Shown: positions 1 to 40,985 of the stretch, piece after piece
Layout of the letters: the number at the start of each line of letters is the position of its first letter
Position numbering within the stretch: the first letter of the stretch is position 1
Made by a program: the position numbers and the translations under genes
Notes under the pieces: generated by a model
What the model was told of the DNA's origin: nothing
Database searches by the model: none
What the model saw: only the letters and a program-made list of their open reading frames with translations
Assembly (NCBI GenBank): GCA_016177305.1
Contig: JACOVK010000061.1
Location: forward strand, 1 to 40,985
Direction of reading: 5' to 3'
Origin: Parcubacteria group bacterium
Lineage (GTDB): Bacteria; Patescibacteriota; Patescibacteriia; UBA2169
Length of the DNA: 40,985 nt

Positions 1-13
1 GCTTCGGCTTTCG

Positions 14-74
14 TCCGCCTCTTCCTCTAAGATTTTTTCTTAACTCGCGAGTACGCGAGCCCAAGAAAAAATCT
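14..74. repeat. Copy 1 of a conserved hairpin element. Outer 12-bp stem AGATTTTTTCTT/AAGAAAAAATCT, inner 6-bp GC stem CTCGCG/CGCGAG, plus a conserved flank TCTTCCT.
   Basis: Read directly. Outer arms at 30-41 and 63-74, inner arms at 44-49 and 54-59. A second copy lies at 12783-12842 with an identical outer stem and a compensated inner stem. Confidence 0.7.
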
Positions 75-96
75 GTAAAAATACAAAAGAAGTATA

Positions 97-351
97 TCAA
101 ATCATGCCTTTTTGTAAAGGTATTCCGTCCGGCACTTCCAAAACTTTCTCGCGCGATGTTTCGCCCCGGACAATACGGATGCTTGACTTGGAAACGCCCC
201 ACGCGTCCGCCAAAAACGCAACCAAGGCTCTGTTGGCTTTTCCCTCAACCGGCGGCGCAGCAATGCGCACCCGCAAGATGCCGTTTTTAAGCCCGACAAT
301 TTTATTCTCTTTTGAACGGGGCGTAATTTTTATAGTGATGCGTTGCGGCAT
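97..351 (-). CDS. DUF167 (YggU/UPF0235) family protein
   Basis: 84 aa with an ATG start. The segment ...RVRIAAPPVEGKANRALVAFLADAWGVSKSSIRIVRGETSREKVLEV matches the YggU pattern APPV(D/E)GkAN..L..FLa...v.ks.i.i..G..sR.K. Confidence 0.8.
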   Translation of the reverse strand: MPQRITIKITPRSKENKIVGLKNGILRVRIAAPPVEGKANRALVAFLADAWGVSKSSIRIVRGETSREKVLEVPDGIPLQKGMI

Positions 352-364
352 ACCATCATACTAC

Positions 365-407
365 TACAAAAAAAGAGAGGCCGCACTGTACAACATGTAG
401 TGCGGCC
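365..407 (-). terminator. Rho-independent terminator of the tRNA operon
   Basis: Stem GGCCGCAC/GTGCGGCC (379-386 / 400-407). On the minus strand it is followed by CTCTCTTTTTTTG. Confidence 0.6.
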
Positions 408-415
408 CCACAAGA

Positions 416-541
416 TGGTGGAGTCTGAGGGACTCGAACCCCCGACCGGAATCTCGCGTCTCCACGAATCAGCCAAGCGCTTGGCTTGATGCGCCGAACA
501 ACGACGTTCAATTCTGCTCTATCCGCCTGAGCTAAGACCCC
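416..541 (-). tRNA. Atypical 126-nt tRNA. It has an Ala-type acceptor (G3:U70, A73, encoded CCA), canonical D and T arms, and 56 nt between the anticodon-stem strands instead of a 7-nt loop. No anticodon could be identified.
   Basis: Minus-strand reading: GGGGTCT TA GCTC AGGCGGATA GAGC A GAATT [56 nt] GATTC CGGTC GGGGG TTCGAGT CCCTC AGACTCC A CCA. The insertion contains a 16-nt perfect palindrome, AGCCAAGCGCTTGGCT. Confidence 0.5.
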
Positions 542-677
542 AACCTATAAGGTGCGCCGCAGCCTCAATGAAGAATGCGTCAGCCTTTGAGAGGACTCAC
601 CTCTGGACGATCCAGAGGCTAATCGGGGAGTACGATGATCCGTAACCCATTGATAGCGGCGCACGTTCGGAAAGAAC

Positions 678-753
678 TGGAGCGGGCGACGGGAATTGAA
701 CCCGCAACCTCCGCGTTGGCAACGCGGCGCTCTACCAATTGAGCTAAACCCGC
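678..753 (-). tRNA. tRNA-Gly(GCC)
   Basis: 76-nt cloverleaf: GCGGGTT TA GCTC..GAGC G CCGCG TTGCCAA CGCGG AGGTT GCGGG TTCAATT CCCGT CGCCCGC T CCA. The anticodon loop TTGCCAA gives GCC. Confidence 0.9.
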
Positions 754-790
754 TCCAAAACCATTGCATTGCGAAACAACGATAAAATCC

Positions 791-819
791 AGTTTATAAA
801 AATTTCCAAACTATGTCAA
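791..819 (-). promoter_or_regulatory. Sigma70-type promoter of the tRNA-Gly / atypical-tRNA operon
   Basis: On the minus strand: TTGACA (819-814), a 17-nt spacer, then TAAACT (796-791). The predicted start is about 30 nt upstream of tRNA-Gly. Confidence 0.55.
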
Positions 820-842
820 GCTCTTGCGCAGGGGGCCCCTAT

Positions 843-2129
843 CTATTTTGAAACTTTCTCCGCCAATGTTCTAAAAATCTTCCGGCTCGCAAGCATGTTG
901 CGGACATAGTCGCGGTATTCGCGGCTCTCAAGCTCTGCCGCCAGTTCAGGCTGGGATGCATACGCCTTTTTGGCGATGGCAAGCTCGCGCGCAACCTCAT
1001 CATCGCTCACTTGCACCCTTTCTTGCTTGCCGAACTCCCGGCCCACTAGGCTGATTTTAACGCGGTGCCCGGCTTTGGGGCGGAATTCTTTTTCCAGGTC
1101 CTCTTTTGACTTTTTGATGCTCTCAAGATAATCCCCAAACTTCATGCCCTGGCGAATAACATTCTGCTCAAGCTCAGCGAGCATCTTCCGGGCCTCGCGC
1201 GCAATGAGCTGATCCGGAATCTCGCCAAACTCCGACCGCTTGACCAGCTCGTCCATGGCCGCCATTTCAAAGCGCTCCCGCTCTTCGCGTTCTTTTTCGT
1301 ACTGCAGGCTCCGGCGGATCTGCTCGCGCAAATCTTCCGCAGTCTGGCTGTGGCCAAGCTCTTGTGCGAACGCATCGTCCATTTCGGGTACGGTGCGCTC
1401 AAATACTTGTTTGACGGAAACGCTAAACTGCGCGGGCTTGCCGGCCAATGACTTTGCGTAGTACTGCTCCGGAAATTTCAGTTCAAACTCTTTTTTGCCG
1501 CCCGCTTTCAAACCAATAATTTGCTCTTCAAAGCCCGGAATAAACCTGCCTTCACCGAGCGTCAATGGAAAATCTTTAGCGGCGCCGTGCTCAATCACCA
1601 CGCCGTCCCGTTTGACCTCCAAATCCAGAATGACTTTGTCGCCCTGTTTTGCCGGACGGCCGACTGCCGCCTCTGTGGCATGCATTTCCCGGATGGTTTG
1701 GACGGCCTTTGCAACATCCGCCTCCGTGGCGGCTGCGTCTTTCTTTTGAACCTTGATCTTGGAAACATCCCCGAGTACAACCGAAGGGAGCAGTACCATG
1801 ACCGCCTTGTAGGAAACGCCGAACGGCGGCACCATTTTGGTGATGCTGATGTCCGGGTTTCCAGCAACCTCAATGCCGCGCTCGCGGATCGCGCTCTCAA
1901 GCGTTCTGCCCACGATTGCCTGGAGCGCTCCTTCATAAATCTTGGCTTCCCCGCCCACGTGGCGGCTCAAGATATCGTACGGAGCCGCGCCTTTTCTAAA
2001 TCCCGGAACCTCAATGTGCCCCGCGAGGCGCTTGGCCGCAGCCTGTAAATCCCGCTCAATATCAGCGCGCGCGAGCTCAACCGCAAGCTCCAAAACAGCC
2101 GGGTTTGGTTTGTTCTCGGTAATCTGCAT
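843..2129 (-). CDS. tig: Trigger factor
   Basis: The N-terminus MQITENK...EVPGFRKGAAPYDIL carries the PGFRKGk.P ribosome-binding signature. An FKBP-like middle region (GDKVILDLE..DG) and a long helical C-terminal domain follow. I used the ATG at 2129 because the longer ORF would overlap plsC. Confidence 0.9.
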   Translation of the reverse strand: MQITENKPNPAVLELAVELARADIERDLQAAAKRLAGHIEVPGFRKGAAPYDILSRHVGGEAKIYEGALQAIVGRTLESAIRERGIEVAGNPDISITKMVPPFGVSYKAVMVLLPSVVLGDVSKIKVQKKDAAATEADVAKAVQTIREMHATEAAVGRPAKQGDKVILDLEVKRDGVVIEHGAAKDFPLTLGEGRFIPGFEEQIIGLKAGGKKEFELKFPEQYYAKSLAGKPAQFSVSVKQVFERTVPEMDDAFAQELGHSQTAEDLREQIRRSLQYEKEREERERFEMAAMDELVKRSEFGEIPDQLIAREARKMLAELEQNVIRQGMKFGDYLESIKKSKEDLEKEFRPKAGHRVKISLVGREFGKQERVQVSDDEVARELAIAKKAYASQPELAAELESREYRDYVRNMLASRKIFRTLAEKVSK

Positions 2130-2145
2130 GAAACGTAAATCTACC

Positions 2146-2811
2146 TTACGCTGCGCATTCGTGCAAGCGGGGACGCTTTGCGCACAGCTTGCCAATCTCA
2201 ACCATAATACGGTCCGTTACCTCATACAAAAGCTCGCGGGTCACCGGGGTGCTTCGGTAGCCCGCAAGGTTAATCGGCTTGCCGAATGCTATTGCAGCCG
2301 TATTGCGCTTAAAAAGAAACTCACGAATGGCATCCGCAGCGCTGGTGATGTGCGGCCCCTGGTACCCGACCGGAATAACCGGCGCGCCCGTCGCGAGCGC
2401 AAGCCGCGCAACCCCCGTCTTTCCCAGGGCGAGCGAACGCGGATCCGCATTGCGCGTCCCTTCCGGATACAGGGCAACCGCCTCATTGCGCGCGAGCGCA
2501 GCCGCTGCCTGCTTTAAAACTTTTGCCGGAGCGCGCCAGTCAATAAGCAGCGTGGCGAACCAGTTGCGCAGGGGCTTGGTCCACCAGGGACCCCACCAGT
2601 AATCGTCACGCGCCACAAACCAAACCGGCACCCGGTTTTGCAGGTAGGAAAGCGTTCCTAAGAGCCACTGGTCCGGAATGCTTACGTGGTTGCTGGCGAA
2701 GATGAAGGGCCCTTGGGCGGGAATGTTGCCAAGCCCTTCGGCTTTCCGGAGAAACGCGAAGTATGTAAACCGGAACAGTGGCCGCAGAATGGGGTACAGC
2801 GTGCGCGGCAT
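2146..2811 (-). CDS. plsC: 1-acyl-sn-glycerol-3-phosphate acyltransferase family protein
   Basis: Acyltransferase motifs NHVSIPD (NHxxxxD) and YPEGTR are present. The start is ATG at 2811, with an alternative GTG at 2817. Confidence 0.8.
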   Translation of the reverse strand: MPRTLYPILRPLFRFTYFAFLRKAEGLGNIPAQGPFIFASNHVSIPDQWLLGTLSYLQNRVPVWFVARDDYWWGPWWTKPLRNWFATLLIDWRAPAKVLKQAAAALARNEAVALYPEGTRNADPRSLALGKTGVARLALATGAPVIPVGYQGPHITSAADAIREFLFKRNTAAIAFGKPINLAGYRSTPVTRELLYEVTDRIMVEIGKLCAKRPRLHECAA

Positions 2812-2817
2812 AGCCAC

Positions 2818-4812
2818 TTAGACTAAAAAGCTCACCATCAAAAGCGCAACAATGTTAATCACTTTGATCATGGGGTTGATGGCCGGGCCTGCGGTGTCTT
2901 TGTACGGATCGCCGACCGTATCCCCGGTCACGCTTGCCGCGTGCGCCTCGCTTCCCTTGCCCCCGTGCCCGCCTGCTTCAATCAATTTTTTGGCGTTGTC
3001 CCAAGCTCCGCCGCCGGTGGTCATGGAAATGGCCACGAACAATCCCGTAACAATGGATCCGACAAGCATGCCCCCCAGGGCAACGGGCCCCAAAAGCCAT
3101 GCAACGACAATGGGCGAAAGCACGGGAATGAGCGCGGGCACGAACATTTGGCGCAAGGCATCCTTGGTGACGATGTCAACGCACGTGCCGTAATCCGGCT
3201 TAGCGCGCCCCTCCATAAGCCCGGGGATCTCCCGAAACTGCCGGCGCACCTCTTCCACCACCTTGCCCGCGGTTTTTGACACTGCTTCCATCACGAGCGC
3301 GCCGAAATAGTAGGGCAAGAGGCCCCCAACAAAAAGCCCGATGATCACGAGCGGATCCGAGAGCCGGAATAAAAGCTCGCGCCCGTGCAAAACAAATTCC
3401 TGGGAGTACGAAGCGAAGAGCACCAGCGCGGCCAATCCCGCGCTTCCGATGGCATAGCCTTTGGTGACCGCCTTGGTGGTGTTGCCCACGCTATCCAGCT
3501 TGTCCGTAACCTCGCGGACCTCTTTGGAAAGCCCCGCCATCTCCGCAATGCCGCCCGCATTATCCGTGATTGGGCCGAACGCGTCTATGGCAACGATTAT
3601 GCCGGCAAGCGAGAGCATGGAAACCGCGGCAACCGCGATGCCATAGAGTTCGGCAAGCCCGTACGATCCCCAGATTCCGAGGGCAATGACAATCACCGGC
3701 AGCGCGGTTGCGCGCATGGAAAGCGCGAGCCCGGCAATGATGTTCGGGCCGTGCCCTTTGGTGGATGCTTCGGCGATTGTTTTAACGGGCTGGTATCTGT
3801 CGGACGTGTAGTACTCGGTGATGATAACCAACAGCGCAGTCACGCCAAGCCCCACGAGAGAAGCGTAAAACAAGTTCAACGGAAGGTAGTGGCCGTTTCC
3901 GTCCATGAGCGCGAGTGTGGCGTAGTAAAACCCGATTGCCGCGAGCGAGCCCGATGCAACCAGTCCCTTGTAGAGCGCGGCCATGATGTTCTCTTTGCGC
4001 CCGAGGCGCACAAAGGCGAGGCCGATGACGGACGCCACAATGGAGATGCCGCCCAAGACGAGCGGGTACAGAACCGCGTTTTCAAAATCGCCGAACACCA
4101 GCGTCCCTAAAAGCATGCTCGCCACCGCGGTGACCGCGTACGTCTCAAAGAGGTCGGCCGCCATGCCCGCGGTGTCCCCCACGTTGTCTCCTACGTTGTC
4201 CGCAATCACGGCCGGGTTGCGCGGATCATCTTCGGGAATGTTCTTTTCCACCTTGCCGACCAGGTCAGCGCCGACATCCGCGGCCTTGGTGTAGATGCCG
4301 CCGCCCAGGCGCGCGAAAATAGAGATCAAGCTTCCTCCGAATCCCAAGCCGATGAGGGCGTTCACATCATGCGTGATTGCGTAGAACCCGGCAACACCGA
4401 GCAAGCCCAGGCCAACCACTAAAAATCCGGTGACGGCGCCGCCGCGCACCGCAACGGCCATTGCTTTTGAGAGGCCCCGGCTCGCCGCATGCGCCACGCG
4501 CACGTTCGCGCGCACCGCAACATTCATGCCTACGTACCCGGCAATTGAGGAAAGGGCTGCGCCGGTCAGAAAACCCCATGCTATGCTCCAGGAAAGTCCG
4601 AACCCAAGCGCAAAAAACACAAAAAATGCCACGACCGAAATGGTTCGGTACTGGCGGTTGAGGTATGCCTTGGAACCTTTTTGGATTGCCTCGGCGATTT
4701 GGCGCATTTTTTCATCGCCGGCTTTGCGGCCCAGCACCCAGGCCGCGAGAATCACGCCCGCGACAATGGCGAGCACGGAAGCTCCCAATGAGAAGAGAAG
4801 GTACGTAGACAT
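2818..4812 (-). CDS. hppA: Membrane-bound H+-translocating pyrophosphatase with the K+-independent signature
   Basis: 664 aa and polytopic. Motifs [18 protein letters not shown] and [18 protein letters not shown] are present, together with [10 protein letters not shown] (the Lys/Thr variant). Confidence 0.93.
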
Positions 4813-4828
4813 AGTAAATACCCGTTAA

Positions 4829-6115
4829 TTATGTATCTGACTTTGGCGCATCCTCCGCAACTTCAGCGGAGGAGGAATCCCCCTGGGCCGCCGCTTCGGC
4901 AACGCTCGCGCCCGAAACAGGCGCAGGCTTGATATCAATCTTCCAGCCCGTCAAGCTTGAGGCTAGGCGCACGTTCTGGCCCTGCTTGCCGATTGCCAGG
5001 GAGAACTGGTCGTCCGCGACAAACGCTTCCGCGGTCCGGCTTTCCTCGTGCAGCGCCACGTCCACCACCTTTGCCGGAGAAAGCGCGTTCTTGATGAACG
5101 CAACGTCTTCGCCTTCCCAGGCAATGATGTCAATCTTCTCGCCCCCAAGCTCGTTGATGATGAACTGCACGCGCGTGCCGCGCTGGCCCACGCACGAACC
5201 CACCGGATCCACGTTGTCTGCTTCAGTCGCAACCGCTATCTTGGAGCGCGATCCCGGCTCGCGGGCGATTGATTTAATGAGCACCACGTTGTCCGTGATT
5301 TCCGGAACCTCCATTTCAAACAGTTTGCGCACGAGCTCCCGGCTTGAGCGCGAGACGATCACCTCTGGCCCGCGGCTTGAGGTTGCGACTGATTTGATGA
5401 AGAACCGCAATTGGGAGCCGGGCGAGTAGTGCTCGCTGCGCACCTGCTCTTGGGGCGGCATGATTGCGGTTGCCTGGCCGATGTCAACCAGCACGTTGCC
5501 CGCCTCCATGCGCTGGATGGTGCCGTTGATGAGGCTTCCCTCTTTGTCTTTGTACTCGTTGAACACCACCTCGCGCTCTGCCTCGCGCAAACGCTGGATA
5601 ATCACCTGCTTCGCGGTCTGCGCGGCCATGCGCCCGAACTCTCCGGGAACCGAAAGCTCCTGCACCAGCTCTTCGCCGAGCTCCGCATCCGGCTTGATCT
5701 CTCGGGCCGCGGTAACCATAATCTGGGTTTTCGGGTTGAACCGATCTTCGTCTTCCTCCGCTCCCTCGGCCGCTCCCTCGGCGGCCTTCGCTTCTGCGCT
5801 GGCTTCTTTCGGTTCCTCGGCTTTTGGCTCGGCAGCGCCCGCTCCGGCCTGCTTCTCCTCCGGAGCCTCGGGCGCCTCTCCAACCACGTTGCCCTCCTCA
5901 TCCAGCTCCTGGTCCGCTACCACGGTTTTAATGTCGTACACCTTCATGGCCATGGTTTCCGGATTAAAATCAACCTTCAGGTTCTGCATGCGGTTCCCGA
6001 AATCCTTGCGGTACGCGGCCGCAAGAGCCTGCTCAATGGTAGAAAGCACGCTTTCAACGGAAATGTGCTTTTCGTCGCAGATTGCTTTGATTGCTTGCAG
6101 TACTTCTTTTGACAT
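4829..6115 (-). CDS. nusA: Transcription termination/antitermination factor NusA, with an acidic/Ala-rich insertion in the N-terminal domain
   Basis: The protein has an N-terminal domain, an S1 domain and KH domains (..GSRSKIAV..DPVGSCVGQRGTRV.., ..AIGKQGQNVRLAS..TGWKIDI). A low-complexity insert spans about aa 70-125. Confidence 0.9.
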   Translation of the reverse strand: MSKEVLQAIKAICDEKHISVESVLSTIEQALAAAYRKDFGNRMQNLKVDFNPETMAMKVYDIKTVVADQELDEEGNVVGEAPEAPEEKQAGAGAAEPKAEEPKEASAEAKAAEGAAEGAEEDEDRFNPKTQIMVTAAREIKPDAELGEELVQELSVPGEFGRMAAQTAKQVIIQRLREAEREVVFNEYKDKEGSLINGTIQRMEAGNVLVDIGQATAIMPPQEQVRSEHYSPGSQLRFFIKSVATSSRGPEVIVSRSSRELVRKLFEMEVPEITDNVVLIKSIAREPGSRSKIAVATEADNVDPVGSCVGQRGTRVQFIINELGGEKIDIIAWEGEDVAFIKNALSPAKVVDVALHEESRTAEAFVADDQFSLAIGKQGQNVRLASSLTGWKIDIKPAPVSGASVAEAAAQGDSSSAEVAEDAPKSDT

Positions 6116-6171
6116 AATGGATTGTTCTTACAAAAAATAGCTAGTCTACAATCGTAAACTAGCCTATATAC

Positions 6172-6199
6172 ATGATAGCACGCCTGGCAATATTGGCAA
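6172..6199 (-). promoter_or_regulatory. Candidate promoter of the nusA operon
   Basis: On the minus strand: TTGCCA (6199-6194), a 16-nt spacer, then TATCAT (6177-6172). Confidence 0.35.
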
Positions 6200-6223
6200 G
6201 CTTTCACCAAGATTTCACAACTT

Positions 6224-6253
6224 AAAAAGCCCTGCTGCGCAACAGGGCTTTTT
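6224..6253 (-). terminator. Rho-independent terminator, bidirectional in form (A-tract/T-tract)
   Basis: AAAAAGCCCTG-CTGCGCAA-CAGGGCTTTTT lies 4 nt downstream of the stop codon of the 6257-7942 gene. Confidence 0.85.
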
Positions 6254-6256
6254 CAG

Positions 6257-7942
6257 TTAAAACATGGGCGGAGGGGGCGGGGGCAAATCGTCCGGCCCGT
6301 CAAACCCGGACCACGGCTCAGAGTGGGGAGGCTTATCCTTGGACTCGGTATTTTCTTTCCTCTTTTTCTCTCCCCCAAGGGGCTCTGCGCCATACGGCGG
6401 GCGCACCGAATCCGTGTGCGGCGCATCCCCGGGCAGCCGGGAGGTTCCGGAGGGCTCTGCGCCGGAGGCGCCCTCGTCTTCTTCCCGGAAAATGTTCACC
6501 ACGCGCTCTCCGAGCTGGGCGCGCTTTTCCTGGATGTACCACACCAGAATGGAAAGCAGAAGAAATACGAGAATGACAATGCCGATGACGAGCGACGTGT
6601 TGAGCGTGAATTTCTGGGGCGCCTCGTCCGGCAACCGGACCACGGCTCCGGGAGCCAGTTCCACAACCCCGTCATCCGGCGACTCGGCAGCCTCGTTGTC
6701 CGCAACAGCAACCCTATCCTGCTCCGTGGATTCGCCTAGCACGGCATCGTCGTCCGCCACTACCCGGCCCTCGGGTTCTGTTGCAACTTTTTCGGGCAGC
6801 GCATCCGGCACCACCGGCTCTTCGGGCAAAGCCAGCTCATCTTTGACGGTCAAGGGCTTTGGCGCCTCTGGCGCGGAAACCGAAATCGGGGGAACTTGCT
6901 CTGCCTTAGGTTCTTCGCGATCAACGGGAGCAGGAGCTTCGCCCGGCGCCGCAACCGCCGCCTCGGCCGCTTCCCCGACCTGCCAGAAGATTGGAGCTGA
7001 ATTATTGGAAAGCTTTCCGCGGTCAGATGCGTACGCCTCAATAACGTGCCTGCCCAAGGTGAGGGCGGTGCGGGGCTGCCACGCGAAGCTGATAGCGCCG
7101 GATGGATCCTGGCCGAGTGGAATGCTCTGTGCCAGCTTGCCGTCAATCACGATTGAAACGACAAAACTGTTCTTTGCAAGACCAGCGACAAACGGCCGCT
7201 CAATGCCGGAATCCGCATTTACCACGGGCCTCGCCAGCACCGGCGCCGGTGTCCGCGGAAGAACGGCAATATCCACGGAATTGGAAGCAAAGCTCTCTTT
7301 TCCGCGCGAATCGCGGGCAACGGCCATAATCGTGTGCGCTCCGAGTGAAAGGCCTTTAAGTTCAACGCCAAAGCTTGCGGTACCCGAAGCATGGTTGCGA
7401 ACCTTGGCGCGGGCGTGCTCTGCGCCATCAACCAAAATCCTGACCAATGAACCATTCCGCGCGACACCCCCCGCCCAGACCCGGTCCTGCCCAAGCTTGG
7501 CTTGGGTTTGGGGGACCAGAAGCGTTGGAGCTGGGTTCGGAATGATGGTGATGAGCGTTACCAGGCTCTTTTCGGAAAGCTCGCCCGTCTCTGCGGCGCG
7601 CGCCTGAAGCTGGATGGCGTGCCCGCCGGATCCGAGCGGCAAAAACGGAGCGTACGCAAACCGGCCGTCCTTGACCTTGGCCGTGCCATTGAGCGCGTTG
7701 TCAATAAACACCAGGACTTCGCTTGAGCCGGAAGCCCTGCCGGAGATTGGGGGCATAGGCGAATCAAACTGTTGCGCCTGTACCGGAGTTGAAAGCACTG
7801 GGGCTTCCGCCGCAAAAACGCTCGGTGCGCCAAGCAGCGCAAAAACCGCGCTCCACGCAATTCCGAGCACTGACGCAGTTACAGTATATTTTACGCTTTG
7901 CAGAAAAGAGCGGCTTACAAGCGTTTGCGGTGCAATGGCCAT
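6257..7942 (-). CDS. Secreted, C-terminally membrane-anchored protein with repeated Ig-like modules and a Pro-rich cytoplasmic tail
   Basis: Signal-like N-terminus (..GAPSVFAAEA). A module of the type G(A/H)H.I.A.A.D..G..S recurs three times. A Glu/Pro-rich linker, a TM segment (LVIGIVILVFLLLSILVWYI) and a tail ending PPPPPPMF follow. AGGAGG lies upstream of the ATG. Confidence 0.6.
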   Translation of the reverse strand: MAIAPQTLVSRSFLQSVKYTVTASVLGIAWSAVFALLGAPSVFAAEAPVLSTPVQAQQFDSPMPPISGRASGSSEVLVFIDNALNGTAKVKDGRFAYAPFLPLGSGGHAIQLQARAAETGELSEKSLVTLITIIPNPAPTLLVPQTQAKLGQDRVWAGGVARNGSLVRILVDGAEHARAKVRNHASGTASFGVELKGLSLGAHTIMAVARDSRGKESFASNSVDIAVLPRTPAPVLARPVVNADSGIERPFVAGLAKNSFVVSIVIDGKLAQSIPLGQDPSGAISFAWQPRTALTLGRHVIEAYASDRGKLSNNSAPIFWQVGEAAEAAVAAPGEAPAPVDREEPKAEQVPPISVSAPEAPKPLTVKDELALPEEPVVPDALPEKVATEPEGRVVADDDAVLGESTEQDRVAVADNEAAESPDDGVVELAPGAVVRLPDEAPQKFTLNTSLVIGIVILVFLLLSILVWYIQEKRAQLGERVVNIFREEDEGASGAEPSGTSRLPGDAPHTDSVRPPYGAEPLGGEKKRKENTESKDKPPHSEPWSGFDGPDDLPPPPPPMF

Positions 7943-8205
7943 AGTAAGGTAACCCTTTCCTCCTTTAGGATTTTAGTCTTATGCAGAAAAGGCAAGCAGC
8001 TCTATGCTCATGCCTCTTCCAGCTGGTCTGTTGATAGAAAAGGAATAAGATCTAAGCTGCTTGCCTCCTGCAAGCCTTACTACGGACGTTAAAAGAACTA
8101 GCTGTATTGTAGCCTAAAAAAATAAAAAACAAAACACCTAAATTCGCTGGAAAAAGAGCTTCTGTGGGTAATGGTGTGCATAGCCTATGGATAAGCTTGG
8201 AAAAT

Positions 8206-8577
8206 TTAAAAATCCATGGGCTCAAACTGGGCCTGGTGGTGCCTGATGCGCAGTTTTCCCGGACCAGAGCCTGGGCTGATGGTAACCACATCAATCCTGA
8301 AGTTCTCTACTCCGTTTAGGCTAATGTAAGCAAAAATTGTCTTCCGAAGCTTTCGTTGTTTTTCAAAATCAATTGATTGCTCCGGAAGGCCGCGCAAATT
8401 TTTGAGCCTGGTTTTTACTTCAACAAAAACGGTTTGGTCCTGGTCCTTGGCAATGATGTCAATCTCCCCAAACCTGCTCGTAAAGTGCTTTTTGAGTATG
8501 CGAAATCCGCGGCGCGACAAATACCATGCCGCAATGTTTTCTCCCCGTGTTCCCAAATTCTGCGAAGCCTGGCCCAT
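8206..8577 (-). CDS. yraN: YraN family (UPF0102) endonuclease-like protein
   Basis: GENIAAWYL..RGFRIL.....SRFGEIDIIAKDQDQTVFVEVKTR matches the YraN pattern. The ATG at 8577 overlaps the upstream stop (TGATG). Confidence 0.8.
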   Translation of the reverse strand: MGQASQNLGTRGENIAAWYLSRRGFRILKKHFTSRFGEIDIIAKDQDQTVFVEVKTRLKNLRGLPEQSIDFEKQRKLRKTIFAYISLNGVENFRIDVVTISPGSGPGKLRIRHHQAQFEPMDF

Positions 8578-8975
8578 CACCCCGAGTAATCCCACTTGCC
8601 GGCTTCGCGGCTGATCGCATCCCGGCGCTTCGGTACCACCCTGATTCGGTAATTAAGCGCTAACATCAGCCAAAAAATAGATGCAATCCCCCAGATCAGG
8701 ATAAAAACCGGGGCGCTTAGGTATAGAGTATTAATCTGCCTCAAACTATACAGGATAATGCCGATCAAGCCCATGGTCCAGGCAAAGGAGGAGTATTTCG
8801 CAGCTGCTTTCTTGGCAAAAATATCACCCTTCCTCGCGGACAGGCGGACAATCACGGCAACTGCAATCAAGGCGATGTTCGCCGCCAAAAAAACAGTTGC
8901 CAGATCAGAGGTGAATGGGCCCGGGTTCCGGTTAAAGAGGTATGCGGCGGAAAGGAGATGGAGTATGGTGGCCAT
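8577..8975 (-). CDS. Small integral membrane protein (about 4 TM), unknown function
   Basis: Four hydrophobic segments. It sits in an operon and overlaps yraN by 1 nt. Confidence 0.5.
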   Translation of the reverse strand: MATILHLLSAAYLFNRNPGPFTSDLATVFLAANIALIAVAVIVRLSARKGDIFAKKAAAKYSSFAWTMGLIGIILYSLRQINTLYLSAPVFILIWGIASIFWLMLALNYRIRVVPKRRDAISREAGKWDYSG

Positions 8976-8977
8976 AA

Positions 8978-9523
8978 TTACTGTTGTGCAAGTACCAACC
9001 CAAAATGGTACCTTCCGGCGTCAATAGACGCCTGCTCTGCAAAACCCGCGCTTGCGGCAAGCGCGAGAACGCGGTCCCTGCTTACCCGAGCCTGGGGAGC
9101 CGGGCCAATGCCGGTTTGCCCGGGCAGCCAGTCAACCACAAGCAGGATGCCTTCTTTCTTCAGGGAGCGCTTTGCTTCCGCGAATACCGCAGTTTTGTTC
9201 GCAACTAAGAACAGTATATTCACGAGGAGCACGGCGTCAAGGGACGCGGTCGCGATCTGTGTTGCTCCAAGAATTTCCAAATCAGACCACATAGTGATGA
9301 TGTTGGTGATGCCCGCAACCTGCGCCTCTTTCTTAACTTGCTCCAAAACCGTCTTTTGCACGTCAACCGCGTATACCCTGCCCTTTGGCCCGACCGCGCG
9401 GCTTGCGGCAAATGCCATGTACCCCGAGCCGCACCCCAAATCGGCAACCTGGCCGCCGGGCTGCAGGTTGATTTGTTGGATAATGCGGTCTGGGTTCAAA
9501 AATGTTGCGTCTTGGTTCGCCAT
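8978..9523 (-). CDS. Class I SAM-dependent methyltransferase
   Basis: Motif I is VADLGCGSGY. The ATG at 9523 is preferred over the GTG at 9562 because a terminator-like hairpin and a TATACT -10 box lie between the two. Confidence 0.75.
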   Translation of the reverse strand: MANQDATFLNPDRIIQQINLQPGGQVADLGCGSGYMAFAASRAVGPKGRVYAVDVQKTVLEQVKKEAQVAGITNIITMWSDLEILGATQIATASLDAVLLVNILFLVANKTAVFAEAKRSLKKEGILLVVDWLPGQTGIGPAPQARVSRDRVLALAASAGFAEQASIDAGRYHFGLVLAQQ

Positions 9524-9562
9524 ATGCTTTTTAGTATACAACAAAATGAGCTTATCCGCCAC

Positions 9563-9595
9563 CTAAAACCACCACGAAAGGGGGATGGTTTTAGT
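9563..9595 (-). terminator. Terminator-like hairpin downstream of gdh
   Basis: CTAAAACCA (9563-9571) pairs with TGGTTTTAG (9587-9595). The U-rich tract is part of the 3' arm. Confidence 0.4.
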
Positions 9596-9627
9596 TTTAA
9601 TTCGCGCAACAACCTTTTAGGTATTAT

Positions 9628-10848
9628 TTACTCCATCGCATCAACAATCCTCCGAACCGCAACCATAAACGCGGCAGTGCGCAGCTCAACTCCGTGTTTC
9701 TTGTGCGTATCCCAAACAGCGTTGAACGCGTTTTTCATAACCAACTCAAGCTTGGCAAGCACTTCCCGCTCGCTCCAGTGCTCCCGAGCGAGGTTCTGGC
9801 CCCACTCAAAGTAGCTCACCGTGACCCCGCCGGCGTTCGTGAGCACGTCCGGAGCAACGTAGATTTTTTTTGACCAAAGGATCCCGTCTGCCTCGGGCGT
9901 GGTGGGCCCGTTCGCAAGCTCCAAAACAATCTTTGCGCGGACAGCGCCCGCATTCTCCGCGGTAATCTGGTTCTCAAGCGCGGCCGGAACCAAGATATCG
10001 CACTCCTGCTCTAACATTTCCTGATTCGTGACCTTGGTTCCGGCCGCATAGTCAATCACCGAACCTTTTTCCTGCTTGGCTTTCATAACCGCTTCAAGGT
10101 CCAGGCCGTTCGCGTCGTACACCCCGCCTTTTGAATCTGAAACACCCGCGATAACATACCCAGCGCGTTGCACGAGCTGTGCGAAGTGGTAACCCACGTT
10201 TCCAAACCCCTGAATAACAACCCGCCTTCCGGCTGACTGCATGCCCAGAGAGGCCGCAAGCTCTTCCAGCACGTAAAAGCCGCCCTGTCCGGTTGCCGTG
10301 CCCCGGCCCTCGCTTCCGCCGTACTCAAGGGATTTTCCGGTAAATGCTGCCGCTGTCTTGTCGCCGCTAATTTTTCCGTACTCATCCGCCATCCAGTCCA
10401 TGATTTTCGGATTGGTGTTTACGTCCGGCGCTGGCACGTCTTGGTGCGGGCCAATGTGCTGCGCCATGTTCTGCACCCAGCCGCGCGCGAGCCTTTCCAG
10501 TTCGGATTGCGAAAGCTCTTTCGGGTTCACGGAAACTCCGCCCTTGCCCCCGCCCATAGGAATGTTTACGACCGCGGTTTTGATGGCCATCCAGAACGCC
10601 AAGGCTTTTACCTCGTCCAAATCCACCTGCGGGTGGAAACGGATGCCGCCCTTGTATGGGCCCCTCGCGTTGTTGAATTGCACGCGGTAGCCCTTGAATG
10701 ATTTCTGTGAACCATCATCCATGGCGACCGGGATATCAAACTCATAGATGCGGTCCGGCTCTTTGAGCTTCGCAACCTCGCCCAAATCAAGTCCGAGATG
10801 GGCGGCGGCACCGTCCAATTGCCGCATTGCGTTACTGAATGCTAACAT
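9628..10848 (-). CDS. gdhA: Glutamate dehydrogenase (Glu/Leu/Phe/Val dehydrogenase family)
   Basis: Motifs KGGIRFHP, PMGGGKGG and GFGNVG (the NAD(P) Rossmann motif). I used the ATG at 10848; the track ORF begins at a TTG. Confidence 0.9.
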   Translation of the reverse strand: MLAFSNAMRQLDGAAAHLGLDLGEVAKLKEPDRIYEFDIPVAMDDGSQKSFKGYRVQFNNARGPYKGGIRFHPQVDLDEVKALAFWMAIKTAVVNIPMGGGKGGVSVNPKELSQSELERLARGWVQNMAQHIGPHQDVPAPDVNTNPKIMDWMADEYGKISGDKTAAAFTGKSLEYGGSEGRGTATGQGGFYVLEELAASLGMQSAGRRVVIQGFGNVGYHFAQLVQRAGYVIAGVSDSKGGVYDANGLDLEAVMKAKQEKGSVIDYAAGTKVTNQEMLEQECDILVPAALENQITAENAGAVRAKIVLELANGPTTPEADGILWSKKIYVAPDVLTNAGGVTVSYFEWGQNLAREHWSEREVLAKLELVMKNAFNAVWDTHKKHGVELRTAAFMVAVRRIVDAME

Positions 10849-10908
10849 AGCTCTTCGGTGAATATTAAAAATATACAAACAAACGTTTGTTGCTAGCCGC
10901 CGCGGCCG

Positions 10909-11835
10909 CTACGCTGCGGCTTTTTCCAGCCAGCGCTCCGCATCCAGTTCCGCGGCGCAGCCGGAGCCTGCTGCGGTAACTGCCTGGCGGTACTCGTGGT
11001 CGTGCACGTCTCCGGCCGCAAACACGCCGGGGACGCTCGTCATCGTGCGGTCCTTGAGCACCACATACCCTTTTGCATCAAGCTCAAGTTGGCCTTTGAA
11101 AATTTCCGTATTCGGTGTGTGTCCAATGGCCACAAACAATCCCTGGCACGCGATTTCAGATTCTTTGTTGGTCTTGTTGTTTTTCACGCGCACGCCAGTG
11201 ACGGAATTCTCACCGAGCACCTCAATCACTTCCGTGTTCCAAGTGAATTTGATTTTCGGATTTTTCCTGGCGCGCTCCTGCATGTACGCGCTCGCGCGCA
11301 ATGCATCCCGCCGCACCAGCACGGTAATGGTGTTTGCAAACTTGGTGAGGAACAGGCTGTCTTCCATTGCCACGTCTCCGCCGCCGACCAGCACTATGTC
11401 TTTGCCCTTAAAAAAAAACCCGTCGCATGTGGCGCAGCTGGAAACGCCTTTGCCGCGCAGGCGCTGCTCGGATTCCAAACCAAGCCACCGTGCGGACGCG
11501 CCGGTTGCAATAATCACGGCCGCTGCCTGGTATTCGTCCGCCCCAACCCACACAGAAAAAGGCTGCTTGGAAAAATCAACCGTATCAACTGCCTTATCAA
11601 TTATTTTTGTTCCAAAGCGTTCAGCCTGCTTGCGCATCCTGGCCATAAGCTCCGGGCCTTGGATTCCTTCCGGAAAACCCGGATAGTTCTCTACCTCTGT
11701 GGTGAGCGCGAGCTGGCCGCCGATTTCAATACCGCTGAAAAGTGCTGGTTTAAGCTGTGCCCGAGATGCATAAATTGCCGCAGAATACCCCGCGTTTCCG
11801 GATCCAATAATAATAAGTTTATGCGGTTCAGGCAT
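10909..11835 (-). CDS. trxB: Thioredoxin-disulfide reductase
   Basis: IIGSGNAGYSAA (FAD-binding), the CATCDG redox centre and GGGDVAMEDS. Confidence 0.93.
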   Translation of the reverse strand: MPEPHKLIIIGSGNAGYSAAIYASRAQLKPALFSGIEIGGQLALTTEVENYPGFPEGIQGPELMARMRKQAERFGTKIIDKAVDTVDFSKQPFSVWVGADEYQAAAVIIATGASARWLGLESEQRLRGKGVSSCATCDGFFFKGKDIVLVGGGDVAMEDSLFLTKFANTITVLVRRDALRASAYMQERARKNPKIKFTWNTEVIEVLGENSVTGVRVKNNKTNKESEIACQGLFVAIGHTPNTEIFKGQLELDAKGYVVLKDRTMTSVPGVFAAGDVHDHEYRQAVTAAGSGCAAELDAERWLEKAAA

Positions 11836-11841
11836 AGTTTT

Positions 11842-11855
11842 GGCTAATATTAGCC
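11842..11855. promoter_or_regulatory. Perfect 14-bp palindrome GGCTAATATTAGCC, copy 1, in the trxA-trxB intergenic region
   Basis: Read directly. The 19-nt string TTTTGGCTAATATTAGCCT recurs at 12509-12527. Confidence 0.6.
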
Positions 11856-11856
11856 T

Positions 11857-12177
11857 TTAATTAGCTACTGAATCTAATTTTACCTTTATATCTTCTTTTT
11901 TATGAAGCCCAACCAATACTTCGGCGGGTTTTCCGTCTTTAAATATAATGATTGTTGGAATACTCATAACCCCGTACCGGGAGCTTGATTCTTGATTCTC
12001 ATCAACGTTTATTTTGGCTATTTTTAGCCCTTTTTCCTCATCAGAAAGCTCATTAATAATGGGCCCTTGGATTTTGCACGGCCCGCACCATGGAGCCCAA
12101 AAATCAACAAGTACCACGCCCGAGACCTGCTCAACTTCTTGTTTAAAATTTTGATCAGTAAGTTCTATTGCTGGCAT
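11857..12177 (-). CDS. trxA: Thioredoxin
   Basis: WCGPCK active site, 106 aa. Confidence 0.95.
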   Translation of the reverse strand: MPAIELTDQNFKQEVEQVSGVVLVDFWAPWCGPCKIQGPIINELSDEEKGLKIAKINVDENQESSSRYGVMSIPTIIIFKDGKPAEVLVGLHKKEDIKVKLDSVAN

Positions 12178-12512
12178 GTGTTTTTTATTAACGATGTAGG
12201 GCGAGCGAAATGCAAAGCTAAAAGCTTAGCATTTCCGATGCCCACGAGCTAGTATATATTATAATTTTAATTCAGCATACTGTCTAATAGTAATAATTAT
12301 AGTACTGTGGAAGAAGTGGAAAAGGCTGTTTTTTGGCTAACAGTAGGAATAAACAGGAAATAATTTTTACTAATAACTGTGGTGCGTTGGGGGAGTATAC
12401 TATGGAGTCTTTGTGTATAACATTTGTCAGGAAAAATCCTGACAAGTTATAACAAGCACATGCGCACAGAAAATAAACAAACACCTGTTGAGTTTTACAC
12501 AGGGAATATTTT

Positions 12513-12526
12513 GGCTAATATTAGCC
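12513..12526. promoter_or_regulatory. Perfect 14-bp palindrome GGCTAATATTAGCC, copy 2
   Basis: Identical to the copy at 11842-11855. It is embedded in the AT-rich region next to the DnaA-box-like repeats. Confidence 0.6.
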
Positions 12527-12550
12527 TATTCACAGGAAATCCACAGGCAA

Positions 12551-12559
12551 TGTGGATAA
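12551..12559 (-). promoter_or_regulatory. Perfect DnaA box (TTATCCACA on the minus strand)
   Basis: The + strand reads TGTGGATAA. Weaker boxes: 12412-12420 (1 mismatch), and 12493-12501, 12526-12534 and 12537-12545 (2 mismatches each). Confidence 0.5.
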
Positions 12560-12607
12560 CATTTTAGTGCTATTTTTGCGAGATAGTTATGTTATATTTT
12601 TCTTGAC

Positions 12608-12648
12608 AAACCAAAGATACCCCTGGTTGTGACCAGAGGTATCTTTGG
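12608..12648 (-). terminator. Long hairpin terminator after tRNA-Ala(CGC)
   Basis: CCAAAGATACC.../...GGTATCTTTGG forms a 16-bp stem with 1 mismatch. Its 5' arm starts with the tRNA CCA end, and TTTG follows on the minus strand. Confidence 0.55.
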
Positions 12649-12721
12649 TGGACCTGAGGAGAATTGAACTCCTGGCCTTCGCAATGCGAATGCGACGCTC
12701 TACCAGCTGAGCTACAGGCCC
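12646..12721 (-). tRNA. tRNA-Ala(CGC)
   Basis: GGGCCTG TA GCTCAGCTGGTAGAGC G TCGCA TTCGCAT TGCGA AGGCC AGGAG TTCAATT CTCCT CAGGTCC A CCA. G3:U70 is present. Confidence 0.92.
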
Positions 12722-12782
12722 GCGTCAGCCGCGCGTTGCGGCTTCCGTATCCGGGCTTCGCCCGAATACTCCAGCCTCCACA

Positions 12783-12842
12783 CGCGTCTTCCTTTCAGAT
12801 TTTTTCTTAACTCCGCTAAACGCGGAGCCCAAGAAAAAATCT
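12783..12842. repeat. Copy 2 of the conserved hairpin element. Same outer stem as copy 1, inner stem CTCCGC/GCGGAG.
   Basis: Outer arms at 12797-12808 and 12831-12842, inner arms at 12811-12816 and 12822-12827. The flank TCTTCCT is conserved. Confidence 0.7.
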
Positions 12843-12879
12843 GCGAGAGAGTTTTTAATTTGTTCAATACTGAACAGTT

Positions 12880-12955
12880 TGGTGTCCTCACCAGGACTTG
12901 AACCCGGATCAATGGCTTAGGACGCCACTGCTCTATCCAATTGAGCTATGAGGAC
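12880..12955 (-). tRNA. tRNA-Arg(CCU)
   Basis: GTCCTCA TA GCTCAATTGGATAGAGC A GTGGC GTCCTAA GCCAT TGATC CGGGT TCAAGTC CTGG TGAGGAC A CCA. The anticodon loop gives CCT. Position 32 is G, which is unusual. Confidence 0.85.
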
Positions 12956-13104
12956 GCGATGTAGTCGGATTACATATTTTCTTCGCGTGCAGGTTTGGCC
13001 GCATCAAATTTTTGTTTAAAAATTGACATATTTAATCAAAAATGTTATTATTTTGTTCAACCCATCATGATTTTTTTGACATTTTTAACGAATTATGGTA
13101 TTTC

Positions 13105-13181
13105 TGGTGGACCCGGCGGGGCTCGAACCCGCGACCTTTAGTATGCCATACTAACGCTCTAACCAGCTGAGCTACGGGCCC
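13105..13181 (-). tRNA. tRNA-Ala(GGC)
   Basis: GGGCCCG TA GCTCAGCTGGTTAGAGC G TTAGT ATGGCAT ACTAA AGGTC GCGGG TTCGAGC CCCGC CGGGTCC A CCA. G3:U70 is present. Confidence 0.92.
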
Positions 13182-13852
13182 AAATGTATTATTTTAGGTA
13201 TTTCTTGAAGCTCAAGTAGTATGTCCGCTGAAAAATAATTAATCCTGCAAACTCCCTTATAATCTGGTTTTTTTGATGGTTTTCCTATGGTTCGGGGATC
13301 AATTCTTGCTTTGTAGAATAGAGTCAGCGGAATTAATGTTATGTTTGACCAAAACAACTCAAGCGAACCAATATTTTGATCAGCGCGGCACTGTATTGTG
13401 CACCTGAATTTCATCTCATCAATAGTATAGCAGTTACGGAGAAGGCGCAAGAATAAGCTTATAATGAAAGGCGAGGAGTTTCCAAACGTAATGACCCCTC
13501 GGGTTTTTGATGACCCCTCGGTTATATATAGCAGAGCGAGCGCTATTTTTGCGATGTCAGGATTATAGAGCGCTGATGCGAGGGCGGCGTTGCGTTGTCG
13601 GATTATTTGCATGTAGGCAACGCGCCTCGTTCTGTTGGTCGCCGCAGCATATGTGCGAGCTCGGGCAAGGTTGTCAAGAATCAATACCCTCATTTTTTGT
13701 TCGTACCAGCCTGGAAGTTTAATATCTCTGCACCAGTGGGAAAGGGTTCCTTTTGAGATAGGCACCTTAACCGCTTTCTGGATTTCAGCATATGTCCCCC
13801 CTTTTTTTCGCAGCGAAACAACTTTTTTTTTGATGCGTTTGTGGTATGCCAT
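13172..13852 (-). CDS. AT-rich ORF with an N-terminal HTH and a LAGLIDADG-like endonuclease domain (putative homing-endonuclease-like protein)
   Basis: HTH-like segment GGTYAEIQKAVKVPISKGTLSHW. The segment LALLYITEGSSK..ITFGNSSPFIISLFLRLLRN resembles the LAGLIDADG motif and its following pattern. The composition is clearly more AT-rich than the neighbours. The last 10 nt overlap the 5' end of tRNA-Ala(GGC). Confidence 0.45.
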   Translation of the reverse strand: MAYHKRIKKKVVSLRKKGGTYAEIQKAVKVPISKGTLSHWCRDIKLPGWYEQKMRVLILDNLARARTYAAATNRTRRVAYMQIIRQRNAALASALYNPDIAKIALALLYITEGSSKTRGVITFGNSSPFIISLFLRLLRNCYTIDEMKFRCTIQCRADQNIGSLELFWSNITLIPLTLFYKARIDPRTIGKPSKKPDYKGVCRINYFSADILLELQEIPKIIHLGP

Positions 13853-14004
13853 GATAATACTGTACCATAGAATGACTGTATGTACAACATAGGTTCAAAA
13901 CGCAATTCAATATATGTGGTTTTTAAGGGCGCCAATTAATGAGCACTGTTTTTATTATTTTACGAAGAAACCAGGTTCAGGTATAATGGAGGAATTATTA
14001 ATAA

Positions 14005-14448
14005 GTGTCCTCTATGGCAATGTTCAACGGAAAAGAGAAGGGAGAAAAACAAAAAGGGTTTGAAATGAAAGAAGGGGAGATTGAAACCATCATCGGCGCG
14101 AGCGTAAAAGTGGAGGGGGATTTTAAGAGCGATGGGGATGTGCTGGTGCAGGGGATTGTGAATGGAAGTTTAAAAACCAAAGGCAACCTAAGAGTGGAAG
14201 AAGGGGCTAAGATTAAAGCAAATGTGGAAGCCGCGAATGCGAGCGTCCGTGGCGAGATCGCGGGAAACGTGACCGTAAAAGACAGCCTCCAGCTCGGGGA
14301 ATCCGCGAAAATCGCGGGGGACATCATCACAAAAATTCTTTCCATTGAGCCTGGGGCAGTGCTGCACGGCCACTGTTCAGTTTCCGCCATTGAGCCTGAA
14401 GCCGGCAATGAGCCCGCCATCGTGCAAAAACCGAAAAAAGAAGCTTAA
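14005..14448 (+). CDS. Bactofilin (polymer-forming cytoskeletal protein, DUF583)
   Basis: Repetitive beta-helix pattern: IIGASVKVEGDFKSDGDVLVQGIVNGSLKTKGNLRVEEGAKIKANVEAANASVRGEIAGNVTVKDSLQLGESAKIAGDI. The start is GTG at 14005, with alternative ATGs at 14014 and 14020. Confidence 0.8.
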   Translation: MSSMAMFNGKEKGEKQKGFEMKEGEIETIIGASVKVEGDFKSDGDVLVQGIVNGSLKTKGNLRVEEGAKIKANVEAANASVRGEIAGNVTVKDSLQLGESAKIAGDIITKILSIEPGAVLHGHCSVSAIEPEAGNEPAIVQKPKKEA

Positions 14449-14451
14449 TGT

Positions 14452-15249
14452 ATGTATGCGTACTTCATTGATGATTGGGTGTACGAAAAACATCACCGGA
14501 CATTGGACAAACTGGACCTGCTCCTGACCCAGCAGGGGGTTTCCGGAAGGAAGATACGGCTCTCCCGGCTTTCTGATATGAACGCCAGCATCAGGGACTG
14601 CATTGGAAGCGGCATTAAGACTCTGGTTGCGGTTGGAAACGACGTTACCGCGAGTCGGCTTTTGAACCACGCGCAGAGCCTTAAGCAGAAGGATGCTTTT
14701 TCGTTTGCGTTTTGCGTGGTTCCCATAGGCGAGCCCAACGAAGTAGCGCGCCTGTTCGGGATTCAATCCCTTCCAGATGCCGCGAGTGCGCTTAGCGCTT
14801 GCCAGACCCGGCTGTTTGACCTCGGGCTCTTGAACCAGCGCCACTACTTTGTTACGGCAGCAATCTTCCCTAAAAAATCCGCGCTGCGCTTCCGTTCGTA
14901 CTCCGTGAGCTCCCTGCATCAGGATCACCACCTAAGCGTGTGCAACGGCGACATCTACCGCACCAAAGAAACCGCCGCTTCCAAAAAATTCGTTCCGGAC
15001 GATGGCGTGCTTGAGGCGGTGATTGCGTACCGCCCGAGCGTTTCGTTTTGGAGCCGCGTTCGGGGCAGGCAAGCGAGCGGAGAATACCAGCCCGAAAGCT
15101 TTTTTCCCATAAAAAAGATTACCGTCAGGGGCGCTTCAAAGACCATTTCCATTTTTGCGGACACCGAAAAGCAGCTTTCGTCCCCCATAGACGTGGAAGT
15201 AGTTGCGAGGGAGCTTGAAGCCGTGGTGCGCTCAAAGCGCGCCGCATAG
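14452..15249 (+). CDS. Diacylglycerol-kinase catalytic-domain-like (YegS/LCB5-like) protein with a degenerate nucleotide motif
   Basis: The layout ..IKTLVAVGNDVTASRLLN.. corresponds to ..vva.GGDGT..evvN.., but GGDGT is replaced by GNDVT. Confidence 0.5.
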   Translation: MYAYFIDDWVYEKHHRTLDKLDLLLTQQGVSGRKIRLSRLSDMNASIRDCIGSGIKTLVAVGNDVTASRLLNHAQSLKQKDAFSFAFCVVPIGEPNEVARLFGIQSLPDAASALSACQTRLFDLGLLNQRHYFVTAAIFPKKSALRFRSYSVSSLHQDHHLSVCNGDIYRTKETAASKKFVPDDGVLEAVIAYRPSVSFWSRVRGRQASGEYQPESFFPIKKITVRGASKTISIFADTEKQLSSPIDVEVVARELEAVVRSKRAA

Positions 15250-15256
15250 GCCGAGG

Positions 15257-15574
15257 CTATCCTCGGTTTTGCGTTACCATCTCGGCCGAAAGCCGGGGCT
15301 TGTTTTTTGCGAGCTGCGCTGCTGCTTCTGCTTCAATAGCGCGCGCCACGCTGTCTTCCACAACCATCTTTTCTTTGGTGATGGAAATCACCTGGTCGCG
15401 GTGGATGAGGAGCTCTTCTTTGCTGAAGAGGTGTGAAATGCCGCCCGGCGCAACCCGGTACTGGTACAGGCTCTGCGTTTCAATGTCAACAATGGCGCCC
15501 GCAACCTTTCCCAGGCGCTGGTTGCTTTGGGTTTCTACCGGAAGGTTTAAAATATCATGAAGCGAGAGCAGCAT
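15257..15574 (-). CDS. PRC-barrel domain protein
   Basis: LNLPVETQSNQRLGKVAGAIVDIETQSLYQYRV is a typical PRC-barrel N-terminus. 105 aa. Confidence 0.65.
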   Translation of the reverse strand: MLLSLHDILNLPVETQSNQRLGKVAGAIVDIETQSLYQYRVAPGGISHLFSKEELLIHRDQVISITKEKMVVEDSVARAIEAEAAAQLAKNKPRLSAEMVTQNRG

Positions 15575-15590
15575 AGTGGCGGTTTTGGGG

Positions 15591-16313
15591 CTATTGCGGC
15601 TGCGGGGCTCGTGCCGGCTTTTGGAACAGTATGATCTGCTGGATGAGCGTGGTGAGCGTGTTGATGGTCCAGTATAAGGTCAAGCCGCCCGGCAAGCTGG
15701 CGCCGAACACAACCGTGATCACCGGGGCGATGTACAGCATCTGCTTGTTCATCATGCTGGTCATGCTCTCGTCCGCTGATCCGGGGAGGGCGGGCTGGCG
15801 CTTGTGCACCAGCATCCTGGTTTGCAAGAATTGCAAGGCGCCCGCGATAACGGCGACGACGATGCTTGATTCCTTCAGGTCAAACACTCCGAGGAACACC
15901 ATATTGACCGCGCCCGGCTGCGCGACAAACGAGTAGAGCGCGTCAACACTTCCGGCGGCCACCTCGTCCCTAAGCACCTGGAAGATGGCGAGCAAAAAGG
16001 GCAGCTGGACCAAGAGCGGCAGGCAGGAAGAAAACGGGCTGACCTTTTCCTGCTTGTAGAGCAGCATGAGTTCGCGGCCCTGGCGCTCGCGGTCGTCTTT
16101 GTATTTTTTACGCAGCTCATCAACCTTCGGCTGGATTTCCTGCAGCGCTTTCTGCGAGTGCAGTGAGCGCGCGGAGAGCGGGTACAGAATTATTTTAACC
16201 AATACCGTGAGGCTGATGATAGCCCACCCGAAATCATCGCCCGGAATAATGTTGTGCAGCCAGACCAGGAGGTTCAAAATCGGTTGGTAGAACAAGATGA
16301 CAAACGGATTCAT
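15591..16313 (-). CDS. yidC: YidC/Oxa1 family membrane protein insertase (short form)
   Basis: 240 aa with 5 TM. Synteny is yidD-yidC. The conserved segment is ..IISLTVLVKIILYPLS..S...M..iQP....l..KY. Confidence 0.9.
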   Translation of the reverse strand: MNPFVILFYQPILNLLVWLHNIIPGDDFGWAIISLTVLVKIILYPLSARSLHSQKALQEIQPKVDELRKKYKDDRERQGRELMLLYKQEKVSPFSSCLPLLVQLPFLLAIFQVLRDEVAAGSVDALYSFVAQPGAVNMVFLGVFDLKESSIVVAVIAGALQFLQTRMLVHKRQPALPGSADESMTSMMNKQMLYIAPVITVVFGASLPGGLTLYWTINTLTTLIQQIILFQKPARAPQPQ

Positions 16314-16317
16314 TGGG

Positions 16318-16551
16318 TTACCTTACTGGATCGTAGCCGCCTTGCGCCCATGGGTGGCAGCGCACAATTCGTTTTGATCCCATGGAGCACCCCTTCAGTA
16401 TACCAAATGATTGGATTGCGTCATACAGGTATTCTGAACACGTGGGGCGGTACTTGCAGGCGCCGTGCGGGAAAAACCCTTGCAACAACCCGTGGTCCGG
16501 GGACAGGGTCTTCTGGTAGATGCTGATGGCGAGGAGCAGGGCGCGTTTCAT
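16318..16551 (-). CDS. yidD: Membrane protein insertion efficiency factor YidD
   Basis: IYQKTLSP....CKYRPTCSEY signature. An ATGA overlap joins it to rnpA. Confidence 0.9.
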   Translation of the reverse strand: MKRALLLAISIYQKTLSPDHGLLQGFFPHGACKYRPTCSEYLYDAIQSFGILKGCSMGSKRIVRCHPWAQGGYDPVR

Positions 16552-16889
16552 GTGATGCGTGTTTTTTTGAACAAGCTGATCGTTAATGTTCGCAGTTCGC
16601 CAAATTCCAGTTCAAGCAGCGGCTTTTTGGTGATGAGAATGCCGTCAAAGCCCGGGGCAACTTTTGGCATGACGTCTCTGCGGATGATTTCGCGCAGCCT
16701 GCGCTTGAGCTTGTTGCGCAGCACCGATTTTTTGGAAATTTTGAGCGAGGTGATGATGGCGAAGCGCGAAACCTTGAGATTGTTTTTTGCCAATCGGATG
16801 CCGAGGTTGCCGACAAAAAAAGACCTGCCGCGTTTGTGCACGGCCTCAATGTCAGACCGTTTGGCAAGGCGGTTGGCCGCGTTCAGCAT
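16548..16889 (-). CDS. rnpA: Ribonuclease P protein component
   Basis: Basic 113-aa protein in the rpmH-rnpA-yidD-yidC synteny, with the segment KKSVLRNKLKRRLRE. Confidence 0.85.
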   Translation of the reverse strand: MLNAANRLAKRSDIEAVHKRGRSFFVGNLGIRLAKNNLKVSRFAIITSLKISKKSVLRNKLKRRLREIIRRDVMPKVAPGFDGILITKKPLLELEFGELRTLTISLFKKTRIT

Positions 16890-16892
16890 AGT

Positions 16893-17036
16893 TTAGGCAG
16901 GGGTAAGCCGCTTCCTGCCTTTTGCCTTCCGTCTTTTCAGAACGTTGCGGCCGCCCGGGCTTGCGCTGCGCTTCCGGAATCCGTGCACCCTTGCGCGCTT
17001 CTTCTTTTTTGGCTGGTAGGTTCGTTTTGTTGACAT
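16893..17036 (-). CDS. rpmH: 50S ribosomal protein L34
   Basis: [23 protein letters not shown]... I used the ATG at 17036, which is internal to the track ORF. Confidence 0.95.
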
Positions 17037-17116
17037 AGTGTTTGTGGAATTAGCAACAGATACAGAGTAGCACGTCAAGACGCTTGATACAAGCCTTGGT
17101 TATGGGGTTTGTGATT

Positions 17117-17863
17117 TTATGACCGGACTCCAATGCCCCACAGAAATTCAAAAATTTGTTTAAGGCTGAATGCCAGATCCGGCGAATAAATGATATACGC
17201 AATACCCTCTTTGCGCGTTGAAATCAGGCCAATGTTGTTTTCATAGATGTAGATACTGGCCTTCAAATCAACGTATTCGGGTAAGTACCGTATCTGCCGC
17301 AGGTAGGGTACTTGCTCATTGAAGATGGGTTCGTTGTGAACTGACTTTGATTTTATGCGGAGCGACCGCGTGTACAGTTTTGCATTCACACGGCGCGCAA
17401 TCCATTTTTTGATATATGTTTTGTCTACGGTTTGCAGGGTCAGTTCCGGAGGTGAGAAGTAGACATACTCTTTTTTAGCCTTTTTTAGTATGTCTTCGTA
17501 CACTTCGCGGCTGGCAAGCGGGCCTTGGAATATGCGTATTGATGGATTCTCGCCCTTATCCACATAGAGCGCCAAAAAATCCGGGAGCAAATCTTTGAGC
17601 TCCTGTTTTTGGATTTCAAATTTTTTATAGAGTTCTTTTGGCGGGAGCGCTATAAACGACTTTCGTTTGCCGTGGAATACGGTTTTTATGAACCCGCGCT
17701 CTTCCAAGGTACGGAGGTTGTCATATATGGCAGTGCGCCCGATGTTGAGGTCCTGCGCGAGGTCTTTTGCGGACCCTTCCCCGCGCTCAAGCGCGGCCAA
17801 ATAGAGCTGCGCCCGCTGGCTATCCAGCCCTGCAGAGAGCAGCCAGGAGATAAGGTTATTCAT
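17117..17863 (-). CDS. TrmB-family winged-helix transcriptional regulator
   Basis: LDSQRAQLYLAALERGEGSAKDLAQDLNIGRTAIYDNLRTLEERGFI followed by a TrmB-like C-terminal domain. I used the ATG at 17863. Confidence 0.7.
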   Translation of the reverse strand: MNNLISWLLSAGLDSQRAQLYLAALERGEGSAKDLAQDLNIGRTAIYDNLRTLEERGFIKTVFHGKRKSFIALPPKELYKKFEIQKQELKDLLPDFLALYVDKGENPSIRIFQGPLASREVYEDILKKAKKEYVYFSPPELTLQTVDKTYIKKWIARRVNAKLYTRSLRIKSKSVHNEPIFNEQVPYLRQIRYLPEYVDLKASIYIYENNIGLISTRKEGIAYIIYSPDLAFSLKQIFEFLWGIGVRS

Positions 17864-18053
17864 ATTTTCAATTATTTTTGACAAAAATTAAATTATTATT
17901 TACTTAATTTTAGCCTAAATCGCGTTAGGTTGCAATAGGATTTCAAAAATAGTTTACGATATTTTAGTTGTTTTTTATACTATAGGCATCCTGCAAAGTC
18001 CGGAATTACCGGACATTCACCACAGCGTTCATTTCATTCAGAAGGAGTGGAAT

Positions 18054-18431
18054 ATGCGTGCGATTGAAGAAATAGCCCAAGAAGGGCGGCTTGGCATGGT
18101 GGCCGAGTTGCTGGGCATGCACGATTTTGACGACCAGGCGTTCCAGTTTCTGGTTCGCGATCCGGAGTTCAGGGCCGCGGTTCGCAAAGCTGCCCAAAAA
18201 GCGTTCCGCAGGTGGGATGAGAAGGTTGCGGCAATCGTTGCGCACGTAAGCCGGTGCCGCTGGTGCCGCGAGAGAGCTCTTAGCTACGGCGACCAAGACC
18301 TTGAAGAACAGGTCAGGGGCTGGCGCCGTGTGGGCATGTTCAGGAATATTGAACAATTCGCCTGTGCAAAGACTCGCCGGGTGATTCCCATCAATAGACG
18401 ACAGCCAAACCGCGCTCGGGCGAAGAGCTGA
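18054..18431 (+). CDS. Hypothetical protein (125 aa, Arg-rich C-terminus)
   Basis: AAGGAG lies 6 nt upstream of the ATG. A TTTACG-17-TATACT promoter-like site sits at about 17953-17981. I recognised no family. Confidence 0.55.
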   Translation: MRAIEEIAQEGRLGMVAELLGMHDFDDQAFQFLVRDPEFRAAVRKAAQKAFRRWDEKVAAIVAHVSRCRWCRERALSYGDQDLEEQVRGWRRVGMFRNIEQFACAKTRRVIPINRRQPNRARAKS

Positions 18432-18582
18432 TTGTTCTAGCCTCTCATGAGGCAATACCCTCCCTTGCGGACGACAACGTCGTCTGTGGATGCTTGACAA
18501 GGCGCATGGTTTTGTGATAAGATGCAGTCTTCGTGTAAAAATCGCGAAGTGTTCCCAATAACCCCTAGCGAAAGGCTAGAAG

Positions 18583-19011
18583 ATGAAGCTCAAGGCGGTG
18601 ATTTCCAGAGATGCCCCTATGACGCTCTTCAAGGCGTTCAGCAGCGAAGGATTCGCCAGGACCTTCCTGGAGAACGTCTTGGTCGGCTGTCTCGGTGCGA
18701 AGGACCCGGCCGAGCGTCCAGCCGAGTACTACGTCCAGGAACCTGATCCCATGGTCACGGTCGGCGTGTGCCTCGGTGTGGAGCTCCGGCTCACGGGCAT
18801 CAGCAGGGGCGGGCGCACGGCCAAGCAGTTCCACGACGCCCTGAAGGCGCTCAAGGATCTCGCCGCGCGAACCATCGCCGAGAACCTCAAGGTTGGCCGC
18901 GTTCAGCTCTTTGTGGTCATCATGTTGGACGGCGATGTCGAGACCAAGCCCGGCTCGGGCCAGTACAGCAACGTGCTGGAGTCAGACGCCATCTGGGTCG
19001 AGACCAACTAG
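18583..19011 (+). CDS. Hypothetical protein (142 aa)
   Basis: It has its own TTGACA -35 box at 18494-18499 and is followed by a strong terminator. I recognised no family. Confidence 0.55.
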   Translation: MKLKAVISRDAPMTLFKAFSSEGFARTFLENVLVGCLGAKDPAERPAEYYVQEPDPMVTVGVCLGVELRLTGISRGGRTAKQFHDALKALKDLAARTIAENLKVGRVQLFVVIMLDGDVETKPGSGQYSNVLESDAIWVETN

Positions 19012-19046
19012 CCCAAGACGGCATAGCCTTCTGGCTCCGCCGACTG

Positions 19047-19098
19047 CACCCTTCTCTCGCAGATGGCAACATCGTCTGCGGGGGAGGGGTGTTTTTTT
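19047..19098 (+). terminator. Rho-independent terminator
   Basis: A long stem of about 17 bp including G:U pairs (core CGCAGA/TCTGCG) is followed by T7 at 19092-19098. Confidence 0.8.
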
Positions 19099-19123
19099 GT
19101 GTAGAATTTGCCGCCCAAAACCA

Positions 19124-19151
19124 TTGACAAATTTTGTAAAAGGGGTATAAT
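19124..19151 (+). promoter_or_regulatory. Near-consensus sigma70 promoter (TTGACA-16-TATAAT)
   Basis: TTGACA at 19124-19129, a 16-nt spacer, TATAAT at 19146-19151. Confidence 0.75.
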
Positions 19152-19157
19152 AAAAAT

Positions 19158-19251
19158 GTACCTGTGACCCGAAAGGGTTGTTCGGCTAAAGGAATTTCCA
19201 TACGCCGAAAGCAGGTACACTAAAAAACCGCCTTCCTTGAGGCGGTTTTTT
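19158..19251 (+). ncRNA. Candidate stand-alone small RNA of about 94 nt: a three-helix fold followed by an intrinsic terminator
   Basis: P1 is GTACCTG/CAGGTAC (19158-64 / 19212-18). P2 is ACCC-GAAA-GGGT. P3 is CGGC...GCCG. The terminator is at 19222-19251. There is no plausible ORF (only ATG-TAC-CTG-TGA) and no + strand gene downstream. Confidence 0.6.
19222..19251. terminator. Bidirectional intrinsic terminator
   Basis: AAAAAACCGCC-TTCCTTGA-GGCGGTTTTTT. It serves the + strand sRNA and the convergent minus-strand gyrA-operon ORF. Confidence 0.85.
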
Positions 19252-19654
19252 AGTTGCGTCGCTTGTCTTTCTTTTTCCAGATACTGTAAAAGTGAATGTT
19301 CCCAGTTCCTATTCTTCTCAAGATGACCGTGACTTTTGTATTTTGTTTCCCAACAACATGCCCTAATTCCCAAATTTCTGTCTTCTTTCCAAGCTTTTTA
19401 GAAAATTCTGATTTGTACTCAATCACTTCGTTGGCGTTTTTGATTACCGGAATCAACAACGGCAGCAGTCCGAGACGATACATCCTTTCTTTTTTTGATC
19501 GGGCGTGCCCTAACCCGTCATAGAGTAAGTGGCGGAAACCCTTGGAGGTAAAATGAATATCTTCGCTTAACAGAGGACAGTGCACCTGTCTCACCGCTTT
19601 GTACCATCCCCTTTTCTCTGTCACCATTCTTTCGTAGTATGTTTGTCCCTCCAT
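19250..19654 (-). CDS. AT-rich hypothetical protein (134 aa) appended to the gyrA operon
   Basis: The ATG at 19654 lies 9 nt after the gyrA stop. The composition is clearly more AT-rich than gyrA. The C-terminus is Lys-rich. I recognised no family. Confidence 0.55.
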   Translation of the reverse strand: MEGQTYYERMVTEKRGWYKAVRQVHCPLLSEDIHFTSKGFRHLLYDGLGHARSKKERMYRLGLLPLLIPVIKNANEVIEYKSEFSKKLGKKTEIWELGHVVGKQNTKVTVILRRIGTGNIHFYSIWKKKDKRRN

Positions 19655-19663
19655 ACACGACAA

Positions 19664-22138
19664 CTACACCAAGGTCACGTTCGCAACGCGGTCGCCGGGC
19701 TGCTTGAAGCGCATGATGCGCACCCCCTGCGTGGCGCGGCCGAGCTTGTTGATGGACTTTAAGGGCAAGCGGATGGTCTGGCCCTTGGCGGAAATGGCGA
19801 GCACGTCCGTCTTTTCATCTACGGTCGCGGGATCAAGCAAGCGCGCGCCCACAACCTCGCCGGTTTTGGAGGAGACGTTCGCGGTTTTAATGCCGGATCC
19901 GCCGCGGGACTGGACCTTGTACTCGCTCGCGGGGGACTGCTTGCCGTAGCCCTGGCTCATGACTACCAGCAGGGTTGTGTCTTTTTGCTTTTTGGGGTCA
20001 AAAATATCCATGCCAACCACGCGGTCAGCCTTTTTGAGGCGGATGCCCCGCACCCCGGCCGCTGCCCGGCCCATTGGCCTGACGCCTGTTTCCTCAAACC
20101 GGATGGCTTGCCCTGCCTGGGATACGAGCACAATGTTGTCACGCCCGCTGGAAGGCTTTACCCAGCGCAAGGAGTCGCCCTCTTTGAGCTTGATGGCAAT
20201 CAAGCCGCTCCGGCGCACGTGGCTAAAGTCATTGATATCAACCTTTTTGATGGTGCCTTCGCGCGTGACCATCACCAAAAACTTGGAGTCCTTGATGTCA
20301 TCAAGCGAGAGCACTACATTGATGCGTTCTTCTCCGGAAATCTGCAAAAAGTTCATGAGCGACGAGCCCTTGGCCGTGCGGCTCGCAACCGGAATGTCGT
20401 AGCCCTTGAGCTGGAACACCCTTCCGCGCGTGGTAAAGAAGAGGATGTCTGAGTGCGTCATGCCCGTAAAGAAGATGGACACCTCGTCCTCTTCCTTGGT
20501 GGTTAAACCGACCACGCCTTTGCCGCCGCGGCCTTGGGTCTTAAAGGTGTCGGGAGATAAGCGCTTGATGTACCCGTCGCGCGTAATCATGACCACCATG
20601 CCTTCGTTCGGAATCAGGTCCTCCTGGGAGAACTTATCAACCCCGCCGGCCACAATTTTGGTGCGGCGCTCTTCGCCGTAGGCGGCCTTGAGGTCCGCAA
20701 GCTCGCCTTTGATGATGGCAATCACTTTCTTGGGGCTTGCGAGGATTGCCTCAAGCTCCGCGATCCACTCTCGCTTTTCTTTGAGCTCGTCTTCCAGCTT
20801 CTTGCGCTCCAGGTTCGCAAGCTGGGACAGGCGCATGTCAAGAATTGCATTGGCCTGCAGTTCCGTGAATTTGAACGCCTTCATTAATCCGACCCGCGCT
20901 TCGTCGCGATCCTTGGATTTTTTGATCAAGGCGATCACCTTGTCAATAATGCCGATTGCCTTAACCAAACCTTCCAGAATGTGGGCGCGCGCCTTGGCGC
21001 GGGCAAGGTCAAATTCGGTCCTGCGGCGGATGACGGTTTTACGGTGTTTGATGAACTCTTCAAAAATGCTCTTTAGCGTCAGCACGCGCGGCTGGATGCC
21101 GTCCACCAGTGCGAGCATGTTCACGTGGAAGGTTGCCTGCAGGGCAGTGAGCTTAAAAAGGCGGTTTAAGATTTTTTGCGGGTACGTGTCTTTCTTCAGC
21201 TCAATCACCACGCGCACGCCGTCTTTGTCGGACTCGTCCCGCAGGTCGCGGATCCCTTCAATTTTTTTGTCCTTTACCAGCTCCGCGATTTTAGTGATGA
21301 GGTCCGCCTTGTTTACCTGGAACGGGATTTCCGTGATGATGATGTCGTGCGCCCCGCCCCGCGCTTCCACGATGTCCGTGACCCCGCGCATCACAATGCC
21401 GCCGCGGCCGGTTGCGTAGGCCTGTTTGATGTCGTCCTTGTTGTAGATGATGCCGCCCGTGGGGAAGTCCGGGCCCCTTACGATTTTGGCGAGCTCGCTT
21501 GCGTCAATGTCGGCATCGTCAAGAAGGGCCGCAATGCCGAGGCAGAGCTCGGAAAGGTTGTGCGGGGGAATGTTGGTTGCCATGCCCACGGCAATGCCCA
21601 GCGTGCCGTTTAGGAGCAGGTTCGGAAGCTTTGCCGGCAAAACGCGCGGTTCCTTTTGGGTGCCGTCGTAGTTGTCCGCAAAATCAACGGTTTCTTTTTC
21701 AATGTCAGCCAGGAGTTCTTCCGCGACTCTTGCGAGCTTGGCTTCGGTGTAGCGCATGGCTGCGGCGCCGTCCCCGTCCATGGACCCGAAGTTTCCCTGG
21801 CCGTGTATGAGCGGATGGCGCATGGAAAAGTCCTGTGCCATGCGCACCATGGCATCGTACACCGCAACGTCCCCGTGCGGGTGGTACTTGCCCAGCACTT
21901 CTCCGACGACGGTCGCGCTCTTGCGGAATTTGGCCGAAGGCTTTAGGCCCAAGGTCCACATGGCGTACAAAATCCTGCGGTGCACGGGCTTTAAGCCGTC
22001 CCGCACGTCCGGCAGGGCGCGCGAAACAATCACGGACATGGCGTAGTCCAAGTACGCCCGCTGCATCTCATCAACAATGGGCTGCTTTTCCACCCTGCCT
22101 CGGCTGTCCGGCTTTGGTTGTTCTTCCTTTTTCGGCAT
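19664..22138 (-). CDS. gyrA: DNA gyrase subunit A
   Basis: [18 protein letters not shown] (active-site Tyr) and C-terminal beta-pinwheel repeats. 824 aa. Confidence 0.97.
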
Positions 22139-22146
22139 GTTGTTCT

Positions 22147-22404
22147 CTAGTCGCGCTTCACCGCGTCTCCGAATACTCGGCTGCGGAGGTCATCAATATT
22201 AACCGTATCATCGGCCTCCGTAGGCTTTGGGGAGAAGATGGAAAATGATTTTAGCACGTCCTGGCTAAAGCTTTTGAATGTCTTATTGGTCGCTTTGTCC
22301 GCGTCCGGGAAAAACCAGATGCTCCACGCCGAAACAATGAGCGCCATGGCAACAACAATGGTGATGAGCATTCGGATCGCGTGTTTTGAGCGTTTTTGTT
22401 TCAT
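22147..22404 (-). CDS. Small single-pass membrane protein, unknown function
   Basis: A basic N-terminus is followed by a TM segment ([21 protein letters not shown]). It lies in the operon upstream of gyrA. Confidence 0.45.
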
Positions 22405-22409
22405 GCCGG

Positions 22410-23024
22410 TTATGGTTCTATATGCAGAATATCCATGGTGTCCGTAGGCAGATCTTTTTTGAGCAGCTTTACCCGTTCCTGCGCTGCCGGAGACGTGCCC
22501 ATTTCTCTAAAGAATTTTGATGCGCTGTCGTATGCGGTTGCAAGCTCTTTCTGCGCAAAGTGCATGGGAATCACCACGCGCGGCTCAATGCTCTCCACTG
22601 CGCTTTTGGCTGCTTTTGCATCCAGAACATCTTTGCCGCCGACCGGGACCAAGAGTATGTCCGCGCCCTCAAACAGGTCAAGCGAGCTTTCGGTGAGCGG
22701 TTTCCCGAGTCCGCCCAGATGTGCGATGGTAACCCCTTCAACCGTTACTCTGCTCAAGAGAGAATCCACTGGTCCGGACGGAGGGTTGGAAAGGCAGTAC
22801 ACAAAAATGCCGCCAGCCTCAAACTCGCCGGCAGCGCTGATGGCGAAGAGCTTTTCGGCCCGCGGCTCCACATTGATTTCGTCCTTTGGGCTTCCGAGCA
22901 CCACCACGTCAGCTTTCATGCGGCTTGCGCGAAGAGGGCTTTTTGCGGAAGGCGGAGCAAGGAGTATGATGGTATCTCCGGACTGGATTTTTACGCCCGA
23001 TAAACCGAGCAGTTCAATGGTCAT
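22410..23024 (-). CDS. MBL-fold (Lactamase_B_3-like) protein with degenerate metal motif
   Basis: The beta-lactamase-fold pattern is present (IELLGLSGVKIQSGDTIILL.P...; ..VTIAHLGGLG...L....DILLVPVGG....A..A...I.PRVVIPMHF). I saw no HxHxDH motif. Confidence 0.5.
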   Translation of the reverse strand: MTIELLGLSGVKIQSGDTIILLAPPSAKSPLRASRMKADVVVLGSPKDEINVEPRAEKLFAISAAGEFEAGGIFVYCLSNPPSGPVDSLLSRVTVEGVTIAHLGGLGKPLTESSLDLFEGADILLVPVGGKDVLDAKAAKSAVESIEPRVVIPMHFAQKELATAYDSASKFFREMGTSPAAQERVKLLKKDLPTDTMDILHIEP

Positions 23025-23111
23025 GGTCAAGCAAAAAAGTGCCCTATTGGCACGGTAATACTACACAAAAACTCTCCAAAAGTAAAGCGCGTTTTACGTT
23101 AGACGCGCCAA

Positions 23112-23600
23112 TTATTTTTTTGGGTTAAAAGAGACCTGCGGGCTGTCCAGTGCATTGCCAAGCGCACTCAGGCTTACCACTGCGGACTGCGCGCTGTTTG
23201 CGCTGATGGATGCGTTTTCGTGGGAGAAGGCGCTGATGGGCGCCTTTTTTGCGCTTGATAATTCGGATATATCCAGCCGTTTTGCGGCGGTAGTTTGCTT
23301 TTTGATTTCGGATTTCTTCATGCCTGGCGCATCCGCGATGCTGTGCGCGCGTTTGAGAATGGTTTGCCGTTGGCCATACGCCCCCCGGTGGTACCCCTTA
23401 AACGAACCTCCAGCTTCGCCAAGTTTTTCCACTGCTTTATCAAGAAAGGATTTTTGCTGTTTGAGGTTGAGTTTTTTTGAGGGCGAGGCAGTTGCGCCGA
23501 GCTCACGAAAAACACGTTCTACCATTTCATTGGACGTGCCTTTTTCCCGGGCTTTTTTCGCGGCTTCCAGCAAATCTCCGTGCGATGTCTGGGAAAGCAT
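23112..23600 (-). CDS. Hypothetical protein (162 aa)
   Basis: First gene of the minus-strand operon. TGgTATACT lies 8 nt upstream of the ATG, so the transcript is probably leaderless. Confidence 0.5.
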   Translation of the reverse strand: MLSQTSHGDLLEAAKKAREKGTSNEMVERVFRELGATASPSKKLNLKQQKSFLDKAVEKLGEAGGSFKGYHRGAYGQRQTILKRAHSIADAPGMKKSEIKKQTTAAKRLDISELSSAKKAPISAFSHENASISANSAQSAVVSLSALGNALDSPQVSFNPKK

Positions 23601-23630
23601 AGGTTTTTAGTATACCACGGGCTCAAATAC

Positions 23631-23659
23631 TTGCAAAAAACCTTGGTTTTATATATAAT
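23631..23659 (+). promoter_or_regulatory. Strong promoter (TTGCAA-17-TATAAT) of the S1-ftsH operon
   Basis: TTGCAA at 23631-23636, a 17-nt spacer, TATAAT at 23654-23659. Confidence 0.7.
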
Positions 23660-23767
23660 AAGCTTTGTTCTAAAAAGCCTCGTTTTACCATTAACTATTA
23701 TCAGTAATCCCCTTGCTACGGCTTGAGAGCGCCCGGAATGCGAGGCGCAAGGGAAAACCGTTACCAT

Positions 23768-24937
23768 ATGTTAGACACGAACGTGCGCACCGAAACTACC
23801 GGTTCCGATGCATCGGCAAAGCAAAGCGATGCCAACGCCAAAAGCCACAATGCCATTATCAGCTATCCGCACGCCTCGCAAGAAACGAGTGCCGCACTCC
23901 GTGCTACGGAGCGTTTTGCCATTCCAAAAGTGGGGGAGCTCGTGTCCGGGGAAGTGCTTGATATTTCCAAGAACGGAATCGTAGTCACGCTCGGCGGCAC
24001 GCTGACCGGGCTGGTGCGCGGCAGAGAGCTTGATGACGAGTCCGGCCAGTACTCAAAGCTTTCGGCCGGAGAAAAGGTTGAGGCCACGGTGCTTGAACTT
24101 GAGAACGAGCAGGGCATGCTTGAGCTTTCGTTTCGGCAGGCCGGGCACCGCAAAGCGTGGGACTCACTCGCCGAGCTTGCGAAGAGCGGGGAAATTGTTG
24201 ACGCAAAAATCATTGATGCCAACAAGGGCGGGCTGATGGTGCGGGTCGGGAACGTGGAAGGATTTTTGCCGGTATCCCAGCTTACGGTTGAGCATTACCC
24301 GCGCGTTGAAGGCGGGGACAAAAACAGGATTCTGGACCGCCTCCGCGCGTATGTCAACCACTCGTTCCGCGTAAAGGTGATTACCGTGCGCGAGCGCGAG
24401 GAAAAACTCATTGTCTCCGAGAAAGCGGCCTGGGAGCGCGAACAGCACGCCCAACTCGCGAAGTACGAGGTTGGCTCCGAAGTTACCGGGCGCATCACCG
24501 GAGTGGTTGACTTTGGAGTGTTCGTGGAGTTCGGGGACGGCCTGGAGGGGTTGGTGCACATTTCCGAGCTCGCCTGGCAGCGCATTGACAGCCCCGCGGA
24601 TTTGGTGAAGGTCGGGGATCAGATCCGCGCCAAGATCATTGCCGTTGAAGATGGCAAGGTTTCCTTATCCGTTAAAAAGCTGGTTCCCGATCCCTGGAAG
24701 CAGGCTGCCGAGAAGTACAAGGTGGGGGATTCGGTTACCGGAAAGGTGCTCAAGCTGAACCCCTATGGCGCGTTTGTGGAGCTTGATCCGGAAATCCACG
24801 GCTTAGCCCACGTTTCCGAGCTCGCGAAGAGCGGAGAGCAGGACATGCACAAGCTGCTTGCCGTGGGCGAGGTCCGGAAGTTCAAAGTCCTCTCGCTTGA
24901 GCCGGCCGCGCACCGCCTCGGATTGGGGCTCGTATAA
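23768..24937 (+). CDS. rpsA: S1 RNA-binding-domain repeat protein (ribosomal protein S1-like, four S1 domains)
   Basis: Repeated G..V.G.V......G..V.L.....G..H.SE pattern, for example GRITGVVDFGVFVEFGDGLEGLVHISEL. The start is uncertain: ATG at 23768 or 23738, or TTG at 23723. Confidence 0.85.
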   Translation: MLDTNVRTETTGSDASAKQSDANAKSHNAIISYPHASQETSAALRATERFAIPKVGELVSGEVLDISKNGIVVTLGGTLTGLVRGRELDDESGQYSKLSAGEKVEATVLELENEQGMLELSFRQAGHRKAWDSLAELAKSGEIVDAKIIDANKGGLMVRVGNVEGFLPVSQLTVEHYPRVEGGDKNRILDRLRAYVNHSFRVKVITVREREEKLIVSEKAAWEREQHAQLAKYEVGSEVTGRITGVVDFGVFVEFGDGLEGLVHISELAWQRIDSPADLVKVGDQIRAKIIAVEDGKVSLSVKKLVPDPWKQAAEKYKVGDSVTGKVLKLNPYGAFVELDPEIHGLAHVSELAKSGEQDMHKLLAVGEVRKFKVLSLEPAAHRLGLGLV

Positions 24938-24940
24938 GGT

Positions 24941-26761
24941 ATGCGATCAGTACTCAAAAATTTCATCGTTTTTTTTGCGGCGTTTTTGATTATCGCCGGG
25001 TTTTTGAGCGCGTTTTCGTCCCCGTTCGCGCGCCAAGAAGAGGCAACGTTCGGCTCGGTGGTCGCAGGCATCAGGGCGGGCGAGGTTACGCGCATCCTGG
25101 TTGCGGGCGATACGCTGCACGTTGCGTACGCGGACGGGAGCGAGAAGAGGTCCCGCAAAGAGTCGGGCGAATCTTTGGCGAGCCTGCTTGCCATCTACGG
25201 CGTGGCTGACGATGCAATCGCCCAGGTGAGTATTGAGAGCAAGGAACCCGGAGGCGCGGCGCTCTGGTTCGCGACGCTCGCCCCGTTCTTGATCCCGCTG
25301 CTCTTGATTGGGGTTTTTATCTGGTTCATGATGCGCCAGGTGCAGGGCGCGAACAACCGCGCCATGATGTTCGGGCAGAGCACGGCGCGCGAACAGCGCG
25401 AGGATAAGCAGAAGCCGCTCAAGAAAACCACGTTTGCGGATGTTGCCGGATCAACCGAAGCAAAGCAGGAGCTGGAAGAGGTGGTTGAGTTTTTGCGCCA
25501 GCCGCAGAAGTTCGCAAAGCTCGGCGCGCGCATTCCGCGGGGCGTGCTTTTGGTGGGGCCCCCGGGCACCGGAAAGACGCTCTTGGCCAAAGCCGTTTCC
25601 GGTGAAGCCGGAGTGCCGTTTTTCCACATGTCCGGCTCCGAGTTCGTGGAAATGTTCGTGGGCGTTGGCGCTTCCCGGGTGCGGGACTTGTTCCGCAAGG
25701 CGAAAAAGAGCGCTCCGGCAATTGTGTTCATTGATGAGATGGATGCCGTGGGGCGCCAGCGCGGATCGGGCTTGGGAGGGTCGCACGATGAGCGCGAGCA
25801 GACCCTGAACCAAATTTTGGTTGAAATGGACGGCTTTGAGACGGGCACGAACGTGATTGTGATCGCGGCAACCAACCGGCCGGACGTTTTGGATCCCGCG
25901 CTCTTGCGGCCGGGCAGGTTTGACCGCAGGGTTGCCATTGATCTGCCGGACATCAAGGAACGGGAGGCGATTCTTGCGCTGCATGCCGCAGGCAAGCCGC
26001 TCGCAAAAGAAACTAATCTCAAGGCGGTTGCGGAGCGCACGCCCGGATTTTCCGGAGCTGATTTGTACAATCTGCTCAATGAGGCCGCCATTCTCACGGC
26101 GCGCAAGGATAAAACCCAGCTCTCCCAAGAGGACATCTTAATCAGCATAGAAAAGGTGCTGCTCGGGCCCGAGCGCCGGTCGCACGTGCTTTCGGAAAAA
26201 GAAAAGAAGATCACCGCGTACCACGAGGCAGGGCACGCCGTGGTTGCGCACGTGCTTCCGGAGGCTGACCCCGTGCACAAGATTTCCATTGTCTCGCGCG
26301 GCAGGGCCGGCGGCTACACGCTTAAGCTGCCGACCGAGGACCGGCGGTTCCATAGCCGTTCGGAATTTGTCGCGGACCTTGTGGTGCTGCTTGCCGGGCA
26401 CGCCGTTGAAGAGAAGGTGTTCAAGGACATCACCACCGGCGCTTCCAACGACCTCAAGCGCGCCACCCAGCTCGCGCGCGCCATGGTTACGGAGTACGGC
26501 ATGAGCGAACGCCTGGGAACGCGCACGTTCGGCGACAAAGAAGAGCTCATCTTTTTGGGCAAGGAATTCGGGGAACAGCGCGACTACGGGGAAACGTTCG
26601 CCCAGCTCATAGATGAGGAAATCTCCCTACTGCTCCGTGAAGCGCGCGAGCGCGCCCAAAAGCTCATTGCTGCAAACATGCAGTACATTGAACGCGTGGT
26701 TGCCTCACTCCTTGAAAACGAAACCCTTGAGCGCGAAGCGTTTGAGCGGCTCATGGCGTAA
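24941..26761 (+). CDS. ftsH: ATP-dependent zinc metalloprotease FtsH
   Basis: [17 protein letters not shown], the second region of homology and the HEAGHAV zinc site. Two N-terminal TM segments. Confidence 0.97.
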
Positions 26762-26782
26762 GCCGTGGCACGCCGTTTGAGA

Positions 26783-26805
26783 ATGTGGTATACTATATAC
26801 CACAT
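26783..26805. promoter_or_regulatory. Perfect 10-bp-arm palindrome ATGTGGTATA-CTA-TATACCACAT carrying an extended -10 box on both strands
   Basis: Read directly. TGgTATACT lies on the + strand at 26786-26794, about 55 nt upstream of the 26850 ATG. Confidence 0.55.
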
Positions 26806-26849
26806 ACGGGCCCTGCCTGCAGTAGGCGGCCAGGGAAAACAAAACGTCT

Positions 26850-27827
26850 ATGGAATCAGCTTCCTTGTATCGCAGCACGCTCAAGCGGGCGTGGCATACC
26901 ACCCGAACCCATCCGCACGTCTGGATACTGGGGCTTTTGGCCGCGCTCTTGGGCAACGGAGGTGAGTTTGAATTTGTGGTCACGCAGTTTAACCGGTTTT
27001 CAACCGGCGCGGTTTACTTCGGGGAAACGCTCTTGACCATGTTTGGCACAGGTGGGAGCACGGCGGTGAACGTGATTGCCGGCTTGCTCTCCCGCGTTGC
27101 GGGAAACTACATTCTCGCGGGTGCCTTGGCGTTCGGCGCGCTCTTTGTTGCCTGGCTTGTGGTTTCGGCCCAAGGAGCGCTGATCCGGGCCGTTGCAACG
27201 CCGGGGAGCGGAACGCTCGGATCGCACTTTGCCGCGGGCGTTCGGTCGTTCTGGCAGCTTTTGGGAATCCTCGTATGCACGCGGCTCGGGGCGTTTTTCG
27301 TGCTCGGCGTGGTTGGCATGCCGCTCTTCGCTTTGCTTTTGTACTTTACGGACGCGCTGAAGGCCCTCGCGCTGGTGAGCTTTGTTCTGGGGGTGCCGCT
27401 TTTGATGGTTGCTTCGCTCATTGCCAAGTACGCGGCCGCGTACCGCATGCTTGAGAAATCCGGAGCGCGGAGCGCGGTCGTGCGGGCGCTTGCGTTGTTT
27501 TTTGACCATTGGCTCGTTTCCGTTGAACTGGTGCTCACGCTGTTTGTGATCAATGTCGCAGTTGGCGGGGCCATGATTATCATGGTGCTCATATTTTCAG
27601 GGCCGTTTTTGATGCTCTCGGGCGCGCTTGAGCCGGAGGGCGCGAGCGCTGCTGTATTTTTGGCGCTCGCGCGCACGCTCTCGTTCCTGCTCTTGGTTGT
27701 GCTCGGCAGCATTCTGGCAACGTTTCAGTACGCTTCTTGGACCGAGCTGTTTTTGCGCATCCGGGAGCGCAGGCATACCAGCAAGATTGTGCGCGTTATC
27801 ATGCGGTGGCGCGAAAAGTACCGTTAG
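26850..27827 (+). CDS. Polytopic membrane protein, unknown function
   Basis: 325 aa with about 6-7 hydrophobic helices. I recognised no motif. Confidence 0.55.
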   Translation: MESASLYRSTLKRAWHTTRTHPHVWILGLLAALLGNGGEFEFVVTQFNRFSTGAVYFGETLLTMFGTGGSTAVNVIAGLLSRVAGNYILAGALAFGALFVAWLVVSAQGALIRAVATPGSGTLGSHFAAGVRSFWQLLGILVCTRLGAFFVLGVVGMPLFALLLYFTDALKALALVSFVLGVPLLMVASLIAKYAAAYRMLEKSGARSAVVRALALFFDHWLVSVELVLTLFVINVAVGGAMIIMVLIFSGPFLMLSGALEPEGASAAVFLALARTLSFLLLVVLGSILATFQYASWTELFLRIRERRHTSKIVRVIMRWREKYR

Positions 27828-27856
27828 TTTGCCGTTGCGGCTTGGGGATAGCCTGT

Positions 27857-27880
27857 GGAACGCATGTGCGTTCCGCTTTT
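27857..27880 (+). terminator. Terminator-like hairpin
   Basis: GGAACGCA/TGCGTTCC followed by GCTTTT. Confidence 0.5.
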
Positions 27881-27901
27881 GGTATGGATGGGATATGATT
27901 A

Positions 27902-27910
27902 TGGTATATT
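27902..27910 (+). promoter_or_regulatory. Extended -10 element (TGgTATATT) in front of dnaN
   Basis: It lies 18 nt upstream of the dnaN ATG, which implies a very short leader. Confidence 0.45.
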
Positions 27911-27927
27911 AGAAGATGTAATCGTAT

Positions 27928-29025
27928 ATGAAGCTCTCGTGCACCCAAGAAAATCTTGCGCATGCCTTGTCCATTGTCGCGCCAATCGCGACCCGCGGCG
28001 GCACGCTGCCCATCCTTTCCAACGTGCTCATGGAGGCGCGTGAGGGCACGTTAAAGCTTTCCGCCACCAACCTTGAAATTGGCGTAACCGCGCATGTGCG
28101 TGGCAAAATTGAGCAGGAAGGAACGTTTACGGTTGCGGGCCGGCTGTTCAGCGATTATGTGGGGCTTTTGGGCAGCGATGCCGTGACCTTGGCGCTCGCC
28201 GGAGAGAACCTTGAGATCCGATCCGGAAACGCGCGCACCAAAATCCACGGCCAGTCCGCGGAAGAGTTCCCCGTGATCCCGGCGATTTCCGGCAGTTCCA
28301 CGTTTGCGGTTTCTTCCCGCGATTTCAGCGAAGCGCTTTCGCAGGTCCTGTTTTCGGTGTCCTCAAGCGACGCGCGCCCCGAACTTGCGGGCGTGCTGGT
28401 TGCTTTTGAAGGGAAAACTGCCACTGTGGTTGGAACGGATTCGTACCGCTTGGCCGAACGGAAACTTGAACTGTCAGCCGCAGCCGCGGCGAGCCAGAGC
28501 ATTATTGTGCCGCTGCGCGCCGCGAGCGAACTCGCCAGAATCCTCGCGCACTCCGAGGGCGAGCTTTCGGTGAGCGTGAGCGAGAACCAGGTGCTGTTTT
28601 CGGTTTCAGACGTGGAGCTCTTGAGCCGCCTCGTCTCGGGAACGTTCCCCAACTACCAGGAGATCATTCCAAAAACCAATTCCACCAAAGTGGTGATTGA
28701 CAAAGACCCGCTCGTCCGGGCCATCAAATCAGCCGCTCTTTTCTGCAGGCAGGGCTTAAACCATGTGAGCTTCCAGTTTTCTTCGGACCGGATCATGGTT
28801 TCGGCCTCGGCTTCGGCGCTCGGCGAGAACACTATTGAGCTTCCGGCCAAAATTGAGGGGGCGGATTGCGATATCGTGTTTGACTACCGCTACGTTTTGG
28901 ACGGGCTTTCAGCCATCCGCGCTTCCGAGGTGCTGATCCAGCTTTCTGGCAGCGCAAGCCCGGGCGTGTTCAGCCCCAACGGGGGCACAGAGTATCTCTA
29001 TCTCGTGATGCCCATCAAGCAGTAG
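27928..29025 (+). CDS. dnaN: DNA polymerase III beta subunit (sliding clamp)
   Basis: N-terminus MKLSCTQENLAHALSIVAPIA..GGTLPILSNVLMEA..GTLKLSATNLEIG. 365 aa with a three-domain layout. Confidence 0.93.
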   Translation: MKLSCTQENLAHALSIVAPIATRGGTLPILSNVLMEAREGTLKLSATNLEIGVTAHVRGKIEQEGTFTVAGRLFSDYVGLLGSDAVTLALAGENLEIRSGNARTKIHGQSAEEFPVIPAISGSSTFAVSSRDFSEALSQVLFSVSSSDARPELAGVLVAFEGKTATVVGTDSYRLAERKLELSAAAAASQSIIVPLRAASELARILAHSEGELSVSVSENQVLFSVSDVELLSRLVSGTFPNYQEIIPKTNSTKVVIDKDPLVRAIKSAALFCRQGLNHVSFQFSSDRIMVSASASALGENTIELPAKIEGADCDIVFDYRYVLDGLSAIRASEVLIQLSGSASPGVFSPNGGTEYLYLVMPIKQ

Positions 29026-29026
29026 C

Positions 29027-29317
29027 ATGTGGGAGCCCATTGGAAGCCTCATCCCGAAATCCGTGCACAAGGCCGGCATCAGCCGTTCAGTGTCCGACGC
29101 AATGGTGTGCGAGGAATTTGATGTGATTGCGCGGCATATTTTGGGCACGGCTTCCTCCAAGTGCCGCGCCATATACGTAAAAGACCGCACCCTGTGGGTT
29201 GCGGTTCTTTCCAATTCCGTCTCAAACGAGCTCAAGATGTGCGAGCAGGATATTATCGCCGCGCTCAAGGAGCGCTTTGGGAGCTGCCGTGTCAGCGAAT
29301 TGCGGTTTATGGTGTAG
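29027..29317 (+). CDS. DUF721 (DciA-like) protein
   Basis: 96 aa. The pattern ...V....W..IVG......C.....KDRTLWV.V.SN..SNEL......II..L matches DUF721. Its position immediately after dnaN is the typical one. Confidence 0.7.
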   Translation: MWEPIGSLIPKSVHKAGISRSVSDAMVCEEFDVIARHILGTASSKCRAIYVKDRTLWVAVLSNSVSNELKMCEQDIIAALKERFGSCRVSELRFMV

Positions 29318-32245
29318 CTACGGTGATGTTTCCGGCACGTCAATCGTCACATCAACCCCGGAAACGCGGTGCGGGGTGTTTTGGCTGTCCCAGAGCACGG
29401 CATAGATTTCGTAGTCCCCGCCGAGCTGGGGTATGGCGTCCCAGGTAGTTTTAACGGTTGTGCTGTTCGGGGAAAGCGTCCGGATGAGCGCGTACTGGCT
29501 CGGTTTTGCTTTGGGCGCGGCAAAGAGCTCAAGTTTGGCGATGTCCGCGCTCGGAAGGGTGAGCTCAATTGCAACCGGGAAATCAAATTCGCTGAATACG
29601 GCGTTGCTCTTTGGCGCGGCAAAGGCAACGGGCAGGCTTGTCTTTTCCAGGAGCAGGTTAAAATTTACGGTTGCGGTTTGGCTGTTGTCAATGTCATCGT
29701 ACGCGATTGCCTTGAGCGCATGAAAGCCGTTGGCAACCGAAGGGTTCGGGATGTAGCGGCCCGCGTACGGCTCGTTGCGCGATTCAGCTGCCAGCTCATC
29801 ATCAACGTAAAACTCCACGCGCGAGATGCCGCGCGGCGCCGAGGCAACAACCCGGAAGAAGATAATGTCATTGCTTACGGTCTGGCCCTCGCTTGGCTCA
29901 ATGATTGAAATTGAGGGTTTGTTTTCAAACACGTGCAGATTGTCATATTCTGTTGGAATTTCACCCTCATCAGCTTTCCAATCATTCTCCGCCATCCAGC
30001 GCTCTACCGCGACTTCCCACTTGGGGTAGGCCGGGTCCCGTTCGTTCTCGTTCGCCGGTGCGGGGCCGGCCGGATCCGCGGGATTGACGTAGTACAGGAT
30101 GCTGTGCCCGGTGCGGAATATTTTTTCTTCAATGAACGATTCAGGGGTCAGTTCGGTTGCCAAGAGTCCCGATGCGCGGTCAATCCGGACTGGGGTGCCG
30201 CCTTCCAGGTCCCCGGCCAGCACGGGTTTGTCCGGGTACTCAATTTCCGGCTTTGGAAAGTACTCAACCGGTTTGTCCGCGAGTGCATCGCGCATGAATC
30301 GGTTCCAGATGGGAGCTGCCACCACAGAGCCGTCCGCGCCGCGCTTCATTTCCGAAAAATCGCTGTTGCCGACCCACACCCCGGCAGCGAGCTGGGGTGT
30401 GTAGCCCATGGCCCACGCGTCCCGGTAGTCGTTGGTGGTTCCGGTTTTTGCGGCCACCGGACGGCCTCCGAGGGTGAGATAGTTGTTCGCGCCAAAGACG
30501 TAGGCGCGCGCGTTGTTGTCCGAGAGCACGTCCGACAAAAGCCGGACCACCTGCTCTTCCATTACCCGTGTGCCGCCTTCCTCTTGGTATTCCTCAAGCA
30601 CCTTTCCGCGGGCATCTTCCACTTTGAGGATAGAAACGGTTGGCCGCGTGATTCCGTCATTGGCAAGCATGGCAAAAGCGGCCGTGTGCTCAATCAGTTT
30701 GACCTCGGCGCCCCCGAGCACCAAGGAGAGGCCATACTGGTCCGGATCTCCCAGCGTGGTGTACCCGATTTCCTCCGCCTTTTTGATGACGCTTGCCGGG
30801 CCCACCAGGTAGAGCATTTTTACGGCAGGAACGTTGATGGAGCCCTGCAATGCCGCGCGCACGGACAGGGGGCCGTGCTCTTGTAAGTCATAATTGTGCG
30901 GCACGTACTCTCTGTTGTCCGCGCCTTTGCCGAATTCAGTGACCACGTCCCAGAGCGTGGTTTTGTCGGTGTAGCCTTTCTCAAATCCGACCGCATACAC
31001 GAACGGCTTAAAGGATGAGCCGGGCTGGCGCGCTCCTTGGATGGCCACGTTGAAATTGCCGTCAATTTCCTCATTGGCGTAGTCGCGGGAGCCCACCATG
31101 GCAAGGATGTTCCCGTTTTTTGGGTCAAGGGCAATGAGCGAGGCGTTGGTGGCGTTGTACTGCTCCGCGTTCCGGTCCGCAAACTCCGCAACCGCGGCTT
31201 CGGCCGCTTGCTGCATGTCCCAATCCAGAGTAGTGGTAACCCGCAATCCGCCCTGCTCAACTTCGCGCTCCCCGTACTTTTCCGCGAGTTGCTCGCGCAC
31301 CCAGATCACGAAGTGCGGGGCATTGAAGAGGTTTGTTTTTTCCGTAAACACGAGCGCTTCATTGCGCGCCGCATCTGCCTGTTCCTTGGTGATAGAGCCG
31401 GCTTCCTCAAGCAGGCCAATGATGTAGTTTTTTCTGCCCTCAAGCTCATCCACGTGCGAGCCGTACGGGGAGTAGTAGGTCGGAGCCTTGGGCAGCGCCG
31501 CGAGGGTCGCGCCCTGGGCGATGGTCAGATCTTTCGCGCTCACGCTAAAGTAGAACTGGGAGGCGGATTCAATGCCATAGGCGTTTGAGCCGTAGGGAAT
31601 TTCGTTAAAGTAGAGCTGCAAGATCTGGTCCTTATCAAACTTGCGCTCAATCTGGTACGCGAGCACCAGTTCCTTTGTTTTGCGCGCGAGCGCTTTTTCG
31701 TTCGTCAAGAGCGCGTTTTTAACCAATTGCTGGGTGAGCGTGGAGCCGCCCTCTGCCTTGGAGAGGGTGAGCACGTCTTTTACCACGGCGCGGATGATGC
31801 CTTTGATATCAAAACCCTTGTGGTTGTAGAAATTTTGGTCTTCAACCAGGATGGTCGCCTGCTTTACGTATTCCGGAATCTGTTCCAAGGGGATGATGGT
31901 CCGGCGCTGGGTATCAAACGCCTCATACAGGAGGTGCTCTCCGGTCCGGTCGTAGATTTTGGTTGATTGGGCGACCGAGCGGTCAATGATTTTGTCGGGC
32001 GTGGGCAGGTTCCGCGAGTACCACGCGAACAGCGCCAAACCAAAGAGGATCCCCAAAGCCGCGGCGATCAGGGCATAGGGGATGAGGAATGCGATGATTG
32101 CTTTTACGTTGCCGCGCTTAAAGCTGGGCAGTTTCCTGCGCGGCGCGCCTCCGGCTTTGTTCTGTTGGATGCGGCGCTGGGAATACCGGGGGCGGCTGTT
32201 CTGGTCGCCCCAGGAGCGGCTGTGTTTGAAATGCGGAATGGGCAT
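29318..32245 (-). CDS. ponA: Bifunctional class A penicillin-binding protein (GT51 transglycosylase plus transpeptidase) with C-terminal Ig-like extensions
   Basis: EDQNFYNHKGFD and GGSTLTQQLVKN (GT51). SSFKP, SIN and KTGTT (transpeptidase). Roughly 270 extra C-terminal residues have beta-sandwich-like repeats. Confidence 0.92.
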   Translation of the reverse strand: MPIPHFKHSRSWGDQNSRPRYSQRRIQQNKAGGAPRRKLPSFKRGNVKAIIAFLIPYALIAAALGILFGLALFAWYSRNLPTPDKIIDRSVAQSTKIYDRTGEHLLYEAFDTQRRTIIPLEQIPEYVKQATILVEDQNFYNHKGFDIKGIIRAVVKDVLTLSKAEGGSTLTQQLVKNALLTNEKALARKTKELVLAYQIERKFDKDQILQLYFNEIPYGSNAYGIESASQFYFSVSAKDLTIAQGATLAALPKAPTYYSPYGSHVDELEGRKNYIIGLLEEAGSITKEQADAARNEALVFTEKTNLFNAPHFVIWVREQLAEKYGEREVEQGGLRVTTTLDWDMQQAAEAAVAEFADRNAEQYNATNASLIALDPKNGNILAMVGSRDYANEEIDGNFNVAIQGARQPGSSFKPFVYAVGFEKGYTDKTTLWDVVTEFGKGADNREYVPHNYDLQEHGPLSVRAALQGSINVPAVKMLYLVGPASVIKKAEEIGYTTLGDPDQYGLSLVLGGAEVKLIEHTAAFAMLANDGITRPTVSILKVEDARGKVLEEYQEEGGTRVMEEQVVRLLSDVLSDNNARAYVFGANNYLTLGGRPVAAKTGTTNDYRDAWAMGYTPQLAAGVWVGNSDFSEMKRGADGSVVAAPIWNRFMRDALADKPVEYFPKPEIEYPDKPVLAGDLEGGTPVRIDRASGLLATELTPESFIEEKIFRTGHSILYYVNPADPAGPAPANENERDPAYPKWEVAVERWMAENDWKADEGEIPTEYDNLHVFENKPSISIIEPSEGQTVSNDIIFFRVVASAPRGISRVEFYVDDELAAESRNEPYAGRYIPNPSVANGFHALKAIAYDDIDNSQTATVNFNLLLEKTSLPVAFAAPKSNAVFSEFDFPVAIELTLPSADIAKLELFAAPKAKPSQYALIRTLSPNSTTVKTTWDAIPQLGGDYEIYAVLWDSQNTPHRVSGVDVTIDVPETSP

Positions 32246-32248
32246 GCG

Positions 32249-33247
32249 TTATTCTTGTTCCAAAGTTTCCTGTTTTTCTGTTCGTGCGCTCCGGATGATG
32301 CGCCTCACGGCGCTGATTTTTTTGAGCGCCCGATAGGGCGTCAGGCTTTTCGCCCCTTTTTCGTCTTCATCTTTGGTTTCCAGTATTTTTTGCATAATTT
32401 CAACTACCTCATCTTGGTCAAAGCCCTCTGCGGCCCGGTGCGCGGGTGCCGGCAGGCGGCGGACAATATCAATGAGGCGCTCCAGGTCTTGCTTAAACTT
32501 AGGCGGAACATCCTTGAAGTCTCGGAAATTATGCAGGATGCGGATAACGTGTTCCGTCATCTGGCTTTCTATTTGCCCCAGGATCTCAAGCTGGACCGGG
32601 TCTTGGGCCATTTTTTGGTTGGTGCCTTTCTTTTTTTCCAGAATATCATATTGGATTTCAGTAATGCGCTTGAGCGCTTCCGGGGACACGTAGATGACGG
32701 CCCGTGGAATATTGTTCAGTGATTTTTGCGGGTGTTCCTCATCCGCTTGTGATTCAAAATATTTGATTGAGGTAAGCTTTCCCGCATCAACTTCTTGGTC
32801 AATGCGTTCCCGTTTTTTGGCGCGCACGTCCGCGTCTTGGGCTGTGGTGACGTCAATGGCAAGGTAGTGCGCGCCTTCGGGGCGCCCAAACTCAATTACC
32901 AGGTCAGCATGATTGATTCGGTCGTCAAATTCGGTTGTCTGGAATGTATAGGCATCGCCGCCCATCCATTCCGATCGCTCAATCTGCTCTGCAAGTACGG
33001 CCTCCAGTATCACGGCGCGTTCTGTTTTCTCCATTTCTGATGTTCGCCGTTTGAGGTCCGCGACTTTTTGCTTGTCGCGCTGCCGATCAAGATCATCAGG
33101 ATTGAGCTGTTTGAAATCATCAATTTTCGGCTCTTCTTTTCGGTATGGCTGCGCGAATTGGAGGTTTACCTCCCACTCTTTTTCAGAGAGATCATCCTCC
33201 CGCATTGAATGCTCGCGCGCGAACATTTGTTCAGGATTAAGCGTCAT
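32249..33247 (-). CDS. Hypothetical protein (332 aa), co-oriented 3 nt upstream of the PBP gene
   Basis: Charged and helical. I recognised no family. Confidence 0.5.
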   Translation of the reverse strand: MTLNPEQMFAREHSMREDDLSEKEWEVNLQFAQPYRKEEPKIDDFKQLNPDDLDRQRDKQKVADLKRRTSEMEKTERAVILEAVLAEQIERSEWMGGDAYTFQTTEFDDRINHADLVIEFGRPEGAHYLAIDVTTAQDADVRAKKRERIDQEVDAGKLTSIKYFESQADEEHPQKSLNNIPRAVIYVSPEALKRITEIQYDILEKKKGTNQKMAQDPVQLEILGQIESQMTEHVIRILHNFRDFKDVPPKFKQDLERLIDIVRRLPAPAHRAAEGFDQDEVVEIMQKILETKDEDEKGAKSLTPYRALKKISAVRRIIRSARTEKQETLEQE

Positions 33248-33310
33248 GGCATTTTTGCGGTTATTTTGCTAAAATGAATCCATTAATGGTACCTATACCA
33301 TACTTATTTT

Positions 33311-34498
33311 ATGGCAAAAAAGCAAGCAAAAACTTACGAACTTCTCACCCGAGGCGTGGAACAAGTTGTTCCGGAAGAAGTTGCTGAAGGAAAGTTGCGA
33401 TCCGGCAAAAAATTGCGCGTGTACTTGGGAATTGATCCAACCGGATCCAAGCTTCATATTGGGCACAGCGTCCCACTCCGAAAATTACAAGCATTCGCCG
33501 ATGCGGGGCATGAAGCCATTTTCCTGATCGGCAGTTTCACGGCGATGATCGGCGATCCCACAGGCAGAGACGCCGCGCGCCAACCGCTCACACGAGAGCA
33601 GGTGGAAGCGAATTTCCAGACGTACAAGAAGCAGGCGGGCCGCATATTGGATTTTTCCAAGGTCACTATCCGCTACAACCATGAATGGCTGGAGAAACTC
33701 TCGTCCGCGGAAACGTTCAAAATAATGAGCCATTTTACCATACAGCAGATGCTCCAGCGCGACATGTTCAAGGAGCGCATGAAGCACGATGAAGACCTTA
33801 GCCCAATGGAATTCATGTACCCATTGATGCAGGCGTACGATTCCGTCGTTTTGGATGTGGATGCCGAAATAGGCGGCAACGATCAATTGTTCAACATGCT
33901 CTGCGGCCGGAAACTCCAAGAGCGGTACGGCAAGCGCGAGAAATTCGTCATCGCCACGAAACTCCTGGAGGGCCTGGACGGCCGCAAGATGAGCAAGACC
34001 TACGGCAATGCCGTAAACATTACGGACGAGCCGAACGACATGTTCGGAAAAATCATGTCTCTGCGGGATGATCTCATCATCCGGTACTTTGAACTGTGCA
34101 CGGACGTTCCTTTGGCAGAGATTGAGGGCATCAAGAAAAGCCTGAAAGCAGGCGGCAATCCCCGTGACGCAAAAGCCCGGTTGGCGCGGGAAATCGTTGA
34201 GATGTACCATGGCGCGAAAGCGGCACAGGCTGCGGAGAAAGAATTCAATGCAGTGTTTCGGTCCGGCGCTTTGCCCGCGGACATCCCAAAAAAGAAGGTT
34301 TCCGGCAAACAAAAACAAGCGGACGAGCTGCTTGTTGCACTGGGGCTTGCGCAATCCCGGTCAGAAGCAAAGCGCCTCATTGAACAGGGCGGCGTGCGCA
34401 TGAATGGCGCGGTTTTAAGCGATTGGAAAGAGCGCGTGGACATCAAAAAAGGCGCCGTTGTCCAGGTGGGCAAGAGGAGGTTTGTGGAAATCAGCTAG
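33311..34498 (+). CDS. tyrS: Tyrosine--tRNA ligase
   Basis: HIGH motif (LHIGHSV), KMSKT, and a C-terminal S4-like domain (SRSEAKRLIEQGGVRMNG). Confidence 0.92.
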   Translation: MAKKQAKTYELLTRGVEQVVPEEVAEGKLRSGKKLRVYLGIDPTGSKLHIGHSVPLRKLQAFADAGHEAIFLIGSFTAMIGDPTGRDAARQPLTREQVEANFQTYKKQAGRILDFSKVTIRYNHEWLEKLSSAETFKIMSHFTIQQMLQRDMFKERMKHDEDLSPMEFMYPLMQAYDSVVLDVDAEIGGNDQLFNMLCGRKLQERYGKREKFVIATKLLEGLDGRKMSKTYGNAVNITDEPNDMFGKIMSLRDDLIIRYFELCTDVPLAEIEGIKKSLKAGGNPRDAKARLAREIVEMYHGAKAAQAAEKEFNAVFRSGALPADIPKKKVSGKQKQADELLVALGLAQSRSEAKRLIEQGGVRMNGAVLSDWKERVDIKKGAVVQVGKRRFVEIS

Positions 34499-35708
34499 AG
34501 CTCGCCCGTGTTTTTTTGAGCATCCGCGCGCACAATTCAAGCGTGCGCTCCCCAAACAAGCGAGATGAAAATTTTTTCTGCACCTGTTTCCGGGCTGTTG
34601 CTGTGAGCGCGTTGAGGCTTGTTTTTGGCATGCGCATCACTTGAGTAATCTGATGCGCAAGCAGGCGCGCGCTCGGCCTTTCTATTAAAAATCCGGTTTT
34701 ATTGTGGGTGATAATTTCGGGCGCGGCCCCGCTTTTGACCGCAATCACCGGTTTTTGCATGGCCATGGCCTCGGCATAGACCAGCCCGAACGCTTCTCTG
34801 GTGGACGGGGCAACCACGATGTCGCCGAGCGCATAGAGCGTGGGCATTTCCGCGCGGCTGAATTCGGGCAGCAACGCAACACGCGCGCTGATGCCGATTT
34901 TTTTAGTGAACGCGTTGAGCTCGTTGAGCGATTCCCTTTTTTGCTTTGGGTTATGCCCCTCATTTGAGGGGGCCAGCAGATGGAGGTTGTTGAATGCCGG
35001 GTGCGCCAGCGAGAGCGCCCGCGCGGCCAGGCCAAACCCTTTCTTTATGTTTAATTCGCCCGCAGAGGTGAACGGCCGGGAGGGGAAGACCGCGTACACT
35101 TGTTTCGGGTCCAGGTTGTAGCGCTTGAGCAGCGCGGCGCGGGTTTTTGGGAGAGGCTTGAATTGCTTGAGATCAATGCCGTTGTAAATGACATTAATGC
35201 GGCGGCCAGAAATTCCCTGTTTTACAAATTGCGATTTCGCGTATGTGCTTACGCAGACTATGGCATCCCACGGGAGCCTGGCGAGTCCCCTCTGCAGGGC
35301 TACGCTCCGGTGTTGGGCGTTTTGTGCGTTGTGTGCATGCTCAATGAGCGGAATGCCGGGGAAGCGCCGCGTGATGGTCCGGACGATTGCCCTGGTTCGT
35401 GCCGGGCCATAGGGAAAGGTCAGGTTGTGGCAGTAGATGATGTCCGGGCGGATATTCGCAACGATTTCGTGAAGCCATTGCGCGAGCGAGCGCGCGCTTG
35501 GCGCGTCCGGCCTGCTGCGGTTGAGCAGCGGAGTTCGTATGAGTTCGCCAAAGCCAGTTCTGCGGAATGTGGTTTTTTTGTCCATGGAGCAGGTAAGGAC
35601 AGTGTTGTGCACCCCGCGCTCCTTAAAGTATGCAAGCTGGCTCGCCATCATTGCCTCAACTCCGCCGGTTGAGGGAGGAAACCCAAAACTAATGAATATG
35701 ATGCGCAT
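34491..35708 (-). CDS. Glycosyltransferase family 4 (GT-B)
   Basis: MRIIFISFGFPPSTGGVE... N-terminus and the E-x7-E region EAFGLVYAEAMAMQKPVIA. I used the ATG at 35708. Confidence 0.8.
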   Translation of the reverse strand: MRIIFISFGFPPSTGGVEAMMASQLAYFKERGVHNTVLTCSMDKKTTFRRTGFGELIRTPLLNRSRPDAPSARSLAQWLHEIVANIRPDIIYCHNLTFPYGPARTRAIVRTITRRFPGIPLIEHAHNAQNAQHRSVALQRGLARLPWDAIVCVSTYAKSQFVKQGISGRRINVIYNGIDLKQFKPLPKTRAALLKRYNLDPKQVYAVFPSRPFTSAGELNIKKGFGLAARALSLAHPAFNNLHLLAPSNEGHNPKQKRESLNELNAFTKKIGISARVALLPEFSRAEMPTLYALGDIVVAPSTREAFGLVYAEAMAMQKPVIAVKSGAAPEIITHNKTGFLIERPSARLLAHQITQVMRMPKTSLNALTATARKQVQKKFSSRLFGERTLELCARMLKKTRASSS

Positions 35709-36930
35709 AGCTATTGCTTTTTTTCTTTTTAAGGCTCTCCCCGCTGCCATTTTTACTTGTCCCTGCCGCATAGAGGGCAACGAAACGTTCGGAAATAATG
35801 TTCCAGGTGAAGCGCTCTTCAACCACGCGTTTCGCGTTTTCGCCGAGGCGCTTGGATTTTTCTTCGTCTGCAAACAGCGCATTGACCTTTTCCGCGATGT
35901 CAGTCGCGTTGCGCGGCTTAACAAAGAGCCCGGTTTCGTTTTCTTTCACAGCGAGCGGAATGCCGCCCTTGCGCGTGGCTACCACGGGTTTTGCGTAGTA
36001 CATGGCTTCCAGGATCACGATCCCCAGGGCCTCGTCAATCACCGAAGGCGCAATAATGACGTCTGCCCGCGCGTAGAGTTTTTTGAGCTTTTCGGATTTT
36101 TCGCGCCCGATGTAGCCGAGGATGTGGAGGTTTTTGAGGCCGAGTTCGCGCTTGATGGTTTTAAGTTTTTTCATTTCCGGCCCGTCTCCGACAATGAGTA
36201 CGTCCCCGTTGATTTTGGCCGCAGCTTTAATAATGTATTCAACCCCCTTTTCTTCGGTGAGGCGGCCCACAAAGAGCGCAACCTTTTTTCCGGAGAGGCC
36301 ATACCGCCAGTCAACGGATCTGGTGTGCTGCTTTTTTTTGTGCTCTTCGGTGTTGATGCCTCCGGGAATGATGTTGGTTTTCCGCTTGAGCTCATAGCGC
36401 GATTGGCCCTCAAACATGTCCAAAAACCACCTCCGCGTGTGCCCGGAGACCGCGGTGATGCGCTTGGCATCCTTGATTGAGTGCACGGTCATATTATAGA
36501 ACCTGCGGTCTTCCTTTATGTGCTTGAGGTCGCTGCCGTGCGTGGTGGCGATGTAGCCAACCCCGGTGAGGTCGTGCACATAGCGCGCGAGCATGGAGAG
36601 GAGCCCCAAGTGATGGAAATGGATGATGTCCGGCTTAAAATGTTCAACCGCGCGGATGGCTGTGGCCAGGTACGCGCGGTACAGCTTGGTGATTTCCGCG
36701 GCCGTAAGGTCTTTGTAGCGTTTTGAGTCCTTCAGCTCGGGGTGCCCGATGAACACGGGCAGCGGGAACGGCGGCGTAACGCGGAACTGCCGGACTTTGG
36801 GAATCTGCCTCCGCTCCGGGGCCACGAGCGCAACCTTGTGCTTTTTAACAACCTCTGCCATGAGGTTTCGCAGGAACGTGCCGGACCCGTTTCCCCAGAG
36901 TGGGAAGTCATAGAGATACAGTATGTTCAT
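35689..36930 (-). CDS. Glycosyltransferase family 4 (GT-B)
   Basis: MNILYLYDFPLWGNGSGTF... and EALGIVILEAMYYAKPVVAT. The ATG at 36930 forms an ATGA overlap with the ruvC stop. Confidence 0.8.
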   Translation of the reverse strand: MNILYLYDFPLWGNGSGTFLRNLMAEVVKKHKVALVAPERRQIPKVRQFRVTPPFPLPVFIGHPELKDSKRYKDLTAAEITKLYRAYLATAIRAVEHFKPDIIHFHHLGLLSMLARYVHDLTGVGYIATTHGSDLKHIKEDRRFYNMTVHSIKDAKRITAVSGHTRRWFLDMFEGQSRYELKRKTNIIPGGINTEEHKKKQHTRSVDWRYGLSGKKVALFVGRLTEEKGVEYIIKAAAKINGDVLIVGDGPEMKKLKTIKRELGLKNLHILGYIGREKSEKLKKLYARADVIIAPSVIDEALGIVILEAMYYAKPVVATRKGGIPLAVKENETGLFVKPRNATDIAEKVNALFADEEKSKRLGENAKRVVEERFTWNIISERFVALYAAGTSKNGSGESLKKKKSNSYAHHIH

Positions 36931-37442
36931 AATTGTTTCTCCTTGGCCGCGCCCCGCGCTGTTCCGGCGGTGAATGATTTGGTTTGCCCCGCACAAATGG
37001 CGATGGCGAGCGCGTCTGCCGCGTCATCGGGCCGAGGAATGGTTTTGAGCGCGAGAATGATTTTTACCATGCGCTGTATCTGCAATTTACTCGCCGCGCC
37101 ATAGCCGGTTAATGCCTGCTTGACCTGCAGGGGAGTGTACTCCTGGACTTCGCATCCCGCGCTCTTTGCCGCGAGCAGGATAACGCCTCTCGCGTGCGCC
37201 ACGGCAATCGCGGTTTTGGCGTTCTTGGCAAAAAAAAGCTGTTCCACAGCAATGCGGTTAGGCTTGTGTTTTTTGATGAGCCCCTTTATCCCATCAAAGA
37301 GTTCTTGCAGCCGGTCCGGCAGGGTGTCGGCCTTTTTGGTGGCGATAGTTCCAAAGGCTTCGGCGCGAAACGAGTCGTTCGTTTTTTTGATTACTCCAAA
37401 TCCGGTGTCAGCTATTCCTGGGTCAATACCGAGGATAATCAT
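36927..37442 (-). CDS. ruvC: Crossover junction endodeoxyribonuclease RuvC
   Basis: ILGIDPGIADTGFGVI..., the internal EQLFF segment and the C-terminal DAADALAIAICH-like segment. Confidence 0.9.
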   Translation of the reverse strand: MIILGIDPGIADTGFGVIKKTNDSFRAEAFGTIATKKADTLPDRLQELFDGIKGLIKKHKPNRIAVEQLFFAKNAKTAIAVAHARGVILLAAKSAGCEVQEYTPLQVKQALTGYGAASKLQIQRMVKIILALKTIPRPDDAADALAIAICAGQTKSFTAGTARGAAKEKQL

Positions 37443-37975
37443 ACCGCATTGTCGTAGAAGTCGTTTATGTCTTCCAGCTCCCCGAGCGCGCCCGCGAACG
37501 CCTCAAATTTTTTCCTTGCTTCCGCATCAAGTGGAATGGTGCTCTTGGGAACGTACTCGCCGTTTTTGAATTCAAAGTTCCACATCACGGATCCGGATTT
37601 TCCCAATGTTCCGCCGTGTTTTGAGAACGCGTGCCGCAAATCCGAAACCGCGCGGTTGGTGTTGTCCGTAACCACTTTAACGATGAGTGCCACCCCGGCC
37701 GGGCCGTAGCCCTCGTACAGGGTTTCGGTGAGCGGTGACTCATTGCCTTTGCCGGTTCCGCGGTCAATGGCGCGCTGGATGTTGTCCTTGGGCATGTTCA
37801 CGGCGCGGGCCTGGTCTATGGCCAGGCGCAATTTGGCGTTGGTTTCGGGGTCCCCTCCGCGCTCGCGCGCCGCAATGGTGATGTTGCGGGAGACGCGCGT
37901 AAAAGCAGCGCCCTTTTTGGCGTCAGCCGCCGCTTTTTGGTGCTTGATTGAGTGCCATTTTGAGTGGCCGGACAT
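37439..37975 (-). CDS. yebC: YebC/PmpR family protein, short form (178 aa)
   Basis: MSGHSKWHSIKHQKAAADAKKG..F....R.I..AAR.GG.DPE.N..LR. It lacks the middle of the usual ~240-aa protein. An ATGA overlap joins it to ruvC. Confidence 0.85.
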   Translation of the reverse strand: MSGHSKWHSIKHQKAAADAKKGAAFTRVSRNITIAARERGGDPETNAKLRLAIDQARAVNMPKDNIQRAIDRGTGKGNESPLTETLYEGYGPAGVALIVKVVTDNTNRAVSDLRHAFSKHGGTLGKSGSVMWNFEFKNGEYVPKSTIPLDAEARKKFEAFAGALGELEDINDFYDNAV

Positions 37976-38006
37976 AACACTATCCTATCAAAAAAACGCG
38001 GAAGAA

Positions 38007-38345
38007 TCAACCAAACACAAATAGCAGTTTCTCTCTTATCTTTTGGAATTCATCCCGAGGTATGCTCGCTATTTTTTTCTCTAACCGCTGCTTGTCAAGC
38101 GCGCGTATTTGATGGACGAGCACGACCGAATCATAGTCAAGCCCTGATGCATCCTTAGCCAGGAGGTAGGTGGTAAGCTTTCCTTGGGCGCCAAGGTTTG
38201 TGGTGATTGGCGCTATGATGACCGTGCTTAGGTGCTTGTTGAGGATATTGGCTTGCATGATCAACACAGGCCTAAAGCCCGCTTGCTCGTGCCCCCTGGT
38301 CGGATTGAGGTTTGCGAGCGCTATGTCGCCTTGATGGAAATCCAT
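38007..38345 (-). CDS. mazF: Type II toxin, PemK/MazF family
   Basis: GDIALANLNPTRGHEQAGFRPVLIMQ...LSTVIIAPITT. Confidence 0.85.
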   Translation of the reverse strand: MDFHQGDIALANLNPTRGHEQAGFRPVLIMQANILNKHLSTVIIAPITTNLGAQGKLTTYLLAKDASGLDYDSVVLVHQIRALDKQRLEKKIASIPRDEFQKIREKLLFVFG

Positions 38346-38348
38346 AGG

Positions 38349-38681
38349 TTACTTGATGGATGGCTGTATGGCAACCCATTCGTCTTCAGACGGCAGGTCG
38401 TCAAAATGCATCCGCGCCAAATCTTGCGCGTCTTCAGCAAGTCTTTTTTCTAGCACGCTATCCAATCGGGTAAGCTTCTCTCTAACGGGCGCTGACTGCA
38501 GAGCGTTATCAAACATGCGCTCCTCAAGTTTATCTATGATCGTTTGTTCGTTCTGCACAAAATCCTGGAAGAACAGGTTTGTGAGTCCCGAAAGCGTAAG
38601 GCCTCGCTCGCGCGCTTTTTGGGTTACCCGCTTTTTGATTTTGGCGTTTGTCCTGATGTTGATGGTGGTGTCTTTGATCAT
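38349..38681 (-). CDS. Cognate antitoxin with a ribbon-helix-helix (RelB/DinJ-like) N-terminus
   Basis: TTINIRTNAKIKKRVTQKARERGLTLSGLTNLFFQDF. It ends 3 nt upstream of mazF. I preferred the ATG at 38681 to the GTG at 38717. Confidence 0.65.
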   Translation of the reverse strand: MIKDTTINIRTNAKIKKRVTQKARERGLTLSGLTNLFFQDFVQNEQTIIDKLEERMFDNALQSAPVREKLTRLDSVLEKRLAEDAQDLARMHFDDLPSEDEWVAIQPSIK

Positions 38682-38709
38682 GGGATTAATGTGGTTGATG
38701 ATGCTGTTA

Positions 38710-38728
38710 GTATACACAATGTGTATAC
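38710..38728. promoter_or_regulatory. Operator-like perfect palindrome GTATACACA-A-TGTGTATAC overlapping the TA promoter -10 region
   Basis: 9-bp arms, 29-47 nt upstream of the antitoxin ATG. It contains TATACT on the minus strand. Confidence 0.6.
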
Positions 38729-38744
38729 AAAAGTCAAAACGCTC

Positions 38745-38774
38745 AAAAACAGCCCACTGATAAGGCGGGCTGTT
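38745..38774 (-). terminator. Rho-independent terminator of the pilin-like operon
   Basis: On the minus strand: AACAGCCC-GCCTTATCAGT-GGGCTGTT followed by TTTGAG. Confidence 0.75.
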
Positions 38775-38790
38775 GGTGATTCGTTGCTAC

Positions 38791-39411
38791 TCAATTACAG
38801 GGCGCGTCACTAAGGGTTCCCCCGTTCCTTCGGCACCTGTTTTCAGTCATAATGAGGCAGTTATTGGCCCCGCATCCTTTCGTGCACCTGCAGTAGGTCT
38901 GCTTTTCGCATTGCGCGTTATAGGTTCCCCCAAGGGTTTGGCACTCTGATTCTGACCGAGGTACGCAGAACAAAAGCCCGCCACCAACATCAAATTCACA
39001 AAGTCCGCTTGTGCCGCCCCCATCCCCTCCACTGCCCACGGTGTCGGAGAGCTGGTTTACGGTAAAGTTGACGATCACGAACGCGAGCATAATAATGACA
39101 ATGCCGATGACCGCGTTGCGGATGTTGCCCTTTGCTTCCGTAACCTGTTCCTCATTGCCGGAGGCAGTCATCCACCGGAAACCCGCATAGATGATCATAA
39201 TCACCCCGATGAGCGCCACGAACCCGAGCGCTATGTTCACGATTGCCGCGATTTTCTCGGGAAGGCTTGCGTCCCCTTGGGTGCCGAGCCCGGTTTCGGT
39301 TCCAATAATGCCGAGGTTGTTTTTGAGCTGGTTGATGCCGGACACCGCGTGCGCCGGAGCAGCGGCCAGGAAGATGCTTGCCAGGGCAAAGGTTGCGAGT
39401 AGGGTTTTCAT
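38791..39411 (-). CDS. VirB2/TrbC-like (T4SS-pilin-like) protein P1 with an 85-aa C-terminal 10-Cys module
   Basis: Signal peptide ..AAAPAHA. TM1, then the loop YAGFRWMTASGNEEQVTEAKGNIRNA, then TM2. A Gly-rich linker and a Cys-rich tail follow. Confidence 0.65.
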   Translation of the reverse strand: MKTLLATFALASIFLAAAPAHAVSGINQLKNNLGIIGTETGLGTQGDASLPEKIAAIVNIALGFVALIGVIMIIYAGFRWMTASGNEEQVTEAKGNIRNAVIGIVIIMLAFVIVNFTVNQLSDTVGSGGDGGGTSGLCEFDVGGGLLFCVPRSESECQTLGGTYNAQCEKQTYCRCTKGCGANNCLIMTENRCRRNGGTLSDAPCN

Positions 39412-39417
39412 AGGAGG

Positions 39418-39810
39418 TTAGGAGCCGAGCACGTCAATGAGTGATTTGGTGACAAAGTTGGTGATGACGAACGCGAAGAATACCACCACGAGCCCGATGA
39501 CCGCGTTCCGGATGTTTCCGCGCGCCTCGGTAACCTGTTCCTCGTTGCCGCCTGCGGTAATCCACCGGAACCCGGCGTACAGGATAAAGACGACCGCGAC
39601 CACCCCGACGAACCCGAGCAGGATGTTGATGATTGCCGCGATTTTTGAGTACAGCCCGGCATCGCTTGAAACATTAACGCTCCCGAGCCCGGTTATCCTG
39701 CCTATTGAGTCAAGCTTAAAACGGGCATTCCCAACCGCGCTCGCATGCGCCGCAGACGCAACTGCAAACGTGAGTAAAAACGATACAATAGTTTTAATTA
39801 TGGTGTTCAT
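39418..39810 (-). CDS. VirB2/TrbC-like pilin-like protein P2 (core only, no Cys)
   Basis: Signal peptide ..ASAAHA and the core YAGFRWITAGGNEEQVTEARGNIRNA between two TM helices. I used the ATG at 39810. Confidence 0.65.
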   Translation of the reverse strand: MNTIIKTIVSFLLTFAVASAAHASAVGNARFKLDSIGRITGLGSVNVSSDAGLYSKIAAIINILLGFVGVVAVVFILYAGFRWITAGGNEEQVTEARGNIRNAVIGLVVVFFAFVITNFVTKSLIDVLGS

Positions 39811-39843
39811 GGTCGTTGCCGCCACGAGTAGCTTGGGTTAGGG

Positions 39844-40509
39844 CTACAGCGGTGGCGGGATGTCGCCGAAATCTAAATTACCACCCGAATCCAGGTTAGG
39901 ATCTATGTCTAGGGGGTTAATTGCTTCACATTCGGACCTGGAAACAATATCTCCGCCAAGACTGCCTGGTCCGACGCAGTCGTCTTGGCTCATGACTTCA
40001 CAGAGTTCGCCGTTATTATAATATCTGCAGTAAACATCATCTCCGCTCAGGCCCTCCAGATTGATAGGCGTTGACGGTCGCGTTGGGCCGGTAATGTCCG
40101 CTATCTGATTCAAGGTAAAGTTCGTAACCACGAACGCGGCAAACACGACCACAATGCCGATGACCGCACTCCTGATGGTAGCCTTGGATTCGGTCACCAC
40201 CTCCTCGTTTCCGCCGGAGGACATCCACCTGAATCCGGCGTAGAACATCTGCACGAAGAAGATGATGCCGACAAAACCGAGGATGACGTTGATGATGTTG
40301 CCGATGACCGAAAGCACCGCGTCTTCGCTTGAGTAGGCGTCCGGTTTAACGCTGCCGGTTAATCCGCCCGTGACCGCGGTTGCGTCCAAAAATTTAAGCG
40401 CGTCCTGCCCGGCCTGGCTGCGTTGCGCAAATGCCGAGTGTGGGATTGCCAAGAGTCCTGCCAACCCAAAGCACAGGAGCAGGCTTGCGAGGATGAGGCG
40501 TGTGGTCAT
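39844..40509 (-). CDS. VirB2/TrbC-like pilin-like protein P3 with a 75-aa C-terminal 4-Cys module
   Basis: Signal peptide MTTRLILASLLLCFGLAGLLAIPHSAFA, core YAGFRWMSSGGNEEVVTESKATIRSA, and a tail containing C-x8-C-x7-C..LGG..C. I used the ATG at 40509. Confidence 0.6.
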   Translation of the reverse strand: MTTRLILASLLLCFGLAGLLAIPHSAFAQRSQAGQDALKFLDATAVTGGLTGSVKPDAYSSEDAVLSVIGNIINVILGFVGIIFFVQMFYAGFRWMSSGGNEEVVTESKATIRSAVIGIVVVFAAFVVTNFTLNQIADITGPTRPSTPINLEGLSGDDVYCRYYNNGELCEVMSQDDCVGPGSLGGDIVSRSECEAINPLDIDPNLDSGGNLDFGDIPPPL

Positions 40510-40553
40510 ACGACGGCTGATGCGGTTACCACCTAGTCTGCCTGACCTATGAT

Positions 40554-40982
40554 TCACTGCAGCACGCCGCCAATCTGCGAGGTAACGAAGTTGGTGATGA
40601 CCCATGCCAGCATGATGATGACGAGCCCGATGACTGCCTGCAAGAGCATTTTTCTGGCTTCGCCGACCTGTTCTTCATTCCCGGATGCAGTCATCCACTT
40701 GAACCCCGCGTACAAGATGATAATCACCGCCAGGATTCCCAAGAACCCGAGCAGGATATTCACCACATTCGCGATTGAACCTTTGAGGTCCTGGTTTTGA
40801 CCCACATTAATCTGGCTGGCATCCGTCACGCCAAATGGATCGGCTTGTCTTGAAGCATTTGCGTCAACACAGATTGAGTTGCTACAGACGAGTCCCGAAT
40901 CGCACGTGTTTGAGGCATTACACGCTGCGCCTTCAGCTACGGCACCAACCGCGGCCGGGACAACAAGCGCGATTGCCATCAT
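40554..40982 (-). CDS. VirB2/TrbC-like pilin-like protein P4 with an N-terminal 4-Cys segment; the 5' end may be cut by the window edge
   Basis: Core YAGFKWMTASGNEEQVGEARKMLLQA between two TM helices. The N-terminal part carries ACNASNTCDSGLVCSNSICV. Confidence 0.6.
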   Translation of the reverse strand: MMAIALVVPAAVGAVAEGAACNASNTCDSGLVCSNSICVDANASRQADPFGVTDASQINVGQNQDLKGSIANVVNILLGFLGILAVIIILYAGFKWMTASGNEEQVGEARKMLLQAVIGLVIIMLAWVITNFVTSQIGGVLQ

Positions 40983-40985
40983 TCC

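Follow-up and report, generated by a model that had tools for sequence, protein, structure and literature searches.

A tRNA-Ala-derived gene with a long arm in place of its anticodon loop, downstream of tig in a Patescibacteria genome

Several kinds of tRNA and tRNA-like RNA are used outside translation. In Staphylococcus, tRNA-Gly is used by FemXAB, and Ala-tRNA is used by MurM/FemX and by alanyl-phosphatidylglycerol synthase. In YrlA, a Y-RNA-like mimic bound by Ro/Rsr, both ends of the RNA are part of a long Ro-binding stem, and the acceptor-like helix is closed and has no CCA. The alanine enzyme is of particular relevance to the gene described here. Working with minihelices, Hou and Schimmel and Francklyn and Schimmel reportedly found that AlaRS reads the acceptor helix through G3:U70 and needs no anticodon. 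The nearest published item to our gene comes from Lak megaphages, whose tRNA genes contain short introns that were called “enigmatic” (PMC6784885). A literature search found no published description of genes like the one presented below, and its RNA matches no Rfam family.

The gene lies at positions 416 to 541, on the minus strand, of contig JACOVK010000061.1 (assembly GCA_016177305.1) from a Parcubacteria group bacterium. The whole 40,985-nt stretch that was analyzed is called the window throughout. The host is an ultra-small groundwater CPR/Patescibacteria bacterium. Based on sequence and scripts, and read from 541 to 416, the 126-nt RNA begins with the acceptor 5' strand GGGGUCU (541-535), followed by U8 and A9 and by the D arm GCUC-AGGCGGAUA-GAGC (532-516). 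A26 then leads into the 5' strand of an anticodon-type stem, GAAUU (514-510), which is separated from its 3' strand, GAUUC (453-449), by an insert of 56 nt (509-454). The variable loop CGGUC, the T arm GGGGG-UUCGAGU-CCCUC (443-427), the acceptor 3' strand AGACUCC, and finally A73 and CCA (419-416) make up the rest.

The initial annotation had described a 126-nt RNA with alanine identity elements and canonical acceptor, D and T arms, and the sequence and scripts confirmed this description. All seven pairs of the acceptor stem form (GC, GC, GU, GC, UA, CG and UA), and the discriminator is A. The AlaRS identity set, G3:U70 plus A73, is present, and the CCA is encoded. The tertiary core is complete (U8, A14, G15:C48, G18G19 and U54-A58), all stems are paired, and the tRNA body shows no decay. 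The assignment of the gene as an Ala-type tRNA derivative is thus supported. Judged by sequence, all the parts required by RNase P, by 3' trimming enzymes and by AlaRS (acceptor stem, G3:U70, A73, encoded CCA and D/T elbow) are there in canonical form.

Compared with canonical bacterial tRNA-Ala, the RNA has the same G3:U70, G2:C71 and G4:C69 pairs, the same A73 and encoded CCA, the G18G19 of the D arm, the U54/A58 pattern of the T arm, a 5-nt variable loop with G15:C48, and a tRNA-type leader, promoter and terminator. It differs in having neither the 7-nt loop nor an NGC anticodon, and in being 126 rather than 76 nt long. With tmRNA (RF00023), its best Rfam match although a sub-threshold one, it has in common that its alanine identity comes with no anticodon and that a long helix takes the place of the anticodon stem. 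Unlike tmRNA it has a complete D stem and no pseudoknots, it has no reading frame that is conserved with its relative L026 (described below), and it is less than half the size of the smallest tmRNAs.

The Lak phage introns, and four metagenome genes found here (L049, L060, L051 and L106), also place a short hairpin-forming insert in the anticodon loop of an otherwise normal tRNA gene, but there the removal of the insert rebuilds a normal loop, which is not the case in the window gene or in L026. YrlA likewise joins a tRNA-shaped module to a long stem, which binds protein in YrlA; the ends of the window RNA, however, pair into an acceptor stem that could be charged, no Y-RNA family of Rfam matches, and the window's ORFs include no TROVE gene. 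Four CPR tRNA-Ala genes (L020, L023, L029 and L032) are similarly interrupted in the anticodon region by hairpin-capable DNA, but the window insert has no inner tRNA and no TCCC...GGGA-type termini, and its outer gene is undamaged. The non-proteinogenic tRNAs would share a proposed logic with the window RNA, that of a chargeable carrier kept from decoding, and Ala and Gly are typical amino acids for them. They differ in having an anticodon arm and length that are normal, and no transferase gene of their kind was found near this locus.

Folding places a long arm, at 449..514 on the minus strand, where the anticodon stem-loop would be. It had been reported earlier that a GAATT/GATTC stem can form with 56 nt between its strands, and sequence and scripts agree. 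Those 56 nt fold into a single irregular rod, giving an arm of ~66 nt with ~25 bp where a 7-nt anticodon loop is expected. From base to tip, the arm consists of the 5-bp GAAUU/GAUUC stem, a 3x3 loop (GAA/CGA), a 4-bp helix (CGUC/GACG), an internal loop and a hairpin of ~10 bp. The 3x3 internal loop and the CGTC/GACG helix after it, both described before, are seen in the folds, and tandem G.A pairs are possible in the 3x3 loop. The tip hairpin, located by script and folds, contains the perfect 16-nt palindrome AGCCAAGCGCTTGGCT (471..486) and has a GCGC loop. The model with the 5-bp stem has -45.3 kcal/mol, against -46.5 kcal/mol for the MFE structure. The arm alone folds at -23.1 kcal/mol in the sense direction and at -17.1 kcal/mol in antisense, with no significant excess of stability over shuffles of itself (z = -1.4).

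Two features of the insert had been considered notable, and both are less so than they seemed. The palindrome is indeed present, but perfect palindromes of 16 nt occur in 98 of 200 shuffled copies of the whole window, so this one is only locally unusual. GATTC does occur twice, at RNA positions 72 and 89, but in a sequence of 126 nt chance alone would be expected to repeat some 5-mer. Evidently recent inserts in other metagenome contigs retain remnants of the 7-nt loop, and no such remnants are seen in the window gene or in L026, which implies an old, remodelled arm on a still-perfect body. No other copy of the 56-nt insert was found by blastn in the window or in ~230 fetched loci.

An assembly artefact can be dismissed for the 126-nt gene. 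In four groundwater metagenome runs, contigs match the stretch with 0-1 differences, every one of them including the insert, and an independent MAG contig (L234, from GCA_016186285.1) is 100% identical over ~516 aligned nt, so the DNA is real and stable. Among sequencing runs, no RNA run was found to contain the stretch or the locus L080, and no run of any type was found for L026.

The gene is the last in a minus-strand unit whose order is promoter, tRNA-Gly, structured leader, odd RNA and terminator. The promoter is of the sigma-70 type, TTGACA-17-TAAACT (791..819), with 10 of 12 matches; it is conserved in L234 and is the only promoter-like site in positions 300-900. The first gene of the unit is an ordinary tRNA-Gly(GCC) (678..753), called by ARAGORN and scored at 64.9 bits by the Rfam tRNA model. 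It is followed by a structured leader or small RNA of 136 nt (542..677) with the closing helix GUGCGCCGC/GCGGCGCAC (664-552), which ends 10 nt before the odd RNA and has no Rfam match. The intrinsic terminator (366..409) starts 6 nt past the CCA and consists of a 14-bp hairpin and then the U run UCUCUUUUUUU. Its fold energy is -21.7 kcal/mol (z = -3.4), and a simple terminator scan missed it because of a bulge. The initial annotation's picture of an intact promoter-tRNA-Gly-spacer-tRNA-terminator unit therefore holds. By inference, the 126-nt RNA would be expressed, at that size, and charged.

Upstream of the unit, on the same strand, is tig (trigger factor, 843..2201, identified by Pfam), and downstream is a DUF167/YggU gene (97..351, also minus, identified by Pfam and neighbour tables); these served as the two synteny anchors. 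The neighbours are CPR/Patescibacteria housekeeping genes, in the order nusA-hppA-plsC-tig upstream and DUF167 downstream. Among possible partner genes, no Fem-type transferase, MprF, SmpB, Ro/TROVE or RqcH was found within the 41-kb window. The leader also occurs elsewhere: by blastn, L222 and L224 carry it with its own promoter and terminator, no flanking tRNAs and no tRNA-like gene. Hairpin leaders of the same kind precede ordinary tRNAs in the clade (L002; window 12722-12842), and for this reason the 542-677 leader looks generic rather than cargo. In both the window and L026, pairing between leader and insert is no better than for shuffled sequences.

The 126-nt RNA almost certainly cannot read codons. 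The absence of a usable anticodon arm, claimed earlier, is supported by default ARAGORN and the Rfam tRNA model, neither of which calls the gene, and by a deletion scan. The string TGC is likewise missing from the gene, as a script verified. The scan covered all single deletions, from position 27 to the T stem, that leave a normal anticodon arm and a 4-5-nt variable loop. No deletion gave a loop with U33 in the window gene or in L026, and so none restored U33 together with an NGC anticodon in either gene. The earlier statement that the insert's ends give no U33 loop is correct as long as the variable loop is the 5-nt CGGUC; the lone U33 solution uses the first GAUUC. Its loop is CUUGGCU, with a Pro anticodon and C37, in a fold that is 5 kcal/mol less stable.

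An ARAGORN intron search had been proposed as a check. In intron mode the program reports the window gene as “tRNA-Pro(UGG)” with a 32-nt intron, the first GAUUC as 3' strand and a 22-nt variable arm. This call was rejected on four grounds: the rod model is the more stable fold by 5 kcal/mol, the call combines an alanine acceptor stem with a proline anticodon and C37, its intron falls on a stem edge (31/32), and it has no counterpart in L026. Over four related genes the intron-mode calls were Pro for the window and “Stop”, Thr and Pyl for the others. The calls are mutually inconsistent and so appear to be forced fits, and the check thus returned forced, disagreeing calls in intron mode and no call in default mode.

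Known intron classes fare no better. A group I intron has a catalytic core (P3-P9) of at least ~200 nt, its 5' splice site follows a U and its last nucleotide is G. At 56 nt the insert is far too short for a group I or II intron, as had been argued before for group I, and there is no Intron_gpI match. Rfam at E <= 10 over positions 300-900 gave neither Intron_gpI nor any ribozyme family (hammerhead, twister, pistol, hatchet or HDV-like). An archaeal/eukaryal-type tRNA intron does not fit either: such an intron has a bulge-helix-bulge, whereas the unpaired triplets of the symmetric 3x3 loop face each other and are not offset by a 4-bp helix, and no excision brings back a loop. GCA accounts for 104 of the 618 Ala codons (17%) in ten housekeeping genes, and therefore the genome must have a UGC-anticodon tRNA somewhere.

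Three other lineages of the same CPR order hold similar genes in the slot after tig, one Ala-type and two U73-type. The Ala-type gene turned up when reference genomes were scanned with a pattern for Ala-type genes whose D and T regions lie 65-95 nt apart. One of the 16 matches, L026, is a true long-armed gene; the other 15 were set aside as tRNA-Ala fragments adjoining complete tRNAs. L026 is a 115-nt Ala-type gene directly 3' of a tig that is 53% identical to the window's, and it has G3:U70, A73, CCA, and a continuous 15-bp helix with an apical hairpin. Its arm folds at -18.8 kcal/mol in sense and -5.7 kcal/mol in antisense, with 8 of 23 pairs being G.U and z = -4.2.

The window and L026 genes share their position after tig, the Ala type and A26. 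Their inserts show no significant similarity (z <= 4, ~90 comparisons), so the two Ala-type genes may have arisen separately and need not be orthologues. A motif common to both, GUUGUUC(U)GGCGC, was dropped, as it has chance hits upstream of ordinary tRNAs and its score is within multiple-testing noise. A tig-based scan with the L026 protein gave distant loci only.

Tig-linked contigs of the same CPR order were also fetched and scanned. L005 and L235, whose tig proteins are 63% identical to each other, have U73-type tRNA-like genes of 98-99 nt immediately after tig, with inserts of 29-30 nt. In Rfam the two genes match the tRNA model with 51 and 56 bits, the alignment having a local gap at the anticodon loop, and no deletion restores an anticodon loop in either of them. 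Their D and T arms are identical to each other, and both genes have the variable loop NUGUC and a CAGGN/NCCUG stem. The normal tRNA-Gly genes at the two loci have none of these features, and the pair therefore has a common origin. Their acceptor stems differ at four of seven pairs, all of which are still paired, so the body kept evolving under a pairing constraint after it ceased to be a normal tRNA. Bacterial tRNA-Gly carries a C2:G71 pair, and the L235 acceptor stem has lost it. This compensatory divergence argues for selection rather than decay.

The tRNA-like gene is absent after tig in the eight closest relatives examined (71-79% tig identity), which indicates that it is dispensable or mobile. 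Counting those eight, ~13 other lineages have no long-armed gene after tig. An ordinary 76-nt tRNA at this locus in relatives, with decay in the present copy, would have made the gene a simple pseudogene; instead, the close relatives have no tRNA-Ala here and the copy shows no decay.

The same pattern was applied to metagenome contigs, giving 90 stretches, 38 matches without an ordinary tRNA and ~15 heterogeneous sequence families. Over the 15 families the arms are more stable in the sense direction by a mean of 4.2 kcal/mol (Wilcoxon p = 0.012), which marks them as structures formed in RNA, on the tRNA strand. In four genes, excision between nt 34/35 rebuilds a perfect UGC loop: L049 (UUU|GCAU), L060 (CUU|GCAC), L051 (CUU|GCAA) and L106, which has UUGCAA on both sides of the insert. 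These restorable inserts may be true introns or fresh insertions. Other metagenome matches, like the window gene, rebuild no loop on excision. A search of phage genomes matched the T arm only. The CPR tRNA-Ala genes of L020, L023, L029 and L032 contain nested “tRNA-inside-tRNA” inserts with inverted-repeat ends, and the outer tRNA genes of L029 and L032 are visibly truncated; no publication on such cassettes was found. CPR tRNA-Ala genes are demonstrably insertion hot spots.

The explanation that we favor, tentatively and with slightly less than even confidence, is that the 126-nt gene encodes a tRNA-Ala-derived, anticodon-less, long-armed RNA that would be made and matured like a tRNA but would not decode. 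A single promoter would co-transcribe the tRNA-Gly, the structured leader and the odd RNA, the intrinsic terminator would end the unit, and RNase P and 3' trimming would mature the odd RNA as they do a tRNA. Since AlaRS recognition goes through G3:U70 without an anticodon, the RNA should be alanylated. AlaRS charges any G3:U70 helix, and an anticodon-less tRNA body would therefore be a ready-made alanine carrier that is unusable for decoding. By its geometry the RNA could hardly act in the ribosomal A site, since the arm is several helical turns too long and there is no anticodon. Three jobs can be suggested speculatively: the RNA might donate alanyl to a non-ribosomal acceptor, regulate some tRNA-binding factor or divert it as a decoy, or work as a rescuer in the manner of a tmRNA that has no template. 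The initial annotation had proposed an interrupted, intron-bearing or repurposed tRNA, and of these “repurposed” fits best, while “intron-bearing” is disfavoured by the deletion scan, by Rfam and by the inconsistent ARAGORN calls.

Because the CPR tRNA-Ala genes of L020, L023, L029 and L032 carry nested inserts with inverted-repeat ends, the main rival is a dead gene left behind by such an element, which we regard as unlikely but take seriously. A resident tRNA-Ala would have been killed by a hairpin insertion, either a worn mobile cassette or an excision footprint; its body would be intact because the event was recent or the footprint neutral, and a working tRNA-Ala(UGC) would be elsewhere. 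A relic would fit the patchy distribution after tig and the unrelated inserts of the window gene and L026, and the leaders of L222 and L224, kept without a tRNA-like gene, are consistent with easy loss. The loop remnants expected next to a recent insertion are missing, however, as is a second copy of the insert in the window or the ~230 loci. The insert also has no inner tRNA and none of the TCCC...GGGA-type ends of the nested cassettes, and the rest of the gene is undamaged where the outer genes of L029 and L032 are truncated. The G.U-rich, strand-specific pairing of the L026 arm points to RNA-level maintenance, and the body of the U73-type pair kept evolving through compensatory change. The restorable inserts of L049, L060, L051 and L106, which can be taken out to leave perfect UGC loops, suggest another fate for the insert: some undescribed bacterial mechanism could take it out of the transcript, leaving a working tRNA-Ala or else a class II-like tRNA whose loop is CUUGGCU. 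The Lak megaphage introns, the 32-nt intron that ARAGORN proposed and the need of GCA codons for a reader agree with this idea, yet we consider it improbable. No excision yields an Ala anticodon loop in the window gene or L026, and the ARAGORN solution has the faults described above (a UGG anticodon and C37 on an Ala acceptor, the 31/32 edge, a fold weaker by 5 kcal/mol, absence from L026, and disagreement across the four related genes). The insert is moreover too short for group I/II, its 3x3 loop is symmetric rather than a bulge-helix-bulge, and it matches no ribozyme family at E <= 10.

Two further alternatives concern the purpose of the tRNA-like module. The module could be mainly an RNase P signal that sets the 3' end of the upstream structured RNA, with alanylation being irrelevant. 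MascRNA plays such a punctuation role for MALAT1. The odd RNA does begin 10 nt past a conserved structured RNA whose copies in L222 and L224 end at their own terminator, and L026 and L235 also have a structured RNA that ends 11-12 nt upstream of the odd gene. We nevertheless find this role improbable, as the same kind of hairpin leader is found on ordinary tRNAs of the clade (L002; window 12722-12842), L005 has no leader, and the long arm and the retention of G3:U70, A73 and CCA would be left unexplained. Quite improbable is a template-less rescuer, in which the alanylated RNA and SmpB would enter stalled ribosomes and the long helix would take the role of tmRNA helix 2. The Ala acceptor, the T arm and the long helix from the anticodon-stem position do resemble a tRNA-like domain with helix 2, and tmRNA is the sole Rfam model that touches the gene (E = 1.2e-7). 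That match scores 23.7 bits against a cut-off of 47, though, and it covers the two ends only (acceptor and T arm), with 328 model positions skipped. The gene has the full D stem that tmRNA lacks, it has no pseudoknots and 126 nt leaves no room for them, and its short frame, ASSQALG*, is unrelated to the frames of L026, so no tag ORF is conserved. Alanylation would not be expected of the U73-type relatives, and no smpB is nearby in the 41-kb window.

Returning to the reading of a charged, non-decoding RNA, it is possible, if doubtful, that CPR bacteria and some phages maintain an undescribed class of aminoacylatable, anticodon-less, long-armed RNAs outside codon reading, and that the slot after tig is its conserved home in this order. 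The proposed class is defined by a canonical tRNA body, an insert of at least 29 nt, no restorable loop and a position after tig, a combination found in the window, L234, L026, L005 and L235. If the class is stable and charged, it would be a new kind of tRNA-derived RNA beside tmRNA and the Y-RNA-like mimics. It would also suggest an unrecognised use of aminoacyl-RNA in minimal-genome organisms, and the “broken” tRNA calls met with in CPR and phage annotation would have an explanation. If the gene is instead a relic, it documents insertion-driven erosion of tRNA genes in CPR genomes.

The surroundings of the wider set of long-insert genes vary. Several are in dense tRNA arrays or in IMG/VR viral contigs, and one adjoins an HNH endonuclease gene. 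L131, which belongs to the wider class and comes from a phage array, has a TROVE/Ro-like gene 1.5 kb away.

The stretch between tRNA-Gly(GCC) and the 126-nt Ala-type RNA, window 542-677 (-), is not a plain spacer but a structured RNA, closed by the helix GUGCGCCGC/GCGGCGCAC and conserved in two relatives of the window, contigs L222 (3380-3640) and L224 (1660-1920), whose tig (trigger factor) is 73% identical. There the RNA is free-standing, with no tRNA to its left or right, and has its own promoter (TTGACA-17-TAATAT) and its own terminator. The inner hairpins vary in sequence from copy to copy while their pairing is kept. The window copy had no match in Rfam. As a side observation, a leader made of two hairpins comes before ordinary tRNAs in the window's clade. 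It is seen at window 1-100, where the window start falls within one, at window 12722-12842 (-), and twice on contig L002 (4650-4770 and 5440-5555). Its first hairpin has an A/T-rich 12-bp stem and a GC inner stem; its second is irregular, 60-90 nt long, and ends about 8-10 nt 5' of the tRNA.

Long-armed Ala-like RNAs are also found in tRNA arrays. One family lies in high-GC arrays (L112 1326-1442; L126 1246-1365), and shares with the window's Ala-type RNA a CGUC/GACG helix directly above the basal stem. The conserved single-stranded motifs GCCGCACCC and CCGAAGG surround its tip hairpin, whose sequence is unrelated between the two loci. Another such RNA, at L131 5217-5345, belongs to an AT-rich, phage-like array of 13 tRNAs, with 1.5 kb separating it from a TROVE/Ro60-like gene (6856-8448; Pfam PF05731, phrog_850). 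The T stem of this type covaries across three variants, in L068, L098 and L131: AAAGG/CCTTT, ATTGG/CCAAT and ATCGG/CCGAT.

Four further Ala-type tRNA genes carry hairpin inserts of 28-50 nt (L049 1466-1592; L060 319-424; L051 1674-1779; L106 1593-1718), and in each a perfect UGC anticodon loop results when the insert, which separates nt 34 from nt 35, is excised. The L106 insert is flanked at both ends by UUGCAA, and an HNH endonuclease ORF lies about 200 nt from the L049 gene. These inserts may be true short introns or recent insertions. Separately, in CPR contigs, broken outer tRNA-Ala genes enclose complete ones (L020 1332-1470, and the regions of L023 7223-7342, L029 6876-7006 and L032 1526-1640). 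Short inverted repeats, among them CCCCGCA...TGCGGGG and GTCCCTCA...TGAGGGA, bracket the nested genes, and the outer genes are frequently truncated.

Relative L235 has an extra 83-nt odd tRNA-like gene (3188-3270) in the same tig-DUF167 gap as its U73-type gene. Its acceptor stem is UGCGCUC/GGGCGCA with discriminator G, its variable region is 8 nt long, and five additional nt precede an anticodon arm that bears the loop UUAAAAU. The ARAGORN call is Phe(AAA), and the gene scores 35.8 bits with the Rfam tRNA model.

Elsewhere in the window, a MazF/PemK-type toxin gene (38007-38345, (-)) is followed by four tandem paralogues (38791-40982, (-)) that carry the type IV secretion pilin domain PF18895.

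Follow-up and report, generated by a model that had tools for sequence, protein, structure and literature searches.

Three self-contained units, among them a structured RNA linked to an LPD3-like protein, at the variable rpmH-gyrA junction of a Parcubacteria group bacterium

Introduction

In a Parcubacteria group bacterium (GCA_016177305.1), 2.6 kb of DNA encoding a TrmB-like regulator, three small proteins and a small RNA (sRNA) separate two core genes, rpmH and gyrA. Do these elements form one regulated system, or have they been assembled at the same site independently? Comparative genomics has shown that horizontally transferred genes accumulate at chromosomal hot spots flanked by conserved core genes. 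The ultra-small genomes of the CPR are usually regarded as streamlined, with few mobile elements.

An initial annotation, made from sequence without database searches, described the interval as an accessory island lying where dnaA and oriC are normally found. It recognised none of the proteins apart from the regulator, and regarded the combination of an orphan sRNA with a regulator facing away from unknown cargo as typical of accessory, defence or addiction modules. We analysed the interval within its 40,985-nt stretch (JACOVK010000061.1:1-40985, hereafter the window) and compared it with 13 genomes of the same family and a few metagenome contigs; the source genome is 81% complete. All the elements initially listed were recovered at, or a few bases off, their original positions. 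The reading that we favour, with a probability of about 0.7, is that a hot spot of gene turnover has here been filled in a strain-specific way, by three self-contained units rather than by one system. A former origin-side junction would then be undergoing rapid cassette turnover without a recognisable recombinase, which bears on how CPR genomes gain and lose genes.

The rpmH-gyrA junction is a variable site between conserved flanks

The interval is bounded by the following genes:

16893..17036, minus strand: rpmH, left conserved flank; the rpmH-rnpA-yidD-yidC cluster extends leftward and has the same order in 13 family genomes (tblastn)
19664..22138, minus strand: gyrA, right conserved flank of the hot spot

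Normally in this family gyrA adjoins rpmH. The gap between them is about 40-115 bp in seven of the 13 family genomes (about 40-60 bp in G001, G003, G004, G006, G008 and G009; 114 bp in G012); three of four congeners are among these seven, their interval being empty. Unrelated inserts of 1-3.8 kb are found at the junction in six family genomes. The cargo in these other genomes includes restriction-modification genes (an EcoRI-type methylase with GmrSD_N/HNH and DUF3800 proteins), an Ion_trans channel, an asparaginase, and a GIY-YIG protein with a proteasome-like one. None of the ORFs in the interval under study belongs to a housekeeping family. Comparison across relatives, which the initial annotation had itself proposed, thus reveals a variable rather than a universally conserved gene order and bears out the accessory island. 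The expectation that dnaA and oriC should lie here holds in sister families only, five of which have dnaA as the divergent neighbour of rpmH, whereas in the bacterium's own family the conserved neighbour is gyrA and dnaA is on another contig.

As in chromosomal hot spots, two core flanks (rpmH-rnpA-yidD-yidC and gyrA) enclose a site with nothing in it in many relatives and with unrelated accessory or defence cargo in others. The site differs from them in its setting, the former rpmH|dnaA junction of a CPR genome of roughly 0.6-1 Mb, and in its contents, tiny promoter-to-terminator cassettes of 0.5-0.9 kb with no recombinase, tRNA gene or repeats.

What the site contains could also be left over from one mobile element that integrated there, for example a prophage, an integrative element or an island carried by an IS. 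The low GC content of the regulator gene and of the gyrA-proximal ORF (ORF D) would fit this, as would the resemblance of the ORF D product to LPD3 domains, which are characteristic of the polyvalent proteins of phages and conjugative elements (PMC5512222), and the presence in one relative of two partial gyrA 3'-end duplicates beside different cargo, as at att sites. However, Pfam and PHROGs searches of the interval ORFs detected no integrase, transposase, recombinase or phage structural gene, there is no tRNA gene at the site, and within the window the island has no flanking direct repeats, att sites, or duplicates of the gyrA end or rpmH side. It is in these respects unlike a classical genomic island or integrative element. 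Furthermore, the cassettes differ in GC content, from 42% to 62%, and viral contigs in IMG/VR contain no relatives of ORF C or ORF D, so that a viral origin was set aside. A single element is in our view very unlikely; the units were probably acquired by recombination via the conserved genes on either side, or through insertion at the 3' end of gyrA.

The interval is a mosaic of separately travelling parts

When searched with blastn and tblastn, successive segments of the interval are matched in different genomes: window positions 17113-17887 only in G005, 17960-18445 only in the L082/L084 lineage, 18489-19098 only in G002, and 19124-19636 only in G012. Each part therefore occurs without the others elsewhere, which largely refutes the notion of one defence or addiction module in which the TrmB-like regulator governs the sRNA and all three ORFs (B, C and D) jointly. 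That notion draws on the packing of all the parts into 2.6 kb, on the divergence of regulator and cargo, and on the restriction-modification genes found at the same junction in another family genome. Against it, in addition to the separate distributions, each part has its own predicted promoter and terminator, the control region of the regulator faces other genes in other genomes (an asparaginase in G005, a Cys-rich protein in G032), and ORFs B, C and D have no match in PADLOC. PHROGs and NCBIfam return nothing for these three ORFs either, and the regulator itself matches only the generic HTH parts of CasR/Csa3 in PADLOC. We give almost no credence to a single module, and the first reading needs correcting on this point; a defence or addiction role is a hypothesis, and a plausible one only for the unit formed by the sRNA and the LPD3-like protein.

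The number of promoter-like sites in the scan (four) is not above that expected from shuffled sequences (2.5 +/- 1.7). The case for these promoters depends on their position and conservation in relatives, not on the scan.

The same distributions could reflect loss instead of gain, the genes having been at the junction ancestrally and then discarded by most relatives. CPR genomes are known for reductive evolution. ORF C is found at the junction, divergent to rpmH, in three family genomes belonging to two genera (G000, G002 and G013), with a host-like GC content, and rpmH has the regulator gene as its neighbour in the window, in G005 and in two lineages from metagenomes. ORF C, taken by itself, may thus be an old junction resident lost elsewhere rather than an arrival. 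For the interval as a whole, differential loss seems to us quite unlikely: the 40-115 bp gaps in seven of the 13 family genomes are devoid of remnants, other genomes have unrelated cargo at this site, ORF C has varied contexts outside the family, and ORF D and the sRNA, at 42% GC, have their closest copy on a G012 contig other than the one carrying the G012 rpmH-gyrA junction.

Of the three proteins that the initial annotation could not recognise, structure searches relate ORF C to the tautomerase fold and, together with profile matches across its family, ORF D to LPD3, and ORF B is still an orphan. We describe the three units of the mosaic in turn.

Unit 1: a TrmB-like regulator with exchangeable cargo

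The first unit comprises the regulator (TrmBL), a bidirectional control region and ORF B:

17117..17863, minus strand: TrmBL, winged-helix regulator (Pfam TrmB), 248 aa, pI 9.5, 47% GC
17864..18053, no strand: bidirectional control region, 30% GC (conserved boxes and promoter scan)
17876-17886, no strand: conserved palindrome TTTTGACAAAA
17940-17957, no strand: conserved box ATTTCAAAAATAGTTTAC, overlapping the -35 element of the cargo promoter
17953-17981, plus strand: predicted cargo promoter-like site TTTACG-17-TATACT (promoter scan)
17998-18014, no strand: GC palindrome GTCCGG-AATTA-CCGGAC, in the ORF B leader
18054..18431, plus strand: ORF B, 125 aa, pI 10.5, with a GGAG ribosome-binding site and third-position bias

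The N-terminal winged helix of TrmBL (residues 11-75) matches Pfam TrmB with an E-value of 4.5e-10 (39.7 bits, cut-off 25.6). The remainder of the protein contains no C-terminal Pfam domain and in particular no Regulator_TrmB sugar-binding domain, and TrmBL stays far below the NCBIfam TrmB equivalog cut-offs (32 bits versus 600). Close orthologues are present only in G005 (83%, at the same junction) and G032 (62%), and distant paralogues are numerous in each CPR genome, with up to nine matches per genome in the relatives searched. TrmBL thus resembles the TrmB family (PF01978; archaeal TrmB and TrmBL1) in its N-terminal domain, its position divergent to a presumed target and the palindromes of its control region; it differs in its size of about 250 aa without a detected sugar-binding domain and in belonging to a CPR-wide family.

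Four lineages, with three different cargo genes among them, have conserved both AT-rich boxes. The GC palindrome, on the other hand, is found only together with ORF B (in the window, L082 and L085). It was rejected as the TrmBL operator: it follows ORF B even where TrmBL lacks its DNA-binding half, and is absent where the TrmBL region faces the asparaginase gene. Judging from these conservation patterns, the AT-rich boxes are better operator candidates. TrmBL would bind them, over its own start and the cargo -35 element, and repress the cargo until a signal is received; its control region would drive whichever gene stands divergent to it, here ORF B. Such a portable regulator-plus-promoter unit, accepting different cargo genes, offers a concrete lead.

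In ORF B, compared with a 72% identical homologue, changes at the three codon positions number 19, 24 and 50, a third-position excess, and the product has a conserved H-x3-C-x2-C...C arrangement and an NRARAK tail. It is always divergent to TrmBL at the rpmH junction. Only two other 90% clusters are known, and a single 50% cluster exists among 1.84 billion representatives; by sequence comparison, ORF B is a true orphan restricted to its own lineage. One remote homologue proposed by HMMER in the 1.84 billion representatives (P0119, a low-complexity Ala/Arg/Val repeat protein) was judged an artefact, and the search otherwise returned only the ORF B cluster itself.

Unit 2: a tautomerase-fold protein without Pro-1

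The second unit is a one-gene cassette delimited by its own signals:

18494..18523, plus strand: predicted ORF C promoter TTGACA-18-TAAGAT with TG extension (promoter scan)
18583..19011, plus strand: ORF C, 142 aa, 48 homologous clusters, tautomerase-superfamily fold
19046..19099, plus strand: intrinsic terminator of the cassette, a 20-pair stem (19046-19092) followed by a T-run

The copy of this cassette in G002 is 89% identical and spans the region from about 18489 to 19098 of the window. All 48 clusters of ORF C homologues are from Parcubacteria, and all are annotated as hypothetical.

The AlphaFold model of ORF C has a pLDDT of 96.9, and its top 50 fold matches in the PDB are all members of the tautomerase superfamily (probability 0.90-1.00, TM 0.39-0.62). 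Profile searches give no such indication: none of 42 members matches a tautomerase/MIF Pfam family at E <= 1, and a PDB profile search returned nothing. The N-terminus reads MKLKA, with M1, K2 and K4 nearly invariant (at least 90% in 42 aligned sequences) and no Pro-1. Among charged residues, R78 and E133 are invariant and E48, R69, R75, H84 and D116 nearly so. Based on the predicted structure, we are confident that ORF C is a fused beta-alpha-beta protein of tautomerase fold that lacks the catalytic Pro-1. It shares this fused fold with the two-domain members of the superfamily (MSAD, cis-CaaD, MIF and fused 4-OT; Davidson et al. 2018, PMC5818174), but differs from them in the missing N-terminal proline, the lack of a Pfam profile match and a different set of conserved charged residues. 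ORF C probably acts as a small enzyme or binds a ligand, with a different chemistry, and this Parcubacteria-specific family without Pro-1 is a further concrete lead.

Unit 3: a three-way-junction RNA convergent to an LPD3-like protein

The third unit is made of an sRNA and a protein gene on opposite strands, which meet at a common terminator:

19124..19151, plus strand: predicted sRNA promoter TTGACA-16-TATAAT, 12/12 consensus (promoter scan)
19158..19252, plus strand: sRNA of about 95 nt (fold and covariation; ends predicted)
19158-19219, plus strand: three-way-junction core of the sRNA, 61 nt, with a 7-bp P1, a P2 with GNRA loop, and a P3 with an internal loop and a distal hairpin
19219-19254, both strands: bidirectional terminator, 3' of the core after an A-rich linker, common to the sRNA and ORF D
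19250..19654, minus strand: ORF D, 134 aa, pI 10.1, convergent with the sRNA, beginning 9 nt after the gyrA stop and predicted to be co-transcribed with gyrA

The sRNA has a fold energy of -45.9 kcal/mol (z = -7.1), and its structure is well supported by an alignment of 39 sequences, in which 95.5% of cells are paired versus 34-47% in slid controls, 15 of 19 pairs undergo compensatory changes and all sequences but one contain the GNRA loop (38/39). Loop and junction nucleotides are conserved in the manner of a ligand or protein site, and equivalent promoters are found 5' of the RNA in related loci. No Rfam family matches at the gathering threshold; at an E-value threshold, the best match is Phe_leader (23.8 bits versus 55), and matches rest largely on the terminator hairpin. 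A riboswitch was provisionally set aside, as most loci have no downstream gene on the same strand. Terminator stem sequences also differ between loci, so that no conserved antiterminator pairing is apparent by eye.

ORF D has a GC content of 42.2%, which corresponds to the 0.7th percentile of 400-bp windows in this 56.6% GC genome. Its product is modelled as a soluble alpha+beta fold (pLDDT 92, GRAVY -0.65) and has relatives in 63 clusters across the CPR. The similarity to Pfam LPD3 (PF18798) is below the cut-off for ORF D itself (20.5 bits versus 27), and 23 of 41 family members match at E <= 0.01 (best 4.1e-6). The top fold matches in BFVD are the LPD3 domains of phage polyvalent proteins (probability at least 0.99, TMq 0.53-0.64, E-values down to 1.9e-4), and the PDB yields no fold match (best E 0.2) and no profile match. 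LPD3, or large polyvalent protein-associated domain 3, was described in a paper that assigns it no function (Iyer et al. 2017, PMC5512222). ORF D resembles it in profile matches across the family and in predicted fold; unlike the LPD3 of polyvalent proteins, it is a stand-alone, chromosomal CPR protein that comes with an sRNA partner.

The sRNA and ORF D are linked across genomes

The sRNA initially called an orphan proves to be a conserved partner of the adjacent gene. Of 41 loci located through the protein, 39 have the sRNA convergent to the gene; starting from the RNA, ORF D is present on 41 of 51 informative contigs. The pair has a patchy distribution, varied contexts and duplicates in some genomes. 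The sRNA terminator lies inside the coding end of ORF D in 22 of 29 loci and, being bidirectional and shared, makes the 3' ends of the sRNA and of the ORF D mRNA complementary.

We tentatively propose, at somewhat less than even odds, that the sRNA and the LPD3 protein constitute an undescribed class of two-component RNA-protein modules, widespread in CPR/Patescibacteria, in which a compact three-way-junction RNA, bearing a GNRA loop as well as an internal loop that resembles a receptor, is the dedicated binding partner, antitoxin or cofactor, of the protein. If so, the LPD3 domain of phage polyvalent proteins would gain a first functional handle, as a domain that binds RNA or acts on it. In the reading favoured here, the abundant folded RNA would be specific to ORF D, binding it, lowering its expression through the 3' overlap, or both; the two would then form an addiction-like or ribonucleoprotein pair, ORF D being hypothetically toxic in the former case. 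The link between a new class of structured RNA and the LPD3 domain is in itself a concrete lead.

Alternatively, the sRNA could act alone, as a trans-acting regulator or leader element, its adjacency to ORF D being no more than physical hitch-hiking on the terminator that they share. Some 20% of sRNA copies (10 of 51 contigs) have no ORF D, and at four loci the motif, without a terminator, lies 5' of a small ORF on the same strand; these copies suggest that the RNA may also function independently, as does the ligand- or protein-site-like conservation noted above. The strength of the linkage from either starting point argues against independence. So do the distant ORF D subfamilies, whose paralogues come with correspondingly diverged RNAs (weak matches to the cognate RNA model), the tandem duplications that copy sRNA and ORF D together, and the absence of a third conserved gene beside the pair. 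We consider a solitary sRNA unlikely. Antisense control at the ribosome-binding site was rejected: the duplexes that the sRNA could form with the 5' region of ORF D are no more stable for cognate (-19.7 kcal/mol) than for non-cognate (-19.8 kcal/mol) combinations (p = 0.47).

Comparison with known toxin-antitoxin systems

Type I toxin-antitoxin systems include pairs with 3'-overlapping antisense RNAs, such as txpA/RatA and bsrG/SR4 of Bacillus subtilis. The sRNA-ORF D pair is similar in its convergent sRNA with a strong predicted promoter, in the complementarity of the sRNA 3' end to that of the protein mRNA, and in its patchy distribution, varied contexts and duplicates. However, ORF D is a soluble, basic, 134-aa protein of LPD3 fold and not a short hydrophobic peptide, the overlap is limited to the terminator (about 30-35 nt), and a three-way-junction architecture is needless for antisense action. 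In type III systems (ToxIN), a tandem-repeat RNA array lies upstream of the endoribonuclease toxin that processes it. The sRNA described here is instead a single unit, on the opposite strand, with its own predicted promoter and terminator; by analogy with type III systems, such a structured RNA could neutralise the neighbouring protein by direct binding.

The rpmH-gyrA junction is a variable site

In the family to which the window's genome belongs, the junction between rpmH and gyrA is an old rearrangement junction that later became variable. The initial annotation expected dnaA at this place. That premise is true of sister families, since in five further families of the class (genomes G016, G025, G030, G037 and G040) rpmH has dnaA as its divergent neighbour, but not of the window's family, where gyrA adjoins rpmH; in the window's genome dnaA lies on contig C36. 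The junction was surveyed by locating rnpA in 40 relatives, taking the DNA upstream of rpmH and mapping the window proteins onto it. The family sample comprises 13 genomes, and the window's own, a metagenome-assembled genome of 606 kb in 90 contigs in which the window is contig C5, is 81% complete. Re-checking the sequence recovered every element named in the initial annotation.

Features of the rpmH-gyrA region in the window
15591-16313, minus strand: yidC
between yidC and rpmH, minus strand: yidD and rnpA
16893-17036, minus strand: rpmH
rpmH to gyrA: accessory interval, 2.6 kb
17117-17863: TrmBL, TrmB-like regulator, 248 aa
17876-17886: TTTTGACAAAA, palindrome adjoining the TrmBL start
17940-17957: ATTTCAAAAATAGTTTAC, overlapping the -35 of the cargo promoter
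17953-17981: promoter-like TTTACG-17-TATACT
17998-18014: palindrome GTCCGG-AATTA-CCGGAC
18054-18431, plus strand: ORF B, with a GGAG ribosome-binding site
18583-19011: ORF C, with a TTGACA-18-TAAGAT promoter
19046-19092: ORF C terminator, 20-pair stem
19124-19151: sRNA promoter, 12/12 consensus match
19158-19252, plus strand: sRNA, predicted ends
19250-19654: ORF D, starting 9 nt past the gyrA stop
19664-22138, minus strand: gyrA

The conserved gene order around the junction runs MBL-fold gene, orf85, gyrA, rpmH, rnpA, yidD, yidC. The interval had been read as accessory, and the survey agrees: gyrA abuts rpmH in several relatives, and the cargo varies from genome to genome in others.

State of the junction in the genomes compared (G, genome; L, individual locus)
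G001, G003, G004 (genus of the window's genome): gyrA abuts rpmH, gap ~40-60 bp
G006, G008, G009: gyrA abuts rpmH, gap ~40-60 bp
G012: gyrA abuts rpmH, gap 114 bp
G036 (another family): gyrA abuts rpmH, gap ~12 bp
G013: 0.98 kb insert
G002: 1.9 kb insert; weak GIY-YIG protein, proteasome-type hydrolase and ORF C
G005: 2.1 kb insert; TrmBL and asparaginase
G010: 2.2 kb insert; Ion_trans/bestrophin-like channel
Window's genome: 2.6 kb insert
G011: 3.8 kb insert (L020 625-4233); EcoRI-type adenine methylase, GmrSD_N/HNH endonuclease, membrane-like protein and DUF3800
G007: rnpA at contig edge, junction state not readable

The G011 insert is a restriction/defence islet. The island is a hot spot flanked by core genes, of an already known kind; it includes two protein families that have no described function, and an RNA class outside Rfam 15.

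Several minor features were recorded nearby. In the window, cumulative GC skew is lowest (-1.95) near 12 kb, beside an AT-rich gap at about 12000-12650; were this an origin candidate, the island would lie only about 5-7 kb away, though dnaA is on another contig. Two relatives have a gyrA split at about residue 131 by some 1.3 kb (G009, L015 4974-6277; G012, L018 2854-4157), with separate matches to residues 1-131 and 131-824; the position and size of the insertion suggest a GyrA intein. At 13172-13852 of the window, an AT-rich ORF of 226 aa overlaps the start of tRNA-Ala(GGC) and has only a weak HTH match in Pfam.

The island is assembled from separable pieces

The interval had also been interpreted as one regulator-controlled defence or addiction unit. 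This does not hold, because each of its pieces is found alone elsewhere, as a DNA search of relatives and a blastn comparison of individual loci showed. Homologues come from Parcubacteria/Paceibacterota and from other lineages of the candidate-phyla bacteria (CPR).

Island pieces found separately
17113-17887, TrmBL: in G005, 76% nt and 83% aa identity
17960-18445, ORF B with its -10 box, palindrome and ribosome-binding site: in a metagenome lineage (L082-L084), 89% nt
18489-19098, ORF C from promoter to terminator: in G002, ~23 bp from the rpmH-side similarity, 89% nt
19124-19636, sRNA promoter through ORF D: in G012, 74% nt, on another contig than this genome's own rpmH-gyrA junction

Traces of insertion are visible at locus L084, where ORF B is followed by copies of the gyrA 3' end (42 nt at 90%, 907-948, and 16 nt, 968-983), then by a pair made up of DUF4325 and MerR/ATPase, and finally by the real gyrA. 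These copies indicate repeated insertion at the gyrA terminus in that lineage. A search of the window's island for gyrA-end duplicates, flanking repeats or a recombinase found none. An exact 17-nt direct repeat, GGTTGGCCGCGTTCAGC, occurs at 16871-16887 and 18891-18907, in the first codons of rnpA (opposite strand) and the interior of ORF C; it is improbable by chance in 2.9 kb and could reflect microhomology or coincidence.

The sRNA and ORF D form a convergent RNA-protein gene pair

The sRNA, previously taken for an orphan, is one half of a self-contained convergent RNA-protein gene pair that co-evolves and is patchily distributed in variable contexts. Starting from the protein, 39 of 41 loci have an sRNA homologue placed convergently, immediately beyond the stop of ORF D; of the two exceptions, one is at a contig edge and one has an RNA that has diverged yet keeps the architecture and matches the model weakly. 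Starting from the RNA, scanning metagenome contigs for the motif yielded 53, with a convergent ORF D in 41; two end too early and ten are without ORF D, one of these holding an ORF D remnant. Comparison of neighbourhoods revealed no third conserved gene near the pair. Some genomes carry two modules: in tandem at locus L048 (3933-4406 and 5540-6029, with proteins 54% and 39% identical to the window's ORF D), or on separate contigs (L059, L073).

The window sRNA folds at -45.9 kcal/mol (z = -7.1). A structure alignment of 39 sequences supports helices P1 (7 bp), P2 (5 bp), P3 (5 bp) and a distal 2-bp helix: 95.5% of the aligned cells are paired, against 34-47% in slid controls, 15 of 19 pairs show compensatory changes, and none of 500 shuffles reached the observed covariation. 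The P2 loop is a GNRA tetraloop in 38 of the 39, and the P3 internal loop (CUAAG...AUAnG) has a sequence that we take to resemble a tetraloop receptor (cf. the 11-nt receptor), which would make a tertiary contact possible. The covariance model finds a single copy in the window's genome and copies in 4 of 40 relatives. This RNA class is absent from Rfam 15.

ORF D is compositionally atypical, its GC content of 42.2% falling in the lowest 1% of the genome's 400-bp windows. Its family comprises 63 clusters, with relatives in genomes of 42 species across CPR groups. The Pfam domain LPD3 is matched by 23 of 41 family members (best 4e-6), the window protein itself falling below the cut-off. The structural model (pLDDT 92) has no fold match in the PDB; among its best eight in BFVD (probability >= 0.99, TMq 0.53-0.64), five carry an LPD3 or large-polyvalent-protein domain annotation, and most are long phage proteins of ~970-1,400 aa. 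Iyer et al. describe LPD3 without an assigned function (PMC5512222). Distant ORF D paralogues in G002 and G037 have weak convergent matches to the sRNA model.

The two genes share a symmetric terminator (A-run, hairpin, T-run). In 22 of 29 loci it falls inside the coding sequence of ORF D, in the final 15-40 nt, so that the Lys-rich tail of ORF D is partly encoded by the sRNA U-tract. The predicted sRNA and ORF D transcripts are complementary at their 3' ends; a cognate pairing test found no cognate-specific pairing of the sRNA to the ORF D 5' region. We propose that the sRNA, expressed from a consensus promoter, would be in excess and would use its conserved junction and loops to bind the basic LPD3 protein, and/or that the 3' duplex would lower ORF D expression. 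Direct and specific RNA-protein binding of some kind has, in our estimate, a probability of about 0.55. That the pair acts as a toxin-antitoxin-like or otherwise new RNA-protein module is a more tentative proposal. It should not be filed under type I or type III systems, as it lacks both the small hydrophobic toxin that defines the former and the same-strand repeat RNA that defines the latter.

Some sRNA copies occur in other arrangements. On two of the ten contigs without ORF D (L117, L134), the sRNA and its terminator are convergent to a pair of 136 and 129 aa in place of ORF D, which, from sequence, looks like a HEPN/minimal nucleotidyltransferase toxin-antitoxin pair. Three others of the ten (L107, L125, L159), together with a locus of G013 (L079, G013:C60, 1178-1237), keep the promoter, lack the terminator and run into a small ORF of 65-85 aa that lies on the same strand and has a ribosome-binding site, as though the motif served as a 5' leader. 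Such copies would fit a main role of the sRNA independent of ORF D, a reading that we consider unlikely given how regularly the two genes were recovered together in both searches.

ORF C adopts a tautomerase-like fold

The ORF C family comprises 48 clusters, all hypothetical and, where named, all from Parcubacteria/Paceibacterota; no Pfam domain was found in it. Outside the window's family, ORF C is a solo gene among unrelated housekeeping or accessory genes. Among the 40 relatives it occurs only in G002 and G013, both times at the rpmH-gyrA junction and divergent from rpmH. ORF C is not a defence-type gene and may have resided at the junction for longer. An AlphaFold model built on a 42-sequence alignment (pLDDT 96.9) has the tautomerase superfamily as all of its best 50 PDB fold matches (fused 4-OT, MSAD, cis-CaaD/Cg10062, MIF and CHMI; probability 0.90-1.00, TM 0.39-0.62, E from 9e-4). 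The fold is alike, but the family begins with a nearly invariant M-K-x-K and therefore lacks the hallmark Pro-1 of the superfamily. R78 and E133 are invariant, and E48, R69, R75, H84 and D116 nearly so; these conserved charged residues suggest a different active or binding site.

TrmBL is associated with variable divergent cargo

TrmBL has a TrmB-type winged helix (Pfam E 4.5e-10, above the cut-off). CPR genomes commonly carry similar proteins of ~250 aa, as many as 9 matches falling in one genome; close orthologues are present only in G005 and G032. The 190-bp region between TrmBL and ORF B is 30% GC. When the control regions of four lineages (window, L085, G005 and G032) were aligned, two AT-rich elements, TTTTGACAAAA and ATTTCAAAAATAGTTTAC, proved to be kept despite differing divergent cargo: ORF B in the window and L085, asparaginase in G005, and in G032 a Cys-rich, CxxC-containing protein of 92 aa (L089 2416-2694) divergent to a 62% TrmBL orthologue. 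As a proposed mechanism, TrmBL would repress an exchangeable cargo gene by way of a portable bidirectional promoter region.

The GTCCGG palindrome is not the best candidate for a TrmBL operator, being present at L082 beside a TrmBL without its DNA-binding half. Since it is found only with ORF B, even at that locus, it belongs to the leader of ORF B, as a hairpin or as the site of another factor. The G032 leader has another GC palindrome, CCGCT-N5-AGCGG, at the same position.

ORF B encodes a basic protein (pI 10.5) with conserved H64, C68, C71 and C104 and an NRARAK tail. Its relatives fall into only two other 90% clusters. At 50%, 1.84 billion representatives contain a single cluster, and the one extra match is a low-complexity repeat protein. 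Differences from a 72% homologue are distributed over codon positions as [19,24,50], which supports plus-strand coding. At L082 (5522-5908), a deletion took the N-terminal DNA-binding half of TrmBL and the promoter, ending just upstream of the ORF B -10 box. The ORF B there is intact (BLASTP 84%, alignment 86%) and differs from the window's at codon positions [11,8,8], with 6 synonymous and 17 non-synonymous codon changes; these small numbers hint at relaxed constraint beside the broken TrmBL.

Follow-up and report, generated by a model that had tools for sequence, protein, structure and literature searches.

The RNA gene and its surroundings

The window analysed here, a stretch of 40,985 nucleotides from a Parcubacteria group bacterium, carries at positions 19124-19251 a structured small RNA gene with its own predicted promoter and terminator, which faces a convergent ORF for a small basic protein. 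The features of the locus, numbered from the first nucleotide of the window, are the following.

17076-19664, no strand: insertion of 2,589 bp that separates the stop codon of gyrA from the promoter of rpmH
17117-17884, minus strand: ORF for a TrmB-like HTH protein, within the insertion
18006-18500, minus strand: ORF within the insertion
18583-19011, plus strand: ORF within the insertion
19124-19151, plus strand: sigma-70-type promoter of the RNA gene, with -35 box TTGACA (19124-19129), 16-nt spacer and -10 box TATAAT (19146-19151)
19158-19218, plus strand: RNA core of 61 nt, a three-way junction according to fold and covariation
19158-19165 with 19211-19218, plus strand: helix P1, GUACCUG/CAGGUAC and one U-G pair
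19166-19170 with 19175-19179, plus strand: helix P2, closed by a GAAA loop of the GNRA type (19171-19174)
19181-19186 with 19204-19209, plus strand: helix P3, UUCGGC/GCCGAA
19187-19190 and 19200-19203, plus strand: A-rich internal loop of P3
19191-19192 with 19198-19199, plus strand: apical GG/CC stem of P3
19219-19254, both strands: bidirectional intrinsic terminator, common to the RNA and the convergent ORF
19250-19654, minus strand: basic protein of 134 aa with a pI of 10.1, an LPD3-like domain standing alone, with a conserved RNA partner

The promoter, singled out in the first-pass annotation as the best in the window, matches the TTGACA-16-TATAAT motif at 12 of 12 positions, is the sole perfect site in the 41 kb and had no equal in 100 dinucleotide-preserving shuffles of the window. 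The RNA core starts about 7 nt 3′ of the -10 box, which ends at 19151. The minimum free energy fold of 19158-19251 (-44.7 kcal/mol, z = -7.6; 0 of 200 shuffles as stable) consists of exactly the three-way junction and the terminator hairpin, so that the three helices proposed earlier for a segment of roughly 60 nt reappear in the fold, as they do in the covariation of related genomes described below. The apical sequence of P3, GGAATTCC, is a palindrome at the DNA level. As had been stated, the sole ORF within the RNA has three codons (ATG-TAC-CTG-TGA), and the plus strand holds no gene within 4 kb downstream, the next real one, for an S1 protein, starting at 23723. The terminator that follows the RNA directly had been called perfect, and its two arms of 15 nt (19219-19233 and 19240-19254) are indeed 100% complementary, in the order A-run, CCGCCU, loop UCCUUG, AGGCGG, U-run; the convergent ORF ends here too, its stop codon (19250-19252) falling inside the T-run.

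A structured RNA family

Judged by its conservation across genomes, the small RNA represents a new, strongly conserved and previously undescribed family of structured RNAs. Comparison of the whole window with Rfam 15 at gathering thresholds detected four tRNAs elsewhere and nothing at the small RNA. Relaxing the cut-off to E ≤ 10 in the RNA region brought up terminator-driven partial matches of 10-23 bits (thresholds 39-87), which resemble RNAI and ctRNA and none of which spans the RNA core; this agrees with the earlier statement that the RNA matches no familiar riboswitch or ribozyme core. A literature search covering LPD3, PF18798, the RNA sequence, structured RNAs of the CPR and small RNAs of Saccharibacteria returned no description of it.

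From 54 distinct RNAs we built a covariance model, R1, which scores the RNA of the window at 80.3 bits and finds no further copy there. Standard pairs occupy 99.1% of the cells in these 54 sequences and 98.8% in a set of 64 distinct sequences that includes distant members. Compensatory double changes occur at 11 of the 21 pairs in the smaller set and at 14 of 21 in the larger, where four such pairs lie in P3 (for example GGC/GCC to AGC/GCU). The covariation score is 0.315 for the 54 sequences, as against 0.174 after column shuffling, and 0.342 against 0.184 for the 64; no column shuffle out of 500 equalled the observed score in either set, and in both the score drops to 0.05-0.09 when the pairing partners are slid by 1-3 columns. 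RNAalifold predicts P1, P2 and P3 independently. Conservation and covariation in related genomes, by which the first-pass annotation had suggested that the helices be judged, are thus found in the 64 sequences.

High conservation extends to the nucleotides of the junction and the loops. P2 carries a GNAA loop in 61/64 sequences, and the conserved, A-rich internal loop of P3 places UAA(A) opposite AUAA, AUAC or CUAA, with a short GG/CC stem above it. The 3′ strand of P3 reads CCUAAG in some family members, as does one of the two strands that make up the classical 11-nt receptor of GAAA tetraloops, and we hypothesize that the P2 loop may contact the P3 internal loop in a tertiary interaction. 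The last pair of P1 is U-G in 47/64 sequences and the first pair of P2 is G-U in 55/64; since such pairs correspond to A-C mismatches on the opposite strand, their frequency fixes the strand that is transcribed. The elements that frame the core also recur at related loci: 36/52 have a promoter that agrees with the motif at 10 or more of the 12 positions, the distance from the -10 box to P1 is constant in 39/52, and a terminator composed of A-run, hairpin and T-run stands directly 3′ of the core in 50/52.

The LPD3-like protein

The window protein matches the Pfam LPD3 model (PF18798) with E = 5e-4 and 20.6 bits, which is below the gathering score of 27 bits. Among its close relatives, 12/32 match the same model at E ≤ 0.01 (best 5.4e-7), and several relatives bear a precomputed PF18798 assignment. 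The LPD3 domain was defined in the polyvalent proteins of phages and conjugative elements, without an assigned function (Iyer et al., 2017, PMC5512222). Searches of NCBIfam, PADLOC and PHROG with the window protein gave no matches. One relative weakly matches PBECR4 (E = 0.008), which is insufficient for an identity as a BECR-type RNase. The ORF was also considered as an IS200/IS605 TnpA or other transposase and this identity was rejected, there being no Pfam, NCBIfam or PHROG match to such an enzyme, no HUH motif and no terminal repeats.

The AlphaFold2 model of the window protein (pLDDT 90.7, pTM 0.81) confidently predicts a soluble alpha/beta domain, with the topology helix, two short strands, three helices, four-stranded meander. 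A model of a distant 155-aa subfamily (pLDDT 84.6) has the same topology, helices 3 and 4 being merged into one long helix. Structure searches of the PDB with both models returned no analogue (best E 0.09-0.1), and by the same search the fold is unlike any known nuclease; RelE/BrnT-like and HigB-like toxin folds were discarded, as the PDB matches to them are non-significant, and a profile search of the PDB sequences yielded chance-level matches only. When Foldseek was run against predicted viral structures, the top seven matches were LPD3 or polyvalent proteins, each with probability 1.00, and the comparison with phage LPD3 domains gave query-normalised TM-scores of 0.5-0.64 and E-values down to 2.5e-4. 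In its predicted structure, the window protein shares the fold of the annotated LPD3 domains.

A first search found 76 close homologues, nearly all from metagenomes of Patescibacteria (CPR). The wider family comprises, in an exhaustive profile search, 1133 cluster representatives at 50% clustering, 581 of them at E ≤ 1e-10; the best 150 of the 1133 consist almost entirely of proteins about 110-220 aa long in which the domain stands alone. Even the distant members all share Y18, G39, F40, H42, R52 and S124, K90 and W95 are additionally invariant in the A1 and A5 alignments, and the pI is 9.8-10.6 in 32/32 aligned members. We infer that the basic pI and the conserved Tyr/His/Arg/Lys/Ser set would fit nucleic-acid binding or metal-independent RNA chemistry.

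Linkage of the two genes

The first-pass annotation regarded the RNA as stand-alone. The comparison of genomes leads to a different picture, in which the RNA and the convergent, AT-rich LPD3-like ORF are the two halves of a two-gene module that is conserved across Patescibacteria (CPR). Starting from the protein and taking one genome per species, we obtained 14 loci from Parcubacteria, Paceibacterota, Saccharibacteria, Magasanikbacteria, Komeilibacteria and two MAGs labelled Actinomycetota. At all 14, the RNA is convergent with the ORF and lies 14-64 nt past its end, and each copy has a TTGACA/TATAAT-like promoter and an A-run/hairpin/T-run terminator. The RNA was also found beside proteins that are 30-42% identical to that of the window (loci L078-L083; 30-63 bits with model R1) and at all places looked up for the proteins P0008, P0058 and P0032. 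In total, 21 of 21 distinct proteins from which a search was started are paired with the RNA, down to 30% identity.

The converse scan, in which a degenerate P3 pattern was sought on metagenome contigs, gave 63 loci, of which 54 could be assessed; a near-full-length homologue of the ORF occupies the same convergent position at 45 of these. Where relatives of the window genome are without the ORF, the RNA is missing too, and no intact ORF without the RNA was seen among the loci examined. Nearly every locus has just one three-way-junction unit. Second copies at L005, L054 and L011 are separate genes of variant form, unaccompanied by additional ORFs.

Genomic context and mobility

GyrA puts the window in Patescibacteria, the GyrA proteins of the closest relatives being 88-90% identical. 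In four of these relatives (L084-L087), gyrA is followed within about 10-200 nt by rpmH-rnpA-yidD-yidC; their sequences align to the gyrA stop and again from 17075-17081 onward, and the sequence of the insertion, which in the window begins directly past the gyrA stop codon, is absent from them. The first-pass annotation had the RNA converge on an AT-rich ORF with which it shares a terminator, and this part stands; the ORF had also been placed at the 3′ end of the gyrA operon, of which it is not an original part, the ORF being carried by the 2.6-kb insertion.

The RNA/ORF part has a GC content of 37-45% and the flanks one of about 60%. In the comparison with L001/L023/L049, the nearest other copy, nucleotide identity is 74% and the homology is confined to 19124-19636, that is, exactly from the -35 box through the N-terminus of the ORF; this limit points to promoter, RNA, terminator and ORF as the unit that moves. 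From these comparisons, the RNA/LPD3-like pair is to be seen as a compact module that was horizontally transferred into this CPR genome. The neighbouring genes vary from locus to locus and are mostly housekeeping genes (SerRS, IleRS, ProRS, MurJ, NUDIX), with no conserved neighbour found across the loci; two distant members adjoin integrases or a large serine recombinase. No flanking or terminal repeats were found at the module, and no transposase is linked to it. An origin of the module from a phage or plasmid was rejected, as searches of IMG/VR, GenBank phages and PLSDB plasmids yielded no homologue of either the protein or the RNA. Note that toxin-antitoxin and abortive-infection modules often ride on phages and plasmids, so that the missing copies there count against a reading of that kind.

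Predicted expression asymmetry and a proposed mechanism

No conserved promoter, 5′ UTR or Shine-Dalgarno sequence was found for the ORFs, which often begin 9-40 nt past a co-directional host gene (9 nt after gyrA in the window). An RNA with a consensus promoter set against ORFs without a conserved one is the asymmetry that would be expected of an antitoxin and its toxin. The pattern of decay may be read in the same direction. Nine loci of the RNA-first scan retain an intact RNA, the ORF being internally deleted (L035, L059), truncated (L034, L054, L068) or absent (L042, where a tRNA gene stands on either side of the RNA, and L015, L046 and L077, where the RNA precedes a different small ORF); the terminator is intact in six of the nine, all except the last three. 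This asymmetry of loss is weak, because the RNA-first search admitted only copies whose P3 is intact, and because the ORF offers mutations a target roughly five times as large.

We propose that an abundant RNA would bind a weakly expressed protein and keep it in check, the pair forming a type III-like toxin-antitoxin or abortive-infection module, and we regard the chances of this reading, drawn from gene sequences, as a little under even. The transcript from about 19158 to 19251 would be the RNA half and the convergent 134-aa LPD3-like protein the other half. Compactly folded and abundant, the RNA would work in trans through direct binding to the strongly basic protein, which would stay inactive until the supply of RNA drops, for instance because a phage halts transcription in its host or because the module is lost. 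The protein thus released would act on a nucleic-acid target, which the invariant Tyr/His/Arg/Lys/Ser set and the pI of about 10 suggest is probably RNA.

Alternative explanations

The main rival of the toxin-antitoxin-like reading is a cooperative ribonucleoprotein, in which the RNA would serve the LPD3-like protein as the cofactor, scaffold or substrate that its action requires, as with an RNA-dependent effector, and not as inhibitor, and the protein alone would be non-toxic. Linkage, co-transfer and the basic character of the protein fit such a complex equally well, and the RNA itself, compact, highly conserved and tertiary-looking with its GNAA loop (61/64) and an A-rich internal loop resembling a tetraloop receptor, has an architecture more typical of protein-binding or functional RNAs than of the simple pseudoknot repeats of ToxI. 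However, some solo RNAs (L042, L035, L054) retain promoter and terminator after loss of the ORF, an observation less easily accounted for if the RNA has no use apart from its protein, and the strong promoter of the RNA, as against a promoter-less ORF, suggests a large excess of RNA instead of a 1:1 stoichiometry. Neither point is decisive, and we rate the cooperative complex as rather unlikely while keeping it as the foremost competitor. The solo copies bear in a different way on the notion that the RNA is independent, a trans-acting sRNA, a ligand-binding RNA or a small ribozyme hitch-hiking beside the ORF: L042 with its two flanking tRNA genes and L015, L046 and L077 before another small ORF would suit it, as would a promoter and terminator of its own and strongly conserved junction and loop nucleotides. 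Yet most solo copies adjoin recognisable remnants of the ORF, every protein-first locus has the RNA next to the ORF with orientation and spacing fixed down to 30% protein identity, the RNA displays no extended conserved single-stranded seed, and no Rfam ribozyme or riboswitch matches it even at E ≤ 10; on balance an independent RNA seems improbable.

That the RNA controls the ORF as a type I-like antisense, pairing through the common terminator with the 3′ end of the ORF mRNA and promoting its decay in the manner of RatA on txpA or SR4 on bsrG, is suggested by the convergent genes and by the fully complementary terminator that the two have in common in the window and in 50/52 related loci; in one subfamily (L008, L094) the terminator even overlaps the final codons of the ORF. 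Pairing with the 3′ end of the 19250-19654 mRNA, which the first-pass annotation had proposed to look for, turned out to be trivial, since both transcripts carry the same terminator, and beyond the terminator it leaves no signal: cognate duplexes between core and mRNA are no better than non-cognate ones (-31.4 as against -31.0 kcal/mol, p = 0.82). Each strand of the terminator is, moreover, sequestered within its own hairpin, and the protein is a soluble basic domain of 134 aa, not a short hydrophobic peptide. The conserved, covarying P1-P3 fall outside the region complementary to the mRNA, the core is not antisense to the mRNA, and antisense pairing therefore cannot account for it; we consider this kind of control very improbable. 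The least probable explanation, to which we give hardly any credence, is an element acting at the level of DNA, such as a recombination site or a protein-binding site with palindromes. In its favour, the apical GGAATTCC is palindromic, and the module is mobile yet has no linked transposase. Against it, the G-U pairs are strand-specific (47/64 and 55/64) and would be A-C mismatches on the other strand, model R1 gives the reverse strand of the RNA just 14.9 bits, the helices of dozens of loci are bounded exactly by a promoter and a terminator, and the flanks are without terminal repeats.

Significance

The RNA described here is the first partner proposed for LPD3. Going one step further, the module may stand for a new class in which a dedicated three-way-junction RNA is the cognate ligand of the LPD3 fold; this is a tentative proposal, to which we give somewhat less than even chances. 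If it is true, RNA recognition or RNA targeting would be the role of the LPD3 domains in the polyvalent proteins injected by phages and conjugative elements. The stand-alone form of the CPR would then make up a new toxin-antitoxin or defence family of the RNA-antitoxin (type III-like) kind, both its architecture (an RNA gene that is convergent, single-copy and under its own promoter) and its toxin fold being without precedent. The question concerns a widespread domain, represented by the 1133 stand-alone representatives (50% clustering) and by the polyvalent proteins of phages and conjugative elements, and a strictly co-inherited RNA partner of well-defined structure provides its first testable biochemical hypothesis, namely RNA binding or RNA targeting. 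For toxin-antitoxin and defence biology, the module would, if so confirmed, be an RNA-antitoxin system of novel architecture, with a toxin fold new to the field, from organisms beyond the reach of culture. A compact and well-supported family is also added to the structured RNAs of CPR/Patescibacteria, for which our literature search found no structured non-coding RNA described. As the module measures only about 540 bp, it is easily synthesised and tried in E. coli.

Comparison with known systems

The closest parallel is with type III toxin-antitoxin systems (ToxIN, CptIN, TenpIN), which likewise are two-gene modules of a small structured non-coding RNA and a protein. Further likenesses are an RNA expected in large excess and not antisense to the coding sequence, and a mobile module with a variable genomic context. 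In the classical systems, the RNA gene precedes that of the toxin, both being on one strand, and is co-transcribed with it through an attenuating terminator; here, the RNA gene is convergent and has its own promoter, in the window and at all related loci, and a bidirectional terminator stands between the two genes. The antitoxin there is an array of tandem repeats, whereas tandem or direct repeats are absent here (18950-19800). The protein differs as well, being LPD3-like and matching neither ToxN/AbiQ nor CptN nor TenpN in Pfam, NCBIfam or PADLOC; the PADLOC models do not match the module either. These departures, like the want of a nuclease-like fold in the PDB comparison, speak against the type III-like reading. 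For a single, non-repeated sRNA antitoxin there is a precedent in AvcID, a type III system in which one such sRNA binds and inhibits a toxin other than a ToxN-type RNase (PMC10511110). The LPD3-like fold predicted for the protein described here is not that of a deaminase either.

In Bacillus, txpA/RatA and bsrG/SR4 are convergent type I toxin-antitoxin loci whose transcripts overlap at the 3′ end. Our module resembles them in its tail-to-tail layout, with an RNA and an mRNA that have the terminator region in common. It differs in that the overlap consists of the terminator hairpin only, the three-way junction lying outside it, and in that the protein is soluble, 134 aa long and of pI 10.1, unlike the small hydrophobic membrane peptides of those loci. 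The LPD3 domains of polyvalent proteins have the same predicted fold and a weak sequence similarity (12/32 relatives match the Pfam model), but the protein here stands alone, in cellular CPR genomes and beside a dedicated RNA gene. We know of no RNA partner and of no solved structure for the LPD3 domains of polyvalent proteins.

Known RNA classes were considered for the RNA itself. An assignment as a ribozyme or riboswitch was set aside, given that the CUGANGA/GAAA core of the hammerhead is absent and that the small-ribozyme models of Rfam do not match at E ≤ 10; a purine-type aptamer was rejected because the junction strands of the RNA are too short. With hammerhead and purine-riboswitch-type RNAs it shares the general architecture, that of a small three-way junction with a GNRA loop.

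Composition of the gyrA-rpmH insertion

The insertion at 17076-19664 makes up the entire gyrA-rpmH interval of the window and is absent from four close relatives. It contains the small three-way-junction RNA together with the convergent gene of the stand-alone LPD3-like protein (the RNA/LPD3 pair), as well as the following features:

17117-17884, - strand, TrmB-like HTH protein
17850-18000, divergent promoter region, very AT-rich (21-38% GC)
18006-18500, - strand, ORF with no family match
18583-19011, + strand, ORF with no family match

The GC content and homology of this island suggest that it is composite. Upstream of the RNA gene, a strong 20-bp hairpin followed by a T-run (19046-19092) is found 3' of the ORF at 18583-19011 and ends 32 nt upstream of the RNA promoter; since these elements precede that promoter, the RNA gene is predicted to be insulated from upstream transcription.

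GyrA and tRNA genes

Some GyrA proteins of closely related Patescibacteria carry intein and homing-endonuclease domains, PF14890 being present in two homologues (P0308 and P0318) and PF14528 additionally in P0308 (1268 aa). Neither intein nor homing-endonuclease domains were found in the GyrA of the window (824 aa). The four tRNA genes of the window are ordinary:

678-753, tRNA Gly-GCC, near the window start
12646-13181, - strand, cluster of three tRNA genes (Ala-CGC, Arg-CCU and Ala-GGC)

RNA copies and variants at other loci

Copies of the RNA also occur away from the LPD3-like gene. At one locus (L042, 3871-4199) a solo RNA, with promoter and terminator present and without the ORF, is flanked by tRNA-Lys and tRNA-Arg genes. 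The copies of three further loci (L015, L046 and L077, e.g., L077 1577-1640) have no terminator, and an unrelated small ORF (MKKLNEVTTECIENQ...) lies downstream on the same strand, as if the RNA had been co-opted as a 5' leader.

A second, distinct RNA variant is found on two unrelated contigs [L005 1311-1368(-) and L054 877-932(-)], where it is located upstream of, and in tandem with, the standard RNA. Its P2 reads GGGGC-GUCA-GCCCU, and its P3 is short and without the apical GG/CC extension; at L054 both RNAs have been kept and the ORF lost. A third variant (50.8 bits), from a Komeilibacteria contig [L011 2895-2950(+)], lies upstream of the ORF and on the same strand, the normal convergent RNA copy being also present. 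It retains P1 and P2 unchanged, has an unrelated hairpin in place of P3, and possesses its own terminator.

A distant 155-aa subfamily (L079 2331-3881; L082 1039-3230) has a C-terminal tail that is acidic (...GIEDE) and not basic. The neighbors at these loci, either a large serine recombinase gene or a pair of tyrosine integrase genes together with an HTH_3 gene, suggest integrative elements.

Follow-up and report, generated by a model that had tools for sequence, protein, structure and literature searches.

The locus considered here, a run of four related genes leaving the right-hand end of a Parcubacteria contig, raises the question of what these genes encode and whether, as a sequence-only reading of the DNA had proposed, a multi-copy pilin locus apart from a recognizable secretion machine represents an uncharacterised kind of host-attachment system. 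The window, that is the whole stretch of DNA that was analysed, was identified by protein search as the complete 40,985 bp contig of a 'Parcubacteria group' MAG; because the window is the entire contig, the array was cut by an assembly break. The origin of the DNA in a reduced Patescibacterium, which had been surmised from the letters, is supported.

The four genes and their locus

The genes, termed P1–P4, are co-directional on the minus strand at the end of the window, are separated by intergenic gaps of 6, 33 and 44 nt and probably belong to a tandem set of eight or nine that encode VirB2-like 'T4SS pilins'. They and the terminator that closes the array are listed below with their scores against the Pfam family PF18895 (T4SS_pilin).

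38745–38775, minus strand: intrinsic terminator closing the array, a 10 bp GC-rich stem followed by a U-run
38791–39411, minus strand: P1, last gene of the array, 206 residues, 51.6 bits
39418–39810, minus strand: P2, a minimal pilin, 130 residues from the ATG at 39810, 47.4 bits
39844–40509, minus strand: P3, 221 residues from the ATG at 40509, 30.0 bits
40554–40985, minus strand: P4, 5' end lost at the contig end, at least 143 residues, 50.4 bits

The start of P3 was set at this ATG, within an ORF that is open to 40605, because of its signal peptide and the match to its orthologs; for P2, an alternative GTG start lies upstream at 39825. The ORF list and the terminator fold agree with the earlier description of a tandem gene run that leaves the window and is closed by a single terminator (then placed at 38745–38774), the fold having a ΔG of −21.5 kcal/mol (z = −4.5) that was equalled by none of 200 shuffled sequences. 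Downstream of the terminator lies a RelB/PemK gene pair, preceded by a promoter-like TTGACT-17-TATACT at 38737–38709, and the surroundings of the array are a chromosomal housekeeping context without mobile-element genes.

The locus is seen whole in a syntenic relative (L081, a 106 kb contig), which carries GalU, an orphan solute-binding protein, eight or nine pilin-domain genes, RelB/PemK, YebC and RuvC and whose counterpart of P1 is 83% identical to it. Orthologous arrays comprise 8–9 genes, and at least two copies were found in 75 of 80 related loci, with a range of 1–13 copies per locus. An apparent difference in length between the strains L081 and L082 (119 versus 142 residues) proved to be a difference in gene calling, the DNA being 99.9% identical.

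P1 consists of a Sec signal peptide (..APAHA, cut before VS), the PF18895 hairpin (residues ∼50–123), a glycine-rich linker and a C-terminal domain of about 70 residues with ten cysteines. The identical protein is held at NCBI as HYS45_02370, where it is labelled 'hypothetical protein' and carries a precomputed PF18895 annotation. P2 is reduced to a signal peptide (..SAAHA, cut before SA) and the hairpin, with no cysteines and no tail, and has orthologs of 70–79% identity in L001, L081 and L082. In P3, the signal peptide (..HSAFA, cut before QR) and hairpin are followed by a C-terminal tail of about 85 residues with four cysteines; its orthologs are found in L002 (74% identity), L081 (57%) and L007 (55%). 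P4 (NCBI HYS45_02385) retains the end of a signal peptide (..GAVA, cut before EG), an N-terminal module with four cysteines and the hairpin. Its core is 72–79% identical to proteins encoded at 8454–8852 in L081 and 4392–4907 in L007, whereas its cysteine module instead resembles those of other paralogs (L007, 3684–4364; L081, 6819–7340).

Hairpin architecture and family assignment

Each protein is predicted to have a Sec-type signal peptide that is cleaved off and to cross the membrane with two helices. Hydropathy profiles of P1–P4 show an N-terminal signal segment followed by two hydrophobic helices, each some 30 residues long, and the common architecture that had been read from the four consecutive ORFs is borne out by these profiles, by AlphaFold2 models and by PF18895; the signal peptide claimed for all four is complete in P1–P3 (AHA, AHA and AFA), but that of P4 lies only partly within the window (AVA). 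The AlphaFold2 models of P1 and P2 contain the hairpin, with a mean pLDDT of about 73, which rises to about 80 over the hairpin. That of P1 adds a small β domain to the hairpin (pLDDT 76–84), and that of P2 consists of helices at residues 53–85 and 90–129 joined by a four-residue turn at GGNE.

The loop between the helices (R/K-W-M-T-A-G-G-N-E-E-x-V-x-E-A-K/R) is short and carries charge, and its sequence is highly conserved; the motif YAGF(R/K)W(M/I)..GNEE(Q/V)V.E appears in the alignment just as it had been written. The sequence-only reading was right that the loop is nearly invariant, but the conserved core is the entire 72-residue hairpin (44–65% amino-acid identity), of which the loop is only a part. 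The N-terminal parts of P1–P4 are 20–42% identical and the whole proteins 36–53% identical. At the DNA level, the cores are 52–69% identical, the longest common exact words are 9–17 nt and 38–64% of the codons for identical core residues are themselves identical. A strong claim of gene conversion or recombination among the paralogs of the window was rejected on these figures; the suggestion of recombination between the copies is a weak one, given common exact words of no more than 17 nt.

Two compositional trends among 367 family members bear on topology. The mean number of lysines and arginines is 3.1 in the loop compared with 1.0 and 0.5 in the flanks, and cysteines number 0.12 per 100 residues in the core compared with 5.1 in the C-terminal tails; 91 of 98 long tails contain at least two cysteines, the number being even in 82 of the 91. 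From the distribution of charge and cysteines, the loop is predicted to be cytoplasmic and both termini to be extracellular.

P1–P4 all exceed the curated cutoff of PF18895 (26.6 bits), but none reaches that of the canonical TrbC/VirB2 family (PF04956; 27.9 bits), against which they score 12.6–23.4 bits compared with 63.8 bits for an authentic VirB2 (P4 matches with an E value of 6.9e-5, likewise below the cutoff). Scores against NF045849 (pilin-like conjugal transfer protein; cutoff 40 bits) range from 34 to 49.5 bits, with P1 and P4 above the cutoff and P2 (39.6 bits) and P3 (34 bits) below it. An HMM built from 128 related sequences gave 130–138 bits for P1–P4 and nothing above noise for any other ORF in the window. 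The PF18895 scores (30–52 bits) and those of the family HMM argue that the likeness among P1–P4 is not due to chance. The proposal that these proteins are relatives of VirB2/TrbC-type pilins is therefore supported by PF18895 and, for P1 and P4, by NF045849; of the profile matches that had been anticipated, T4SS_pilin holds for all four proteins and TrbC is sub-threshold in all four.

An hhalign comparison of the 128 relatives with six authentic VirB2/TrbC sequences aligned the whole hairpin in register (65 columns, E value 1.1e-4, probability 56%), and the same register was obtained with PrgF as a weak similarity (E value 1.6e-3, probability 16%). A PDB profile search with the 128 family members gave no solved pilin, the only hits being spurious ones to the repeats of 'Pizza' designer proteins. 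Foldseek searches of the PDB with the models of P1 and P2 gave generic helical matches with E values above 0.4, a bare hairpin having no discriminating power. Type IV pilus pilins were rejected as an assignment, P1–P4 having no match to N_methyl (PF07963) and signal peptides that end in AXA. Some related arrays do have genuine N_methyl proteins encoded upstream, in genes of their own.

Comparison with known arrays and secretion systems

Arrays of this kind are already on record. Tandem arrays in the ultrasmall Patescibacteria (CPR) were published in 2020, 2023 and 2025: one was first noted in TM7x as a 'Sec-secreted array' (PMC7427843), the pilins were found to be essential in Southlakia epibionticum (PMC10633639), for whose epibiotic growth see also PMC12857230, and 441 arrays, with 2–11 divergent VirB2-like pilins in 383 Patescibacteria assemblies, were catalogued by Quinonero-Coronel et al. 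(2025; PMC12102498). The locus therefore represents a further example and not a new kind, and the description of it as uncharacterised has to be given up. P1–P4 do constitute an array in the sense of at least two divergent pilin genes in tandem or one non-pilin gene apart. Like the published arrays (the SEML1_0006–0019 region of ML1, TM7x and the 441 catalogued), they belong to PF18895, combine a signal peptide with a two-helix hairpin whose loop is charged, sit on the chromosome at no great distance from dnaN and are arranged in tandem as divergent copies; their identity is 36–53%, whereas the published values average 25% and reach 54% at most.

The differences lie in the surroundings and the appendages. 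The pilin genes of ML1 and TM7x lie inside a virB4/virB6 cluster, whereas no T4SS gene occurs within 10 kb of the array here or of 83 related loci of Parcubacteria/ABY1 type; unlike those of ML1 and TM7x, arrays of the present type follow GalU and an orphan solute-binding protein, and several members here bear cysteine-rich terminal modules.

Among better known systems, PrgF (PrgF_B2) of the Enterococcus faecalis plasmid pCF10 and other Gram-positive VirB2-like proteins share a monoderm host and a small two-helix transmembrane hairpin with a short charged loop; in the case of PrgF the hhalign match covers the whole hairpin and aligns acidic loop residues. Experiments support a PrgF pilus with the loop lining the lumen (preprint 10.64898/2025.12.18.695078). 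PrgF differs in being a single-copy protein of 75 residues that, to judge by its size, appears to have no long signal peptide and no N-terminal region of this kind, in being encoded beside VirB6/VirB3/VirB4 on a conjugative plasmid and in having no PF18895 match. Gram-negative VirB2/TrbC proteins (PF04956; the Agrobacterium T-pilin) likewise have a two-helix hairpin behind a long signal peptide, and their register ...NI..FLxG...G(I/F)xWM... aligns with that of the P1–P4 family; tandem virB2 paralogs in Bartonella and Anaplasma are among the cases cited in the 2025 survey (PMC12102498). P1–P4 are set apart from these by a monoderm organism, the lack of an adjacent virB1/virB3/virB4, scores below the PF04956 cutoff and the GNEE acidic loop, which is specific to the P1–P4 family. 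The best NCBIfam match (NF045849) leads to Mbov_0395/MMCAP2_0565 of Mycoplasma, which are single genes in integrative conjugative elements with a relaxase and VirB4, unlike the chromosomal array here.

Pfam scans and phmmer searches of 1.28 Mb of six-frame translation revealed no VirB4, VirD4, VirB6, VirB3 or VirB8 gene in the window or within 10 kb of the pilin genes of the 83 related loci, and phmmer with PrgJ, PcfC, PrgH, PrgI, PrgK and PrgL of pCF10 gave nothing below an E value of 0.01. Walker-A ORFs beside related arrays, considered as VirB4/VirD4 candidates, proved to be FtsH, DnaA and a Mg-chelatase-like protein; a conserved 742-residue neighbour is PNPase, beside S15 and a NYN protein, and the other large neighbours among the best 25 of 91 families are all housekeeping proteins. 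In the window, L081 and the related loci, then, the pilin genes do not lie within or beside virB4, virB6, virB3 and trsD as they do in clusters of the ML1/TM7x type. The profile scans confirm the earlier statement that the 38 kb to the left hold neither a T4SS gene nor a type IV pilus ATPase, and the synteny of L081 speaks against a machine just beyond the right edge, since the corresponding region there contains 4–5 further pilin genes, the solute-binding protein, GalU, MurB and purine-synthesis genes. According to the 2025 survey (PMC12102498), assemblies with such pilins also encode VirB4; VirB2-like pilins and VirB4 occurred together in 1,948 assemblies, and in only 1,135 of these did the pilin gene lie near virB4.

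Possible functions of the array

We consider it fairly probable that P1–P4 are VirB2-like pilin paralogs of the monoderm/Patescibacteria type, promoter-distal in a chromosomal array of about 8–9 genes and forming filaments by way of a distant T4SS platform. A membrane pool of hairpins would be extracted and polymerized on a VirB6/VirB4-type platform encoded elsewhere in the genome, giving a tube or stalk in which the conserved loop would line the lumen and the N- and C-termini would lie outside. Models for such an assembly are the VirB2-type pilins of the F, T and R388 pili and PrgF of pCF10. Plain subunits such as P2 may build the shaft, and the variable cysteine-rich modules of P1, P3 and P4 may act on its surface as determinants of host contact and specificity, so that divergent paralogs could yield mixed or alternative filaments that fit the epibiont to different host surfaces. 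To our knowledge, no pilus of the PF18895-type array family has been visualized in any Patescibacterium, and fusions of the hairpin to Ig-repeat proteins of 0.9–3.4 kaa would not easily serve as major subunits of a helical filament with tight packing.

These fusions accord better with an unlikely alternative, in which the hairpin stays in the cytoplasmic membrane as an anchor for the surface display of variable ectodomains such as cysteine-rich knots and Ig-like repeats, with neither polymerization nor a T4SS. The separation of the window array and the 83 related loci from any T4SS gene is consistent with this view, as are the ectodomains (with Big_5, TIG and fn3 domains) that are attached to one end or the other of the same hairpin and have sizes between about 50 and more than 3,000 residues, and the hypervariability of the tails in orthologs that are otherwise 70–90% identical. 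However, most members (359 of 530 family ORFs are of 180 residues or fewer), P2 among them, have no ectodomain to display, and a hairpin left behind after signal-peptide cleavage would be an odd design for an anchor. The most conserved element across hundreds of paralogs that are otherwise 25–40% identical is, moreover, the predicted cytoplasmic loop and not the transmembrane segments, which is needless in a passive membrane anchor and fits a loop that is recognized by one assembly machine or lines a lumen. The homologous pilins of S. epibionticum, finally, lie inside an essential T4SS cluster (PMC10633639).

A variant for the Parcubacteria/ABY1-type loci, which we regard as rather doubtful, is that the hairpin has become detached from the T4SS cluster and belongs to a conserved GalU–solute-binding protein–pilin operon of its own. 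Such a modular filament or display system of the cell surface would act with the orphan solute-binding lipoprotein in attachment to hosts or nutrient capture, possibly without VirB4, and its subunits would bear exchangeable extracellular cassettes, whose range runs from cysteine-rich knots up to Ig-repeat adhesins exceeding 3,000 residues.

In all 37 arrays that have at least four genes and at least 1.6 kb of upstream sequence, L007 and L081 among them, an SBP_bac_1 gene for the solute-binding protein is found on the same strand, either inside the array or immediately upstream of it, and no ABC permease or ATPase genes were noticed beside it. The co-oriented orphan solute-binding lipoprotein and GalU, which are upstream in relatives, probably form one functional unit with the pilins; we infer the presence of the former in this genome, since that part of the locus lies outside the window. 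In a further reading, which we judge improbable, the hairpin paralogs and the lipoprotein (with GalU) would form a conduit or scaffold that captures host sugars or solutes, perhaps independently of VirB4. Uptake through a Patescibacterial T4SS or pilus has been the subject of speculation in reviews (PMC12857230, PMC11665869), and the literature searched contained no paper linking a solute-binding protein to the arrays. The basis of this reading is synteny, however, and the gene order could equally reflect common regulation of envelope genes, GT2 and GT4 glycosyltransferases being near in such loci as well as GalU. We also know of no transport system that pairs VirB2-like hairpins with a solute-binding protein, which counts against it.

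It is highly improbable that P1–P4 are Sec-secreted soluble proteins that a T4SS exports as effectors or as toxin subunits, an idea first put forward for TM7x and modelled on pertussis toxin: the signal peptides and multi-gene array, which were the original argument in TM7x, are outweighed by the pair of hydrophobic helices, each some 30 residues long, in every mature protein, by scores above the pilin family cutoff for all four and by the identity to pertussis toxin S1 of only 11% that the TM7x paper itself gives (PMC7427843).

VirB2-like pilin arrays are among the few envelope features that are both enriched in Patescibacteria and experimentally essential. What seems less explored is the occurrence of arrays apart from virB4, the constant solute-binding protein in the run and the cysteine-rich or Ig-repeat modules at the extracellular ends of the hairpin. 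The relatives of this locus sharpen three questions accordingly, namely the separation from virB4, the co-orientation with the solute-binding protein and GalU, and the hypervariable outward-facing modules, whether disulfide-rich or Ig-like. If these modules are host-recognition cassettes, the arrays would serve as a marker from which the host range of uncultivated epibionts could be read.

Pilin genes at the right end of the window

The last 2.2 kb of the window consist of four co-directional minus-strand ORFs, the VirB2-like pilin genes P1–P4. ORF, alignment and hydropathy analysis bear out the sequence-only reading that they share one architecture. The array and the type II toxin–antitoxin pair downstream of it comprise:

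38007–38345, PemK/MazF toxin
38349–38717, 122-aa ORF upstream of the toxin, likely antitoxin
38791–39411, minus strand, P1, 206 aa
39418–39810, minus strand, P2, 130 aa from ATG, with an in-frame GTG at 39825
39844–40509, minus strand, P3, 221 aa, ORF open to 40605
40554 to beyond 40985, minus strand, P4, 5′ end missing

The P3 start was placed at ATG 40509 because that start gives the signal peptide and fits the orthologs; the window is a complete contig, and the assembly breaks off within the array. Between successive genes lie 6, 33 and 44 nt. Each protein has a hydrophobic N-terminal signal segment (ending in AHA, AHA and AFA, and for the truncated P4 in AVA), and two hydrophobic helices of ~30 residues each come after it. 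The alignment contains the proposed loop motif YAGF(R/K)W(M/I)..GNEE(Q/V)V.E, but the core is not limited to the loop, since the entire 72-residue hairpin is conserved (pairwise identity 44–65%); the divergence claimed outside it holds, the N-terminal regions being 20–42% identical. P1 has a Gly-rich linker and then a C-terminal tail with ten Cys, P3 a C-terminal tail with four and P4 a four-Cys module at its mature N-terminus; P2 contains no Cys. An HMM built from 128 relatives matched exactly P1–P4 in the window and no further family genes. The NCBI record identical to P1 is HYS45_02370, a 'hypothetical protein'. Recombination between the window copies was rejected as a strong reading, as DNA conservation in the core is modest (52–69% identity, shared words of at most 17 nt).

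A terminator (10-bp stem and U-run, ΔG −21.5 kcal/mol, z −4.5) does close the array after P1, and a promoter-like site directly past it (38737–38709) would serve the next transcription unit, the toxin–antitoxin pair (38007–38717). This pair is kept at the same position in two related loci, L081 and L082; the L081 antitoxin ortholog shows a weak RelB match below the Pfam cutoff.

The remainder of the window is ordinary chromosome, encoding trigger factor, an acyltransferase, H+-pyrophosphatase, NusA, glutamate dehydrogenase, a thioredoxin-reductase-like protein, four tRNAs, YidC, GyrA, S1, FtsH, DnaN, a class A PBP, TyrRS, two GT4 glycosyltransferases, RuvC, YebC and PemK. No type IV secretion system (T4SS) or type IV pilus (T4P) component was found there, as had been noted for the 38 kb to the left of the array. 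Upstream of NusA lies a 561-aa predicted surface protein (6257–7942, minus strand) with a signal/anchor segment, Ig-like repeats (weak Big_7), a Pro/Glu-rich spacer and a C-terminal TM helix; in three related loci (L028, L040 and L048) the place upstream of the same NusA–PPase–trigger factor block is taken by a solitary PF18895 pilin gene. The GT4 pair (34491–36996, minus strand), between RuvC and TyrRS, has longest reading frames that overlap by ~235 nt and is missing in L081, where synteny is otherwise kept. Many related arrays are flanked by GT2 and GT4 genes, perhaps a hint that envelope or pilin proteins are glycosylated.

The minimum of the cumulative GC skew falls at ~10–12 kb; the adjoining 12–14 kb is low in GC (41.5%) and contains three tRNA genes, with YidC at 15591–16313 and both GyrA and DnaN at most 16 kb away. 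The region from about 10000 to 16500 may be that of the replication origin, although no dnaA was seen. With the origin so placed, the array would lie ~25 kb away, which agrees with the published observation that T4SS genes of Patescibacteria are often close to the origin.

Family assignment and topology

All four proteins belong to PF18895, 'Type IV secretion system pilin' (51.6, 47.4, 30.0 and 50.4 bits for P1–P4; cutoff 26.6). They do not belong to canonical TrbC/VirB2 (PF04956), which all four match below threshold (E 6.9e-5 to 0.16). The sequence-only reading guessed the family correctly, and the observation behind it is real. The best NCBIfam match is NF045849, a Mycoplasma ICE 'pilin-like conjugal transfer protein'. 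In the AlphaFold2 models a signal helix precedes a clean hairpin whose turn, four residues long, is at G-G/S-N-E (mean pLDDT 73; hairpin ~80). Foldseek returned generic helical proteins only (E >0.4), a result that carries no information on the fold, and a profile of the 128 relatives found no solved structure by sequence. Aligned with hhalign to six authentic VirB2/TrbC proteins from annotated conjugative plasmids, the family profile matched over the whole hairpin in register (E 1.1e-4, probability 56%); PrgF, the VirB2-like protein of the Enterococcus faecalis plasmid pCF10, aligned over the same span, although more weakly (E 1.6e-3, probability 16%). Remote homology of the family to VirB2 is plausible from these profiles.

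Topology statistics were drawn from 367 family ORFs of related loci. Lys and Arg average 3.1 in the 18-residue loop, against 1.0 in the 15 residues before TM1 and 0.5 in the 15 after TM2. Cys amounts to 0.12 per 100 aa in the hairpin and 5.1 in C-terminal tails; 91 of the 98 tails of at least 30 aa have at least two Cys, in even number in 82 of the 91. This fits a cytoplasmic loop with both termini extracellular and disulfide-bonded, and a cytoplasmic loop with outside termini is the topology reported for VirB2-type pilins in the membrane before assembly (preprint 10.64898/2025.12.18.695078).

Related loci and the region past the right edge

Scanning one genome for each GTDB species with a degenerate motif gave 80 loci, all in Patescibacteria-type MAGs by label (Magasanik-, Uhr-, Komeili-, Falkow-, Kerfeld- and Kuenenbacteria, or Parcubacteria; titles reading 'uncultured Gammaproteobacteria' are apparently placeholders). 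Two or more pilin-domain ORFs are present in 75 of the loci, with a maximum of 13. Recurrent neighbours are SBP_bac_1 (38 loci), GalU (28), GT2 glycosyltransferase (19) and T4P-type N_methyl proteins (12). Arrays of four or more genes number 57, and 37 of these have at least 1.6 kb of upstream sequence; a same-strand SBP likewise lies inside or directly before 37 arrays, the two sets being compared by count alone. The orphan SBP_bac_1 gene (L081 3742–5100; L007 705–2060, with a lipobox-like LGLGC; 37 other loci, e.g. L056 6839–8218) is usually preceded by a GalU-like nucleotidyltransferase, and no ABC permease or ATPase gene was noticed beside it.

No VirB4/VirD4-like ATPase was found near the related arrays. 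Six-frame phmmer searches of the window and 83 loci (1.28 Mb) with PrgJ (VirB4), PcfC (VirD4), PrgH (VirB6), PrgI, PrgK and PrgL of pCF10 gave nothing below E 0.01.

A view past the edge comes from L081, on a 106-kb contig of a relative (GCA_016181765.1) whose P1 is 83% identical and whose locus is syntenic with the window. Its order is MurB (opposite strand), GalU-like nucleotidyltransferase and SBP_bac_1 solute-binding protein; genes for pilin-domain proteins of 420, 116 and 173 aa, a pilin gene that had not been called, then pilin genes of 142, 132 (P4 ortholog), 222 (P3), 119/142 (P2) and 210 aa (P1); and RelB-like antitoxin, PemK, YebC, RuvC, TyrRS, PBP and DnaN. A second relative (L007 and L001, one MAG) has the same order, and its contig also breaks within the array. 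Judged by this synteny, more pilin genes, followed by SBP and GalU, almost certainly lie to the right of the window in place of the secretion machine that had been considered as a possibility there. A strong hairpin and TATACT box, read from the L081 sequence (the pattern scan left this hairpin uncalled), separate its first three pilin genes from the rest, so the window genes may be the tail of a second transcription unit.

The uncalled L081 gene (~7459–7970) has a Cys-rich N-terminus and extends past the start of its neighbour (7973–8401), from which its ~66-aa hairpin core differs by one substitution. Such near-identical cores point to recent duplication or gene conversion, which would then take place in arrays of this kind, or else to a frameshifted copy or an artefact of assembly. 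The P4 hairpin is orthologous (72–79% identity) to a paralog without a Cys module in a relative, and its four-Cys module (window 40830–40930) resembles that of another paralog (L007 3684–4364; L081 6819–7340), a mismatch that suggests cassette shuffling between array members. Cys-rich modules also vary between near-identical orthologs. Many independent assemblies break within these arrays; pilin ORFs touch contig ends at the window's right end and in L001, L003, L004, L007, L009, L019, L020, L025, L026, L037, L049, L057, L060, L065, L067 and L073, presumably because short reads are hard to assemble across the repeated hairpin cores, so that a copy number counted in a MAG is a minimum.

In related genomes PF18895 hairpins also occur fused to large extracellular modules, in one type N-terminal to 0.8–3.4 kaa with Big_5, TIG and fn3 Ig-like repeats, in another C-terminal to a 250–390 aa domain, and in the first gene of the orthologous array (420–443 aa) together with a Cys-rich C-terminal domain of ~320 aa that matches nothing in Pfam:

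L008 10001–18200
L013 7176–15784
L053 8661–19053
L075 9794–19819
L032 7506–16081
L056 5462–6829 and 8221–9210
L081 5102–6364
L007 2063–3394

In Magasanikbacteria-type loci (L010, L023, L027, L031, L041, L044, L052, L054, L056, L058 and L069) two N_methyl type IV pilin-like proteins (~600 and ~210 aa) and a conserved 460-aa protein with no Pfam match precede GalU and the SBP–pilin array, so T4P-type and T4SS-type pilin genes are neighbours there.

Proposed assembly and alternative readings

The explanation that we consider probable is that the Sec pathway would insert the subunits into the membrane, with cleavage of their signal peptides, and that a VirB4/VirB6 platform encoded elsewhere would extract and polymerize them. 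The conserved R/K...GNEE...K/R loop would line the lumen or dock on the machine, and the termini would face outward. The analysis itself shows family, architecture, topology statistics, array structure, synteny and the lack of T4SS genes nearby, whereas polymerization, a machine encoded at a distance and what the tails do are inferred. The variable Cys-rich modules lie exactly at the ends expected to be surface-exposed. Experimental support exists for a Gram-positive VirB2-like pilus with a charged loop lining the lumen (ter Beek et al., preprint 10.64898/2025.12.18.695078).

A non-polymerizing membrane anchor for display is a rather unlikely alternative. Strong conservation of the loop extends over hundreds of paralogs, most members lack an ectodomain (359 of 530 ORFs are at most 180 aa) and pilins of this family in the T4SS cluster of Southlakia epibionticum (strain ML1) are essential (Wang et al., 2023; PMC10633639), which together favour a common assembly partner over a passive anchor. 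An SBP-linked module, which may be independent of any T4SS, is distinctly improbable, and secreted toxin-like subunits are barely credible.

The locus belongs to an already described kind of pilin array, and not to the uncharacterized class first proposed, because such arrays have been reported. An array was first noted in TM7x (McLean et al., 2020; PMC7427843). Quinonero-Coronel et al. (2025; PMC12102498) used PF18895, PF04956 and CONJScan pilin profiles to search 3,035 Patescibacteria genomes, found VirB2-like pilins in 1,948 VirB4-bearing assemblies (near virB4 in 1,135), catalogued tandem arrays of 2–11 divergent pilins in 383 assemblies (mean identity 25%, maximum 54%) and proposed adaptation to different host strains. 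These pilins were highlighted by a 2025 FEMS review (PMC12857230), and PF18895 is the dominant domain of freshwater-specific protein clusters in a 2026 preprint. The searchable literature yielded no mention of the invariable SBP/GalU linkage in this clade, of array separation from virB4 or of how widely the terminal decorations range, with Cys knots at one extreme and Ig-repeat fusions of >3,000 aa at the other, and these three aspects form the basis for an alternative, more novel reading of the locus.
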